This document shows positions 1 through 64,000 of a DNA stretch of 64,000 nucleotides, piece after piece (within the stretch, counting starts at the first letter, position 1; each line of letters starts with the position of its first letter). The position numbers and the translations under genes were made by a program. Location: NCBI RefSeq assembly GCF_030684315.1, contig NC_081369.1, positions 9,958,035 to 10,022,034 on the forward strand, given 5' to 3'. The notes below the pieces were generated by a model. The model was given only the letters and a program-made list of their open reading frames with translations. It ran no database searches and had not been told where the DNA came from. Origin of the DNA: Stegostoma tigrinum (Eukaryota).

Positions 1-1290
1 AGGGTGAGCAGTGATCCCTGAAGAATTCTGCTATGTAAATTTCTCCCAGCTCCCACAACCCATTGATCACTTTTTTCCACTTCCTATCACATCCAAAATT
101 TGAATCCTCGTTGCTACAGACCATTTTATTCCAATATCTGAAAAGTACTCCACTCTTTCGTTGTGTATGATTATGTCAAATGCCTTTTGGAGGTCCATTA
201 TTACCACGTCAGCAACAGCTGTTTGTAGATCAAGTAGCTTTTTTCCTCAGCACTTAATGTTAACTGTTGCCAAATGCTCCAAAATACTCGTTTTGCTTAA
301 CTTTGCTTTAGGAAACCCATGATCACTTTCTTTAATGACACCATTTTTTCCAAATGACCATTCGTTTTATACCCAGTTGTTGCTTCGAGAATTTTCCACA
401 CGAGGGAAGCTTAACTAACTGTCCAGCAGTCGCTTACATGTTTCAACAATGGTATGACACTTGGTATCTTTTTGGCCTTCGATAATGTCACTTAGTCTAA
501 GGGAGATTGATGCAATGACACTGCCTCCGCATCGTCATTCTTACTTCCCTCATCAATATTGGATATCTCATCATTAAGGGAGCCGCAGCCTATCCAGTAC
601 GCCATTGTTTCTCACCTTTATACCATCGTTGTATTGAGATGTCGTCTTCATTCACTATGGCCTTGAATTCATCTTCAAACGTTTAGGTAACAGAGTCTCC
701 ACTGGAATTTATTCATTGAGCACCATGAGGTAATATCGTTGTTTGGGTCAAATAAGCAGTGAAATCCCAGTCCTGAGTTGATGAAACATAAGAAGAGGAT
801 GCAGTACGTCACATGCTCGGAATCTAATTCAAACATTTGCCACCAGAGTTCAAATACATGCTTTAGAACGCAGGCCACAATATTCTATACCTATTATTAG
901 GCACCAAAATACCATTTCTATCATTGCAAGTTACTGTTGATGTTCAATATGTTTATGCCAATTTGGCTTTTTTTTTCTTTCATACTTACCAGAAACAATT
1001 AGCTGTGATCTGCTTCAATCTTCACTAAATATCCCTTGACACTTTAGTGTGCTCTAATAGATTCTAGAATCTTGGAAAGTTGTGTTCAGAAATTTGAATT
1101 TACTCAATCATTCCTATTTCTCCTAAACCATTTTCAAGCCTCACTGCCGTCTGCTAGGCATTCAGAGTCTTCCTGTTTCTACCCGTGCACTCTTATGCAA
1201 GAAGGGTTCTGCAAGCTGGAGAATGTGCAAAACAATCCTCCACTTTTATCACAATGTACAGTCATTTGCTTGGGCGTCTGAATTATTCCG
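1..1290 (-). mobile_element. Decayed CR1-like RT fragment
   Basis: gtcaaatgccttttggaggtccat is the reverse complement of an MDLQKAFD-like motif, and other CR1 remnants are present. Confidence 0.5.
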
Positions 1291-1771
1291 AATGAAATGT
1301 GCCTGCAGCTGTTAGAAATGTAAAGACATAGAAACTCATTGTATGAGATCAACGTGAGGAAGCAAGAAAATCAAAAAATCTTCCCTATAATGTAATGTAT
1401 GGTATGGTGGGGAGGGAGTGTGCTGGTGGTGATATGGGAGGCTTCTGGCCAAACTTTAGGGCGAAGTTTGTAGATCAAGTAGCTTAAAAGATCCATCATA
1501 GTCTTGGCACGTGGTTAGGCAGGTAGGAAGAATGGGAGTCTCCCATGGTCAGCCATGTTTGTTCTGGAGTGGCACCCTTCAGTTTATTATCCCCAGCAAT
1601 TTGCTACAGTCTACCACAAGAGCCCTAGTTGTGGGCAGACCGGATGAGAAAAATGCATTATTACAAAAGCATTTTACATATTTCCTGCGGCAATAAATAA
1701 AGACGTACCCGTGTAATTGACCCATCATTTAACCAGACAGAGAACCCACAAGCGGGGTAACACTCCGAGGA

Positions 1772-1865
1772 TAACAAAGTGTGGAGCTGGATGAACACAG
1801 CCGGCCAAGCAGCATCTCAGGAGCACAAAAGCTGACGTTTCGGGCCTAGACCCTTCATCAGAGAG
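1772..1865 (-). mobile_element. Short PLE-terminal element with hammerhead core (1834-1861)
   Basis: Near-identical to 12781-12875. Flanked by cactccgagga/cattccgagga (1761-1771 and 1866-1876). Confidence 0.85.
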
Positions 1866-3039
1866 CATTCCGAGGAACTGGGTCAGTTGATCACTCTTTG
1901 CAGTTACTGTGTGTTTGGAACTTCTTAAAACTGCTTAAAAACAGTTGTGCTCAAAGTGGTTGGCAACGACTTTTTGTGTCCTATAACTGTTGATCAATAG
2001 AAACCATTTTGTTATTCATTGAAATTTCTCCATGGTGTAAAACGGTTGGATTTTAATGTTATCAGAGAGATAAAGAGCGAGATATAGCTGAATGATTCGC
2101 ACCTAGCCACTGTAAGAGAGAGACAAAGGTAACAAAGTATGTTGTGAAGTGCACTTAAGGAGTTCACAGAGAAATGACTGCAGATATGTTGTGTGAGTGA
2201 ACAAAACCTGGGACAGGTGAGATGTTAATGTGATAACATCCCATTGAGTTCTATACTTCTATAAATTAAAGTCATTATCTGCATTTGATTCCTATACAGA
2301 GACTTTAATTTATAGAAGTAAAATCTTATCTAACTACACATCTGTATGCAGACACTGCCCTGAAGCTTCCTGACTGAATTAAAATTAGAATCAAACTGTT
2401 TTCAAATAGGGTTAGGTGGGGAAAATTAGTAAAGGTGTGAAACCTCTAAAGCATGTAACTTCTGTCGCTGGAAAAGGGGCCAGGGCACTGACTTTGTTCT
2501 AGCCAGACACACTGGCAACTTGAAATCAGCATCTGTCCGGGACAACAACTCGAAATCGCCTCCTGCCATTAGCAGCTACTTCTCTGGCAATCGATACTAT
2601 ATGCTGGTCGTTTATGTTGTTGATGTCATAATTGTTTGGTATCATGTTTTTGTCTGTTGTAGGAATTGTTTTATGTATCATGCCATTGTAAATTGTGAAA
2701 TCGTTTTATGTATCATGTCTTTTGTAAAGTATGAAAAGCGGGGACTGTCCGCTGCTCGGAGAGAATGGCTTACGAGACTCTGCACTCTGTGCCGGGTTAA
2801 GTACAGTGATTCTCCACAGCTTGTACTTGCTTGGTAATAAAAGGATTTGTGTTTTTCTAAACAGGTCAGTGTCTTGTTATTGCAGCAAGTCCGTGAAGGT
2901 CTCCGAAAACGAAACTGACACAGGCAGAGGATCACCTATTGAAATTGGCAGGTGCAATGTTGCAAGCATGCAAGAGAAGGGATCAGAGCTGTGAACTCAA
3001 TCTCCAAGGCTACGCATCCTGTTGAAAGGACAGGCGGAT

Positions 3040-4030
3040 GGGTTGAGTGATATCAAGACCATACATTGTGTTGGAATGCATAAGATCCGTGTAGATAGAG
3101 TTCAGGAACAGCCAAGGCAAAAAAGAAATCCTAACAGTGGGTATGTAGATGTCTCCCAGCAATAATTGTGGATATGGGGCAAGAAATAAATCAGATAATG
3201 GAGAAGAATGCGAGAAAGGCATGATTACGATAATCACGGGTGGCCTCCATCTGCTGGCAGACTGGGAAAATTAGGTTGGCATCGGATCCCAGGAAAAGGA
3301 GTTCTTGAAATGTCTATGAGATGGTATTTAGAAGTCGCTTCTGGTGGAACCGACCGCAGGGCTACGGCATTGTTAGATTTCAGTGAGTTTCCGAGATACA
3401 GGTGCTCAATCATAATTCCACAGATGGTAGCTTCGCACAATCGATTCAGATGGTTCCGTGCTTGGCCACAAGTAACGAGGTAGAATTGGTTAGGGTGCAT
3501 AATGTGGCCGAAACCCTACCGGACAGTAACAACAATACGATAGAACTCAGCCCCCAGTTTGACAGGGAGAAATTGGAATCAGATATAACAGTGCTACAAC
3601 TGAGTAAAGTTAATTACAATGCCATGAGGGAGGAGCTTGCCAAAGTTGACTGGAAGGGATCTGAGCAGAGAAGACGGTGGAGCCAAAATGACAGGAGCCT
3701 TTGAGGTAATTTAGAAGACGCAGCAGAAATTTATTCGAAAGAAGAAGAAATGAGAAGAGTCAACCGTAGGCAATAAAGTAAATCTGTGACAGTGAAAAAG
3801 CAAAAGAATAAACAAAAAAGGTGATGAAGATAAATGGGAAGCCAAATGATTAGGAAGCAATTTTTGTTTTAAAGAGGACAACTGCAAGTACGATAAAGGG
3901 AGAGAACATGAAACATGAGGGCAAGCGTGCTAAGTGCCTTCTTAACCACACTATCTATCTGTGATTCAAGCTTCGAAGAATTATGTACCTGAACAGCAAT
4001 GTCTCTAAACTCTGTGCTTTGACTATTCTG
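3040..4030. mobile_element. CR1 LINE fragments (endonuclease region on +, short 3' RT piece on -)
   Basis: VLQLSKVNYNAMREELAKVDW on + and VVKKALSTLA on -. Confidence 0.6.
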
Positions 4031-4258
4031 AACATATATGATCCTAGGAAAGTTCAAGCCATGACTTGAAGTTGAATTTGAATATGAAATCAAAATCTGC
4101 TAGCTAATGCCCTTGGAACACCTGATCAAATTCCACCTTGGCAGCTGGTGAATTGTAAATGAAATCATAAATCTTCATTTGAATTTTTGAGAAGATTTGT
4201 AGATCAGGTTGAGGTTCTGGATGTGAGTTTGCTCGCTGAGCTGGAAGTTTAGTTTTCA

Positions 4259-4292
4259 GACGTTTCGTCACCATTCTAGGTAACATCATCAG
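4259..4292 (-). ncRNA. Minimal hammerhead ribozyme
   Basis: CUGAUGA-U-GUUACC-UAGAAU-GGUGAC-GAAAC-GUC, with an intact core. Confidence 0.7.
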
Positions 4293-4324
4293 TGAGCCTC
4301 CGACGAAGCTTCGTCGGAGGCTCA

Positions 4325-4358
4325 CTGGTGATGTTACCTAGAATGGTGACGAAACGTC
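4325..4358 (+). ncRNA. Hammerhead ribozyme copy with core variant CUGGUGA
   Basis: Mirror copy of 4259-4292 with an A6->G change in the core. Confidence 0.55.
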
Positions 4359-6084
4359 TGAAACTAACCTTCCAGCTCAGCGAGCAAACTCACATCCAGA
4401 TCTTCATTTGAAATTGTAGCCCCAGCAAATGAAACAGGAAAATTATCGCCACTGACTAACAAAAAGGGGGTATTTAGTTCAACAATGTCCGATATTGAAA
4501 GAAATCAGTTCCAGAGCAACGGCAACACTAGAAACTAACGTCCTTTAAGGAAGTAAAATGTTCCTAAAAACAGAGCAATAATGATGATTCTTAACTGTGT
4601 TTAAAAACGTCTGAATAACCTCTGTTGGGGCGGCCCATGATCAGATTTAACCCAATAAGTCTGCCTAATGGCATAAATACGCCAGGTATTTTGAGCTACA
4701 AAAACCAGTTTAATCTGTCTGGTGTGGAATTAAAGTGAGACCATACGTTAGCACAATGATAGCTTTGAGAAAGAGATAAATTCTAGGTAACAGGGTCTAT
4801 TTTGAGCAAGGCACTTTACAAATTAATATACAAGGAGTTGTGTACAAACAACAGCTGCAGTTGACTGTCAGAGACCGCTCAATTAGAGATGTCTGGGAAT
4901 AGACAGCCCAAGATTGTATTTTAACAAGTAGAAAAAGTGTATTATCCCACAAGAATAAAGACTCTTTAGATAATCGAGTATTGAGAAATTAGGAAATACA
5001 ATCTACGCCCAACGTTAAAAAATTTAGTAGAATTGCTTTGCACAAATGACCACGGATAGTGGAGAGGAGGCACTATCCCGTTAGTGAGGGAGACTGAGCG
5101 ACAATTGGGTAAAATCGAAAAACTTTAGAGAGCACCAGCTTGACTTCGACAAAATAAACAATTGCAGCTTTACAAACTAACTACGCGAAACCAAACAACG
5201 ATGATGGAGCCAGCTGAAATGAATTCCTACATCCAATGATCAAGGTAGGAAGGATAGACAAATGATAAGGTAAAAGAGGAACGAGAATATATTTAGCAAA
5301 ACCTTAGCGGTTCAGACAAACGTATTGAGCGGTGAACACTATTGAGCTTTTGTCTTATTGATTTAATTTGAATGAATGATGTCTTATTAAGTGAAAGAAA
5401 TACTGTTGACACATTTAGTGTAGGGACAATAAATTTGATGTGCGAAATAATTTCCTGTTTAAAACATTTACACATAGCACGTGAATAGAAGGAACCATAA
5501 CTGCAGATGCAAGATAGAGGGGTAGCGTTCCCGTTCCAAGCTCGGATGGGACGCAAGCTGCTCACAGCTCGTTAAGCAAAGAATTCTAACATGAGGTGTG
5601 ATCATATTTCTTTATATATGACTAAACTTATATTAGAACAGATATTATGAATTTTGTACTAACGAATAGGAATTAGCATCTTTTTTGTCTCCTGTGATAA
5701 AGACAGTAGGAAATATAACACGAGTTACATAATTTGAAGAGGATACCAATGAATTCAAAGTAACGGGGAAATTCTATTGAGGTCAATGCCATATGTTTCC
5801 GACGAGCCACTGATTGTTCCAAACATTCTTTTTAACTGCAGGATGAAATCACTTCAGGCAAACAAAAAGCAGGCTCTGCAGTAGAAAACCAAAGTCTGTC
5901 CAACTGTCGTGCCACCGCTCTCCGCCTCTGGCACACACACAAAAGCACACAGCCAGTACACTCCTGGCTTAAACAGACAAAGAGCAGAAAACAACTGAGA
6001 TCGACAGATACTTAATCGTCGGTGGGGGTGGGGGGGGGGGGGGGAGTGGTCTTGTGTTTACGTGAAAAGATGGTAAAGTGGACC

Positions 6085-6180
6085 TGCTAAAGCGTCCTGA
6101 TGTGAAACGTCAACATTCCTGTTCCTCTGATGCTGCCTGGCCTATTGCGCCCCTCCAGCTCCAAGTTGTGCTGTATCTGA
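6085..6180 (+). repeat. Degenerate PLE terminal repeat
   Basis: tgaaacgtcaac...gatgctgcctggcct...tccagctcc resembles the reverse complement of 12780-12870. Confidence 0.55.
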
Positions 6181-7257
6181 CGAATTTGGATCAGTTATGA
6201 TCCTGTCGAATGATGGGGCAGGCTCGAGGGTCGACCAGTCTATTCCTAATGATATTTCCTATGGTGGTACGACCCTAAAACAATGAGGCTACTTTCAGTG
6301 AAATGTAAGCAGGAAACCATGCTATTTGGTTGCACCTACATTTGGGACGTAGAGGCTGAACCATTATAAAAATGATGGGAATTTGTTTGATTTTTCTTTT
6401 CTAAATGCACTGTAGCAATTCCATTGTGACGATAAAATACCATTTACAACAACAGCAGTAATTGCCGATCTTTATTTTCACATTAACATGCATTTTTCAC
6501 TCCGTTTTCTGCGTTTAATCATCAATTATTCTGTGCACAGTTTTAACAACAGTAAAACGAAGCAAAACAGTAAATGAAGGCCAGTGAAACAGGCACACAA
6601 GAAATACACTGAGGTGGTGCCGACAGGTGAATCTGTCAAGAAATTCCACGCAGTTATATTTTATTAATATTCTGGGACAATTCGAATGCAGTTTGCACTC
6701 ATGTATTCTTTGTCTGATTTTCTGCGTTTTTTGATGCATTTCGGTTTTTCATCAACTCTTTAAACAAAATATCCCCGTAAAAGTTATTAAACAATCATTA
6801 CCATTACAAAACATGAACTTACGGAAGAAAAATGTCTGCATTTCTCAGGACTGAAAACAAAGCCAAAGAAAATTCAAATTAATAGAAAAGAAGCTGAATG
6901 CGTTGCAGTATAGATATGACAATGACTGCTGAGGCATCGTCTGTATTTTGGGAACAGAATAATACACGAACTATTATAAGAAATATACTCAATTAAGATA
7001 TTTGTTGCTAGATGTTACCAATCGAACGTGAGTGCTATTTGCTTGTAAGATTGCAAATGTTAAGCCTTGATTCGAGTCAAAACAGAAATGTCTCGACAAA
7101 CTCAATAGGCCTGCTCCATCTTCGGTGAAAAAGTGGTTTCGAATCCAATGACCCTTTTGTTGTTTTACTTTGACTTGAGTGTTGTGTTGGCTTATTCTGA
7201 TAGCTGTGAAGCCTTTTGATTTGGGCGCTATAATTTATAAGCTCATCCTTAAATTTT

Positions 7258-7690
7258 GGCGTAGATTTGTCGCTCGGGTTGTGGGTGTTGAGGTTGGTTT
7301 GCTCGCCGAGCTCTGACTCACTCCTACAACTCCTACAACTACTCACTCATCTCAATCCACATGGACAAGGAGAACGACCAATTCGACTGGGGCAACACCA
7401 AAATTCTGGGACAAGCTAATCAGAGACAGGCACGGGAATTCCTAGAAGCCTGGCACTCCACGAAGCATGCCATTAATGGATAGAACTCGACCCCAGATAC
7501 ACTCCACGATGAAGGAAAACCGGAAGCGAGGTAATCCAGCTCGACAGACTCCAGAGTTTGAAGCCCAGGCGGGAAAACACACCGACGCTTCATCAGAGGC
7601 TGCACTGCGGATGGTACCCAGCATTGCAATGAAGCGTCTGCGAAACTACAAACCAGCTTGGTGAGCCAATCAACCTCATCATCCTCAACT
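7258..7690 (+). mobile_element. Poseidon/Penelope-type PLE 3' fragment with inverted terminal piece
   Basis: Encodes HMDKENDQFDWGNTKILGQANQRQAREFLEAWHS (GIY-YIG C-terminus). The terminal repeat is related to the 4.3-kb arms, and an inverted copy lies at about 7260-7315. Confidence 0.75.
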
Positions 7691-9499
7691 TCGCCGAAAA
7701 TAACGTTCACTTGATAGAGAACTCAGTGTACTCCTCCCAAATCAGTACATTTTCATTCCAATAAAAGACACAGGCCTCTAATGGATGTTAGCGGAAGATG
7801 GAGGCGCAATCATTTTACCAGGACTTGTTTTTAAAACGAAAAAAAAACAAAATACTTTTGGAGCCAGCAACCAAATGGAAAATAGAGAAGTGGAAATATC
7901 TCGAGCTGAATTTGCATTTGAGGCCGACTTTAGCATGGCTGCCTCACCAGCTGCGCGACATCCCACAATTACCATCGTTAAACCATGAGCTTTTACAGAG
8001 GTGCATTGCATGCAGCGTAAAGTTAGAATGTTAATATAAAGCTATAGTCAGGAAGGTATACTAAATATTCCAATGACAAAGGGTTGTGATAATAATGTAT
8101 ACATGCGGTAACAGAATGTGTATAGAAGACCTCCTCTTTGACCTAAATGTTCTGGTATCATTTCTGTATGATCGTAAAACGACACAATATATATTAAGGA
8201 TAAACGATTCCAAACGTCTGCAGTCTGCTCTGGACATGTGAAACTTCTTCTAATCGGTGTTCATAGTCTACAACACATCTCTTTTTAAAGCGAGTTGTTC
8301 ATTCTAAACGTCATTCTTCGGTAGTTCCGATCAAAGCCTTCTACTTTGGCACACATTGCTCGTAATTCCTGAGGCCTGTGTGTTATGTGGTGCCAGGACA
8401 TACTTGTTTAGAACATCGTATAAAATTCACTTGCTTCATTTAATTTGATTGAATTTTCTAAATGCAATTTGAAAAATCTATGACAATTGGTTTTCCTAAT
8501 TTATTTTCCCACAAGAGGACGTAATTTATTTTGTCCTGAGGCAGGTCTGGATGACGTAAGGAAATCCAGAAATCGTTATCGATTTGCGAGGTCAAAACTG
8601 GTCATCCACAAGGCACAGCCAGTGGCAGAATTCAATTACAATCCAAAGCCCCGTAACCGCGAACGTGGCTTTCTCTATGAAAAAATCCTGAAAGAATCAA
8701 AAATGATCGAAGTCAGTTTATCTCTATTTCACTGATTTTAGACCATTTTGAACATCCCAGAAGAATGTGTGTTTTTTTTTTCCGAAGGTCGCGCGTTCCC
8801 TGCTGATCCCCCTCCTTTATTGTTGTTTTCATTACTCATTTCCACTGTGTATCAGCAACTCCTGGTAAACTAAAACGTTTTTAGATATTTTGAAATTGAT
8901 TTTGAAAAATGATGTTTGGTTTAGAAGGAATCTCTCAAGTTACATAACAAATCTTTGGCTTATTCTATTCACGATCCAGTCCAGTACATGTCAATTAGTG
9001 TCGCAGAACTATTCTTAATACAGTTTTTTAAAAAAAAGCTCAGCCCAGATATTGGGATCTGAATGTCAGTTGCTGTATCGAATCGCAGTGCCGTTGGATT
9101 CCAGATAACACCATGTCATTTGTGAAATGACAATATGGCTGACGCAGCAAGAAGAAGCTGGGCACATGTTTACGTTGTGTGCTCAGACATTGGCAGGAAA
9201 TTGCATAAATTCAAGGTTGTTAACTGGTAATAAGATGGCTGCTACTCTCTCAACGAACATGTTTTCTGCGCAGGGGCACACAGTCATTGAACGAATCGAG
9301 AACGTCCTTTGCACATTGGAACTGCCGACCTGAGAAAGCAAAATCAGGGCAGCGGATTGGATGCGACGGTTTGCTTCGCGTGTTAATGTTGGTGATGTAA
9401 GTATTCAGTATATACGGATTTGGCAAATTCACTTTTTGCCGTATCCAGCGACGGACAGAACATATTCTGAAAATTCTACTGTCAGAAGTAACAAACATA

Positions 9500-10380
9500 G
9501 AAGCTGTTAACGAGAACTTCATGCTTTGCGAGTGAATGGTGGCATTTCTAACTCAAGTTCATATTGGATGTCATAAACAGCTCTCAGACAGCTAGGGATG
9601 GAACAATCGTTTAAAATGAATGCACTTTCAAGTAGTTTACTGAATACTGTTTCACTGATTGACCATGTTATACACATAAAACGGATGTACTCACCGAATA
9701 GTAACAAATTTGGGGAGTTTAACAGAGCTACAGAATTCGGAATCAATGGCAGGATATTGGGAGAGGTAGACGAAAAACTTAGGAGTGAATGTCCACAGAC
9801 GTTTGAAGACAATTAATAATGGTAGTAAAGATTGATTATAGAATGCTTTTCTTCCTGGGATGAGCTCTGAAACATGACAGCAAGGATGTAATTCTGTAAC
9901 GCTGGTTTGACTACAGATACATATATTGTACAGTTCTGGGCACTGCATTGCAGAAAGTTTGTTATTGTTTTGAAGACAATACAGAAGGGATTTGCAGAGT
10001 TCCAATGCATTGGGAACATTAGCTCTGGAAAAAGAGTAAGGTGAGTGTCATTTCCGTGAGTTCTCTTGAGTTGCACTTTGGCTAAATTGAAATTCATAAG
10101 ATTAGAGGGATATTGATGGAACGGGATAAGCGCTTTTTTTTCCCTTACCAGAGAAATAATCATAGATCTAAAGTAATTTCTTTTCGAAGGAATAGATGGA
10201 AAATGAGAAAGAAAAATCGCCCAGAATTGATAGATGTTTGGAATGTGCTGCCTGGATAGACAACTGAGCAAGGGATATTTGTTTAACACTGAAGCCCTAA
10301 GCTTTTGTTTTAAAAGACAAGTGTAAGGAGCTGTGCCACAGATGTAATTCGATTCGTCGACTTCTGGGCTTTAAGCAAAC
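9500..10380 (+). mobile_element. Decayed CR1 3' RT fragment
   Basis: NGRILGEVDE..LR, VQFWA.. and RRDLQS remnants, followed by a CR1-like tail. Confidence 0.5.
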
Positions 10381-11569
10381 AAGAAAAAACTTTATTCTTA
10401 CAACACGGTTAAAATACAAACAAACAAGTAGAATTGATACAACGTTTGACGTATGGAAGTACTTAACAAAATAATGTATTATACTGGAAATAAACATCAA
10501 CTCTTCGAATATAGCGGCATCTCATAACCACACCCTTGACCAAAGCAAATTAGCCAAGACAGAGTTTCCAAATTTACTAACTCCTCCAGTCCAGGTAAAA
10601 GCAACGTCTAAAGAACGATGTAGCAGTAGATACAGGATAGAAGTTTTTTTTTGCCGCAGAAGAGAGAGATGTATATCAACCTCAATAGCAAGCCCCAAAC
10701 CCCACATGTAAGAAAAACTAAAACCCTGATTTTTTTTCATTAAAACAAAATGCTCTGGGAAGTCAACGTTGTTTTGGCACTACTTCTAAAGCAGATAGTC
10801 CGACACAAATATGGTAACACTGCTCTGCAAGAGAAACAGCAAAGACCAAATCTCACTTTATGGCTGGTGCCGTAACAAAACGTGCATGGATCTGCACTGG
10901 AAGTGCTGTAATTTTTATGGAAACAAGCAGGTGTTGGAAGATAAACCTTGACTGGGCAATTAGGTTGAATTCTGGCGTGCACTGAAACACTGAATGATTC
11001 CTCGGTGCCATGGATTTTCTAAGATTTTTATCGTGAGCAGCACTATAGAATACGTTAGGAATGATAACATATTTCCAAATTGATGGTGGGAAATAATTGG
11101 TATCAAATTGGGGTATTTCACAAAGTCTTTAAAGGGAGAAATGTGTCGAGGCCATTGTGGTAACACCTATCTACAATTTCCGTGAAGGTTGTCAACTAAG
11201 GTGATACGCTGAAAATATACACCATAATGTGATGCAAAAGATACCTTCAAATATATTCAATGATACTCTTGCATTTGTATCTGCTTAGAGCATAATTTGT
11301 CAAGTTACACTGACCATTTACGTTTTTAATCGATTTACATGCTTATCTGTTCTCTTTCATGCATAAAGAAATAACTTCTGGAGTTCTACATTTGAGCTAA
11401 ATTAATTCTGGAAATACAAGACAAATTAAAATTTGAAGTTGTCAGCGATGTTCGAAACTCGTTATGGAATTAAAATGAATCTCAGTTGCTCAAATAGGTA
11501 TTTTCTGTATCTTCATCACAACCTGAAAGCAGTTCGAATGGACACCAGTGTCTCTTTCTGAATCCCCAA

Positions 11570-12660
11570 TTTACAACGTCTTCTTGCACCGTTCCTCTAT
11601 CAGACGAAAGCACAATGAAGAAGACAGAGGTTTAAATCCCTCTGATTCAAATATGTTGTGTAAATAATTGCAACTCTGCTCTTATTGCTGTTCGAATTGA
11701 TTTCTGGATCACTGGAATGGTGCTCCTATTGTCGTACTTATTGCATCTCTACCTAGAATAACTGTCCATGATTCAACAGTAAACTCGAAATGGCGATTTA
11801 TGACTTCTGACAATTTGGTTTTTCCAAGTCTTGCTATTTTACGGTGGTACCATCAGTATCCTCTTCACCTTGTCGTGCTAACAATTTCTGAACTTAGAAC
11901 ATCAATTTCCACCTTAGGCTAATCATGTCCTGCTCTCCTACGCCAGGCATTTCTCTCAAATCGTATTCTGTCTTCAGGTGTCGATTTTGCTTCCTGATTT
12001 TAAGCAATGAGTATAAACGCACTTCAATTCATAACTTGGAGTCAGAAGTCATTGCCTTTGACTTCTGCCTCATGATTAAAGCTATAAGAAGAGTGTTTCT
12101 TATTCAAAATGTCGGCATACTTTATTAGTGAATTTTAGCTCTACCATTACCAAAACTCCACATTAAACTATGCAGCATCACCCCTTAACGTTATTGCTAG
12201 GCTCCCACTCTGCAGTTTCTCCAGGTAAACTAACTGTTTGCTGCCAAATTCCAATCTCTGAGCAAGTCGCCTCGCCTATCAATTCGGTGTTTGCCGACCA
12301 CGTGCTCCCCATCAAATCAATGTCTCGATTTTAAATACTCATTTTTGTTCCCTGGCCTGTTCTTTGCTACCTTCATGACCCCAGCTAATCACAAAATTTA
12401 TCAGAAAAAATCCAACACTTTTAATCCCGACCTTCTGAGTATCCGCAAATTTGATGATCCTCTATCACTCACTGGCGCTCTTTCCTTTAGATGACAAGGT
12501 TTCAAACGCGCTGCATACCTCTGAAAACCTTTCTACTTCGCAACTTCACTTTGTTCCTTTAAGATACTCATTAAGAGTTATGTATTTGATGAAGTTTTCT
12601 TCTTTCATATTTTGCAGTGCTAAATATTGCATTATAATGTTTTAAAGAAGCTCCTTGCGA
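11570..12660 (+). mobile_element. Highly decayed L2-like LINE RT remnant
   Basis: Weak resemblance to L2 RT and 3' region, with no intact ORF. Confidence 0.3.
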
Positions 12661-12745
12661 AGTTTGCCTTCACCGAATCTGCTGTATAAAGACAAGCCGA
12701 TGTTACTAATGACACATTGGTAATTCAGGGATTATGTTTGACCTG

Positions 12746-14726
12746 TGATAATGGGAACTGCAGATGCTGGAGAATCCAAGATAACAAAGTGTGGAGCTTG
12801 ATGAACACAGCAGGTCAAGCAGCATCTCAGGAGCACAAAAGCTGACGTTTCGGGCCTAGGCCCTTCATCAGAGAGGGGGCTGGGGAGAGGGAACTGGAAT
12901 AAATAGGGAGAGAGGGGGAGGCGGACCGAAGATGGAGAGAAAACAAGATAGGTAGAGAGGAGAGTATAGGTGAGGAGGTAAGGAGGGGATAGGTCAGTCC
13001 AGGGAAGATGGACAGGTCAAGGAGGCGGGATGAGGTGGTAGATAGGAAATGGGGGTGCGGGTTGAGGTGGGAGGAAGGTATAGGTGAGAGGAAGAACAGG
13101 TTAGGGAAGCGGAGGCAGGCTGGGCTGGTTTTGGGATGCAGTGGGGGAGGGGACACGCTAGGCTGGTTGTGGGATGCAGTGGGGGGAGGGGAAGAACTGG
13201 ACTGGTTTTGGGATGCAGTGGGGGAAGGGGAGATTTTGAAGTTTGTGAAGTCCACATTGATACCATTGGGCGGCAGAGTTCCCAAGCAGAATATGAGTTG
13301 CTGTTCTTGCAACCTTTGGGTGGCATCCTTGTGGCACTGCAGGAGGCCCATAATGGACATGTCGTCTGAGGAATGGGAGGGGGAGTTAAAATGGTTCGAG
13401 ACTGGGAGGTGCAGTTGTTTGTTGTAAACTAAGTGGAGGTGTTCTGCAAAGTGGCCCACAAGACACCGCTTGGTTTCCCCAATGTAGAGGAAGCCACACC
13501 GGGTACAATGGATACAATATACCACATTGGCAGATGTGCAGGTGAACATCTGCTTGATATGGAAGGTCATCTGGGGCCTGGGATAGGGGTGAGGGAGGAG
13601 GTGTGGGGGCAAGTGTAGCACTTCCTGCGGTTGCAGGGGAAGGTGCCGGGTGTTGTGGGGTTGGAGGGGAGTGTGGAGCAGACAAGGGAGTCGTGGAGAG
13701 AGTGGTCTCTCTGGAAGGCAGACAAGGGTGGGGATGGAAAAATAGCTTGGGTGTTGAGGTCGGATTGTAGATGGCGGAAGTGTCGGAGGATGATGCGTTG
13801 TATCCGGAGGTTGGTGGGGTGGTATGTGAGAACGAGGGGGATCCTCTGGTGGCGGTTGTGGCGGGGGCAGGGTGTGAGGGATGTGTTGCGGGAAACCCGG
13901 GAGACATGGTCAAGGGTGTTCTCAACCACGGTGGGGTTGGGGGGGGAGTTGCGATCCTTGAAGAACATGGACATCTGGGATATGTGGGAGTGGAATGCCT
14001 CACCCTGGGAGCAGATGCGGCGGAGGCGGAGGAATTGCGAATAAGTGATGGAATTTTTGCAGGAGGGTGGGTGGGAGGAGGTGTATTCTAGGTAGCTGTG
14101 GGAGTCAGTGGGCTTGAAATGGACATCAGTTTCTAGCTGGTTGCCTGAGATGGAGACTGAGAGGTCCAGGATGTGTTGGAGATGGCCCAGGTGAACTGAA
14201 GGTTGGGGTGGAAGGCGTTGGTGAATTGGATGAACTGTTCGAGCTCCTCTGGGGAGCAAGAGGCAGCGCCGATACAGTCATCAATGTCACGGAGGAAGAG
14301 GTGGGGTTTGGGGCCTGTGTAGGTGAGGAAGAAGGACTGTTCCACGTAACCTACAAAGAGGCAGGTGTAGCTTGGGCCCATGCGGGTGCCCATGGCCACT
14401 CCCTTTGTCTGTAGGAAGTGGGAGGAATCGAAAGTGAAGTTGTTGAGGGTGAGGACGAGTTCGGCTAGGCGGATGAGGGTGTCGGTGGAGGGGGATTGGT
14501 CGGGCCTGTGGGATAGGAAGAAGCGGAGTGCCTTGGGGCCATCTGCATGAGGAATACAGGTGTATAGAGACTTGACGTCCATGGTGAAAATGAGGTGTTG
14601 GGGGCCAGAGAATTGGAAGTCCTGGAGGAGGTGGAGGGTGTGGGTGGTGTCATGGACGTAGGTAGGGAGTTCCTGGACCAAAGGGGACAAAATGGAGTCC
14701 AGATAGGTGGAGATGAGTTCGATGGT
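12746..14726 (-). mobile_element. Penelope-like element (Neptune-type), 5'-truncated, young; RT C-half, Cys linker, GIY-YIG endonuclease, 3' pLTR
   Basis: Frameshifted ORFs contain FTMDVKSLYT, QTKGVAMGT, FLRDIDD, SQFLRLRRICS, CNRRKCYTC and VVYCIHC..YIGET. A 14-bp TSD ttatgtttgacctg lies at 12732-12745 and 14727-14740. Confidence 0.93.
12844..12871 (-). ncRNA. Minimal type I hammerhead ribozyme in PLE terminal repeat
   Basis: CUGAUGA-A-GGGCCUAGGCCC (helix II)-GAAAC-GUC. The core is intact, and such ribozymes are established features of PLE pLTRs. Confidence 0.75.
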
Positions 14727-14952
14727 TTATGTTTGACCTGCCGATTTTTGTTGACGATGTTACACTTCATTTCAAGATCTGCTGGACAGCACAACAGACA
14801 CAATCTAATCCACTTTCTTTTAGCATGGAACAACAAACATAGGGTGCCAATCGGCATAGCTACGTGTTTCAGTTTAAAGAAATAGTTGACGCTTTGACAG
14901 TGGCAAACCAAACGTGAGACCAGTCAGCCATCAATTCGAGATTTAGCTCGGA

Positions 14953-15013
14953 ATGTCTGTCGTTGCAATGGCGCGGTTAATGGTCTTGTTGCTGTTGTGT
15001 CCAATTTGCACAG
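14953..15013 (+). pseudogene. Leader exon of paralogous VJ receptor pseudogene (MSVVAMARLMVLLLLCPICT)
   Basis: Hydrophobic, with a phase-1 donor CAG|gtatct. The start context gctcggaATGTCTGT resembles gctcagaATGTCAGT of the intact gene. Confidence 0.7.
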
Positions 15014-15213
15014 GTATCTTCTTATCCTTGCTCTCAGGCATCACATTAAAAACTAGAGTTCTTACCTCATTACTATATCACTTGAATTGAATGTAGTTCG
15101 TTCCTTTGTTATCTTATTGCTCTTCATTATTTCCATGTACAATTGTGCCCTCAAGTATCTGTTTTTGCATAGAATACAATCAATCAATACGGAGGATTTT
15201 TAAAAAATGCTAG

Positions 15214-15528
15214 TTGTGGCAATTACTTCCACCAGCTTATCTCAACCTCCCAAAGAGGCAAATATCTTCAGGAATAAAGACACCATCCTCTTCTGCGTCA
15301 TCCCGCTTTCCGTTGACAATTTAGGAGTCATTAGTGGAAATGGGGAGAGAATAAATATCTGTAAAGAGGAGCAGATAGCAGGAAACATATTGGTCTCAAA
15401 AATAAGTGAGGTATTTCTTTTGGATGTGCGAAACGCAACGCTTCATGACGCAGGGCTTTGTAATTGCGTAGTAAGCCTTAAGGGAAAAGCTAGTCAGAAT
15501 GAAACTGGAACCAATCTAACTGTCGGCG
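15214..15528 (+). pseudogene. Degenerate VJ-type V exon, paralog of 46628-46948
   Basis: SQPPKE..LFC...LDVRNATLHDAGLCNC...NETGTNLTV. The middle is homologous only in a shifted frame (*WKWGENKYL*RGADSRKHIGLKNK versus WWKQGKSEYLQDSGDGRKRFGMENK), and that frame has stops. The donor is mutated (G|ggaagt). Confidence 0.8.
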
Positions 15529-17354
15529 GGAAGTGAAGGGGGAATAGGAATATTCAAGACGCTTTGTTGTCAATAATCTTTTATGCCATTTTTGAAGGTA
15601 TACAGCAGATTGATGTTTACTGTATAACTCTGTAAACAACGCTTAAAAGCACCTGAGCTTTTCTTAGCCATGGCGTTTAAAGTGGCGTCAATATCAACCT
15701 GGGTATGGAATATATAACAAACTTATTATCATGCCAACAAATTCAGGCAACCAGGAATGTAATGACTAGCTGCTGAGAATCCTCAGCAAGGCACGTAGAG
15801 TTTGCACACAGTTAATATCTCAGGCCTGCAACCTTGATAAATTGGATGTCGACGTATTCTTTTCAAAATATAGCTTTAACTTCAGATATTTTTATACTAA
15901 GGCTCACCACCATCCCTCCTCGTACTAGATTCCTCAGCTCTTTGTGCCTGTCTCAGCAGCAAATAGAGCAGCTTCTAGATAATCAATGAGACAACGTTTC
16001 AATCTTCTAAATTTCTAAACATTTCACTCACTTTTGTTTTTGCGACCTGACCCATAGACATTGTGACTCAAATGGACACACACTGATCTATTGTTATTTG
16101 CAAGAACAGGTCGAATGAGCGTACCGTTCGTCTCAAGTCTGTCACATCTTTCCAGCAACCTGATGTTCTTCATCTTCTGTTTGCAGCATCTCCAGTTTCA
16201 ATCCTGATTTTTGGCAAAGTCACCTATGGACAATTCATAAAAGTCTCTAACTCTCCGATGTGGAATTCCTCGTGATTTTACTCTCCTTAGGTATAAAAAT
16301 GGCACGGTAATCACAACAAAGATAAACACGATTAATAAGCAGAATGGTGGTGAACTTTATGAAGACTCCAATTCTTTTTAAGAGTCACAGTCTGAGGGGA
16401 ATGGCAACAATTGTGTCTGTTTGATAACACATATCTACTCCAGATTTCCACCATTGCCATCCACAAAGTCATCAATCACCATTTAATTATATGACCAACA
16501 GGCCAAGACATGAAGCCTGCAATTTGTAACACTACATTGAATTTATTCAAATGATTAATCATGAAGGTAGTTACAAAGTAAATTCCTCGAAATAACACAG
16601 CCAGAGGATCCTTCTACACAAAACAAGAATCACTGAAATAAGACAGCAAATAGGATAGGAATAGGCTATATGCCTCAGCAAACATATTTAGCCACCAATA
16701 AGGCAACTGTTGACTATCTGCAGTACTTCAACGTTTCAGTCCCATCACCATGTACCTTATGGCAGTATTGACGATTCTGGTCGAGGTATTGTTGGAGTCT
16801 CATTGCCAACTAGAGCACAGAATACAAGTTTTACAACATTTGAATACTGCTATTCCTCCTCATTCAACATTAACTCTTGAGTCATTATGACGCCTGTGCC
16901 TATATTCTCGAGACAGAGGATTATATCACTACGATATCCTTTAGGTAACATGAAAAAATTCATAAGGCATAATGCAACAATTTTATTCTAATACAAAATT
17001 ACCGATTGTGGAAAGAGAAAATCTGAACGTCCACCACTCATACAGGGAAACAGCAATATTAAAATGTGTTACGGCGGTATGAAAAACAGAGCCGTTCATT
17101 CATACAGCTCTGCAATGTTTAAAATTTGTAGGCAAAATGATTGCTGCAATGAGTAACCGTATCTATGTTTAGATAAGATTTTACTTAATTTATTGTTATT
17201 GTCACATTTATCTAGGTACAACGAAAAGTTTTGTTTTGCGTGTAGTACAGGCAGACCATAACATACAAAGGTCAGAGGGTGATTTAACACAGCGAGGACG
17301 CAAAGAAATGTTTGTCACAATAGCCAACATCGGAAAAAAAGAGAATGAAGTTCA

Positions 17355-17652
17355 ATGAATCCCTACAGTATGGAAACAGCCCCTTCGGCCCAACAAGCCC
17401 ACAATGGCCCTCAGAGCATCCCATGCGGACTCATCCTTATAACCCAGCTAAGCTACACTACAGACAATTTAGCATGGCCAATCCACCTCGTCTTCACATC
17501 GTTGAACTATGGGAGGAAACTAGAGCAACCGAAAAAAACCCACATAGTGACAGGGAGGACGTGCACACTCCACGCAGACTGTTGCCCCAGGGTGACATCG
17601 AATCTGAGTCCCTGGTGCTATGAGGCAGCAATGCAAACCGCTGAGCTACCCA
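17355..17652 (-). mobile_element. HE1-type tRNA-derived SINE
   Basis: Contains aatttagcatggccaatccacc and acactccacgcagac. The tRNA-like head is at the right end and the CR1-like tail ccctacagtatggaaacag at the left. Confidence 0.8.
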
Positions 17653-18702
17653 AGGTGATTCAGTAAAAACAAAATAGGTCACATCCGTCAAAGGCCACTT
17701 TTTCAACCACATCCAGTCTGCCCCGTTGTTAAAAGGTAGATGGAGAAACTGTGCCAATTTAATTGAAATCTAAATGGCTAGCCATGCTGAACAGCTTATC
17801 GTTTCTGAATTTCGGAACAAAGCTTAAGTAATGCATGTTCTAGGACGTTTGAAAATGTTAATACCTTTCTAACTGATTTTTGTTTTGTAACTGCGCTGTA
17901 GCATGATAATTTATATGATTTAATATTGATCACAATGACCACTGAAATGGCCTACATTCATGTTACATGTCCTTACAATTATTCAGTTTTGTGTTTTATC
18001 ACCAAATATTCTGCTCAAAGATTCACCAAATGTAAACCCTTGATGAAAAATGAAATAACTATACAAGATATACTTGCCAGGCCCGGTTAGGAAGTAAAGC
18101 ATGAAATGGTTATTGTGCTGTTGTAAACTGGACCGCAGCCATGTAAACTTTTACACTTAACCTTGATGAGGACAATTCAGTGCACACTTCGACAGTAATA
18201 AGAAGAGAAATAAACATTCACAGATCATGACAACAGCACTTCTAATCCGATGATTAAGGGTGAGACACAATTGACAGCCTGTAATCTCATCCTTACATTC
18301 ACCTTCTCAGTCTTGTTTCCATACAACGCACCCCACCGCCTCCCACCCCACCACCAACGATAATTGTTTTTGGGGAAAAGCCGAGAAGAAAAATGATAAA
18401 AGCACAAATTAACAAACTGTCAAAACTGTAAATCCAGATTTGTTAGGCTCCAAATTAAAACTGAGGACGATGAAAATGACATCTGATAACAGAGGTATCT
18501 GCTGAACGAAGAAAGCATTAATTTTCAATGTAATTGCTTGTTAATAAATAGTGACAAATATTTGTGAAAACTTCAATTGTTTACTTGTAATAGCAAGTAA
18601 AGCTCCTTATATTGTTTGAAGATTCCAAAATGTGTCGTAGGTTGTGTAGGCATTTGTCATGTTAATATGAATTGTCAATAAAATGGACGTTGTTAGAAAA
18701 TA

Positions 18703-21700
18703 GGACATAGAATATAGAACAGTCCAGCACAGTACAGGCCCTTCAGCCCACGATGTTGTGCCGACTTATTATTCTACTCTAAGATCAAACGAACCTGTAT
18801 ACCTTACATTATACTATCATCGATGTGCCTATCCAAGAGTGGCTGAAATGTCTCTAATGTATCTGACCTCACTACCACTGCTGGCAGCGTATTCCACGTG
18901 CCCACCACTCTACGTGAAGAACCTACCTCTGACATCTCCTCTATACCTTCCACCAATCATCTTTAAATTATGCCCCCTCGTCATAGTCATTTCCACCATG
19001 GGGGAAAAAATGTTTCTTGCTATTCACTCTATTTATGCCTGTCATCACCTTTAGAATTTTATCAAGTCACCACTCATCCTTCTTCACTCCAATGAAAAAA
19101 AACCCTATCTCCCTCTAACTTTCCACATGAGATTTACTCTCCAGTCCAGGCAGCATCCTGATAAATCTCCTCTGCACCTCTCTAAACCTTCCATATCCTT
19201 CCATTAATGAGGCGACTAGTAGTGAACACAATATTCCAAATATGGTCTAACCTGGGTTTATAGAACTGCAGGATAACTTCATGCAAATGAAAGCCAACAC
19301 ACCATACGCCTTCTTGACAATCCTATCAACTTTGATAGCAACTTTGAGGGATCTATGGACGTGGACCTCAAGATCTCTCTGTTTCTCCACACTGCCAAGA
19401 ATCCCACCATTAGCCCTGTATTCTGCATTCAAATTCGACCTTCCAAAATGAATCACTTCATACTTTTCTGTGTTGAATTCTATAAGCCACTTCTTTGCCC
19501 AGCTCTGCATCTATGTCAATGTCCTGTTGCAACCTACAACAGCTCTCCACGCTATCCACAACTCCACCAAACTTCATATCATCAGCAAACTTTACAAACC
19601 CACCCTTCCACTTTCTCATCCACATCATTTATAAAGATTACAAAGAGCAGAGGTCCCAGGACAGATTCCTGCAGAACACCATTGGTCACTGAGCTCCAGG
19701 CTGAATACTTTCCATCTACTACCACCCTGGGTCTTCGACTTGTCAGCCAATTTTGTATCCAGACAGCCAAATTTCCCTGAATCCTGTCCTTCCTTACTTG
19801 CTGAATGAGCCTACCATAGGGAACCTTACCAAATGCCATGCTAAAACCCGTATACACCATGTCCACTGCCCCGCCATCATCAATGTGTTTTGCCACATCC
19901 TCAGTGAATTCAAAACGGCTTGTGGGGCATGACCTGCTCCTCACAAGGCCATACTGACTATTACTAATCAAACTGAGCTTTTCCAAATAATCATAAATAC
20001 CATCTCTGAAAGTCCTCTCGAATAATTTTCCCATCACAGAAATAAATCTTACTGGGCTGTAATTCTCAGGGTTATCCCTGTTCCCTTTCTTGAACAATGG
20101 AAAGACATTTGCCACCCTCCAATCATCTAGTACTGCTCCAGTGAACAGTGAGGATGCAAAGATAATCCCCAAAGGGCAGAAGCATCTTCCCTCACTTCCC
20201 GTAGAAACTATGAGTATCTCACATCTGCCCAGGGGCTTATCTATCCTTATGTTTGCAATATTTCTAGCACACCCTCCTTCCTAGTATTAACTTTTATGAG
20301 CATATCCGCCTGTTCTATGCTGTCCTCACAAATGTCAAAGTCCCTGTCACTGGTGAATACTGAAGCAAAATATTCATTAAGGACCCCCACCCCCACCTCC
20401 TCTGCCTCCGTGCACAAGTTCCCTCCACTATCACTGATTGGCTCTACCCTCACTCTGGCCATCCTCGTGTTTGTCACATAAGCATAGAATGCCTTGTGCC
20501 TTTCCTTGATCCTACCCACCAAGGATTTTTCATGTTCCCTTTCAGCTCTCCTAAGTTCACCCTTCAGTTCCTTCTATGCTGCCTTGTTGCCCTGTCGAGC
20601 CTGTTCGATCTTAGCTTCCTCAACCTTAAGTAGCTTCCTCAACCTTCCTCTTGACTAGGTGTTCAACATGTCTAGTTATCTATGGTCCCTTCACCCTACC
20701 ATCTCTTCCTTGCTTCAGATGGACAAACCAACCCAGCACTCGTAGCAACTGCTCCCTAAACAATCTCCATATTTCTGTCGTGCATTTCACTGAGAACATC
20801 TCTTCACCATTTATGCTCTGTATTTCTTGCCTAACAGCATTGCAATTCTCCTCCCTCAATGAAGTATTTTCCCAGACCGTCTGCACCTATCCCTCTCGAT
20901 GATATAGTGAAGGTCAGGGAGTTGTGATCATGATAACCAAAATGCTCTCCCACCAAGAGATCTGACACCTAGCCTGGTTCGTTGCCAGGGGCCAAATTCA
21001 ATATAGCCTCCCCTCTGGATGAGCTATCTACATATTGAGTTCGGAGTCCTTCCTGGACACACCTGACGAAATTTGCTCCATCCAAACTATTTGCACTCTG
21101 TAGGTTCCAGTTGATATCAGCGAAGTTGATGTCACCCATGACAACAAACCTATTGCTTCTGTAGCTTTCCACAATCTGCCTCCCAACCTATTCCTCAGAG
21201 TTTCAGTTGCTATTGAGGGGTCTGTAAAAACTCCCAATAATGTGACTGCTCCTTTCCTGTTTCTGACTTGCACCCACTAACTCAGTAGGCAAGCCGTCCT
21301 CAATGACCTCCTTTCTGCAGCTGTGGCACCATCCCCGATGAGCAATACCATTACCCCACTTCTTTTACCTCCGTCCCTCTTTCTTTTGACGTATCTATAC
21401 ACTGGAACATACAATAACCATTTCTATCCCTGTGTTATCCAAGCCTCTGTAATGGCCACAACATCGTAGTTCCAAGGATTAATCCATGCTCTAAGTTCGT
21501 CACCTGATTCCTGACACTTCTTGCATTAAAATAGACACACTTCAACCCATCATACTGACAGCAATTTTGGACAATCAACTGCTTATCCTTCCTCGCAGAC
21601 TCTCTGTGTACTCCATCTACCTGTACACCAGCTATCCCATCCTCTGATCCATAACTCCCGATTCCCATCACCCTGCCAAATTGGTTTAAACCCTCCCGAA

Positions 21701-22040
21701 GAGCTCTAGCAAACCTCCGCCCAGGATATTGGTGTCCCTCCAATTCAGGCACAACCCACTCTCCCTGTACAGCTCCCACCTGCCCCAGAAGGTATCCCAG
21801 TGATTCAAATATCTGAAGCCTTCCTGCCTACACCAGCTCTGTAGCCACCTGTTTATCTGAAATTACGCCCCATTTCTGGCCTCACTAGCCCACGGAACCT
21901 CAAGGGCAATCTATGCTTACGTGCCTGTGGCACTGGTACTAATCCTGAGATTACTACTCTGCTCGTCCTGACTTTTGGCTTCCATCCTAACTCCCTATAT
22001 TCGCTTTTCAGTTCCTCATTCCTTTTCCTCACTATGTCTC
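18703..22040 (-). mobile_element. CR1 LINE, decayed: ORF1 C-terminus, endonuclease, RT (internally deleted), 3' tail
   Basis: RFARALREGLN (ORF1 end), LKCVYFNARS and VVMGDINF (APE), DWRVANVFPLFKKG..NYSPV, GVLQESVLGPLLFVIFIND, and WLIEFNTEK..HFGRSN. Confidence 0.92.
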
Positions 22041-23914
22041 TCTTCTAACAATCAATTACCTGCCTTTTGTGAATAATCTTACAAAGCTTGGGATTGTCTT
22101 GCCTGTTACATTATTGACTTGTGGAAAAGATGATGCTTTTGATTTGCATGCTACCATCTATGATCTCGCCCTCAAATCCCCTGAACACATAATTGACCTG
22201 GTTTAACTTGCAGTGTATTTCTTTCTTTTCGTTACGACTACCTATGCTCATTCCAAATGCCCGTACAATTAATAATTAATTAATTAATTCGTGGCATGTT
22301 GCAAATGCTGCACCATGTCTGTCAAATGTGATTTCTCTTTCACAATATACATCAGCTTCTTCGAAGTAGATCATTGTAAATTTGTCATATTTGAAAGATA
22401 TGCCTGCATTTTTCAAATCAAGAATGAAAGTCTAACATTGAATAACTCCTTTTTTGTCTCTTCTTCTACAGTAGGGTGACATTTCCTTCTTTCTAACCTC
22501 TTTAAGCCATTATAAAACATATAAAAATTGAAAGTTGGTCAACAATGCGCTATCTCCAAAGGTATTGCTTACAATGTTAGGATTTACAGAATATGCGTGT
22601 TTGGGAAATTATCAATCTTCCATGCCAACAGTTTTGTCAAAACAACCTCTTTACTCAAGTAATTTCCTTTAAATCTTTTTAACTCTAGTCTTTGGATATC
22701 TAATTCATTTACGGCAGTCTTATTTTTGTTAGTTCATGCTCATACCCTTTTCTCACTTTCTTCATTAGTGTACTGGTCCTTTTTCTGTTCCAAACTGCCC
22801 CCAAATCCCATGTTCATTAGTATTCATTAATGCCACTGCCTTTTTATTTTAATCTTCTGAAATAATTAACTTTATTTGAAAGCAATAGATGGCAAAATTT
22901 CATCGAATTTTGTTCCTTGAAATAATGTACTTTTGTGGAACGTATGATCATACTTTAAATATTATGCATTGCCCATGAACCATCATTTATTTTAATGTGC
23001 TGTGTCACCCTCCTCAGTCAATTTGACCCTCAAGCCTTCATGATTTTCTTTGTTCAAGTTTAAAATCCTGGCCTCAATTTGAACTGACTAACGTTCAAAT
23101 GTTATATAATATTCCATAATATTATGATCATTCATTCCTGAAGATTCATCCACAAACAAAATTGTTGAGCAACCATTTTTCCTTTCACACTGCTAAACTT
23201 AAAGTAACTAATTCTCCAGACAGTTGCTCAACACCCTTCCCTACATGCCAGTCTTACAACCTGTAGAAATTCGTCCTCCACTGCATTAGTGCTCATTAGG
23301 TATACCTGACAAATTCACAGGTTGATGGCTCCGATGATTTCGCATTTAGGGTTAAGGCTACTGCTTATCGCCAGTGAAGCTGACTATACGGATGCAATGT
23401 TCTTCAATTAATGACACTTCATTGTTTTTCTTCTCTATTTAACTTGTCTACTTTCAGTTAATATTCTGCATAGCATTGAGAATGTATCCTAAGGAATTGC
23501 CTGCAGTCTATATTTTTCTCTTTGCAACGGTGAATCCCGTGGTCGTCTCAAATGGATAAAAAACTCCACACCTTCAGAACGCTTCACACAACTGCGCTCT
23601 CTTTCACAGATTATTCAGATCTTCAGCCATCCATTGCGGGAACGAGTTTGTTTTCATATTAGGTTTAGAAAGATAAGTTAATATTATTTATAAGTGTTGA
23701 TACTATGAGCTATGATGATCTTTTTAAAAAACTGCATCAATGTCTCTTTTTCGATAATAACATGAAATAAATCAGAACTCAGCACCAGGCATATAATCTT
23801 TGCAGGCTGATGGTGAACAACATTAGCTTTGAATTTCGGATGTGCTGCGGCTGGATTGGAATTTCTGGTATTCAAGATGATTAATGGAATGAAATTCAGT
23901 CTGAAGAATTTGGA

Positions 23915-25060
23915 AGATACAAAGAATTGCAAATGCTGAAAGTCAAAGTCAATACAACGGAGAGTGGAGGAACACATGGGCCAGGCTGTATCAGTGGAGT
24001 AGGAAAGTCGACAATTCATGGGAAGTTCGAGCACATCATCAACTTCACCAACACCTTTTGCCATGACCTCAAATTTACCTGGACATTCTCTAACACGTTC
24101 TTCTCCTTCCTGGACCTCCCAGTCTCCATCTCCAGCAACTGACTCAGCACTGAAATCTATTTCAAACCAGAATCCCATTGCTATCTTGACTGTACCTCCT
24201 CTCACCCAACATCCTGCAAAAATGTGATCCCATGCTTCCAAATCGGTTGTCTCCACTGCATCTGCTCCCGAGCTGAAATGTTCCACTTCCAGACATCGCA
24301 GATGTCCTCCTACCTCAAGGACCATAAACGTACCTGTGGTTCATTATGCCGTCACAACAACTCTTGCATTTTCCACACTACTGCCCTTAGACACCCTCCC
24401 CCCAGCAATAAGGATAGAGTCTGTCTGGTCCTCACATACCACGCCACCAACCTCTGAATCCAACGCATCATCCTTCATCACATTCGCCAACTGCAATCAG
24501 ACCCCATCACCAAAGAGATATATCCCTCCTAACCCTGCTTTCTGTAGGGATCACCATCTCCACAAGTTCCTTTTCGACTCCACATTCCCTAGCAACAACA
24601 CCACATTCAGCAACATTCCCTACAGCCATAGCAGGTGCTCCAGTTGCCCCTACACCTTCCATCTCAGGTCCGTCCAAGCCCCCAAACAATCATTCCATAT
24701 CCGACAGGGATTCAACTGCAAGTTTTCTAACCTCATTTATTGCATCCATTATTCCTGATGTGGTTTCCCAGACATTAGAGAGACCAAGCACGGAATTGGT
24801 AACTTATTCATGGAGATTCAGCACTCTGTGTGCTTTAAATAATTACACCTTACAGTTGCCAGCCATTTCAATGCCCCTCCCACTCCCCTGGCGACTTGTC
24901 CATCATGGGCCTCCTCCAATGTCACAAATGAGGCCACATGAAAATTGGCTCACCCTATGTTGCGACATTGGAGATTACGGTACAATGGACTCAACATAGA
25001 GTTCAGTAGCTACAAAATCTGGCCACCTCCAGACTCATCCCATGTCCAAACCTCTCTAAT
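23915..25060 (+). mobile_element. Older Neptune-type PLE fragment with inverted 5' terminal repeat
   Basis: FINFTNTF..LKFTW..FLDL, LVLTYH and NLIYCIH are homologous to the 12.7-14.7 kb element. 23915-24015 is an inverted pLTR-like piece. Confidence 0.8.
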
Positions 25061-26800
25061 CAGCTTCCAGAGGTAATTACTTCCACAGGCACACCAATCT
25101 TTGCGTGAAAAAATGTCTCTTCATCTCCATCCTAATTCATTTACCTCAAATCCTCAGACGTGTCCCCTGGTTCTGGGCACACCCAACATGGAGAACATCC
25201 TCCCTGCGTCTACCCTACCCAGTCAATCCAGAACTGTATACGTCTCTATGAGCTCCCCCCACCAACGTCATTCATCTGAACTCCAGCGAAAACAATCCCA
25301 AACTAGTCGATCACTCCTCATACCTTAGGCCTACCATTTGCAGAATCAGCCTTGATAAGACTATTATTTTCCAAACATTCTGCCATTACTTCCTTCATAA
25401 TTGCTTTCTCTATCTTCCAACAATAGATGTTACGGCAATCGACCTATAGTTATCCAGATTTTGCACCTTTTTTTTAAATAGGCACATTGGCAATATTCCA
25501 TTCCTTTGGTACTTCTCCAGAAAAGTGCAAGCACTCTCTCTATACCTATTTCTTTTAGAATACACAGATGGATGCCTTAGGGGCGAGAGAACAAAATTAC
25601 TTTCAGTGTCGTTGGTTTGTGTAATGCTATTTATTTACTGAATGTAAGTCTACTTAGTTCATTCCCCATATTCTTTAGTGTTAATGGAATATTCAAAGTA
25701 CATTCCACTGCAGAGACCTGTGCAAAATATTTATTTAACTGCTCTGTCACTTCCTTGCTGCCTATAACTCTCTCTCTGATTCCTTTTCCATGGGGATGAT
25801 GTTTGCCTTTACCTTTCTCTTCATTTTTGTATGTGTAAAGGAGCTTTTTTGGCCAGTTTTTATATTCCTCATTACATTGACATTAGAGTTCATTTTTCTC
25901 TATATTATCTCGCTGGACTACTTTTGCTGATTCTGACATTATGTGATAGAGGAGAAAGGGGATGTTCCAAAACTTTTTTCTTTCACAGCTGGCCTCTGAC
26001 AGTCTTTTACAACACTTCCCAATTGCCTGAGTCAAAATCCTTGGTGATATTAATGAAGAAATCTGTCGAGTGTTTGGTGTTGCTCCTAGCATATCTATTT
26101 TTCAGTTGACCAGCAGTGTAAATCATAAAAAAACCAATCTATAGGAAGTGATATTTCTCAGCCTATCAAGAAAATGTGTTGATATGAAGTGATTTCTCTT
26201 CTCTATGATATTTCAATTGTTTTACCCTGCCTTTCTATCTATGGTTTTCTCCAAGTTAATTTCAACCAGTGATATTTTTCTAGCATACTTAATCAAAACG
26301 ATTTGCAATGCTAAAAATGAGTGCAAAGACCCCCTCATTGTTACGTGCTTCAGACACCATGTTGATGTACAGTCAGATTGTATGAATACTTTCCCGATAA
26401 TAAATTTGTTTAAAGAGAAAGGGCGATGACCATTTTAGTTGAACATTCAAACTACCTTTTAAATCCATTCAAGTGTTTGGCCAAAAGGCCCCTCGAGATT
26501 GCTCTGTCATTCTGTAAGGCAACGTTCATTCTTGTCACCAGTTTGCTTCGCATTCTTGTCTACTCCTGTAGCCTTTCAGAGATAGCTTATCAAAAATTGT
26601 CGTCATGTGCCTTAAATATTGTCAAATAATTTGCTTCTATCGCATTGAGAGGAATGAAGTTCAAAGATTCATTGTATTCGGAAAGAAGAACAAATGTTTT
26701 CATCTCTGCAACAACTGGGCAACCCCTTAATTTTTGACAGAGACCCCTTGTTCAAAACAGGAAACCTCCCTTCCCATTCATAATGTCAGGACCCCTCAGA
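25060..26800 (-). mobile_element. Decayed CR1 fragments
   Basis: Pyrimidine-rich CR1 3'-tail-like pieces (tctaccctacccagtc..., cagagaccccttgttc) and RT remnants. Confidence 0.45.
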
Positions 26801-29800
26801 TCTTGTATTTCAATTGTGTTGCCTCCAATGTATAGTAGATAGAAGCCGAAACAAACCAAAAAAAAAATCTGTAGACACTGGAAATCAGGAACAAAGTTTA
26901 AAGTATGTTGGAAAAACTCAGCAAATGAGGCAACTTCTGTGGACAGAGAGCAGAGGTAATATTTCAGGTTCAGTAACACTTATTCAAAACTTCACCAGGC
27001 GTCTTCATTATTGTCATCAAGTGTTGTTTTATATATCTATTATTAATAATAACTACCTCCTGATTTATTTTGTTTCTTTTTTTCATCCCAACGCTGAATA
27101 TGCCGTTTCTGAATGTAAATCAATTAAAATATAAGACGAATTTGGCATGGTTCTTGACGCATTGTTTGCCTCTGTCTGCCAAAACAATCTCTTGTAAAAT
27201 GGGTCAAGTTTCCTTGGAAAGATCAGCTGATGTGTAAAATTATTGTATCAAAACGAAGTATCGAACAGGCTGCCAAATCTGAATTTACATTGAGGTAACA
27301 CTATGTAGTATGACAAAGGCCTGACCAATATGATGCCTTCGCCTTTATTTTGCTCGTTGCACCTGGACATTGACAATACAGTCAAAGGTGTGTACAAATT
27401 AGAACTAAAAATAGGCTTTTATGCTATCTTTAAACATCCAGTACGAACCGGTGAAATTACTATGAAGGCTTTATTTCACAGCATGCAGCTCCATATGGAT
27501 TATCTTCTTCGGTAATTAACACAACTTATTATTTGATTTTATGTTTGCCTTGCATACTCCCTCTCTCACTCTCTCTCTCTCTCCCTAAATGTCTCTTTAT
27601 TTAGGAAACATAACACAGTTTTTATAATAGCAGTCAATGTTCTGGTTGAAGTTACGCAGACCCTTGAACATTACATTAAATCAATGGTGTAAACATTGCA
27701 ATCAACTGCACAATTTATATATTTTCAAGTGGAGAGGGATGTGGAAAATGGTTAGTGGGAACTTGGGAAAAATGGAATTCTGCAGCCAAGTCAGACAACG
27801 GGATAAGATTTTTCATTGAAAAGTGAACAATCTCTATCCAACCTTGAATGTCAATAACCAGGAGTCTAGGGTCTGTCATTAAGGAGTGACACGACTGGGA
27901 AGAAAGAACAGGGTTGCAGATTGAACTGAATCAACGCTTGTCTTCCGTGGTAGGAGAATTGTAAAGAGCATAGTCAGTTCAGCCTCACACGAATTCCACT
28001 GAACACAAGCAGAGCATTTAGCCCCTCTGACCATGACTTGCACCCATGCACCAAGAAGCAGAACTCACTTTACTCGCCCAAGTCCTTGAGCTGTGAATTT
28101 GTCTCTCAACTCTAATTTGCAGTGTGCCAATATGTACGTGGCTCAGGTGATCTGCTGAGGTTGTGACATTGTTGTAGATTCTGCCTGTCAATTCTGATCC
28201 CAAATTGCTCATTCACTATTGTTTTGGACAAGACTAGACCCCACCCCACCCCCACCAACCAGTGAGTTATATTCTGAACATTTCTGGGACTCTAAGTTTT
28301 ATATATATTTTCTAAAAGTACATATAAGGAGCTGCGTGGCGCATATGATTCAATCGGCCTACCACTAAGATTTAATCAAAACATATTTCACTCTTGCAAC
28401 ACAGTTAAACTATGACACAAAAAGAAGAGTTGGCATAACTTTAATCTGTTCAATTATTTTTACAAGATAATGTATTATTTAAATACAAATCATCAAATGG
28501 ATCCAATATAGATACCACCCATAAATACTCACTTAGTATTGGGTGAACAATTGAAGATATAGGTAGGGAAGAAGACATCCCTAGGCCACCTCAGGAGCTT
28601 AGTGCTTGCTCTTCAAGTACTGTGCCCATGATGATGATAAAGGGGGATGATACATTGGAGGGGCACTACAAACACCTAGATATGGGGACAACCGAAGTAA
28701 CTGCTTGTAGGAGATCCACAGTTTAGGCAAATACCATGCGAGGGTATTACCCCAAAAAAATTACAAACGCAACTTGTGTGATTGTTACAAGTAAAAATGA
28801 AGAAGGAAATCGACTTGTCAAAGAGTCACCACTAACAGGATCACTCGGCATCCCCAGAGGATATGAGAAAACAAAATAATAGGCTTATTTTCTTATGAAA
28901 ATTCAGCACTGTTTAGTTTGCCAGTTAATAACGATTTCTGGGGGGTTGTATGCCGTAGTTGGGCCAATTTATTATTTTGCTACAGTGGTCAGTTATTATT
29001 AACAATTAAAGCAGTGTCCCCTACTGAGACATAATATTATAATAAGCAATATGACTGGAGATATCATCGTTAAGGAGCAAACCTTGCCAATGCCAGAGGT
29101 TAAAAAAAACTCCATGCTTAAGGAAAATCTCAAAGTCTATGATATAGACGCAGAGATCAAGGTGTATTACAGTATGTTGCCACTAAACTGTCACCTATTG
29201 TTCACCTGTCAGTAGATAGGGTTTGCATCATCAAGGAAGCTAAAATAAAGTCAACCACAAGTGTTTCGAACACTTAAAGAAAATCAAGGTCCACGTGGAT
29301 CATGCAGAAGAGAATCTGAGAGATCTTAGTTGGTGGGATTTAGTGTTGGAGGGCTTGAATTCACAAATCCATCACTGTTTGTGTATTATATCTCATGTCG
29401 TGCCAGTGGTCCAACTTGTTGTAGTATTTGTATGGACCTTACTGGCATGCATTGTTGAAAGGCAGGTCAAGAAGTGGAAGAGCAGATGACAGAGCTTGGA
29501 AAAAATAGTAAAAGTATCAGACTCGGTGCTTAAGATGAAGGCCAGCTTGGTGCATAGGCCAAAGACCTTGAGGTGGGCTGTGGGGTGATGGGCGAAGTTG
29601 TTGAAGCAGACCATGGTCACAGGTAGAAAAAATATGGTTGCCCATTGGCAAAATTGTGGTGAGGGGTTTTAACTGCATTAAACGAACTGGGTTGGCCGAT
29701 CCAGCATTAAAGTATGATTTTAATTTAAGATAATGACAGTTTTGAGAACGAGATAAATCAAAGAAAAGAATTCTACAAATTCATATACAAGGAGTTATAT

Positions 29801-30849
29801 AAAAATACGTTTAGGATACAGTCTGATGAGCAGTGGCTGAGAATAGACAACCTAAAACTTTTGGTTGGTAAATATTAACAGTAAGATTATGACCCCACAA
29901 TAACAGAGACAAATGATAAATTCAAAGCAGATTGAGGTTATGTTTTGTAAAACCCATGGGCGTCATATATGTTCATTGGTCGGTGAAAATGATTGAGTTT
30001 CATTCTTATTAATGGAATAGATGTTGTCATATTGGGTGGAAGAGTGCAAAAAGAAAGTTAGACCAATAAATTTCATCTTAAAATAACGCATGTGATGGAA
30101 TAAGTTATAGCGCAATTGCAAAATACAATGGCAGTATTTACCTGCACTTCTAATGTCAGGTGCGACAGAAGCTGCTCAGTACCTGGCGGTTAAATAATTC
30201 TAGTATCAGTTTTAACCATGTAACGTTATTTATAATCAAGTGTAAATTAACATCTGATATGATGAACTTTATATCCATTAGTAGGAACAGCATTGTTTGT
30301 ATATTTTTAAGTGATTAGGACCGTAGGAAATATAAAGTGAGCAACAGAATTTGATTTAAAAAAGCAATGAATATATTAAAAAACAGAATTCAAACAAACA
30401 TTAGAGTTACACAAGTCCAGGAAATATCTGAAAATGAGTATAATAATTAATTTTGGGTTGTAATTTATTGGGATACATTATAATTTTGAAAGCCTAATGG
30501 TAAAACTACCTGTTAAACATCAGGCAGTCGTGGGGAACCTAGAGCTGTCCATCAGAACATCCAGGATTGATCAGCAATTTCACAGGATTGGATATATAGA
30601 TTCGGGGAAGGGATTGCGGCAGGAACAGTGAAATCAATGTTGCATGTAAGTATTGCTATGAGGAATGTATAAAAATGCCCTATTCATTTGGGAAGAGTGG
30701 AGTGTCATTGACCACTGCAATGTGAGCGTGTTTAAGACGGCAAGTGGTCTCCATGTGAAAGCCAGATTCAATGCAGCTTCAGGCTTCTCCCAAACGTGTG
30801 GTAAACGAGCTCTGACTAAAGGCCTATTTTGTTGCTAAGCATAGAACTC

Positions 30850-33800
30850 AAGACTTCTTTTTGACATCTTTTCCCAACAGTCCAATCGACATGAAGATAT
30901 GTCAGTTTCAGAATCATTTTTAGATTTAGTTCTTCATTCTGAGTTGCAACAAGTAACACATTGTCCTTTTATCTTCATTGCCTATCGAAAAAAAGACGTT
31001 TCAGCATAGTCACATAATACAGTTTATGAGTTTTCCTTCTACATGACTTTCTTATCAAATAATTCACCTCACTCAGGTTCTTGTTGGTTTCATAACGGCC
31101 ATTAAATGTTACCAATAAAACTTGAGATATCACTTGTAGTAATACTAACATTTATCTCCACCATTTATCGACTTTTGATTTCTTGTCTGTTTCCTGTTTC
31201 ATCACATGCAGTGCTATTTTTAAATGTTGTCTAGTCAACTCATCCCTTTATTTAATCTCTCACTAAAATTTGACACGTAACCCACTGCTATTGTTTCTGA
31301 ACCCCAACTCACCATTTTTCTTAATTAATTTAAATGGTTTTCTCATCTCGCGTTCAAAAACAATAACAAATAGACACAACATAGTTGATTCATTCGATGC
31401 TTCACTACTTGAAAATGGTGAAAATGGAATTCCTTTATTCCAATCTTCTGAATATTCTTGACTATAGGCCCTCAACATGGTCTTTAAACTTTTATGCCAT
31501 TGTTCTAAATCTCCCTGAAATTCTGGTTGGTACGCAGTATAGTTAAATTGTTGTGCTCTTAAACTATTCATAATTTCCTTGAATAACTTTGACGTAAGAT
31601 TTTACCCTTGATTATGTGGTTTTCTGTGGGTAGTCCGTATCTTGTAAAAAAAAGAATAATTCATCAATAACTTTCAGTGTGATATTGCGTAATGAAGGAA
31701 CCTCTTGAAATCTTGCAGACACAAATACTGATTCAAACTTTTTTTTTGTTTTAGTGAGGGGTCCTAAACAATTGATTAAAATTCTTGCAAGAGATTCCTC
31801 AATCGTTGGAATACATATTCAGAGCACTAGTTTTAACACTGGTAGAGGTTTTCCTACAATCTGACATGTGTGCATCATCTGAAATAAATCAACCACATCT
31901 GGTTGCAGTCCAAGGCAATTAAAATGTCTTATTTTGTATCTTAGTTTGGGATTTTCTTACTTCAAAATGGCATCCTCTGGTATCTCATGTATTATCAACA
32001 ACATCTTCTTTCAAGAAGCCGTCAATAATACAATCTGATGAACTTCTTCCCAATTTTCATCCGCCTGAGTATGTAATGGCCTCCATTTCCTCATCAAGAT
32101 CTCATATTTTAAGATGGTTACATTCTGGAATGCACTTAGATTAATCTTCTGTGTATACTTTACGATCTCCTGTATCATCCTGTGACTTTGCGAGTTGTTA
32201 CCACATAGGCAGAACTAAAGTTGCAGCATATACTTCAATAATGATTAGTTTGTATGAATTTCAATTTTCCTTTCCATCGCAAAAGGCATTACTCCTATCT
32301 GTGATCCAGCTTTGTCACGACTGACGATAACCTGTATTTCCAAAGCAAAAAATTACTCTGTTCCTTCAACTGCCACTTAATTACTTTTCACCAGACTGTC
32401 AAACCTCACCTTATATTATGTGGAATACATTTCTGACTGTATATTCCACATATTACTACCTTTTCTAGCAAAACACCTTCTCAATAACATATTTCCTCAC
32501 CTCTCACCATCAAAGTTTGACTTACTCCAATATCCCTCAATTTTGCTTTTGTTATTCTTGTTTGACTTGCTTCCCTTGGCTCACATGAGATAACCATAGT
32601 TGAAGAAAGAAAGTCTTTAAGGACATCTGGCACCTTCTTCCAGCCATTCCTTGACCAGACTGTACATTCTTTTCCAGATGTATATTTTCAACTGTGCTGT
32701 CCTTTGATAAACCCTTATTCCATTCGACAATATCCATCTGCACAATACGCTTTTTTTTCAAACAACCAACGCTGCAACTTCACGTGACCTACTTCACAAC
32801 AGTGAAAACTCCTGAGTTATTTTTACTGTTCCTCCCCCATCACGGGTTACTTTTCTCTAAACCGGTCATAAACCATCTTACCAATCTCCAATGAGATCTC
32901 CTTTTTCTTTACGGCCCGAGAATTTCTCTTTGGCCAACTTTCTAGTCCTCACAGATTAAATTGATGTCAGAAGTGAAACTTTGATTTGTGAATTCACTCA
33001 TGATCATTTTTGTTGTTGGTGCAAATCTTGCAGTTGTAATTCTCTGCTCTTCCGACTGAATTCTCACTACCTCGGACTGTGAATTTTGAACACTTTGAAA
33101 AGAACAGTCTCTCTTAGAGTGCAATTTGTCTGATCCATTTTCAATGCCCCCGTCGACCTATGAAACTAAACTTAGATTGAAACTTTTTAAAAATTCTATG
33201 TGGGTCTGACCAAGTTCTTTGTTTAGAGTCAAAAAATGCTGTCTGTATACATCTGGCACGAAATGATACGTACTTAGAATACTTTTATTCACCTCACTGT
33301 ACTTCCTCTATACTATCCTGAAACGTGAACTCCAACTTTTCATCACAGATGAAGCCAGACCTGTTGAGCTTTTTCAGAAGCTTCTGTTATTCTTCCCCAG
33401 ATTCTGCCTCTGATAGTGATGCAAACATGTCATTAACTCTACTTACCAACTTTGTTCCAATCAACAATTCCCACATGGCCATTGGCGTTTCATTTGCTTA
33501 GCAACATTCTCATTTGAAGTGAAAAGAAAAGGCTTCTATGCCTATCGTGTCGAACTTTGATAATGTTTGAATATATTTAAACTGATCCACACCAGGCCAT
33601 TGGCTATGATGGGTTTTCTCTTCATCACTGTATTATTCACTCTTCCCACCTTTTACTTTCACCTCCACCCTATTAAGTCTTTTTTCTTCAGTGCCCACGT
33701 CTGAAGTTCAATATCTTTATTTTTGTGGTCTCTTCTGCTAGGGATATTCTTCTTATCTTGTTTTCCCTTACCATTGCCTCCAATTTTATCTGCTTCATTT

Positions 33801-34760
33801 CAACTGAATTTTATTATTTCCAATGATTCTAATTCCATTTTTGGCAATAGTAGTTGCTTACCTTCCCTTCCCTCATGCAGACAGACTTCAGTTCAATTAG
33901 AAATGTTCTGCCTTGCCCACCTTCTCTAAACATTCCACGTTGCTGTCTATACACCATGAAACACTCATCCTCTGAACGAACCATTATTGCAGAAGATAAT
34001 CCCAATGTAAACCAAAATGCAATATGCAAATATAAAAACACCAACACTTACCACATATGTGTGTTTTTTTTCGTTCAAATAATGTGAAACCCAACCTGGA
34101 ATTAAAGATAGCGATTCCGAACTGGAGCCCTCCTTTTTGTTATGGGCCTCACCAGATATTTCCACCCTAAAGTATTGCAAAGAGATAGCCCAGATCCTAT
34201 CTTGTACATTTAGTTAAAGGCAAACATAAGATACAGTGTTCACGGCGTGATTAGAGTAGTCGTCCCCAATGCTTCAATAAAAACACGCTTTATTCTTACA
34301 ACGCAATTAAAGTACAACAAAGACATAGCTTTAACTTAACAGAAATACACAACACGCTGTTGTATTATTTAACCACTTATCATCGTCTGTTCCAATACAG
34401 GCAACATCCTCTGAACACACCCTTTGACAAAAATGAAATCCAGCAAAACAATTATGAATCTAATATTCAGTCTCTCTCCAGTGCAGAAGAAAGAGACAAT
34501 CTGCTCTTTTCTTTTATTTTTACCAGCGGACCTCGCTGTCTCAGATGTCACTCTAACAAGCGGAATCACATGCTTTTAGGTCAGTAGCCAGCAGAAACCT
34601 TGAACTAACTGAAAGATACACTAAAAATCCTTGCTAGGCCTTTCTGAGCCCTGATCCGACCACTGATGTTTTTAATATAAAATACCCTTCAAGGGAGAAC
34701 GCAAGAATTGTTTTCCAAATGCCTATCTGATGGAATCATTTCAGTACCACTTTGACCGCA
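30850..34760 (-). mobile_element. Decayed Gypsy (Gmr1-like) LTR retrotransposon: LTR-like region, gag (SCAN-like and CCHC remnant), integrase; RT absent
   Basis: YHFVPDVYRQHF at about 33250, FHCCEVGHVK at about 32790, an HHCC zinc-finger remnant at about 31860-31990, and QGDLEQWHKSLKTMLRAY..DWNKGIPF (integrase, 31263-31571). Confidence 0.75.
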
Positions 34761-35799
34761 CCCATCTCCAAATCAACAGAGCAGAACTCCTATTAAAGAC
34801 CCAGTCTCATCGGATGTGCCTTACTTAATAAATCAAAGAGCTTTTATGCATGAACCAGGCACCTTGTGCCTTTGCAAACTATTTGAAACGCTTGGAGCAG
34901 AAGAATGGGATGCAATTTTGTGTGCAGCACAAGCACCAGCCAAATAGATTGTGTTTATCAAAGATTACTGAAGGCTTTTTGCGTTATCCCTCATTGCATT
35001 ACATTTATAATTAGTTCATCTATGTGTGTTTTTATGTGTGCGAGGGAAATTTTATGAAGGCATTTCACTCTGGCTGCTTAGTGCTTCGGAATCTTCATCC
35101 TCACTTGCAAATAAATATCAGTTAGAGATCTATATATATGGTGGTGCACTTCTGAGACTTTTGCACTCCCCTGTCTGGTCATTCTTAGCGGTAGCCTCAT
35201 ACTTATTTATTCTCAGCTTGCATAGTCCAAGTTGCAGTTGGCTTCTACAAAATGCCTGTTCTGCACATACATCTCAGGAAAACACATGAACCACAGTGAC
35301 GGCAGCTGCTATTCAAGTGCAGAAACTGCAATGCCTGAGCTTCTCTAAACAGTGTTCTAGTGCTGTGAAACATTTAAGGAATAAATTGCCCATGGGGAAA
35401 TTAATCACGTTGACTGCCCTGAAACGTGTACCGATGAATGTTAAAAAGGTAGCACATGTAGATTGTATGAATCATGATTGGATCAATACATTAAGAATTC
35501 AGACATATACATTCTCTTCTAAAGGGTAGTAATAGTGGGTAAGTTGCAATAACGCATGTGAAATGAACTATTTGTTGATGTCAATATTGAGTCATGCTAT
35601 AATTATACTGAAACATGCGATATTATTTCTACTGTTGCTATATACCACAAAGTCGGCTTGCAGCATTTGACAGAATTATTAGCAGTTACATTTAGGACTA
35701 AGTGCTGCATACCGACTTCTGTTTCTGACTTAAAATTTAAAAAAAAAACTATTCACAAAGTACTGATCTTGTAATACCGGGAAGCATAGTAACAGTCGA

Positions 35800-35976
35800 T
35801 AATAAGGTGTAGAGTTGGATGACCACAGCAGGTCAAGCAGCATCTTAGGAGCAGGAAAACTGACGGTTTTGGCCTAGACCCTTCATCAGAAAATGATGCT
35901 GCTTGGCCTGCCGTGTTCATCCAGTTCTAAACCTTGTTATCCCGGATTGTCCAGCATCTGCAGTTCCTACTATCTC
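35800..35976. mobile_element. Inverted-pair short PLE-terminal element (degenerate hammerhead 35862-35889)
   Basis: Same family as 12.8 kb, with an internal inversion. Flanks are taacagtcgat/taacattccat. Confidence 0.75.
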
Positions 35977-36372
35977 TAACATTCCATGTTATCTATTTAT
36001 ATGATTTCCTGGTGTCACAATGGCAGATATTTTTCTGATAAAGAACAACTAACTGCTCATTTCTGTGAGTCAGTACACGAATTCATAGAATTGAGGTGCG
36101 TGTGCCTTATCAATTGTGCACATAGATTGAATGTCGGATGGAAGTAAGCAAGACATAAGTCAATACATGGGTTTCATAATATCAATTGCCAAAGAAATTA
36201 TAAAATGTTGGTTTGTAAGTGAACACCTCTGTTTCGTTTCCTTGGTGTCCTGTGTACCAATCACTTGATAGAGTAGGTAAACATAAATATTACTGCAGTC
36301 AAAAAGTAGAGACGTCTGAATGAATAAATAAATAAGACAGACTTATCTCTAAAATATGTCAAATAAGCAAAT

Positions 36373-36378
36373 TTTATT
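36373..36378 (-). promoter_or_regulatory. Candidate polyadenylation signal AATAAA of the VJ-C1 gene
   Basis: tttatt on the plus strand, about 320 nt downstream of the stop codon. Confidence 0.4.
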
Positions 36379-36699
36379 TTCTGAAAGAAAGCGAACAGAA
36401 AACACGAGTTAACTAATTGAGTATTCCATGATATATACAGGCTATATGCTGGAATCTATCACTGGAATTATTTATCATTTTGGCAGGACATTTTTTCAAG
36501 GCAGAAAAATACTTGAGTAATATGGTAAAGGAATGCAGATTGCTAACTGAACGATTCTTCTTTGTGAAATATATTGGTAAATTCTCGATTTGTTGCATGC
36601 GGGCATACTCTGTTCATTTCAATTTTGTTGTCAGCTGCCCCATAGTCCGTGCCTTTTCTATGAGCATGCAAATTTAAGCGTTGTATAGGTCGTCTTGTC

Positions 36700-36720
36700 T
36701 CAACCTGTTGCTTGCTGAAC
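36700..36720 (-). CDS. Exon 7 coding part: VQQATG-stop (completes AMYGQV)
   Basis: aatcttgcag|GTT CAG CAA GCA ACA GGT TGA. It supplies the Y+3 Val of the second tyrosine motif. Confidence 0.65.
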   Translation of the reverse strand, partial: VQQATG

Positions 36721-39700
36721 CTGCAAGATTAATATTTTGAATTGATGTTAATGAGCCGTTGTCCAAGTCTTGGTAACTATGTTCAGTCACTTAAATTAAG
36801 ATCATGGTGCAAGGGTAAAGTGGGCATAGTCCCTGAAGACTGCTCTCTCATGAGAGGGAGGGGCAACTGATGGTGGCTTAATTTGAGGGTTACCACTTCT
36901 CAGGAGGGTTCAAGATGGTGAGAATTTCATACTCATACTCACTTCAGCCAGTACAATGTTGGTATCCTCAGCATTGCAAACAGGCTGTCCAGCTAACTGA
37001 GCTAAGGAACCCCTGACTTCGGTATAACACACAACCGAACCAATGAGCTTATCACTTTTGCATGATTGTTAATCACAATTGTGATTTTTTTTCTGATCTA
37101 TTTGTCAAGCTTACCTGACCATACATGGCTCTCTCATCGTCCTGATTACTAGTTGGACTTTTTCTGGGTTTTTTCACTTCCACTGCAGTATAATGCACAG
37201 CCTCATCCAATTCTCTCTGAATGGACCAGAAAGGAATAAAATGCTTGGTTATATGGTAACTGTTGGCATCAGCAGTTTGCACACTGCTGAACAAACAGGG
37301 GACAGATTAGGTTCAACTGGAAATGAAGTACAAAAGCTGGAATTCATTCGACTAACATAAACTAAATTCTTAACACAAAGTGGACACTAGAACTAAAATT
37401 TAAACTTGCTCCCTTCTATGTAACAGCACTATTATTTAAAATATCTGTTTCAATGAAAACTCTTGGCACATGGAAAGATACAATTGATCTTTAAAGATTC
37501 CCATCTATGTTCTATTCGCAAAGATAAAGGCAATTTACCTATTAGTTATACAGCATTGTTTGCTTCTAATTCAATGCTTCTAATTCATAAGTGAACATCT
37601 AACCATCGCTTTTAATGGCATATTTTGGTTGGATAAATGTTTTCAATAATTAGAGTTAACGGGATTTTGACATGATTATGAAATAAAATTTCGTGACATT
37701 AAACTTTAGTTACATTTTGAATAGGTCAGAATGAGTGAGTTAACATACCGACTCTTCCCGGTGGGTTGGTCCAGTTAAATAATCTTTATCTATAAATGAA
37801 TAAGATTTAGTGTTGGTTAAGGGATTCCTTATTAAGTCAGTTTACATACCAGTGAATGCAGAGCTAATTGTCAGTCAGAAAAAAAACAAAATAAAAACAA
37901 AGTCTCAAGTTTCACATTGTGCTGGTAGCATTTGAGTTGCCAGCCCTTGGCGAGAAAACACTGTGTGGTGAGGGTATTTTGTTTCTCGCTTAGGTGCTAA
38001 GTGCTTCAAACAGTATGGGGAATTTCCATTGTGGAGATGATTCTGCCCTACTGTGCCCAGAAAGCAGGCTTAAAAGTCTATTCGACCATCTATTCAGTTG
38101 TATTAAGATCTATACAAGTTGGTTAAAGGGGCTTTTTACTCCTCAATTTATACTTATTTTCTCTTCTACACAAAATGTGTGATCATATGTTTGCCAGGGT
38201 ACATTTCATTCATCATGCTGAAAATGGACATTAATAAAAATTGCTTTTTTTTACAGGATGCTGTGCACTCTTGCAATATAGATTGCATTTTAAAACAATT
38301 GAGACCTAATGGATGCAAAAGTAATGTGATTTCCATTATTAAGTAATATTCGAGAGGCTCTCCTAAATCTTGTTCTTAAATCTTTGAATAAAGTCAACGT
38401 TTTGCAAGACTTACAACGATTATTCTGCAGTCGACCTCTCCTCCTAATGACGATTATTGGCACCAGAAAAGTCATTCCAATCACCACACATCCAAGCAAC
38501 CAGAAATAAAGTGAGTTAACGACGTTGTCTACAGAAGTAAGGTGAACATTAATCATAGCCGACTTTAGCAAAACCTAGTATCCAAGATTTATTGTTTTAA
38601 CTAAGGTGCTAACTGTAATAAATCCAATTTGGCCCAGACTAAACGCCCTCAAAAATTTGGCAAGATATTCAAGACCATAACTTAGTCTCATTAAACGGTA
38701 AATTTCAGGCATTTTGTTCCACATGCAACTCGATTAGTCAAACTATTGGATTTCAAGCAAAATGTACTTTATTCATTGGCTATAGTTAAAATAAAACAAA
38801 AGATGGGTGGAATTTAAATAACTTACCCCCACTGGGAAACCTAAGAGAACAATAGATGCACAAACTATTATTCTTTTACTGTTCCAGCATAGCAACATTC
38901 CATCAACACACTCAAAGCAAAAGACAAATTCAGAAAGTTGATTAAAGTCCCACAGTCAGAAGGTAACCCATAACTTTTGGCTGCAGCCAAGAGGAAATAA
39001 AAAACATAGCTTCCACTTTTTCAAGACCTCAACAGCAACTGCTGAATGATAAGACTAAAACTGTTTGTTCTGCGTGAGCTTGACCACGCCCATTCAGGCT
39101 CCTTTTATTTTTCCAACTTGCACAGGCCTGAGAAACTGTTCAAAATCTCTCTGAATAAAAGGCAGCATAAATACTTTAAAGCTACAGCATCATCACAACT
39201 CAACGTTATGAAAGCCATAGCAAAGGGTGTCTATAAATAATAAAATGTGAGGCTGGATGAACACAGCAGGCCAAGCAGCATCTCAGGAGCACAAAAGCTG
39301 ATGTTTCGGGCCTAGACCCTTCATCAGAGAGGTCTGCAGTTCCCATTATCTCCGGTGTCTATAAATATTTTTGATATGATATTTGAACAACCTCTACTTT
39401 TATTGAACATTTTAGATTAATCTGTGCAGTGGAAACTAGCATTTTCAAATGCTATTATAGAACCCTGAAATGAAAAACCATCCGACAACATAAGGCATGT
39501 CCATGTTCTGTATTTGTTTGTCTGTTGGCATATTTGGTGCCATTTTCGCAATAATTTGTGCACTGCTTCCATAGCATTCTATATTTCAGGAGACATATTG
39601 CTGGAGAATCTCTGCAAATCTATGAATCTGTGAATAGAAAACACCACCAACGATTTGACACCAGTGGTCCTTGTTCTGAATTATGTTATTTTTTTCTCCT

Positions 39701-42700
39701 CCGCAAATATTGCCGGATCTGCTGATGCTCTCCAGCGACTGCTGATTTTTTTTCAGATCTCCTGTATTCGCATTTCTTTGTTACATTTTAATCTGGATTT
39801 CCAGAATTGGTTAAATATGTCTTTTCACTTATCTGTGTTTATTTTCTGTGCCTACCACTGAATAGTAAATAGGACCAATGGGTATTCAACTCATTTAGGT
39901 TGTATCTGTGGCGGTAAAGACTTATGAATACAATGAGGTGCAGCACAAACTGCGCTGTAGTCAGCCTGACAGTATATATTTTCATAATATTGTGAAAGAG
40001 AGTTGAGTCAGATACTCTGTAAATGGCTGAAGAGCGAAGTTGGCTGTGGGTCAATTTCAGCACTCTAAATTAGAAGCAGCTGAACTTCATTAGACTACAT
40101 GAGCAAAGGCTGTGATGTAACATAGTACAGTGATCAGACATAATGGCTTAAGATGGGAGTTAAAAGGGGAGCAACTCACGTGTCAACGTGCCTCATGTCA
40201 GTGGCAATGAACAACATTTTATTAACAGAGAAACCTGTTGCCATTGTGACTGAGTAGTTAGCAACACTGTTGCACAGTACCAGGGACCTAGTTTCAATGG
40301 CGGCCTCAGGCAACTGTCTCTATGGAGCTTTCACATTTCCCCCTGTGTCTGCGTGGGTTTCCTTCAGTGACCTGCAAAAACGTGTGGGTTAGGTCGATTG
40401 TCCATGCTAAATTACCAATTGTTTCCAGGGATGCGTAAATTAGGTGGGTGACCCACGGGGGCTACAAGGAGAGGATAGGGGATTAGCCTGGGTGCGTTGC
40501 TCTTCAGAGAGTCAGCATGGGCTCGTTGGGCTGAATGACGTGTTTCCACACTGTAGGCATTCTGAGGAAGAAACTTAGAAACTTTTACTAGAAACATAAG
40601 AGTACATATGTTGGGTTACAGAAATGTAACTACTGATTTAATTGGATGTACAGAATGTCAATATTGGAAACAATGTGAATTATCTGAGAGAATTTAATTG
40701 ACAAGTAACGTAACTTAGATCTAAACATGCCATATTCAGTTTTGAAAATATCAACATATGATTTTAATGCTTTCTAATATATTTCCCATGGCATGTCGTT
40801 ATACTAATGTCTTGAGCATTAATCTGTAAGAAAGTAACAATTAGTATTTTACTGAAAGAGACAGTGACTGTTTCTTCCATTGGCCTCGGACACTCATACC
40901 TTCTTTAAATTTAGTAACAGTATAGGTGACAACAGCTGGGATCTTGAGAGACACGTGAAATACCATACAGGTATAGTTGTCTTCTGCTTGTTTCACGTCA
41001 GCTAAAATGCTGGAAACCTTATATAGTCCATCGGTTCTCTTCTCTATGCTGTTTTGTGCTTCTAATGCAGTTTCAGCGCCATTTTTATACCAAGTTAGGC
41101 TGAGGTTCTGTGGAAAAAATGGTGCTGTTTCACACACAAGATTCAAAGACGCGGATGAATTTCCTTCAAATGGCCTGGAGATAATCTTAAGTGGGGTTGG
41201 TGGAACTGTAAAATAAATAATGCATGAATCAATTTGAGTCATTGGACTCATTTGGAACAAATTTGATTTGTACTTACTTTAAAGTGTTGCTGAAGAAACT
41301 GATTACCTTTCCCTTTAATGTTAAAAGGCCATCTACACCTATATCAAAGACACCGAAATCTGGCCAATGTCCCCGAATTATGAAATATACTCATTGAGTT
41401 ACTCAGTAGACAGAAACATACAATTATTACTATGCAGAATACAGGCGATGCAGGCCATTATACCTACTGGTCAAATTAATATTTCACTCAATGAGAGACA
41501 CCCGTCTTCGGCTGTAATCATGCACATAGTCCTTTTCAGAAAATAGTCTAATTGCCTTTTGAATGATTGTGTTCGTGTCCACATAGATGACAACGACATG
41601 GAAGGAGTAAAAAAAAAGTTCTGCTGAGGGAATATGAGCAGCAAGAATTGCATTAAGAAGCTCCATTAACACGAACTTATAAAGCAATAACCTTCTGAAT
41701 GCTGCCCACATCACAAATGAGCTATCGTACGTTAAATTTGATGAGAACATGATATAAAGGTCTCAAAAATTAATGTATTAGACATACTTTCGGGTCATAA
41801 GACACTGTCACTAGAAATGATGGAAGTGGGAGGAGTAATACTGGGAGCAGCCTTCATCTGAATCATGCCAGTGTCTGTGTTCAGGCGAGTCGTGTCGTGC
41901 TGGGAAATCTTAGGGAACAAGAAGTAATTTGACAATAGAAAACAATGCAAGCGTACATCGTAGCAGGGAAGGGTGTAATGATCAGACAGCAGCAGGAAGG
42001 CGCAGCTTCTGCAAAAGTAGATGCGCATTTGAGTCTGTCGGTTAAGCCACAGGTTTCAAAAATAGAAAAAAGGACTGATCGAAAGGTTCTGTACCTGCAT
42101 GCTATTAACATTCGGTCAAGAACAGACATGCTGATAATGCAAATATAAATAAATATGCCTGACTTGATAGCCGTTTTAGAGACCTGCTTGCAAGGTAATG
42201 AAGTCTTAGATCTGAATATCCAAGAATGCTATATCTTGTGGAAATGATGGAAGTGTAATCTTTTTATTTAAAAAATGGCAATGGTAATGCCGGAAGGGAT
42301 CACGTTGTTTGAACGCTCAAGATGTAGAATTAATTTGAATGCAGCTGAGAAGTTGAAAAGGAATGTCTTGTAGGGGTTGTACACTGACCCACTGTCAGTG
42401 ATCATATTGCAAGTTGTGGTGCATGTAAATATGGTAAAAGGGGCTTGTCTGAAAGATAGTCCAATAACCTGGATTTATTTGGATTTGCATATAGATCGGA
42501 TGAATAAAATTTGCAAAGATAGCCTATCAATTAGTTAATTAAGTATTTATAACTATAGTTCTTCGAATAATATGTTCTGGAGCCAATTAGGCAGCATGTC
42601 ACTTGGCATAAGATAATGTTCAATGGAGTAGAATTTATTAGTAAAATGATAGAGAAGGCATTCTCCAGCAGCAAGAATCATAATAAAATTGAATCTAACA

Positions 42701-45700
42701 TTAATTTTGAAGGGGAAAAATACAATGGATGTAAAAGTTGTGTTTCAAACTTAAATAAGTTCAACTATGGGGGCATTAATCTTTAAAAAAAAGTTTGAAT
42801 GAATACTACAAACGTTATACCATTCAAGGATATGGGACAAATGGAGGAACTCGGCGTTCACAAACTTCAAGTGTGTCGGTTCTGTTGGTAGTTAGACTCG
42901 ATGGGCTGAAGGAAATTTTCTGTGTTATATAAATCTATGTGTCCACGATGACAGACAATGCTAATGTGGAGTGAAAAATTGTGTTACAAGATGTATCAGT
43001 AAAGTTACAATGACTGAAGGAGTACATTCCAGTGAGAACTATTGACTTCAAAGTAGAGAAGGACAGTCCATAATTGACTAAGGAAACTAATCATGGTACA
43101 AACGTGGAAGAAAAAGACCATCATTTCGCAAAGACAAGTGGCAAGTCAGAGGGTTGGTCAGAAAAAAGAACATCGAAAAATACCTAAAATATTCCTGAGG
43201 AATATTAGATAGCAAGACTTTTTTTTACAGGTGTTTAATAAATGATAGGGGCAAGGAAAACGTTGGTCCTTAAAGGAGTATGTCTATGAAATTAATCATG
43301 GATCAAACTGAACTGGTCGATGAAATAAGTGCATATTTTGTGTTATCTTCTCTGCAGAGGAGACAATTAAAATCTCAGAACTGATTACGAATGAGGTGGT
43401 GATATTCGTGGTGAAAAGTAAAGCAATTCATTCACTCAAAAAAGCGTATGGAGAAAATTGATAGATCTAAATCCTAATAATTTCATGTGTTCTAAACAAA
43501 CACATCCCACTGACTTAAAAAGTGGGTATTAAAATAATAGCGACGTATGGTCTTGATTTCTAAAAAATCTCCTGGAGTCTAGGATATCCCCATCAAATTG
43601 GAGAATTGCAAATGGAATTTGTTCATTCAAGAAAATTATGAGAAAGAAAGCAGGAACCTGTTGTCAGATACCTTCAAATCCATCCTGGGGAAAAATGCTT
43701 TTTTATGCTGTATATACCAATGCGTTTATAAAATTCTGTGCTATCAGGCAGATTCAGTATGTTTATTTTTGAAAGACATCCTGTTTGACCAATTTAGTTT
43801 AATTTTATGAAGAAATACCAAGCAAAGTGAATAATGGAGTATCTGTGGATGTATGTACTTAGTTTTCCAAGAGGCATTCAACAAGGTATCAAGTAAAGGA
43901 TTATTGTGCAAAGTAAAATGCTGTTGCAGAGAATAATAACAAGTCAAAAGGGGAATTCTGTAGAAAGCAGAGACTGGACAGCAAGGCAGAAATGGGTCGT
44001 TTTCATGCTTTCACCAAGTAATGAATTTAGTATCACAGAAATTAGAATTTTGGACAAAAAGAAAAGCATATGTTATGTTGATGATTCGTGTGCAGAAAAC
44101 TAACATCTAATTTTAATTTTTTTTGATACAAGGAAAGCTGCAAGATACGTTGTAAAAAAAGAGTCGAGGAAGTGATAACTTAATTCAATGGGCAAAATAT
44201 TGCAAATCGAGTGCAATGTAGCAAAAATATGAGCTTTCACACTTTTGTAGAAAGGATGTCTGAAATATAATTGAATTTATAAGGAAGACATTGCAGATTT
44301 CCCAAATACAGCGTGATATTGTTGGCCTGATACGTGAATCAAACAGAATTAGTATGACACAGTGAGGGCCTGTTTCCGTGCTGCAAATCTCTATGACTCT
44401 ACATGGAAAACAAATGGAATATTATCATTTATTGCAAGGGGAAAATAATATAAAAGCAGAACTGTTCTGCTACATTTGTAAAGAACTTTGATAAGATTCC
44501 ATCCAACGCACACATTTTTTATTTTATTATCCATGAAGGGACAGATGGCTTACAGATAAATTATGAAGGGCATTCTATTGTTACATGAAATGAGGATTTT
44601 TTTTCTGAGGAAAGTTAAGGCATGCTGGGTCTGAATCCATTGGTGAATAAAATAGGATGTGATCCGTTTCAGACATATCAGATCCTGTGAGGGTTTGACA
44701 AGATGGATGCAAAAACGATGCTCCACCTTGGGCAAGAGACTATAACTAGAAGGCAACATTTAAATAGCAGTGACCTTTGCATTATAATGGAGTGAAAGAG
44801 GATTATATTGTCTCCGAGAATCATGAGTTTTTGACACTGCATTCCACAATGAGACATGAAGATTTGTAAAGATTTTAAAGTTAAAGGTAAATGTATTCAT
44901 GACTAACAAGAAAGAAAATTTGATTAGTAGTTGGGAATGTGCAATTGACGCCATCATTAGATCTGTTCCGATAACATTGAATGTCAGAAGAAGCTCAACG
45001 GGCCAAATGGCCTTTTGTCCACCCAAATTTACATGTTCCTTTGAGCTTGTCTCCACTACAATGCCAGATAATGCATTCTGGAACTGAAATATGCATTGCA
45101 CGTACACGTTTCTATCATATAACTTTTATTTATTTCGTCAATTACAAATCTGATTGCCTTGACTTCGATATCTCCACAAATGAGAAATGTTTCTCCCCAG
45201 CAGATTTTGAAAACCTTAATCAAGTATCTGAGTATTCTTTTTCTTTTCCCGTAAAGCCTCCAGCCTATCTTTGTACTTGATATCTGTAGCCATGGAACCA
45301 TTCTCATGTATACTTCCTGCACTCTCTCAAAAATACTCACATCCTTCCAAAAGCACGTAACCTAAAACTAGGCACAATACTGTGTATTTTCTATCTTCTC
45401 TTTATGCTCTATCTTTCAAAATTAATGACTTTATGATTCTTTGCCCTGATCCCCATCTGCCGTTGGCCTGTCACTCCCTGTTTTTGATAGAATAGCTATC
45501 AATTTTGTCTAAAATTAATGATTTAGAAGTCACCCACCATCAATTTTAAATTGACCGATTTGCAGTTATCTTATTTTTAGACCTCATTTGGACAAGAATG
45601 TAATGTTTAAAGCTCCCCAGTTCTTAGTCATCGACCGAGTGTAAGTAAGATGTATGAATTATTGCCAGGGAAGACATAACTTTTACTCTCATATCACTAG

Positions 45701-47532
45701 TAGCCTTGGATGCATGTCAGTCTGTCCTTGCATATTTTAACGCCAAGGGACGGGTAGCCTCCCTAACTTTCACATTCCCCATTAATGGTCAATCATTTTT
45801 TTCTCTTTCACAATAGGTCAAGTTGTTCATTTCTCTGGTAAAGAGAGAAGCAAAATATTTGAATTAGTATCTCATTTACTTCCTGCACCTCTGAGTGAAA
45901 ATTCTTTTCCTGGTCATTAATCTTGTCTGTCTTTTGTGTTTCTTTATAATCATTTGCGCACTTTTGGAATGATTTGAAATTCCAATTTGTGTTAAAACCC
46001 AATCTCTTTTTGCGCTTTCTTTTCTCCTAATGTCAACTTTTTTTACTTTTGCTCTGGAGTTTTTATACTTAGTGTCATTCTCGATTGTATTTACTAACTT
46101 GAATCTGATAGGTCACAACAATTGAAGTCTAATGCTTTTCAAAATTCAAAAACAAAAATAAAACTTGGAAGCAATCCGTGTGCTTCCATATTTCAGGCAC
46201 AGATAGATGATAACGAGGAACCTGCTGTTAAAACCAAAGCCTCCAGATGAGATGAATTTGACAATCAGATTACAACTGGTGAATTACTCATGTGCATTTA
46301 AAGAATAGAGGATTAGACCACATCGTCTTTCAAGTGGCTGTTACGTTGACTTATGACAGGACAACCATGTATGCTTCAGAAAATGGGCTAAGAGTCTGAA
46401 TTTACTGGAAAGACACGAAGACATTTCAGTTCGTCACTTCCTTGAAGTGTGTTCCAGACATTAGCTATTATACCCAAGATTCATACTTTACATTTAGAGT
46501 TCGATTCTAAATGCCTGCATTGAAACGTGTGACATTGAATGCCTACGTAGCTCTTTTGTTTCAAAATATCCTCATTTATGATTGATATGCTCCCCACCAT
46601 TGGGCTGTTCATTTGTTCTGCACTTACCATGAACAATTAGCTTTGACCCTGTTCCATTTCCTTGAATGATTCCGTGACACATCACTGCACAGTAATAGAC
46701 TCCAGCGTCTTGGAAAGTTACATTCAGCAGGCCGAAAGTGCGATACCATTTATTTTCCATACCAAATCGTTTTCTGCCATCGCCACTGTCTTGCAGGTAT
46801 TCAGATTTGCCCTGTTTCCACCAGCGCACGGTAACGCAGGTTACATCTTGGAAGCTAGGAAATCTGCACGCCGAGATGATACTTTCTCCTCTGGTTACAG
46901 TCACTTCTTTGGGTATTTGGGTCACTCTGAACGAAGTGCGGTCTGCAGCTGTCAAGAATTGTGTCAATTACAGGCTAATTATTTTACACATCGTACGTTG
47001 AACTAAGAAAGAAGGGAACGGGCATGGATCGAGCGGAAATAAACCGTAATAAATTGATTTACATAGATATTTACAACGGCTAGCACCCCTCGCTGCCTCT
47101 GAACCAAATGCTCCGCATTGGAGTCAATTCCGCACTTGATGACTAAAGAAGGCGCAATCAAAGATGGCTGTACTTGTTTATCATTAACCCGCAAAATATT
47201 CCAACACGTTTATATCAGGCGCTTAGAGCGGGAGAATTTCCGGCTCAGCCATGATTGAGCTGGACTCGCGCCCCTCAAATTATACCGTCTGACCATCGGC
47301 GGGCGTAGTGTTTGAGGATAAAACCTGTGATTCAAAAATGAACGTAAGACACGGATTTCTATCCCATGGGCCGCTAGACTTGTAAAGATAAAGACAGAGA
47401 AAGCAAAAAACAAATTTACTTCGCTGTTATTTCGGAAGTAGTTCGCAAGTTATCTGGGGTAATCAATAAGAACCTACCTGCGGGAATTATCCTGTGGAGG
47501 ATCAGGCACAAGAGAACCAGACGCACTGACAT
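36700..47532 (-). CDS. Non-rearranging IgSF receptor, L-V(J)-C1-TM-cytoplasmic ITIMs (SIRP-like / NKp30-related VJ-C1 type), 7 exons, 319 aa
   Basis: Exons on the minus strand: 47532-47478, 46948-46628, 41205-40900, 38528-38415, 37789-37749, 37216-37115 and 36720-36700. All introns are GT-AG, with phases 1,1,1,1,0,0. The exons total 960 nt and read open to a TGA. Confidence 0.88.
36815..37015 (-). mobile_element. Decayed tRNA-derived SINE in intron 6
   Basis: The reverse complement begins gggttccttagctcagttagctggacag (A-box-like head). Confidence 0.45.
37115..37216 (-). CDS. Exon 6: cytoplasmic ITIM exon (RELDEAVHYTAVEVKK...ERAMYGQ)
   Basis: Pyrimidine tract followed by cattcag|. Contains VHYTAV (canonical V-x-Y-x-x-V ITIM). 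Donor CAG|gtaagc. Confidence 0.82.
37749..37789 (-). CDS. Exon 5: 41-nt cytoplasmic mini-exon (YKDYLTGPTHREES)
   Basis: ttcatttatag|...|gtatgt. It converts phase 1 to phase 0, exactly as needed to join exon 4 to exon 6. Confidence 0.78.
38415..38528 (-). CDS. Exon 4: transmembrane segment plus basic stop-transfer
   Basis: DNVVNSLYFWLLGCVVIGMTFLVPIIVIRRRGRLQNNR. Acceptor ttctgtag|, donor T|gtaagt. No charged residue in the TM. Confidence 0.88.
38614..39197. mobile_element. Candidate solo LTR in intron 3
   Basis: TGT...ACA termini and similarity to the LTR-like region at 34140-34760 (ctttatt..gttaaa..acaa block). No exact TSD. Confidence 0.45.
39240..39353 (-). mobile_element. Short PLE-terminal hammerhead element in intron 3 of the VJ-C1 gene
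   Basis: Core at 39300-39327 (GAAACAUC variant). Perfect 14-bp TSD ggtgtctataaata at 39226-39239 and 39354-39367. Confidence 0.85.
40245..40565 (+). mobile_element. HE1-type SINE
   Basis: agggacctagtttcaat (B-box remnant), gtgtctgcgtgggtttcc, catgctaaatt and tttccacactgtagg. Confidence 0.8.
40900..41205 (-). CDS. Exon 3: Ig C1-set domain
   Basis: LVCETAPFFPQNLSLTWYKNG...DGLYKVSSIL...YTCMVFHVSL matches the C1 signatures (C-x4-F-x-P..W and YxCxVxH). Acceptor ttttacag|, donor G|gtatga, 306 nt, phase 1-1. Confidence 0.93.
42080..45050 (+). mobile_element. Old, highly decayed CR1 LINE in intron 2 of the VJ-C1 gene
   Basis: VLYLHAINIRS (APE start), WRIAN..LF and QEAFNKV remnants, followed by a CR1-like 3' tail. 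Confidence 0.65.
46628..46948 (-). CDS. Exon 2: Ig V-set domain with J-like G strand
   Basis: Reads VTQIPKEV..C..W..R..L..DAGVYYC..GNGTGSKLIVH. Acceptor ttgacag| (an in-frame alternative ctgcag| would start the exon at 46942), donor G|gtaagt. Confidence 0.93.
47478..47532 (-). CDS. Exon 1: signal peptide MSVRLVLLCLILHRIIPA
   Basis: ATG at 47532, hydrophobic core, and a phase-1 donor CAG|gtaggt, as is typical of IgSF leader exons. Confidence 0.8.
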
Positions 47533-49794
47533 TCTGAGCAACTGATTTAACTGATCATGCTCTACTTCTACTCCACGTCTGCAATTGTTGTGCATAATAT
47601 GCGGTCAACTTTTGGCAAGATGCTGCGCGATGACGTTTGGCATCCTGTAACAGTGGGTTCAGAAACAAAAGGCTTCAGTTACTTAATGAAACTTCGAAAC
47701 TTTTGCAGGAATTCAGTTGCGCAAATCCGATACGCATTGGACAACAAGCGGTGAGGAAAATAAACTTGGCGATGGACTTCCAAGGAATTGTGGTCTAATG
47801 CAAATTTCCCTGCCGTCACTTTTGTTTAAGACAGAAGGAACCACTTTTTTTTAACAGGAGATTCGTATCAGTGCTCTTTCAAAAAAAAAGTGGGGCGGTA
47901 TTTCCACTCACACGGCTCTTTTATAGCGCAGAATTGTCTGAAGAAAGTAGGCAAACCCTCCCGTTTCACTGCAATTATTTTCCGAAGTATTAAATTTAAA
48001 GTTTCAGAAAGCCTTTTTGTTAAGTGTTGGAAATCAGTATGTAAATACGTGGAATGCTAATGGCAAGGTGTCAGGGGGCCATCTAAGTAGACTGCCAGCT
48101 GTGAAGGGTGCAGGTGAATACAGTGGAGTGTGTCAGCGGGTAGATGTCTGACAACTGGAGGAAGTTGGGCTGGTCGGTTCCCGTCCTTGGAGAAAATGAG
48201 TAGATTGGAACCAAAAGGGGTAGATGGGGTGAGGATAAAGGGGAGCAGGTCTTGGAATCTGAAGGAAGAAGGGGTAGGAGGTCCGATCCAGAAGGCTATA
48301 GAGGAAGCGTTTCCAGAGCAAAAGAAGGGCAGTAGAGTTCAGGGCAGATGACGCAGCTCCAGTCCAGTGAAGGAAAGGGAATGTTGTCTTCTACCTACAT
48401 TCTATAGCGTTTGTGCAGTGCAAAGAAACCTAGCGCGGTGAAGTCAAGCAGTTGTCGGGTGAGCGAACCTAACGTGGCGGAGAGTGAGTTCCCCCGGCAT
48501 TTGTGGCGGCGGCGACAATAGTCAGGGCGAGGCGGCAGTGAGAGCAGGCAACCACAGGTTGAGTTCGGTGCGGACTGGAGGTGAGGGCGCGGCCTGGAGG
48601 CAAGGCCCAGAGTGGTCTGCTTGAAATACAGTAATGCTGAACTTTTTGTTTCTTTACTTATCTAACTTGTTCCTAATGGTTTGTACATAAACACCTGCTA
48701 AGATGGTGCAAAGAACCGCAATGCTGAATTATTTATTTATTTCTTTATCTTTTTTTTCTGAAATCATCTAGCTAGGTATCATTGTACCTGTAAGTGGCGA
48801 CATTGTAAACATTTCACTGAATTCATTTGAGTATATTTGACAATAATCCTCATTCTAATTCTAATTCAAAAATATCGTAATGAGTCATGGCCCGTGGGTC
48901 AAGGGAGAATGAAGATTGGGAACGGAGAAAATGGGGCTGAGGGGCATGGATACCGTGTGTACAGTGAAAAGTCGGGAGGATTTGGAATTGCTGAATATGT
49001 TTGGGTCTCAATGTGGAGCAGGTGAAGAACTCTCAGCGGGTGAAAGGAAGTCGTAGGCAGCGTTGGAAGAAAGTTGGATCTGTTTTGAACTGATGGCGCA
49101 GCGAGGTAGGTGGAGGAATTACGGTGATGTTGAGTTTGAGAGTTGCCACGTCAGTGTTTAGGGGGTGCAAAGTGCCTGGTGAATGTGTAGTGGAAGGTTT
49201 TTGAAGTAACTATGCATCTAATAACCTAACTTCTCGTGATTATTTTAGTTTATTTCACAGAACCATCTAATTTCTCCAGTTTAAATGATAACTTGACAGG
49301 TTGTCAAGCCGAAAGGAGTGTTCAGTGAAATCTTCAATTCCCAGGCAATTCCTTCTGAGTATGTTCCGAAGTAAATTCTGCAGAGTCCCCTTGAGTAACT
49401 CCTATCAATGCTGGAATAATGATTGCAGCGGCACTGGAAAATCTGGACCCTATTGATTGATTATTTAAGCTCCGAGACATGTTACAGACAGGAACTCAGC
49501 TGTATGAAAACTGCATGAAATAATGAAACTGAGCACACAACGTGGCGTTGACTGAGGCAATGACTACAATTATAAACCAAGCCTGTCTATGATGCAAAGT
49601 CCTACTTAGTAACATCGAAGGGCCTGCGCCAAAAGAATTGTCCCACAATCTGGTCAAGCAGAAACTTGACGTTGTCATGCTCCCGAGGTCATAAGTGTTG
49701 TGTTCAGATAATGTCCCAGGTTTCACAATTACCAACCCGAGAATATAATGCCCCACTGGTAGCAATGCCCTGCCAGCGATACATAGTTGGGAAA

Positions 49795-50030
49795 GAACAA
49801 AAACAAAGTTGCTGGAAAAGCTCAGCAGGTCTGGCAGCATCTGTGGAGGAGAAAACAGAGTTAACATTTCGGGTCCATTGACTCTTCCTCAAAGTTCTGA
49901 GGAAGGATCACCGGACCCCAACATTAACTCTGTTTTCTCCTCCACAGATGCTACCAGATCTTCTGAGCTTTTCCAGTAATTTTGTTTTTGGTCCTGATTT
50001 ACATCATCCGCAGTTCTTTTGTTTTTTATA
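49795..50030. mobile_element. Palindromic PLE-terminal insertion, third subfamily, degenerate hammerheads (CUGAGGA-type)
   Basis: Arms at about 49795-49891 and 49897-49992 are inverted. They contain ctgaggaaggatcaccggacccc and gacccgaaatgttaac. Confidence 0.75.
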
Positions 50031-50599
50031 TAAGTGGGAAAGAATCTCCCTGAGGGTCTGCAACATTAATTCCATATGCATAACATATAGCTGCAAATAA
50101 AACATGAACAAGGAAAGCTGCTGCTAATTTACATCTGCACCTACCTTGCCACGTTCATCACACACCCATCCAACATCAGGCATCACAAACCTCTCACGCA
50201 ATGAATCAATACATCAGTATGTCAACACAACTACATGAAAAATAGAGAGTAGCAATGGGACAGCAGAAAAATTTTTTTGCTAATTTACTCTGCTTTGCTA
50301 ATCAATCTGTTCAGAGGAACACAACTGTTCCGCCATTAAAGGGCACCCGGGCCAGAGCAGCATGCCCGTGGGTTTACGCCGTCATCAATGCTGGATTACC
50401 GAGCTGCGGCGTTGGGTCTATCGCCACCTGTTGGTACGTAGTTGTATCTGCAAGCAATGTCTGTGCTTCCTTAACGTAGGTTGGTTTGATCAAAATGACG
50501 GTCGTGTACTTTTGTCTGTTGATAGGATTACGATGTCCTTGCCTTACTTAAGTTTATCTAGTGCTATTCTCTTTGCTGTGTTCAGATTGTCCCCTTTGT

Positions 50600-52300
50600 T
50601 CCTTCTGTGTAGTGTGGGGATCATATTGTTTGTCATTATGAGCAAACCAAACTACGACAAGAAAGTACAGATATCGCTTGCAAATACGACCACTTACTAA
50701 CGGGTGATAGTCAACACCACAGCTAATTAAAAGGATCACCCAGACACTGAAGCGATGAATGAATGCAGGGCAGATAACCATGACAGACTTAATGAAAATG
50801 AAACCAGAAGGCACAAATACTCCTGCTACTATTGGCCACCTAAAGCAAATAAACCTGAGATCGTTCTCAGTCCCATTATTTCCCTATCAGGCACGCCATC
50901 ACACAAATTGGCCAAAGACCTACAACAGAGATTGAAACACTTAGTAGATAGATCATCCCATTCTATCGGCTTAACCCAAGATTTCCTTGATACCCTCAAG
51001 AACATAAAAATCAGTGATGACCAAATTATGGCATCCTTTGATGTCACATTTTTAGTCACATCAATCAGCATCCCACTAGTCCAACAAAAACAATGGCCAC
51101 ATTTATAGAGGAGACAACAACAAACAAAAACTAGCAGCTCCATCAACAAACACAATACAATTAAATGGCTAGAACTTTTCCTCACTACACACTTGCTTCA
51201 AATGGTCAAATATACACAGGTCAACGGTTCCCCAATGGGATCACCCATCTAAGGACTCATCGCAGAAGCAGTCATGAAAAGACCAAAATGCCCCAACCTC
51301 AGGCGCATTCAACCTAAACTATGGATCCGGAATGTAGACAAAACATTTGTCATTATTAAACGTAACAAATAAGAATAGACCTACCAGCTCGTCAACAGCG
51401 TATTCACAGGGATTAAGTTCCCATTGGAAGAAGAATACAACAATCAAATTCCTTTTCGGGATGTTAAAGTAGAGTGATTGACAAACGGGGAGTTTCAAAC
51501 GGCAGTATGCAGAAAAGCAACACATACAGATCAAATCTTCAACTTCCACAGCAACCACCCTAACGTCGACATTCAAAGCTGCATTAAGACACTGTTTAAA
51601 TGGGCCAGGACACAATGTAACACTCCAGAACCACGCAGGAATTGGAAAGAACACTTACACAGGATATTCACTTTAAATGGATATCCCCAGAGCTTCATGC
51701 ACAAATACCTACAAAACAGCAACAACAGCACGACACAGTACAACTGAACACATTGGCCACAGTGCCCTACATCAAGAGCACCGGAAGTGACAACAAGTTT
51801 CCTAATATCGCTGGGAATCATGGTGGGCCACAAGCCCATAGCCACTCTATGATAAACATTTACAACGATTATAAACCACATTCCCACAACATGCAGAAAG
51901 AAAGTGGTTTGCAAAATGTAATGCAATGACTGCCATAAACAGTACATCAGACAAACAAGAGTGAAACTAGCCTTCAGAATACATGAACATCAGCTAGCAG
52001 CAAAATGGCATGATGAACTATCTTTAACATCGATACATAGAGGCAATGAAGGCCATCAATTTAACTGGGACAAAGTAACCGTGGTAGCCCAAGCAAAGAA
52101 TGGATATGTACAGGAATTCCGTGAGGCATGGTTCTCCATGCATACTTCAATCAACAGACATCTAGAATCGGATCCCATATAGAAAACCATACACATCAAA
52201 ACCGGAAATGGTACTTTTCATGAAAACAGGCTGCACAGTATCAATTCCAGGTGGAGTAGAATAACATCGCTTCGTCAGAAGCTCCACTAATGATGCCACC
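50600..52300 (+). mobile_element. Poseidon/Penelope-type PLE, decayed RT plus GIY-YIG
   Basis: Motifs PIISLSGTPSHKLAK, MASFDVT, GSPMGSP, FNFHSNHP and HQFNWDKVTVVAQAKN..EAWFS, with many stops and frameshifts. Confidence 0.88.
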
Positions 52301-53639
52301 TCATAATGATATCAGAACTTTTCACTATCTATCTCACTTCAATTATCATAGTTGTTTTCCACAGTGATTGTGATCTGTTTCACTACTGTATATGTCTCAC
52401 AATGATCTTGACATGCGTGAACCTAGTGATGATATGTTTTAAATTGATCGGAAATTCGTTGGCATTCCTTTCAGTCTGTGAAAATTGATATTGAAGTCTT
52501 TGTTGCTCTTCCTGGAATGCTTCAAAGTGCTGCTCCCTTGCATCACATTCCCCTTTGTTAGCCTAAAATTAATTCTGTTCAGCTTTGAACTTCGCAAGAT
52601 GTGATTGACAGTGATACTGATATACGTCACATTCTTCCTGACCTGATTCATACGATACATAAACTTTCTCATAGCGATGTCGGTGTTCTACTCTGATCTG
52701 CTTCATATCCGTTTTGCATCATAGATAGTGACTCTGAGCTATTTCACACTCCTCTCAGACTGGCTCAGAGTGACCTTGATCTGATTCACTCTGCCCCTGA
52801 GCCTATTGGCAGTCATCCTGATACTTTGCATGCTCTTCAACTGTTAGAAAACATTGATACAGTTAAGAACAGTTTCCTCCTTTACCGCCAAGGCACATAT
52901 GGACGGGGCTGCAGTCACCTGATCGAATCGGCTTTTCCTCAATTCAGAAACAGAAAGCATCAATAAATGATTTCTGATCTCAACCCAGTTCATTAGCTGT
53001 ATAATTTCTATAATCTGTCCTTGCCACACCCGCCCTTTTTCATTCTATTTTACGAGGTCCTTCTGAGTGCTTATCCAAATATTATAAAGATTAGCTACAT
53101 AGACTGCTGAGAAACAACTAAACCTTAATGAAACTGATATCAAAATACTCACTGTCGTGAAACTGTCACACAATTGTCCAATTTCCTGTTCAGGTAAAGT
53201 GAAAATTTCTTCCAACCAAAGAAAAATTTATTTGTGTATATCACATTGTCTATCTCGACATGTCCTTCTTCCCTGGCAAGTGTTTACCATTAATCAGGAA
53301 TGTCAGAACTCGTGTCATATTTGACTTCAAAATCAGGGCATAATACAAAAAGATGTAGGAGTATATGGTGTTCTGCTAATCTCTCAGCATGCTGCCCCAA
53401 TAGGGAAACATTCATCCGGCCTGGGCACGGAAATGATTGTCAGATTGATAACCCTTTCTCGATACTGTGGGTGGCGGTGAATGTCCATTCTCAGTTAGTG
53501 CAGCAATTTGTCTGGTTAATTTCAATAATGAATGAGATTCCCTCACACTAAATAGTTATGCGACCCCCAAGCAGTTTGCATCAAAATTCTTAGAGGTACA
53601 GAATCTTAGCAGTTTGTATATAATGTGAGAAAATGTGAG

Positions 53640-54260
53640 GTCACATGTAATGACCTTTTGAGAGAAGAAATCCCTCATCATCTCAGTTTGAAGTAGGTGA
53701 CTCCTTACTCTGAGTTTATGCCTTCTCCTGAGAGATTCCCATACCAGGGGGAATAACTTTTCTGCCTCAAACAGTCAAGTCCCTAAGAATCTTGTGTTGT
53801 TAGATAATGTCTCCTCTCATTCTTCTGAATGTCAATGAAAATAGGCCCAGCGTACTCAAACTCTCTCCTCATAAACAATTGGATAAGCTACTGAGCCTCC
53901 CTTGGGTTGCCTACAATGTCAATCTATCTTTGCTTTGATAAGGAGTCTAAAACTGCAGTGCTTTGTATAATTTTCGAAAAAGTTTCATGATTTTATGCTC
54001 CATTTCCTTTGCAACAAAGGCCATCATTGAGTTTGTATTTCCCCTAATCACCACTGAACGTAGATGCTCTGTTTTCATGTAAGACGAGTGCCAAACCCAT
54101 GAGTTATGTAGCTTTCTGCGGTGTTTATTTATTTATCTCCTCTTTTCTTTCTACCAAGTGGGTGAACTCACATTTTCTCACATTATATGCAAACCGCTAC
54201 GTTTTGCCCATAGCTTAATCTATCTCTATTTCTCTGCAGACCATCTATAGACCTCATCCC
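53640..54260 (-). mobile_element. Decayed CR1 3' end
   Basis: gagagaagaaatccctcatcatctcagt...ttctgaatgtcaatgaaaataggccc is typical of the CR1 tail in reverse orientation. Confidence 0.5.
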
Positions 54261-56457
54261 TTACCCTCCACCCCCTTATGTTTGTGACGTCTGCCAACCT
54301 GGCAACTGTACGTGCTCCTTTTTTACCTCATCCAAGCCATTAAATGCATTGCATGCATTCATCTCCAGCACTGGTCCTCCATAAGCTTTCAACTACAAAT
54401 TTATGTCGTCACCAGAGCAAAATGTTTCCAACTTACAACACTGACAGATTCTACTATTGCTTCAAGTGATTTACTGTCAAATCCCAGGTTGCATCTTTCT
54501 CACCTCTAGAAGTGACTACACCAGTGCTCTTATAGAATGCTTCTCACTTTTAATCTTCTGTAAATTTGATCTCATCCACCCTTTTGTTAAGTATGTCTGT
54601 GCCGTCACAAGAGTTCTGAATATTACCCTACTTCTGGCAAACATTATTGCCCAGTTTAAATAATGCCTCGAGTTTAAATTTCTCATTCACCTATTTTAAT
54701 TTATGCATTTCCTCGCCAGTGACTGTGCCTTTATTTTTCACTGCAGCTGATTGAAACTACTGTGTTAATTATAAAAGTTTGAAAAACTTGAGAGGAGTGG
54801 CTAGGAAAAGTTATTACAGCTCGTAGTGTTTACAGCTGCAATAAAGTGCATTGTTTTAATTAAAGCACGGTATGGTATTTTTTTCTTCTGAACTTTAATC
54901 CACTGAGATGGTTGAGCCATGCAATTCTGATGTTTCAAGTATCTCTAGTATTAGTTAGCCCCGTATTTGAAAGCTCTGTCCTTACTAGTAATCGTCTGAA
55001 GTTGTGAAATTCCTCACTTAAATGTTTCACATCCCCAGCTTTGCTAATATGTTTTCCATTCTCTCCTTATGTAGATGCATTAAGCTTAAATGTAATGAGA
55101 CTCAACAAACTCCGGCATTTTAAACACATCTTCAAACAAACGGTGAGAGTTGCAAGTATATTCTGTGTGCGATATTTTAATGTTCAACAGCAACAGCAGT
55201 TCCAAGGCACGACTGTTGATTGAGTTCTCAAATAACGTCCGCTGGTTGATGTGGTGACTGCACAGCATTCATGAAGGCAAAACTTAATCTTCATATTATC
55301 CTACTGTTTTGTTTCTATTGTCTTATGTGGTGATATAAATGCAATAGGTCCAGAATACGAACAACAGTTCAAAATTATATCTTTAAAGTGGCTGCCTGTT
55401 TTCAGCTGAAGGGTAACTGTATCCCAGCATAATCTGTGATTAAGTGTTCCATTATATCCTTCACTCTTTCATTGCCAAACAGCTGGTGGATTGACTCTAG
55501 CGGATTAAGGAAAGAAGGTCAATCAAGCTGTTTCTAAAACAGAGAAGCCAATGTTTATAAATTATAAACAAATCACATATATGCCAGAAAACTTAACCAA
55601 CATATTATGGACAGAGATTCATGACTCCACACTACGTCAAAATTTCTGTAGTACTGCTACATATGTCACTGTTGTTGCTCTTGTCAGTAATGGTGGAGAT
55701 GTTATTCACAGAACAAATCAACTGATTGCTATGAAAATAGGGCATGGTATATCTCCCAACGATATTGCACTATGGGGAATGGTTAAATATAAAGTAAGTT
55801 CAAAGTGGGTTATGTCGTGTAACTTCATTGTCCCTTCCAAAAAGTAAAATGCTCCAGTTTCAAGTCTGCCCTTCTACAGAGCCATAACCCAATATTCCTG
55901 AACAAGTTCATTTCCCTAGCACAAAGTGTTAGAGTTCCCTATGCTGATCCATGATATATAGGTTCAGGTCCCACTAGTCAGTGAGTTGTGAGGTAACATG
56001 CCTGAACAGGTTGCTTAATAGTAATTACTACTGAACATTCAGAACCCTTGAAGGATTCTTTGTTGGTGGGTCCTCTATGAAAGGTAGAATTTTATTTTTG
56101 TTGTTGTGGTCAAATGTTGGAGTGCAATCTCAGTGTGATTGTTCTTCATTAGATAATCTGCGCCAATGAGACTCAAAATAAATGGCGAGCACTTCAAATG
56201 GAACACATGAGAATATGTACCATGTTATGGTATGAGGGGGCCAGTGAGATGGAAATGCCACCATGCCAAGACGTGCAAGAGGAGTGACTCTTCTGCAGGA
56301 ACATGCCATCAACTCTAAAAGAAAACCTATGCTTATGATTTGGGAAATGTCTGGGTGGACTTTTTTTATGCACATGCTTTTCAATGCATTTCTTCGTCTG
56401 GAGATTTCGTCCACAATGTTTCATTCTGTGGGAAGCAGCGGGTAGTCCTTTATATTC

Positions 56458-56613
56458 AGAGATAATGGGAACTGCAGATGCTGGAGAATCCAAGAAAGCA
56501 AAGTGGGAAGCTGGATGAACACAGCAGAGGGTCTAGGCCCGAAACGTCAGCTTTTGTGCTCCTGAGATGCTACTTGGTCTGCTTTGTTCATCCAGCTTCA
56601 CACTTTGTTATCT
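56458..56613. mobile_element. Inverted-pair short PLE-terminal element
   Basis: gataatgggaactgcagatgctggag... is joined to an inverted copy with a half hammerhead (gggtctaggcccgaaacgtc). Flanks are tagtcctttatattc/tagcccattatattc. Confidence 0.8.
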
Positions 56614-58845
56614 TAGCCCATTATATTCGTTGTTTTTCAATTCTACTTGACTCTGAAGTGCCAGCTTGTGCAGAGAACAGCGTACCAATGTCATACGTGA
56701 GGCATTTATCAAGGTGTATTGTAGTGTTACCTTGGATCTGTGAATATTTTTTGACATTGCTGTTGTTATCAGACTGCCTTTGTTGCACATCACATCTGCA
56801 AACATTGTCTTTGTCATGTTAGGCAAAAAAAATCTAACTTCACAATTCAATGAAAGATGGTCAGAAAAAAAAACACTGAAATCTATCCAGAAGCCTGATG
56901 CCAGCAGTCCAGAGCATGCTATGACTGAAAATGGGAGAAATCTTAACATTTTTTTCGGCTGAATTAACACAAAATTATGAAGTGGAGCAGTGTTTGAAAA
57001 AAGCTCCTTTTTTTTATGTTCTAGCAAACGGAGTAAAGCAGGACGGGCCCAGCACTTGGAGTTTCAAAAGGAAACAACGAATTAAGTGTTATCTGCTTAA
57101 TTGCATAAGGAGAGCTTGTGGAAATCGTGTTTTGAATTGAAGAGTATAAAGAGATAAGGAAATATGGTACATATAGTTCGGCAGACTATAATTACTGGTG
57201 GAAAACTGGGATTGAGCTTGGGCCGAGCAATTTACAGTTGAAGACTTTGTTGTAATATACCTATGGTCAGTAATGATAAAACGCAAAATGGCAAAGAAAG
57301 CCTTCAGGACGAAAGGAGGTAAATGATGAAACAACTGAAGATGATTCGAATTCGGAAGGTGTCGTGTGGAACCGTTAGAGTAATCCTTGCCAGAGTCAAC
57401 CCAATGCTGCCTAGATGGCAAAGGCAGTCATTTCCAGGTTACATCTGATAATCAGAACATTTTCTCATAAATGGTTAGAATTTTTTCATGAGGTCAGGAC
57501 CTGAGGTTTCTATGCCGAATCAAAACAGAACATCAGTGAGCAGGTTAGTGCTGCTGAACTGTCTATTTACAGAGATTACATTAAATTGCTGATTAATACG
57601 AGGAGAATAATGGAGCATCAGTTTGCCTCTTTACCATTAGCGTGAAACTGAACTGGACTAGCCATGTAAAGACTGTGGCTACAGTGGCGTGTCAAAGGCT
57701 AGGAATCCTGTAGCAAATAATTGATCTTCTGATTTCCCAAACCTTGTCGATCATCTGCAAGAATGTGATAAATCCGAAGTTGCCTGGCTGAGTGCAATTC
57801 CAATAATACTGAAGATGTTTCACAGCATCAAGCACAAAGAAGTCCAACTGACTGGCAACACTCTCAAAAATATTCAACTACTGAAACAGTATAACTGTTA
57901 GTTCACAGTTCAACTCCCAACAAATTTTTTTTTTTTGAGTATTTGATTGATACTTTAGGAGACAGAATGGGGTGGTCACTGAGGAAATATTTCATAAGTT
58001 AGAATGTAATATTTTGCCTAACTTGGTAGTGACTTTGTGGGCATGCAGTGGATCTGCGGTCTAGTTTGGTTTAGGACCAACGCTGATCAGCCCAGATCCT
58101 GCTCTTCTACACTGTTGGATTTTATCTTTTTCATAGCAGGCTCTACTCAATTCAAACGTTGCGCATGCACCTTTTTTTTTGCACTGAAAGCCTATGCTTA
58201 TTCAATCTTTCCAAACCACAGTGTACAGTTTGATCAATGACAATGATTGACCTAAACAAGGCGTCTTTCTATTAGGTCAAACGGTGACTACTTGCTGTGT
58301 GGTTAGTTCTTAAGAGTTAAGGACATTTAGTGATGGTATGCCCCATTTTCTCGGATTGGTTCATTTAGGTGTCGGTTGTCTAAGATAAGTGGGTATTTTG
58401 TATTTCCCTTGATGAATTGTTAAAATGTGTCTTTCTATGTGGCACATCATTGTTGCTGATAGCCTAAGATGAGAACTACTTTTTTCTTAGGGTTTGCAGA
58501 CTTGTTATGAGACTCACTTTAAATTAACACGTGGCCAGGGACGTTTTTGAAGAGACCGTTCCTCGCGTGATGTTTCCTCCCGATGATTGCGGCTGCCTAT
58601 ACCAGGTTTCTTCAGTTTTAAGGAAGGAAGTTGCGAAAAATGTTGAAAAAGAACGATGCAGGTAAGCTAAAAGATCATAGACCACTAATTTGAACGATTG
58701 CAAAATTATTAATACTTTAATTATACGTTATTTAATGCTTATAATAAATTAATAATAACCACTGTATAAATAGTTACATAATGAAACACCCCTGTATATG
58801 CAGTCAATCCTACTGTGGAGTGGAAATGTCGACAGGACTATACAG

Positions 58846-58929
58846 CTTCTCTTTCTCTCTCTCTATCTATCTATCTCTCTCCCCCTCTCTCACTCTCTCG
58901 CTCGTTCTCTCTCTCTCACACACACACAG
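58846..58929. repeat. Compound (CT)n/(CTAT)n/(CA)n microsatellite
   Basis: Directly visible in the sequence. Confidence 0.85.
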
Positions 58930-61913
58930 AACGTTACGAAGTTAACTGTGATATGATTAACACATTTTGGCCAAATACAATTATTTCCTCAAACTACCAC
59001 AAACCAAAACAGAGTTGACGAAGAACATAGCTGCTTAATGCTATCCTCTTCACTTTCCACAATACCTTAACAATTCATAACCTCCTTATTGATAGCATCA
59101 TGCTTCTTGCCAACGATTTAACAAGCTAAGATGTGAACGTGTTTAACGTCGAAGGGAAAAGTTCCTGTAATGTGGCTGCCTAAAATTCCATAGTGCACTT
59201 ATTTTGTTTCAAGTAAGATTGACCAGAGTCACGTGATGTTGAAGTTAACGTCAACAGAAGCAGAACAATATTTCGCGTGACGATATGTGGACTTAACTAG
59301 TCATGAAACATCCGTCTCCCTACCCTCCAAATGCACGATCACGACCACCTAGAATGACAAGCATAGTAGATATATTGAAAAGCTGTGAGCTGCAACTTCT
59401 CCTCCTGACGTGAGAATATATCGCGTTTTCTATGTGGTCACGAGGTGAAGATGCTGGAACTCCCACCCTCCCAGCATAATGGTTATGCCTGCACTAACAT
59501 GACTGCAGCAACTCAAGATAACAGTTCATTGAAATTTCACTTGAGCTCAAAGATTCAGAATAAATTCTTTCTGTACGAAGCCCACATATGCTTAACTTAA
59601 ACAAACGAAGAAAGATGATGCGAAAATATTTTGTAAAAGTTAAAGCATTCCAAACTCAATGCCATACAAAATGATTTCAAAGTCATTGTGCGAGGTTGCA
59701 AGGTTCAGTCAGCAGATGGGTCTATGATTTCGCTTGATGTTCCGCTTTTGAAACTTCGTTCGCATTCGTCAAATGTCTATCTCCTTCCTATATTTAAACA
59801 GCTCGCGAAATCCATCCAACAGGAAAACAAAAAACAACGTTCAGGTAACGGTCAAATTACTCTAAAGGAACAATATTCAGGATCGAAAGACCATTTTTGT
59901 GAATGTAGCTGATTTTAGACATATTTTACGTCACTGTAATGAATTAAGCTGGAGCATTTGTGATTGGTTCCTTTTTTCTTGCTTTGAGTCCTGTACCAGG
60001 ACTTGGTATCTACAGAAAGCAGTATCAAATGTAAATACTTCCTATCTGCTCATTGTAGGATGTAAGAGCTGCAAAGTCCCCTCGTCAATCATGCTTGATG
60101 TGGAGAGGCATCCCACAATTAACAGCGATGATTATGTTCCACGTGCTTCGTCGTCTTCATACACCATTCAGCACAGTATGAATGGAGAATGGTTTTAAAT
60201 TGATAGAAAACTGGTATCTTAGACACTCTTAAAATGAGATTAATGATGAATCCTTCATTATACATTTTCACAGGAATAAATTAACTCAGGCTCACTGTTG
60301 AGTTTGCCTTCTTGTCAATACGTTAACATGATATTTTCTGAAAGAAGAATAGTACTATGTGTTTGAGTAAGATATGGCACTGGATGCAGTGCAAATCTAC
60401 AAATAGCAATATGAGAATTTGAAATCTGCTCAAAAATATAAAAAGGCATAAAACAAGAATCATGATTGCTTAGTCAGATAACTCATTTCGTGAACATGAC
60501 ATGAAAATATTTGCTCACCGTTAACCTGACACTGAAGCTATTGAAACTCTTATAACAAAAGATTACTACCATCGCCGAAGCTACTCACGAATAAATATAA
60601 AATAAAATAACGGTTCACTTACCATCCGGACTAAATGTGACCCCAGCACTCACTTAAAATGGTTGACTGTAGCATATGTTCTGAAGAATGGTGATGCATT
60701 CAGTTGTCAATAAACTTCAAGGAAACGAGCTGGGAAAGCCACGCCCTGGTGGCAAATCGATCGGCTCAAAAACCGCCAGCAAACTAAGGATAAAATCTTT
60801 ACTGAAAATGTTCAATTTACAACTCTTCATTTGTACGTACATGAACCTAGCCTGCAATGCTTTTTTTTGTCCGAAAAAAATGACGTAACTTTGCCACACT
60901 GGCGAAAAGGTTGAGTTGCTATAGCCTGAACAGACCACTGGCCTGCTTTCTCCGAAGAGATCGTGGACTGACGGTGGTTTCAACCTGACGATTACCATGA
61001 CTTAGGCGATGGGAGAACTTGATAAGGCAAGCCCTACTTACTGTTTTATACGTGCAGCTGTGTTTCAGTTACGTACTTCAGATACAAATTAAACTTCGTG
61101 AATTTTCATTCTGTCCTCTTAACTCAAACAAATTGCCATCATATCTGCTATCACTGACACGGGCCCTGCTCTGATTAAAATTTCATTCAGCTCAGATGGA
61201 CGTAGTTAATCGCAAGACTTCAGAATAATGTCAAAATTCTAATATGGTTCAATTAACTCGCTTCAATGTAAAATTGAAAAAATAACATGTCGCATGTTGG
61301 AGTCGACAATGAATGTCTCTATTCTGTTGAAAGCTATTTCTTTGCTGCAATCAACTAAATAGAGGCCATTTTTGTTAGCATTCCTTAGCAGTTTCATCTG
61401 CAGATTTCAGCAAACTTGCTTGTTTTGCATAATGACTATAGCAGTGAATTTCTTCAGTAATCGAGTCCAATTCAGAATACAATTGCTATCCTACGATTTC
61501 TGAAATGAATTGTGCGTGAACACTGGTCAACGCCAAGGTCACACAAAGCGCGGAGTACGTCGGGCCAAATATCCCTTTGATCGCTGCCTATTCCTGCTAC
61601 TGGAGTTGATACTTGCACAATTGAGAAAATGTTCAGTGTTCTGTGGCAACAGAGAAGATTACTGCAACAAAATTCCACATGAACTGAAACAAAGAATTGC
61701 ATTTCAGACAAAAAATAAAAACTTCTCAGAGAGCAACAGGAGGGAATTGCCTATTTTCAGAATGCTCGGGATAGCAGGATAGAATGTATAACGCTCATTA
61801 TGTGATATCTCATGTCCTGGTTACACATTTCCCATACGTATCGAAGAAATTCATTTCTTAAACCAACCATTTAGAGCACGATACTCGATTCAACCAAGTT
61901 GATAGTTAGCTTT

Positions 61914-61983
61914 ATGCAACGTTACAACACACTGTTGTGAACTACAGTTCAGCACAAGTTTCTTCTGACTATAGTGTTATCAG
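61914..61983 (+). pseudogene. Possible degenerate leader exon for the 62-kb V pseudo-exon
   Basis: ATG..HKFLLTIVLS G|gtagca, phase 1, with an in-frame TGA. The intron would be 219 nt, similar to the 200-nt L-V intron at 15 kb. Confidence 0.35.
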
Positions 61984-62202
61984 GTAGCATTCAATCTTAA
62001 TTGAGACTCATCAGAAAAATTTAAATTGCTATTTGTTTCATATGAAAATAATTTGTAATTCACAGCAGGCTTGTATATTCTCCAGTTACATGTGCAAGAT
62101 TCTTAATTGTCTTTTTTGGTATTTTATTATTCCTTGCTGTACATTGATTTTTTTTCTGACGTATGCAACTTTTCTCACAGTTCTGCTTTTATTTTCTCAT
62201 AG

Positions 62203-62507
62203 CCACTGAAGTAACTTCAAACGAAGTAGATCAGTTTTCCAAACTCTTGAAGACCACTGGTGGTAATAATGTTTCCATGTTTTTCACATTTCCCATATTT
62301 GAAGATGCTCCTGAAGTATTTTGGTGGAATGCAGTGCAGAATTGTTTCTGGAACTCGACAGCAGATATCTGTTTGATGGACAGAAAGCAAGGAGATCACT
62401 TCATGTTCTCAATATCACTGTTGCAGACTCCGGAATATATTATTGTAATACAAAGCTTCAGTAAACTAATAACGGAGCTAGGAGTGGATTGCTGTTGAAT
62501 GTGTGTG
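62203..62507 (+). pseudogene. Degenerate VJ-type V exon, second paralog
   Basis: Acceptor ctcatag|. VDQFSK..GNNVSMFFTFP..VFWW has the B-strand Cys replaced by Phe. After a frameshift it continues ..DSRYLF..SLHVLNITVADSGIYYC..*..LLLNV. The donor is mutated (G|ttaagt). Confidence 0.78.
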
Positions 62508-64000
62508 TTAAGTTTCATGGTACTGGGGATAGGAACATTTCCAGTGTGTGAAACAAATAAAATTTGAGCATTATAACGAGAACAAAACCTCTTCGTAGCG
62601 AATTGACTAAACACTGGCCGGGTTTAAATCGATTTGATGTGCAAGATCCATTGATTCTCTCCTCGTTTGAGACAATTGCAATCATTATTGAGACAAGATA
62701 GTCAAACATGGCCACCAGTTAAAACCCAGACTGAGATTAAGTAACGGGAGAAGATGAACAACTTCCTCGATAATCATAACATTCGAACAGTAATAGCATC
62801 TTCGAGATAATGAATTCTATGAAAGTTTAACTGAATTCATTTCACCACAAATAAGTGACTTATTGCGAACTCAGGATCGAAATCTCCTGCTACAGCCTTG
62901 GAGACTTCATCAAACAGCTTGCATTTCAATCCACTGTTTTGAGTTGCCAATCCACAATTCTTCTTTTCGCGAAGTTGACTACAACTTCAATCACGTTAAG
63001 TTTTTTTTTATCATTCACATTACGACAGTAGAATTATGTCAAACAAGTAGAACTGAGCATAGATCAACTATGATTTAAATGATTGTCAGGGCACGTTCGA
63101 AGGGGCGAATGGACTATTCTGGCTCCCAGTTTTGAGCATTATACAGTACAGGTGTATCCATTGATTAAATGTTTGCGATAACAAACTAAAGAAATCCTAC
63201 CGACTTTATGCAATCCTGCAAACCACCCAGGGGACAGGTGTTGATATTGATGTCAATGCTGGTTTGCAAACATCGTCCTGAACATGCAATATTTTGGTTA
63301 TGAACATTGCTCGTTTCTGTGAATTTCTGCCGTCGATCAGTTGGGTTATGTTTTTTCATATACTCATAAATGTATTGTCCTTTGCAAATAAGCTCTCACG
63401 CTGCATTTCTCTGAATGCATTGTTTTGGGAATTATAATTCATAATATTCACTCGTAGTCCCAAACCTCATACAAACGATACAAGTCACTTCAGTATATTA
63501 TGCTCATTCGTGGACAATCAATTGCATAACATGAGAAAGCTAAAACAGATCAATGGTTAAGAAATATAATAATTAACTGAGGGATCAATCCAACCCAAGA
63601 GTTTCAATGCAGATTGAACCAGCACAGTACTTACACGAAAATTTAAATTGTTTAATTGCTGAATAACATGGCGGGCAGGTCAGAAAGGCTGAAGGAACAC
63701 GGGGGTGGTTAAAACGTTGAAAACAAAGAAAACATGCAATATAAGTTTTAATTTACAATTCAATATGCCTTCTATTTATGAATGCATCCAATTATACAAC
63801 AGCCAGAGACATGTCTTGGATAACTGCAAATTGTCTCAAGTTTTGCGGAGTGATTATCTCTTCTAGGCGGACTGATATTTTCCCCCAACACTCTTTGCTT
63901 CAATTGCTGTCTGAACACTCGCAGCCAGATTCACCCTTAAATCCTTCTCACTTTAACAAAGGCCACTACCCGAGCGACTGGCCAATCGCCAGATGCTGGA

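What the first reader, a model, noticed from the sequence alone, without database searches (positions are those of the whole stretch)
36700..47532. Intact non-rearranging V(J)-C1 inhibitory receptor with antigen-receptor-like architecture
Seen in sequence: seven phase-compatible GT-AG exons give a 319-aa type I protein, L / VJ / C1 / TM / cytoplasmic tail. The J-like strand (GNGTGSKLIVH) is in the same exon as V, and I saw no RSS or separate J segments. Established knowledge: C1-set domains are largely limited to Ig, TCR, MHC, b2m, tapasin, SIRP and B7H6-like proteins, and VJ-joined V domains occur in NKp30 and SIRP. Inference: the ectodomain looks like a light chain or TCR chain but is fixed in the germline and wired to inhibitory motifs. 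That makes it a candidate member of a poorly described chondrichthyan family of NK/myeloid receptors resembling the pre-RAG antigen-receptor ancestor.
Basis: partly seen in the sequence, partly recalled or inferred. Interest (0 to 1): 0.85.

Follow-up and report, generated by a model that had tools for sequence, protein, structure and literature searches.

The report
Shark SIRP-like V-C1 inhibitory receptor gene
This is a real seven-exon shark gene for a cell-surface receptor with one variable-like domain, one constant C1 domain and an inhibitory tail. It is one copy of a large SIRP-alpha-like family found in sharks, rays and chimaeras, not a unique antigen-receptor relic, and its tail is cut short.

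Summary
Seven GT-AG, phase-compatible minus-strand exons (47532-36700) give a 319-aa protein: leader / V with a J-like strand in the same exon / C1-set domain / TM / ITIM tail. No RSS lies near the V exon.

The gene is one member of a multigene family in at least 12 chondrichthyan species. About 59 family proteins were retrieved with the same V-C1 layout. NCBI pipelines name them inconsistently, mostly [quoted passage not shown] (SIRP-alpha-like). The closest relatives are 55-60% identical.

All 27 invariant or near-invariant family residues are kept. The C1 exon's best solved matches are SIRP-alpha and SIRP-gamma domain 3. Family tails align across four tyrosine motifs with a lungfish SIRP-alpha-like tail (z up to 12). 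The C1 tree cannot decide between SIRP, MHC and Ig affinity.

New here: the tail ends early. The stop codon sits where long-tailed relatives continue, and remnants of tyrosine motifs 3 and 4 lie just downstream, broken by further stops and a frameshift. One canonical ITIM (VHYTAV) and a second tyrosine remain.

No RNA runs exist, so expression is untested. The scan has already noted at least eight similar genes in this genome. Verdict: a new member of a known kind, of moderate interest. The "pre-RAG ancestor" reading is neither supported nor excluded.

The parts
47478..47532 (-). Exon 1: start codon and most of the signal peptide (MSVRLVLLCLILHRIIPA plus 1 nt). The leader is split and the intron is phase 1.
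   Evidence: The donor is GTAGGT. It resembles the N-terminus of Heptranchias P0164 (MSASMVFLCLTLRGII), which is weak on its own.
46628..46948 (-). Exon 2: V-set domain with the J-like G strand (GNGTGSKLIVH) in the same exon. It has the canonical Cys/Trp/DxGxYxC residues plus an extra Cys pair (VTCVTV, AVMCHG).
   Evidence: Pfam V-set 5.4e-6. It is 52-58% identical to family V domains. The AF2 model has pLDDT 91 and is a V-type fold without clear C'/C'' strands; its top structural hits are CD79b, VNAR, Ig V and NKp30. No RSS was found.
40900..41205 (-). Exon 3: C1-set domain (PPTPLKI...YTCMVFHVSL...).
   Evidence: Pfam C1-set 7.5e-11. The best PDB matches are SIRP-alpha d3 (3.5e-15) and SIRP-gamma d3 (8e-14). 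It meets the C1-set sequence criteria of Hatherley 2009: FFP in the BC loop, 13 residues between Cys and Trp, and MVFH = xVxH after the F-strand Cys. The AF2 model has pLDDT 83 and its top hits are MHC II beta2 and beta2-microglobulin.
38415..38528 (-). Exon 4: short stalk, transmembrane helix (LYFWLLGCVVIGMTFLVPIIVI, no charged residue) and a basic stop-transfer stretch (RRRGRLQNNR).
   Evidence: It is about 60% identical to family TM exons.
37749..37789 (-). Exon 5: membrane-proximal cytoplasmic piece (KDYLTGPTHREES).
   Evidence: It aligns with GPTRHEEL of the relatives.
37115..37216 (-). Exon 6: cytoplasmic piece with the canonical ITIM VHYTAV (37181-37198) and a second tyrosine (AMYGQ|V, completed by exon 7), 24 residues apart.
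   Evidence: It aligns with EIVHYAALDLSKARKTPR..EERTVYAQ of P0164 and P0013 (1e-4 to 5e-4).
36700..36720 (-). Exon 7: last six codons (VQQATG) and the TGA stop at 36702-36700. In long-tailed relatives the tail continues past this point (..GAARDKLTYATL..).
   Evidence: In two samples, DNA contigs covering 35954-39261 are identical to the window, so the stop is not an assembly slip.
36593..36699 (-). Relic of the lost distal tail. The motif-3 remnant DKTTYTTLKF (36699-36670) is in frame with the stop and is followed by a second stop (TAG, 36660-36658). The motif-4 remnant TEYARMQ (36613-36593) is in another frame, directly after a further stop.
   Evidence: The frame-0 read-through (stops as X) against the P0164 tail scores 50, z 6.7, 0 of 500 shuffles. 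The motif-4 remnant was recognised by eye and is not significant on its own.
36373..36378 (-). Candidate polyadenylation signal AATAAA, about 320 nt after the stop.
   Evidence: Read from the sequence. This is inference only, with no RNA data.

Best explanation
The locus is a real gene for a type I membrane protein, probably under selection. It belongs to a chondrichthyan-wide multigene family of non-rearranging V(J)-C1 receptors whose nearest characterised relatives are the signal-regulatory proteins (SIRP-alpha type).

Shown: the exon model, the V-set and C1-set domains, family membership, retention of every family-conserved residue, an uncharged TM helix, and a tail with one canonical ITIM (VHYTAV) plus a second tyrosine 24 residues later.

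Also shown: the tail is a shortened version of the family's four-to-five-tyrosine tail. It ends at a stop codon that has decayed remnants of tyrosine motifs 3 and 4 behind it.

Inferred mechanism, by analogy with SIRP-alpha: the membrane-distal V domain binds a ligand through its CDR-like loops, and the single C1 domain acts as a stalk. After engagement, Src-family kinases phosphorylate the tail tyrosines, which recruit SHP-1/SHP-2-type phosphatases and dampen activation of the leukocyte that carries the receptor. With two tyrosines instead of four or five, signalling is probably weaker or qualitatively different. The ligand, cell type and expression are unknown.
For: Gene model. Domains: Pfam, the C1-set criteria of PMC2785349 read on the sequence, and AF2 plus Foldseek.

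Family: 190 library hits at E<=1e-10. Fifty-nine retrieved proteins have the V-C layout and score 95-154 bits on the family C1 HMM, against 55 bits or less for everything else. The family forms a 99/99* clade, and the window C1 sits in a 99/92* subclade with Heptranchias, Heterodontus, Mustelus, Scyliorhinus, Stegostoma and Mobula members.

Conservation: all 13 invariant and 14 near-invariant family positions are kept.

SIRP link: the best solved matches of the C1 exon are SIRP-alpha and SIRP-gamma d3. The nearest non-chondrichthyan hits are lungfish, coelacanth and pig SIRP-like proteins. Family tails align with the lungfish SIRP-alpha-like tail of P0136 across four Tyr motifs (Smith-Waterman score 94, z 12, 0 of 1000 shuffles).

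Selection argument: about 36 codons behind the stop carry two further stops and a frame change, while the 319 codons in front carry none.

DNA: contigs from two samples confirm the sequence.
Against: No RNA run exists for this organism in the tools, so transcription and the splice junctions are untested. The window C1 has a long terminal branch (0.31 against 0.03-0.3 for the other subclade members). The other family copies in the window are decayed. Both facts fit a birth-and-death cluster in which this copy could also be dying.

The SIRP link is not proven. The C1 tree does not resolve it: family+SIRP gives p-AU 0.46 and family+MHC gives 0.51. With a family C1 profile, the best single domain score goes to an Ig lambda constant domain (50.6 bits). 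ITIM-type motifs are similar in many unrelated receptors, so part of the tail match could be convergence, and no control tails were available.

The second tyrosine (AMYGQV) fits neither the ITIM nor the ITSM consensus.
Confidence: 0.65

Rival explanations
1. The copy is a silent or dying member of a birth-and-death cluster. The ORF is still open by chance, the truncated tail is the first step of decay, and the gene makes no functional receptor.
For: Tail motifs 3 and 4 are lost to a stop codon. Three other family copies in the same 64 kb are clearly decayed. The C1 terminal branch is long. There is no RNA evidence.
Against: The 319 codons have no lesion, while about 36 codons behind the stop carry two more stops and a frameshift. 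All 27 conserved family positions are kept, and all six introns keep GT-AG. Short-tailed family members are also annotated in another species (P0165, 326 aa, ending shortly after motif 2), so a short tail need not mean loss of function.
Confidence: 0.2
2. The family is not a SIRP relative. It is an independent antigen-receptor-like lineage: either a survivor of the pre-RAG V(J)-C1 precursor or a derivative of a germline-joined shark Ig/TCR-type gene that later gained a TM exon and an ITIM tail.
For: The L / VJ / C1 exon layout with a split leader is that of antigen-receptor genes. The whole-family profile matches UrIg2 (4e-33) and Ig chains as well as SIRP-alpha (3.5e-29). The best single-domain score of the C1 profile is an Ig lambda constant domain. 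The V domain's closest solved sequences include an scFv and a shark VNAR. The protein atlas's first lead is a cluster named 'putative antigen receptor (fragment)'. The C1 tree leaves this open.
Against: With the window's own C1 exon, SIRP-alpha and SIRP-gamma d3 lead by about five orders of magnitude in E-value. The tail is collinear with a SIRP-alpha-type tail. No extracellular membrane-proximal cysteine for an interchain bond is present (sequence). There is no RSS trace. Hatherley et al. note that even for SIRP the direction, precursor or derivative, cannot be decided.
Confidence: 0.15

Closest known systems
SIRP-alpha / SHPS-1 (PTPNS1) and the SIRP family of bony vertebrates
   Same: Both have an N-terminal V-set domain with a GxG J-like strand in one exon, followed by C1-set domain(s), an uncharged TM helix and a tail with ITIM-type tyrosines. 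The best solved matches of the C1 exon are SIRP-alpha and SIRP-gamma d3. Family tails are collinear with a lungfish SIRP-alpha-like tail over four Tyr motifs. NCBI pipelines name most members SIRP-alpha-like. From memory, not checked here: the mouse SHPS-1 gene has the same exon plan (leader, V, C1, C1, TM, three cytoplasmic exons), with one more C1 exon.
   Different: There is one C1 domain, not two. The family is large, fast-evolving and multigene, with no one-to-one orthology. The V domain is short, without clear C'/C'' strands. This copy keeps only the first two of the four tail tyrosines. Sister-group status with SIRP is not resolved by the C1 tree. No CD47-type ligand has been tested.
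UrIg / UrIg2 (non-rearranging elasmobranch VJ-C genes; PMC12227049)
   Same: Both have a germline VJ exon with a split leader followed by C1-type domains in cartilaginous fish. The family profile matches the UrIg2 structure 9dmx (4e-33 for the whole chain).
   Different: UrIg2 has three unique C domains plus duplicates, giving 9-11 C domains in sharks. It forms disulfide-linked dimers and is a single MHC- or AgRC-linked gene, and the paper reports no ITIM. The per-domain score of the family C1 profile on UrIg2 C1 is only 33 bits. The window gene has one C1 domain, an ITIM tail and many paralogues.
PRARP (chicken and other non-mammalian bony vertebrates) and NKp30/NCR3
   Same: Both have a non-rearranging V domain with a J-like GxG strand. 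PRARPs carry an ITIM (from my recollection of Fu et al. 2019).
   Different: PMC10751288 lists PRARP and NKp30 as 'VJ genes', in contrast to the 'VJ-C1' gene UrIg, so they lack the C1 domain that defines this family. No PRARP sequence was available for a direct comparison.
NITR (teleost novel immune-type receptors)
   Same: Both are multigene families of V(J)-containing, mostly ITIM-bearing receptors in clusters that evolve by birth and death (established knowledge).
   Different: The second NITR domain, where present, is not C1-set, and NITRs are known only from bony fish (from memory). No sequence test was done here.

Membership tests
Chondrichthyan V(J)-C1 'SIRP-alpha-like' family (database-annotated, unnamed in the literature) | Collinear L / V(J) / C1 / TM / tail architecture | tested here: met
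   Six of the seven exons align in order with P0164, P0165, P0163 and P0012; the 6-residue last exon was covered only by the read-through alignment. Fifty-nine retrieved proteins share the V-C layout.
Chondrichthyan V(J)-C1 'SIRP-alpha-like' family (database-annotated, unnamed in the literature) | Family-conserved residues (13 invariant and 14 near-invariant columns of alignment A1, including GNGTGS..L.V and PPTPLK) | tested here: met
   All 27 are present in the window gene.
Chondrichthyan V(J)-C1 'SIRP-alpha-like' family (database-annotated, unnamed in the literature) | C1 domain falls inside the family clade | tested here: met
   The family clade has 99/99* support and the window sits in a 99/92* subclade. 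It scores 125.8 bits on the family HMM, against 55 bits or less for non-members.
Chondrichthyan V(J)-C1 'SIRP-alpha-like' family (database-annotated, unnamed in the literature) | Full tail with four to five tyrosine motifs (xxYAxLxL, TVYAQ, LTYATLxL, TEYAELQ, xxYSEA) | tested here: not met
   Only motifs 1 and 2 are encoded. Motifs 3 and 4 survive as broken remnants behind the stop. Tail length also varies among annotated members, for example P0165, P0163 and P0170.
IgSF C1-set domain | (F/Y)(F/Y/H)P at the BC loop; 13 residues between the B-strand Cys and C-strand Trp; xVxH after the F-strand Cys (Hatherley 2009) | tested here: met
   The sequence has FFP, C-ETAPFFPQNLSLT-W (13 residues) and C-MVFH. 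Pfam C1-set scores 7.5e-11. The structural neighbours are MHC II beta2 and beta2-microglobulin.
SIRP family (SIRP-alpha type) | V-set domain followed by C1-set domains, with closest sequence similarity to SIRP C1 domains | tested here: inconclusive
   The single-sequence PDB search puts SIRP-alpha and SIRP-gamma d3 first. Lungfish, coelacanth and pig SIRP-like proteins are the best-scoring named non-family proteins. However, the profile's best single domain is Ig lambda C, the tree is unresolved, and the AU test rejects neither a SIRP nor an MHC grouping.
SIRP family (SIRP-alpha type) | Three extracellular domains (V-C1-C1) | tested here: not met
   There is one C1 exon, and no further Ig-like exon lies in the introns. 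The skate member with two C1 domains (P0003) has a recent internal duplicate.
SIRP family (SIRP-alpha type) | Cytoplasmic tail with four tyrosines in ITIM-type motifs that bind SHP-1/SHP-2 | tested here: inconclusive
   Family tails are collinear with the lungfish SIRP-alpha-like tail (z 6-12). The window copy keeps two of the four. Convergence of ITIM motifs is not excluded, and phosphatase binding cannot be tested here.
SIRP family (SIRP-alpha type) | Conserved synteny with the SIRPA region, and CD47 as ligand | not testable with these tools
Rearranging antigen receptors (Ig/TCR) | Separate V and J segments flanked by RSS | tested here: not met
   V and J-like parts form one exon. There is no heptamer at the V exon, and the window-wide count is at chance level.
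PRARP | Single VJ domain without a C1 domain (as grouped in PMC10751288); bony vertebrates other than mammals | tested here: not met
   A C1-set domain is present. PRARP is listed among 'VJ genes', in contrast to VJ-C1 genes. No PRARP sequence was on hand, so sequence affinity of the V domain was not tested.
UrIg/UrIg2 | VJ plus three or more C domains; single-copy; MHC- or AgRC-linked | tested here: not met
   The window gene has one C1 domain, belongs to a multigene family and has an ITIM tail. Linkage was not testable.

The most novel reading that the evidence does not exclude
The chondrichthyan V(J)-C1-ITIM family, with its minimal one-V, one-C1 'half antigen receptor' ectodomain and SIRP-alpha-type tail, keeps the architecture of the common ancestor of SIRPs and rearranging antigen receptors. 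That would make it a lineage older than the RAG invasion rather than a derivative of SIRP or of germline-joined Ig genes. SIRP-type inhibitory signalling would then be the original wiring of the V-C1 module.
Probability: 0.12. Interest if true: 0.85.

Novelty: new member of a known kind. Interest (0 to 1): 0.42.

Why it matters
C1-set domains are almost confined to molecules of adaptive immunity, and V(J)-C1 genes that do not rearrange are the main candidates for what antigen receptors looked like before the RAG transposon arrived. This work shows three things. Sharks, rays and chimaeras carry a large family of such genes. Its closest characterised kin are the SIRPs, by C1 similarity and by a collinear four-tyrosine tail. 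Public annotation scatters the family under unrelated names: SIRP-alpha-like, tapasin-related, CD276, Ig lambda-like and MHC class II-like.

This pushes SIRP-type receptors back to the base of jawed vertebrates and gives comparative immunologists a defined family to name and test. This particular copy adds a case of tail shortening with the rest of the gene conserved, which suggests that signalling strength is tuned within the family. It is not a unique locus, because the scan has met the family repeatedly in this genome.

Tried and rejected
1. RNA evidence. The look-up of sequencing runs listed only four DNA runs (one study, two samples) and no RNA run. Read laying therefore could only confirm the DNA, including the stop codon.

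2. A tail-only database search (P0041 residues 266-368) found only two chimaera proteins among 41 candidates. The search is word-limited, so this blank says nothing.

3. A V-exon search in the 5.8-billion-protein set had no candidate sharing enough 5-mers. This blank also says nothing.

5. The C1 phylogeny was meant to decide between SIRP, Ig and MHC affinity. The deep nodes are open, and the AU tests reject neither family+SIRP (p 0.46) nor family+MHC (p 0.51).

6. Whole-chain profile scores against the PDB are inflated by multi-domain chains, so I rejected them as a ranking. Only per-domain scores were used.

7. A 14-nt candidate mini-exon (38840-38827) between the C1 and TM exons was rejected because it would break the frame (read by eye).

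8. Membership of PRARP, UrIg and NITR was considered and rejected on architecture.

9. Literature searches for a description of SIRP-like genes in cartilaginous fish found none. A search for the mouse SHPS-1 gene structure paper also failed, so that comparison rests on memory.

Every search and fold used single exons by reference. Exon peptides were only laid side by side on the family alignment in a script.

Full report
THE OBSERVATION

On the minus strand, seven exons run from the ATG at 47532 to the TGA at 36702-36700:
- L, 47532-47478
- V(J), 46948-46628
- C1, 41205-40900
- TM, 38528-38415
- three cytoplasmic exons, 37789-37749, 37216-37115 and 36720-36700

All introns are GT..AG. The phases fit (the Ig-type exons are phase 1), and the sum is 960 nt, or 319 aa. 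Pfam calls the second exon V-set (5.4e-6) and the third C1-set (7.5e-11). The strand GNGTGSKLIVH, which contains a GxG(S/T)xLxV J-type motif, ends the V exon directly before its donor site. No RSS heptamer lies at the V exon, and the window-wide count is at chance level (7 against 8.8 expected). A six-frame scan with family HMMs finds no further Ig-like exon in the 5.4-kb V-C1 intron.

WHAT IT BELONGS TO

I searched the C1 exon alone against 1.84 billion representative proteins. It has 620 hits at E<=0.001 and 190 at E<=1e-10. Among the retrieved proteins, 59 have exactly one V and one C1 domain. These score 95-154 bits on a family C1 HMM, while everything else scores 55 bits or less.

The named members come from these species:
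- Callorhinchus milii
- Heptranchias perlo
- Heterodontus francisci
- Mustelus asterias
- Scyliorhinus canicula and S. torazame
- Stegostoma tigrinum
- Mobula hypostoma and M. birostris
- Hemitrygon akajei
- Pristis pectinata
- Amblyraja radiata
- Narcine bancroftii

The family therefore spans sharks, rays, skates and chimaeras. The automatic names are inconsistent. Most are 'tyrosine-protein phosphatase non-receptor type substrate 1-like' (SIRP-alpha-like). Others are 'signal-regulatory protein beta-1-like', 'tapasin-related protein-like', 'CD276 antigen homolog', 'immunoglobulin lambda-1 light chain-like', 'H-2 class II ... beta chain-like', 'NCR3 ligand 1-like' and 'uncharacterized'.

The window gene is 52-60% identical to its best relatives in V, C1 and TM, so none of these species is the source, or the copy has no close orthologue among them. 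In a maximum-likelihood tree of 81 C1 domains the family is a 99/99* clade. The window's domain lies in a 99/92* subclade with Heptranchias, Heterodontus, Mustelus, Scyliorhinus, Stegostoma and one Mobula member. All 13 invariant and 14 near-invariant positions of a 25-protein family alignment are kept in the window gene.

I searched and folded the gene exon by exon, by reference. The joined 319-aa product was deliberately never sent to a search or a fold.

THE DOMAINS

The C1 exon meets the sequence criteria that Hatherley et al. used for C1-set domains. It has FFP at the BC loop, exactly 13 residues between the B-strand Cys and the C-strand Trp, and MVFH (xVxH) after the F-strand Cys. An AlphaFold model built on family sequences (pLDDT 83) has seven strands, and its best structural neighbours are MHC class II beta2 and beta2-microglobulin.

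The V exon folds with pLDDT 91 into a V-type sandwich with little C'/C'' structure. Its neighbours are CD79b, shark VNAR, Ig and TCR V domains and NKp30, all at similar scores. By sequence, its best solved matches are an scFv, a shark VNAR, mouse SIRP-alpha V and CD79b, at 1e-5 to 1e-3. The V domain alone does not say which family it comes from.

The TM helix has no charged residue. The only cysteine after the C1 domain lies inside the membrane, so nothing suggests a disulfide-linked dimer of the Ig/TCR kind.

Long-tailed family members carry four or five tyrosine motifs in a fixed order:
- motif 1: xxYA(A/T)LDL
- motif 2: EERTVYAQ
- motif 3: LTYATLxL
- motif 4: TEYAELQ
- often a fifth: xxYSEA

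The window gene encodes motif 1 as a canonical ITIM (VHYTAV) and motif 2 as AMYGQV, then stops.

Laid against Heptranchias P0164, the last exon reads QVQQATG*DKTTYTTLKFACS*KR where the relative has QNKQGAARDKLTYATLALTGSVKR. The read-through, with X at the stops, scores z 6.7 against shuffles. A remnant of motif 4 (TEYARMQ) follows in another frame, directly after a further stop. It was recognised by eye and is not significant alone.

The ancestral tail was therefore cut after motif 2. The cut-off part has since gathered two more stops and a frame change within about 36 codons, while the 319 codons before it have none. This contrast is my main argument that the shortened gene stayed under selection after the truncation. 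It is an inference, not a measurement.

Short tails also occur among annotated relatives (P0165, 326 aa). DNA contigs from four runs (two samples, one study) cover 35954-39261 with no difference from the window, so the stop is real in the DNA, though these may be the assembly's own data.

RELATION TO SIRP

Three lines point to SIRP.
1. With the window's own C1 exon, SIRP-alpha d3 (3.5e-15) and SIRP-gamma d3 (8e-14) lead the solved structures, ahead of IgM (1.5e-10) and UrIg2 (6e-10).
2. The best-scoring named proteins outside the family are lungfish, coelacanth and pig SIRP-like proteins. The margin over MHC class I alpha3 and unnamed amphibian multi-C1 proteins is small.
3. The tails of family members align collinearly over all four tyrosine motifs with the tail of lungfish P0136. 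The Smith-Waterman score is 94 against a shuffle mean of 30, z 12, with z 6-7.5 for five other members. P0136's C1 domains sit in the pig and coelacanth SIRP clade in my tree.

Three points count against a firm assignment.
1. The deep nodes of the C1 tree are open. The AU test rejects neither family+SIRP (p 0.46) nor family+MHC (p 0.51).
2. A family C1 profile gives its best single-domain score to an Ig lambda constant domain (50.6 bits).
3. ITIM-type motifs resemble each other in many receptor families, so part of the tail match could be convergence. I had no control tails.

The family also has one C1 domain where SIRPs have two. The one skate protein with two has a recent internal duplicate. 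I therefore file the gene as 'SIRP-like', not as an orthologue of SIRPA.

OTHER CANDIDATES

UrIg and UrIg2 have three or more C domains, form dimers and are single genes linked to the MHC or the antigen-receptor complex, and no ITIM is reported for them.

PRARP and NKp30 are listed in PMC10751288 as 'VJ genes', in contrast to VJ-C1 genes, so they lack the C1 domain. An earlier follow-up in this scan called a similar gene on another piece a PRARP counterpart. My evidence does not support that for this copy, though I had no PRARP sequence to compare.

Whether the family precedes or descends from rearranging receptors cannot be decided here. Hatherley et al. say the same of SIRP.

HOW IT LIKELY WORKS (INFERENCE)

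The protein is probably a type I receptor on leukocytes. Its V domain binds a ligand through its CDR-like loops, and its C1 domain acts as a stalk. After tyrosine phosphorylation of VHYTAV, and perhaps of the second tyrosine 24 residues on, the tail would recruit SHP-1/SHP-2-type phosphatases.

Some family members have an arginine at the start of the TM helix, with or without a short tail (P0170, P0029, P0058). This hints at paired activating forms, as with SIRP-beta. I did not follow it up.

CONTEXT

The window holds no other recognisable gene. It does hold three decayed family copies and retrotransposon fragments. The scan's notes list at least eight similar genes in this genome, some within 11-160 kb beyond the window's end and others megabases away or on other pieces. 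These are leads only. I found no paper that describes the family.

VERDICT

The gene is a new member of a known kind: SIRP-like inhibitory IgSF receptors, in the chondrichthyan one-C1 form. It has a shortened tail. Interest is moderate. The family as a whole deserves a proper description, but this single copy adds little beyond the tail truncation.

Noticed in passing
window 15225-15524 (+) and 16265-16453 (+): A decayed family copy on the plus strand. The V-like exon is still open but degenerate (35 bits on the family V HMM, with J-like GTNLTV). It is followed about 0.7 kb later by C1-like pieces split over two frames.
   Followed up: partly
window 62211-62458 (+): A V-like exon of the same family, split by a frameshift (27 and 25 bits in two frames), near the window's end. 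The scan's notes place another seven-exon family gene 11 kb beyond the end.
   Followed up: partly
window 994-1301 (-): V-like fragments of the family in two frames (tblastn 9e-10; HMM 17 bits). This is probably another pseudogene at the window's start.
   Followed up: partly
window 53426-53657 (+): A 232-nt fragment matching eukaryotic small-subunit rRNA (Rfam RF01960, 76 bits, model positions 1229-1474), far from any rDNA context. It is probably an inserted rRNA fragment.
   Followed up: no
window 35700-36100 and 39100-39500 (also about 56480-56600): A very high-copy interspersed repeat, with summed contig depth 1e5-1e6 against about 10-30 for unique sequence in the DNA runs. It shares a core that reads ..GATGAAGGGTCTAGGCC..GCTCCT.AGATGCTGC..CCTGCTGTG.. 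and looks SINE-like. Two copies lie inside or just after the gene (one in the intron between C1 and TM, one in the 3' flank).
   Followed up: no
window 12800-14900 (-) and 19200-21800 (-): Long ORFs with reverse-transcriptase-like sequence (LINE fragments) lie between the family copies.
   Followed up: no
family proteins P0170, P0029, P0058, P0082, P0108 (alignment A1): A subset of family members has an arginine at the outer end of the TM helix, and several of these have short tails without ITIMs. These may be activating partners of the inhibitory forms, as SIRP-beta is to SIRP-alpha.
   Followed up: no
window 46628-46948 (-), V exon: Two extra cysteines (in VTCVTV after the B-C loop and in AVMCHG in the CDR3-like loop) that most relatives lack. 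In the AF2 model the region between strands C and D has almost no C'/C'' strand, and shark VNAR domains are among the top structural hits.
   Followed up: partly

Follow-up and report, generated by a model that had tools for sequence, protein, structure and literature searches.

The stretch of DNA that we analyzed, referred to here as the window, comprises 64,000 nucleotides of the Stegostoma tigrinum contig NC_081369.1. Its minus strand carries a single VJ-type V exon (46628..46948), which is flanked by an AG acceptor and a GT donor in phase 1/1 and encodes 106 amino acids (46946-46629). The product shows the C27-W42-C86 pattern and a J-like GNGTG motif and scores 27 bits against Pfam V-set, for which the cutoff is 26. 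The codons of the canonical C27 (46868-46866) and of the F-strand C86 (46691-46689), with W42 between them, leave a gap of 58 residues, in agreement with the first-pass annotation of this sequence. The two additional cysteines which that annotation had described were also found: C37, at W-5 in the BC loop (CDR1; 46836..46838, minus strand), and C90, at F-Cys+4 in the FG loop (CDR3; 46677..46679, minus strand). Its estimate of about 16 residues from W to the D-strand arginine holds for R58, but the arginine located within the predicted D strand (residues 59 to 65) is R60, at a distance of 18. The framework has several oddities compared with the receptor family described below: residue 25 is S where 76 of the 98 family proteins have F or M, G72 is seen in none of the 98, A26 is also unusual, and the N-glycan site of the family (residues 22 to 24) has been lost in the Stegostoma copy. 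The J-like motif lies within the same GT-donor exon as the V segment, and a loose scan of the 64 kb for RSS-like sites gave three matches (6428, 17288, and 56137), none near the V exon. Both results support the earlier view that this is a germline, non-rearranging receptor.

The V exon fits into a predicted gene of six exons, all on the minus strand, in which 326 codons are open and all five introns are GT-AG; the splice model is based on splice sites, phase, and homology. A 55-nt leader exon (47478..47532), with an ATG at 47532 and a GT donor, encodes a hydrophobic signal-like peptide, and its phase fits the V exon. Between V and the transmembrane (TM) domain there is only one C1 exon (40900..41205; Pfam C1-set, 42.6 bits). 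It is followed by an exon for an uncharged TM segment with a basic stop-transfer run (38415..38528), by a first cytoplasmic exon of 41 nt (37749..37789) predicted from AG/GT sites and phase, and by the last coding exon (37073..37216), in which an ITIM (VHYTAV) and another tyrosine motif (AMYGQV) precede the stop codon. A 14-nt mini-exon considered near 38840-38827 would break the phase and was discarded. The two-tyrosine tail resembles that of other family members, such as P0003, and for most of the gene model the identity to P0006, P0003, P0156, and P0012 is 39 to 47%. The best PDB matches of the C1 domain are SIRPα (34.4 bits per domain) and SIRPγ (31.6 bits per domain), at ranks 1 and 2 of 956. 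No flanking marker genes were seen among the open reading frames of the 64-kb window.

The window also holds three broken V copies, where the first-pass annotation had counted two pseudo-paralogs. The copy at 990..1308 (minus strand) has stops and frameshifts and has lost the canonical F-strand cysteine and the tryptophan. It has kept both extra cysteines (TGC at 1199-1197 and TGT at 1041-1039) at the same positions as C37 and C90, which overturns the earlier impression that the paralogs did not obviously share the pair. This copy matches the V exon in 62% of nucleotides and 38 of 106 amino acids. The other two copies, the ends of which are approximate, lack the extra pair and belong to different subfamilies: the one at 15210..15530 (plus strand) is closest to P0003 and lies near a leader (14953-15013) and a broken C1 (about 16190-16475), and the one at 62200..62520 (plus strand) is closest to P0080. 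One intact and three broken V copies make the pattern of a birth-and-death cluster.

We searched 1.84 billion representative sequences and obtained 194 matches, of which the best 150, together with cluster members, were used. At least 98 of the 164 retrieved proteins belong to one family (39 bits or more against V), with 90 distinct V sequences, and in 74 of the 98 the C1 domain was also matched. The 12 family clusters whose origin was looked up are without exception chondrichthyan, from sharks, rays, and chimaera, including Scyliorhinus, Mustelus, Chiloscyllium, Stegostoma, Heterodontus, Heptranchias, Hypanus, Hemitrygon, Mobula, and Callorhinchus. Their automatic names include "SIRP beta-1-like," "PTPNS1-like," and "tapasin-related," and for the V-C1 part of P0005, SIRPα ranked first among the PDB matches. 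ITIM/ITSM-like motifs were found in 27 of the 57 family proteins with a detected TM segment, a few of the 57 being false TM picks, and several short-tailed members have a TM arginine, as in paired receptors. The gene shares with the family the V-C1-TM plan, the WWKxG motif, a canonical cysteine spacing of 53 to 59, and a place inside the family clade. It is a receptor of a known kind, of which the cysteine pair most likely makes it a derived variant. A word-based protein search gave no match at near length and matched 1 of 28 candidates at longer length; an alignment search among proteins of 789 to 2,250 amino acids gave two matches, both unrelated. Searches of the open literature listed no paper on this receptor family, though one may exist among subscription articles (on VJC1 genes, PRARP, or the evolution of SIRP) or in supplementary material. 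Two papers on the origins of antigen receptors (PMC12227049 and PMC10751288) count UrIg, UrIg2, NCR3, and PRARP among the relics with a non-rearranging VJ(-C1) design; the former does not use the term "SIRP," and the main text of the latter uses neither "SIRP" nor "ITIM."

A single-exon VJ followed by a C1 domain might alternatively mark a germline-joined immunoglobulin or IgNAR cluster. Germline-joined immunoglobulin clusters are known in cartilaginous fish (PMC4622739), and VNAR and immunoglobulin chains do occur among the PDB matches. We nevertheless regard this reading as highly improbable: there is one C1 domain, with SIRP as the best match, followed by a TM segment and a two-tyrosine tail, the nearest sequences are the 98 receptor-type family proteins, and the V exon has no RSS-like site nearby.

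The distance between the canonical cysteines is 53 to 59 in all 91 complete homologues, with 58 residues in 54 of them and 53 in 27. Judging by these sequences, the short spacing is a trait of the whole family and not special to this gene. Other non-rearranging V domains have spacings of 56 (frog), 60 to 62 (turtle multi-V), and 62 to 64 (shark multi-V), with one row at 51. We modeled the V domain with AF2 from 74 sequences (pLDDT of 90.5 and pTM of 0.83). The model has strands A, A', B, C (38 to 44), D (59 to 65), E, F (82 to 90), and G (93 to 97), with a helical turn at residues 35 to 37. Residues 45 to 58 form no strand except for a bridge at residue 50. The first-pass annotation had argued that little room is left for C''/CDR2 and had suggested looking for a normal C'' strand in an AlphaFold model; no such strand is present, and C' is reduced to the one-residue bridge. 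Since no C'' strand is predicted, the domain is predicted to lie between V-set and I-set.

The annotation had also pointed to VNAR, and in structure searches VNAR did not stand out. Among 48,161 chains, NCAM1 (Z of 14.0, root mean square deviation [rmsd] of 2.3, 96 residues aligned), skate VNAR (Z of 14.0, rmsd of 2.0, 98 aligned), and NCAM2 (Z of 14.0, rmsd of 1.9, 92 aligned) were level, followed by CD79b (Z of 13.6) and NKp30 (Z of 12.9). In a second search the best 50 rows had Z scores of 14.0 to 14.4, and 6 of the 50 were VNAR; ordinary Fabs also reached about 14. SIRP was not among the best 50 rows of either list, which is not evidence of its absence. With Foldseek, CD79b, NCAM, a nanobody, SIRPα, NCAM again, and VNAR all fell within one order of magnitude of E value, and the TM-scores were 0.68 to 0.72 for VNAR, 0.74 for SIRPα, and 0.77 for NKp30. 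The model thus bears out a VNAR-like geometry, as a prediction, but this geometry is not specific to VNAR. The likeness of VNAR itself to I-set domains has already been published (PMC8470474).

The extra cysteine pair, in contrast to the short spacing, is rare. A cysteine is found at the C37 column in none of the 98 family proteins and at the C90 column in 1. Counted over the whole loops of the 91 complete homologues, a BC-loop cysteine occurs in 4, an FG-loop cysteine in 1, and both together in 0, a count made at the level of 50% representatives, behind which further members could carry the pair. We saw the pair only in the gene, in the pseudogene at 990-1308, and in the orthologue of another species, organism B, the contigs of which come from runs X5, X9, and X13 of three studies. 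A further run, X1, is identical to the window and may be where it comes from. Organism B differs from the window at 31 of 401 bases. None of the 28 listed differences hits either extra cysteine codon, and the other 3 are probably beyond the exon, close to the ends of these 401 bases. Conservation of the cysteines in an orthologue, which the annotation had named as a check, is thus found, with both codons unchanged, while 17 of the 106 V residues differ. A loose end in all three runs, read by eye, looks like the organism B counterpart of the 990-1308 paralogue, CDR1 cysteine included.

Between the two species the V exon has a dN/dS of 0.96 (Nd of 20.75 over 246.5 sites and Sd of 6.25 over 71.5 sites), and the two species are even, 8 to 8, as to which has the commoner residue of the family at the changed positions. 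At this ratio, and with a probability of about 70% that both cysteines would be retained by chance, their presence in organism B counts for little on its own. The rarity of the pair in the family and its joint presence in a distant paralogue weigh more. A dN/dS near 1 would fit either ligand-driven diversification or relaxed selection, and S25 and G72 could mean early decay, though the frame is intact.

We placed the gene in a V tree (quick maximum likelihood, 101 rows and 108 columns, midpoint rooted, without VNAR rows), from which 17 of the 98 family rows were left out as isoform duplicates or partial V domains. A single clade holds the 83 family rows (SH-aLRT support of 86). Within it, the gene and its sister, the pseudogene at 990-1308, form a pair (85) nested in a subclade of 40 rows (95). 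Since the extra cysteines are confined to this nested twig and are seen together in 0 of 91 homologues, they are most likely a late, derived gain in one branch, and an ancestral state common to this gene and VNAR is therefore unlikely.

Whether C37 and C90 would bond with each other depends on the local fold. By the register of the tryptophan and cysteine positions, V38 faces C90, and C37 is one residue earlier. C37 falls in the predicted turn at residues 35 to 37 (block pLDDT of 84), and this placement is compatible with a disulfide. The pairing would rely on the turn: were the strand regular, W-5 and F-Cys+4 would be on opposite faces. C37, immediately ahead of strand C, and C90, at the upper end of strand F, would be diagonal neighbors and could pair, and we consider a CDR1-CDR3 disulfide likely. 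The competing reading is that C37 and C90 are not paired with each other, being free, joining two chains into a dimer or one chain to a partner, or neutral passengers under relaxed selection. The dN/dS of 0.96 would suit it, as would the unusual S25, A26, and G72, the loss of the N-glycan site at residues 22 to 24 in this species, the broken state of three of the window's four V copies, and the lone extra cysteines of 19 of 91 homologues. Against it, cysteines in these loops are rare (4 of 91 and 1 of 91), so that a joint gain at neighboring positions is unlikely (a rough product of about 0.0005 per sequence), and both survive in a 36%-identical paralogue (a chance of about 0.13) and in organism B, in a gene whose frame is open across all six exons. 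We therefore rate unpaired cysteines as unlikely, though less so than the other alternatives considered here.

The first-pass annotation had left it open whether the VNAR-like features are convergent or related to the donor of the VNAR domain. Of the two, convergence is favored because the pair is limited to a nested twig, the CDR1 cysteine is at W-5 instead of W-7, the structure scores are tied, and both the C1 domain and the tail resemble those of SIRP; the cysteine pair is most likely convergent with that of VNAR type II and not inherited from VNAR. In VNAR 9djw, the CDR1 cysteine is at W-7 and the CDR3 cysteine at F-Cys+4, compared with W-5 and +4 in the gene. Counted by hand, 9djw has a BC loop of 13 residues, 18 residues from W to Arg, 23 from Arg to Asp, and a Gly at W+6; the corresponding values for the V domain of the gene and its family are 14, 18 (75 of 97 rows), 20, and a Gly at W+4 (85 of 99 rows). 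A motif scan found no VNAR among 179 retrieved proteins.

A donor link would take a different form: an ancestral, non-rearranging VJ-C1 member of the family would have been captured into an IgH/TCR-δ cluster and become VNAR, the cysteine pair still being convergent. The distance of 18 from W to Arg, shared by the family and 9djw, is in line with such a link, and among single-V chains the family profile scores highest against a VNAR, 4hgk (56.2 bits, versus 49 to 52 for TCR, light chain, and CD79b). Skate VNAR is level with the top Z score, the first ESM Atlas match is an "antigen receptor" cluster (0.96), the family, being found in Callorhinchus, is old enough, and reviews allow for an origin of VNAR from a cell-surface receptor (PMC4622739 and PMC6260137). 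The score margins all amount to ties, however. An I-set cluster of the ESM Atlas also scores 0.96 and PD-1 scores 0.95, and the Z score of NCAM equals that of VNAR. The search of the PDB with the family-profile HMM was dominated by multi-domain I-set proteins, and its best 60 rows include one VNAR, with a match that starts in leader residues. P0014 has no VNAR among its 33 matches, and identity to VNARs is 19 to 24%. The C-D link differs in its construction (Gly at W+4 versus W+6, Arg to Asp of 20 versus 23, BC loop of 14 versus 13), and non-rearranging V domains that are unrelated to the family (turtle, frog, and shark multi-V) have spacings of 51 to 62 as well. Descent of VNAR from this family is in our estimate improbable, and we would give equally little credit to the fuller scenario in which the family lost CDR2 before IgNAR arose and supplied the V domain of VNAR, with the branch of this gene later reinventing the type II disulfide in the germline. 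If VNAR did nest in the family, a long-standing question would be answered; the present evidence makes such nesting unlikely.

Taken together, the best explanation, to which we give a probability of about 0.72, is that this exon supplies the VJ-type V domain of a germline "SIRP-like" receptor with a leader-V-C1-TM-ITIM layout, likely inhibitory, with a candidate BC-FG disulfide that was acquired late and convergently with VNAR type II. In SIRPα and other ITIM receptors, the phosphorylated ITIM recruits SHP-1/2 and dampens leukocytes. By analogy, a C37-C90 bond would fix two apical loops and stiffen a compact ligand-binding tip, the tip would bind a surface ligand, and binding would lead to ITIM phosphorylation, SHP-1/2 recruitment, and damped leukocyte activation. 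The ligand is likely to be a surface protein, either self or of a pathogen, because of the gene turnover in the cluster and the V exon dN/dS near 1. The inhibitory gene would be balanced by the paralogues with a TM arginine. The family offers 90 distinct V sequences, CDR2-less by the model, with C1 domains and paired signaling tails across cartilaginous fish. It deserves a place in trees of antigen-receptor V domains and bears on the question of a VNAR origin from a cell-surface receptor.

Among known proteins, the closest are chondrichthyan receptors such as XP_038661932.1, XP_078066559.1, and XP_038662970.1, with which the gene shares the exon plan, the V-C1-TM order, WWKxG and GNGTG, the spacing of 58, and the tyrosine tail. 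The V domains of these "SIRP-beta1-like / PTPNS1-like" receptors are 52 to 54% identical to that of the gene, but the BC-FG cysteine pair is not seen in any complete family V domain (0 of 91). Mammalian SIRPα and SIRPγ are similar in having a non-rearranging VJ-type V with C1-set domains, an ITIM tail, and a V domain that superposes with a TM-score of 0.74. The gene and its family have the single-exon VJ-type V, the SIRP-type C1, and the ITIM tail with paired activating members that mark SIRPs. They differ in having one C1 domain where SIRPα and SIRPγ have two and in a shorter C-D link; bony-fish SIRP-like rows have spacings of 62 to 66. The bony-fish rows P0130, P0053, and P0011, including gar and paddlefish, fall outside the family clade in our quick, 108-column, midpoint-rooted tree, and the hhalign probability of 96.6 for the gar protein P0130 is generic for V domains.

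NKp30/NCR3 also has a single-exon VJ with a GNGT motif and is similar in structure (TM-score of 0.77 and Z of 12.9). It has no C1 domain and signals through a TM arginine, whereas the gene has a C1 domain, an uncharged TM segment, and an ITIM tail. P0089 and P0144, which we take to be NCR3, have a spacing of 64 and lie outside the family clade. Teleost NITRs form germline VJ receptor clusters with ITIM members as well. Matches such as P0136 and P0142, which are presumably NITRs, even have BC and FG cysteines, at W-8 and F-Cys+5. They differ from the gene in having no C1, in spacings of 60 to 70, and in forming a separate clade (SH-aLRT support of 94).

UrIg and UrIg2 share the non-rearranging VJ followed by C1, and UrIg2 is among the matches of the gene's C1 and of the P0005 V-C1 part. 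UrIg is a secreted protein with three C1 domains, UrIg2 consists of ten domains, and both are disulfide-linked dimers (PMC12227049). The gene, in contrast, has one C1, a TM segment, and an ITIM.

VNAR types II and III resemble the gene in the lack of C''/CDR2 (for the gene, by the model), the distance of 18 from W to Arg, the cysteines in CDR1 and CDR3, and Z scores of about 14, with a canonical spacing of 60 versus 58. VNAR is rearranged from V-D-D-D-J and its CDR3 cysteine arises during repertoire formation (PMC4622739 and PMC6260137), whereas the gene has a germline VJ in one exon. VNAR is joined to IgNAR constant domains; the gene has one SIRP-matching C1, a TM segment, and an ITIM tail. 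CDR1-CDR3 cysteine pairs also recur in camel VHH (PMC6260137), and the most likely reading of the Stegostoma gene is a case of convergence, in which a germline receptor has reached a compact, disulfide-tied tip like those of VNAR type II and camel VHH.

In the V exon of the six-exon receptor gene, S. tigrinum and the second species (organism B) differ at five neighbouring B-strand codons (window 46869-46886, minus strand). The S. tigrinum B strand does not have the N-x-T glycan site typical of the chondrichthyan SIRP-like V-C1 family, and a serine occupies a core position that is usually hydrophobic. The paralogue with the extra BC-loop and FG-loop cysteines was read in organism B from the loose ends of contigs from runs X5, X9, and X13, aligned at window 46795-46829. 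Where the window's copy has one of its stops, these loose ends carry a sense codon, so organism B may have retained an intact version.

In the sister pseudogene, a short interspersed repeat apparently splits the leader directly past the ATG (window 1701-1880, minus strand). The insertion's near-duplicate flanks look like a target-site duplication, and the window contains further copies of the repeat, for example around 39340-39235 and 35960-35800. ORF fragments at 12800-14730, 19280-21830, 23680-25000, and 50300-52000 look, on inspection of the ORF list by eye, like degraded LINE-type reverse-transcriptase elements.

The N terminus of the Chiloscyllium protein P0017 aligns to the gene's leader and upstream DNA (window 47497-47643, minus strand), a match pointing to a closely related sibling subfamily without the cysteine pair. 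Additional non-rearranging V families with short spacing between the canonical cysteines (59 to 64 residues) are represented by P0026, P0087, and their clusters. These proteins, from turtles and the horn shark, contain single-exon-like VJ domains in tandem and are automatically named "pIgR-like" or "turtle-like."

Five members of the SIRP-like family, P0045, P0063, P0083, P0101, and P0013, have a short tail and a transmembrane segment with an arginine close to its beginning; they are candidate activating partners for ITIM-bearing members. Two others, P0010 and P0023, have two C1-like matches each. One of those in P0010 precedes the V domain, an order that possibly reflects a mis-joined model. 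P0023 is V-C1-C1, the same plan as mammalian SIRP.
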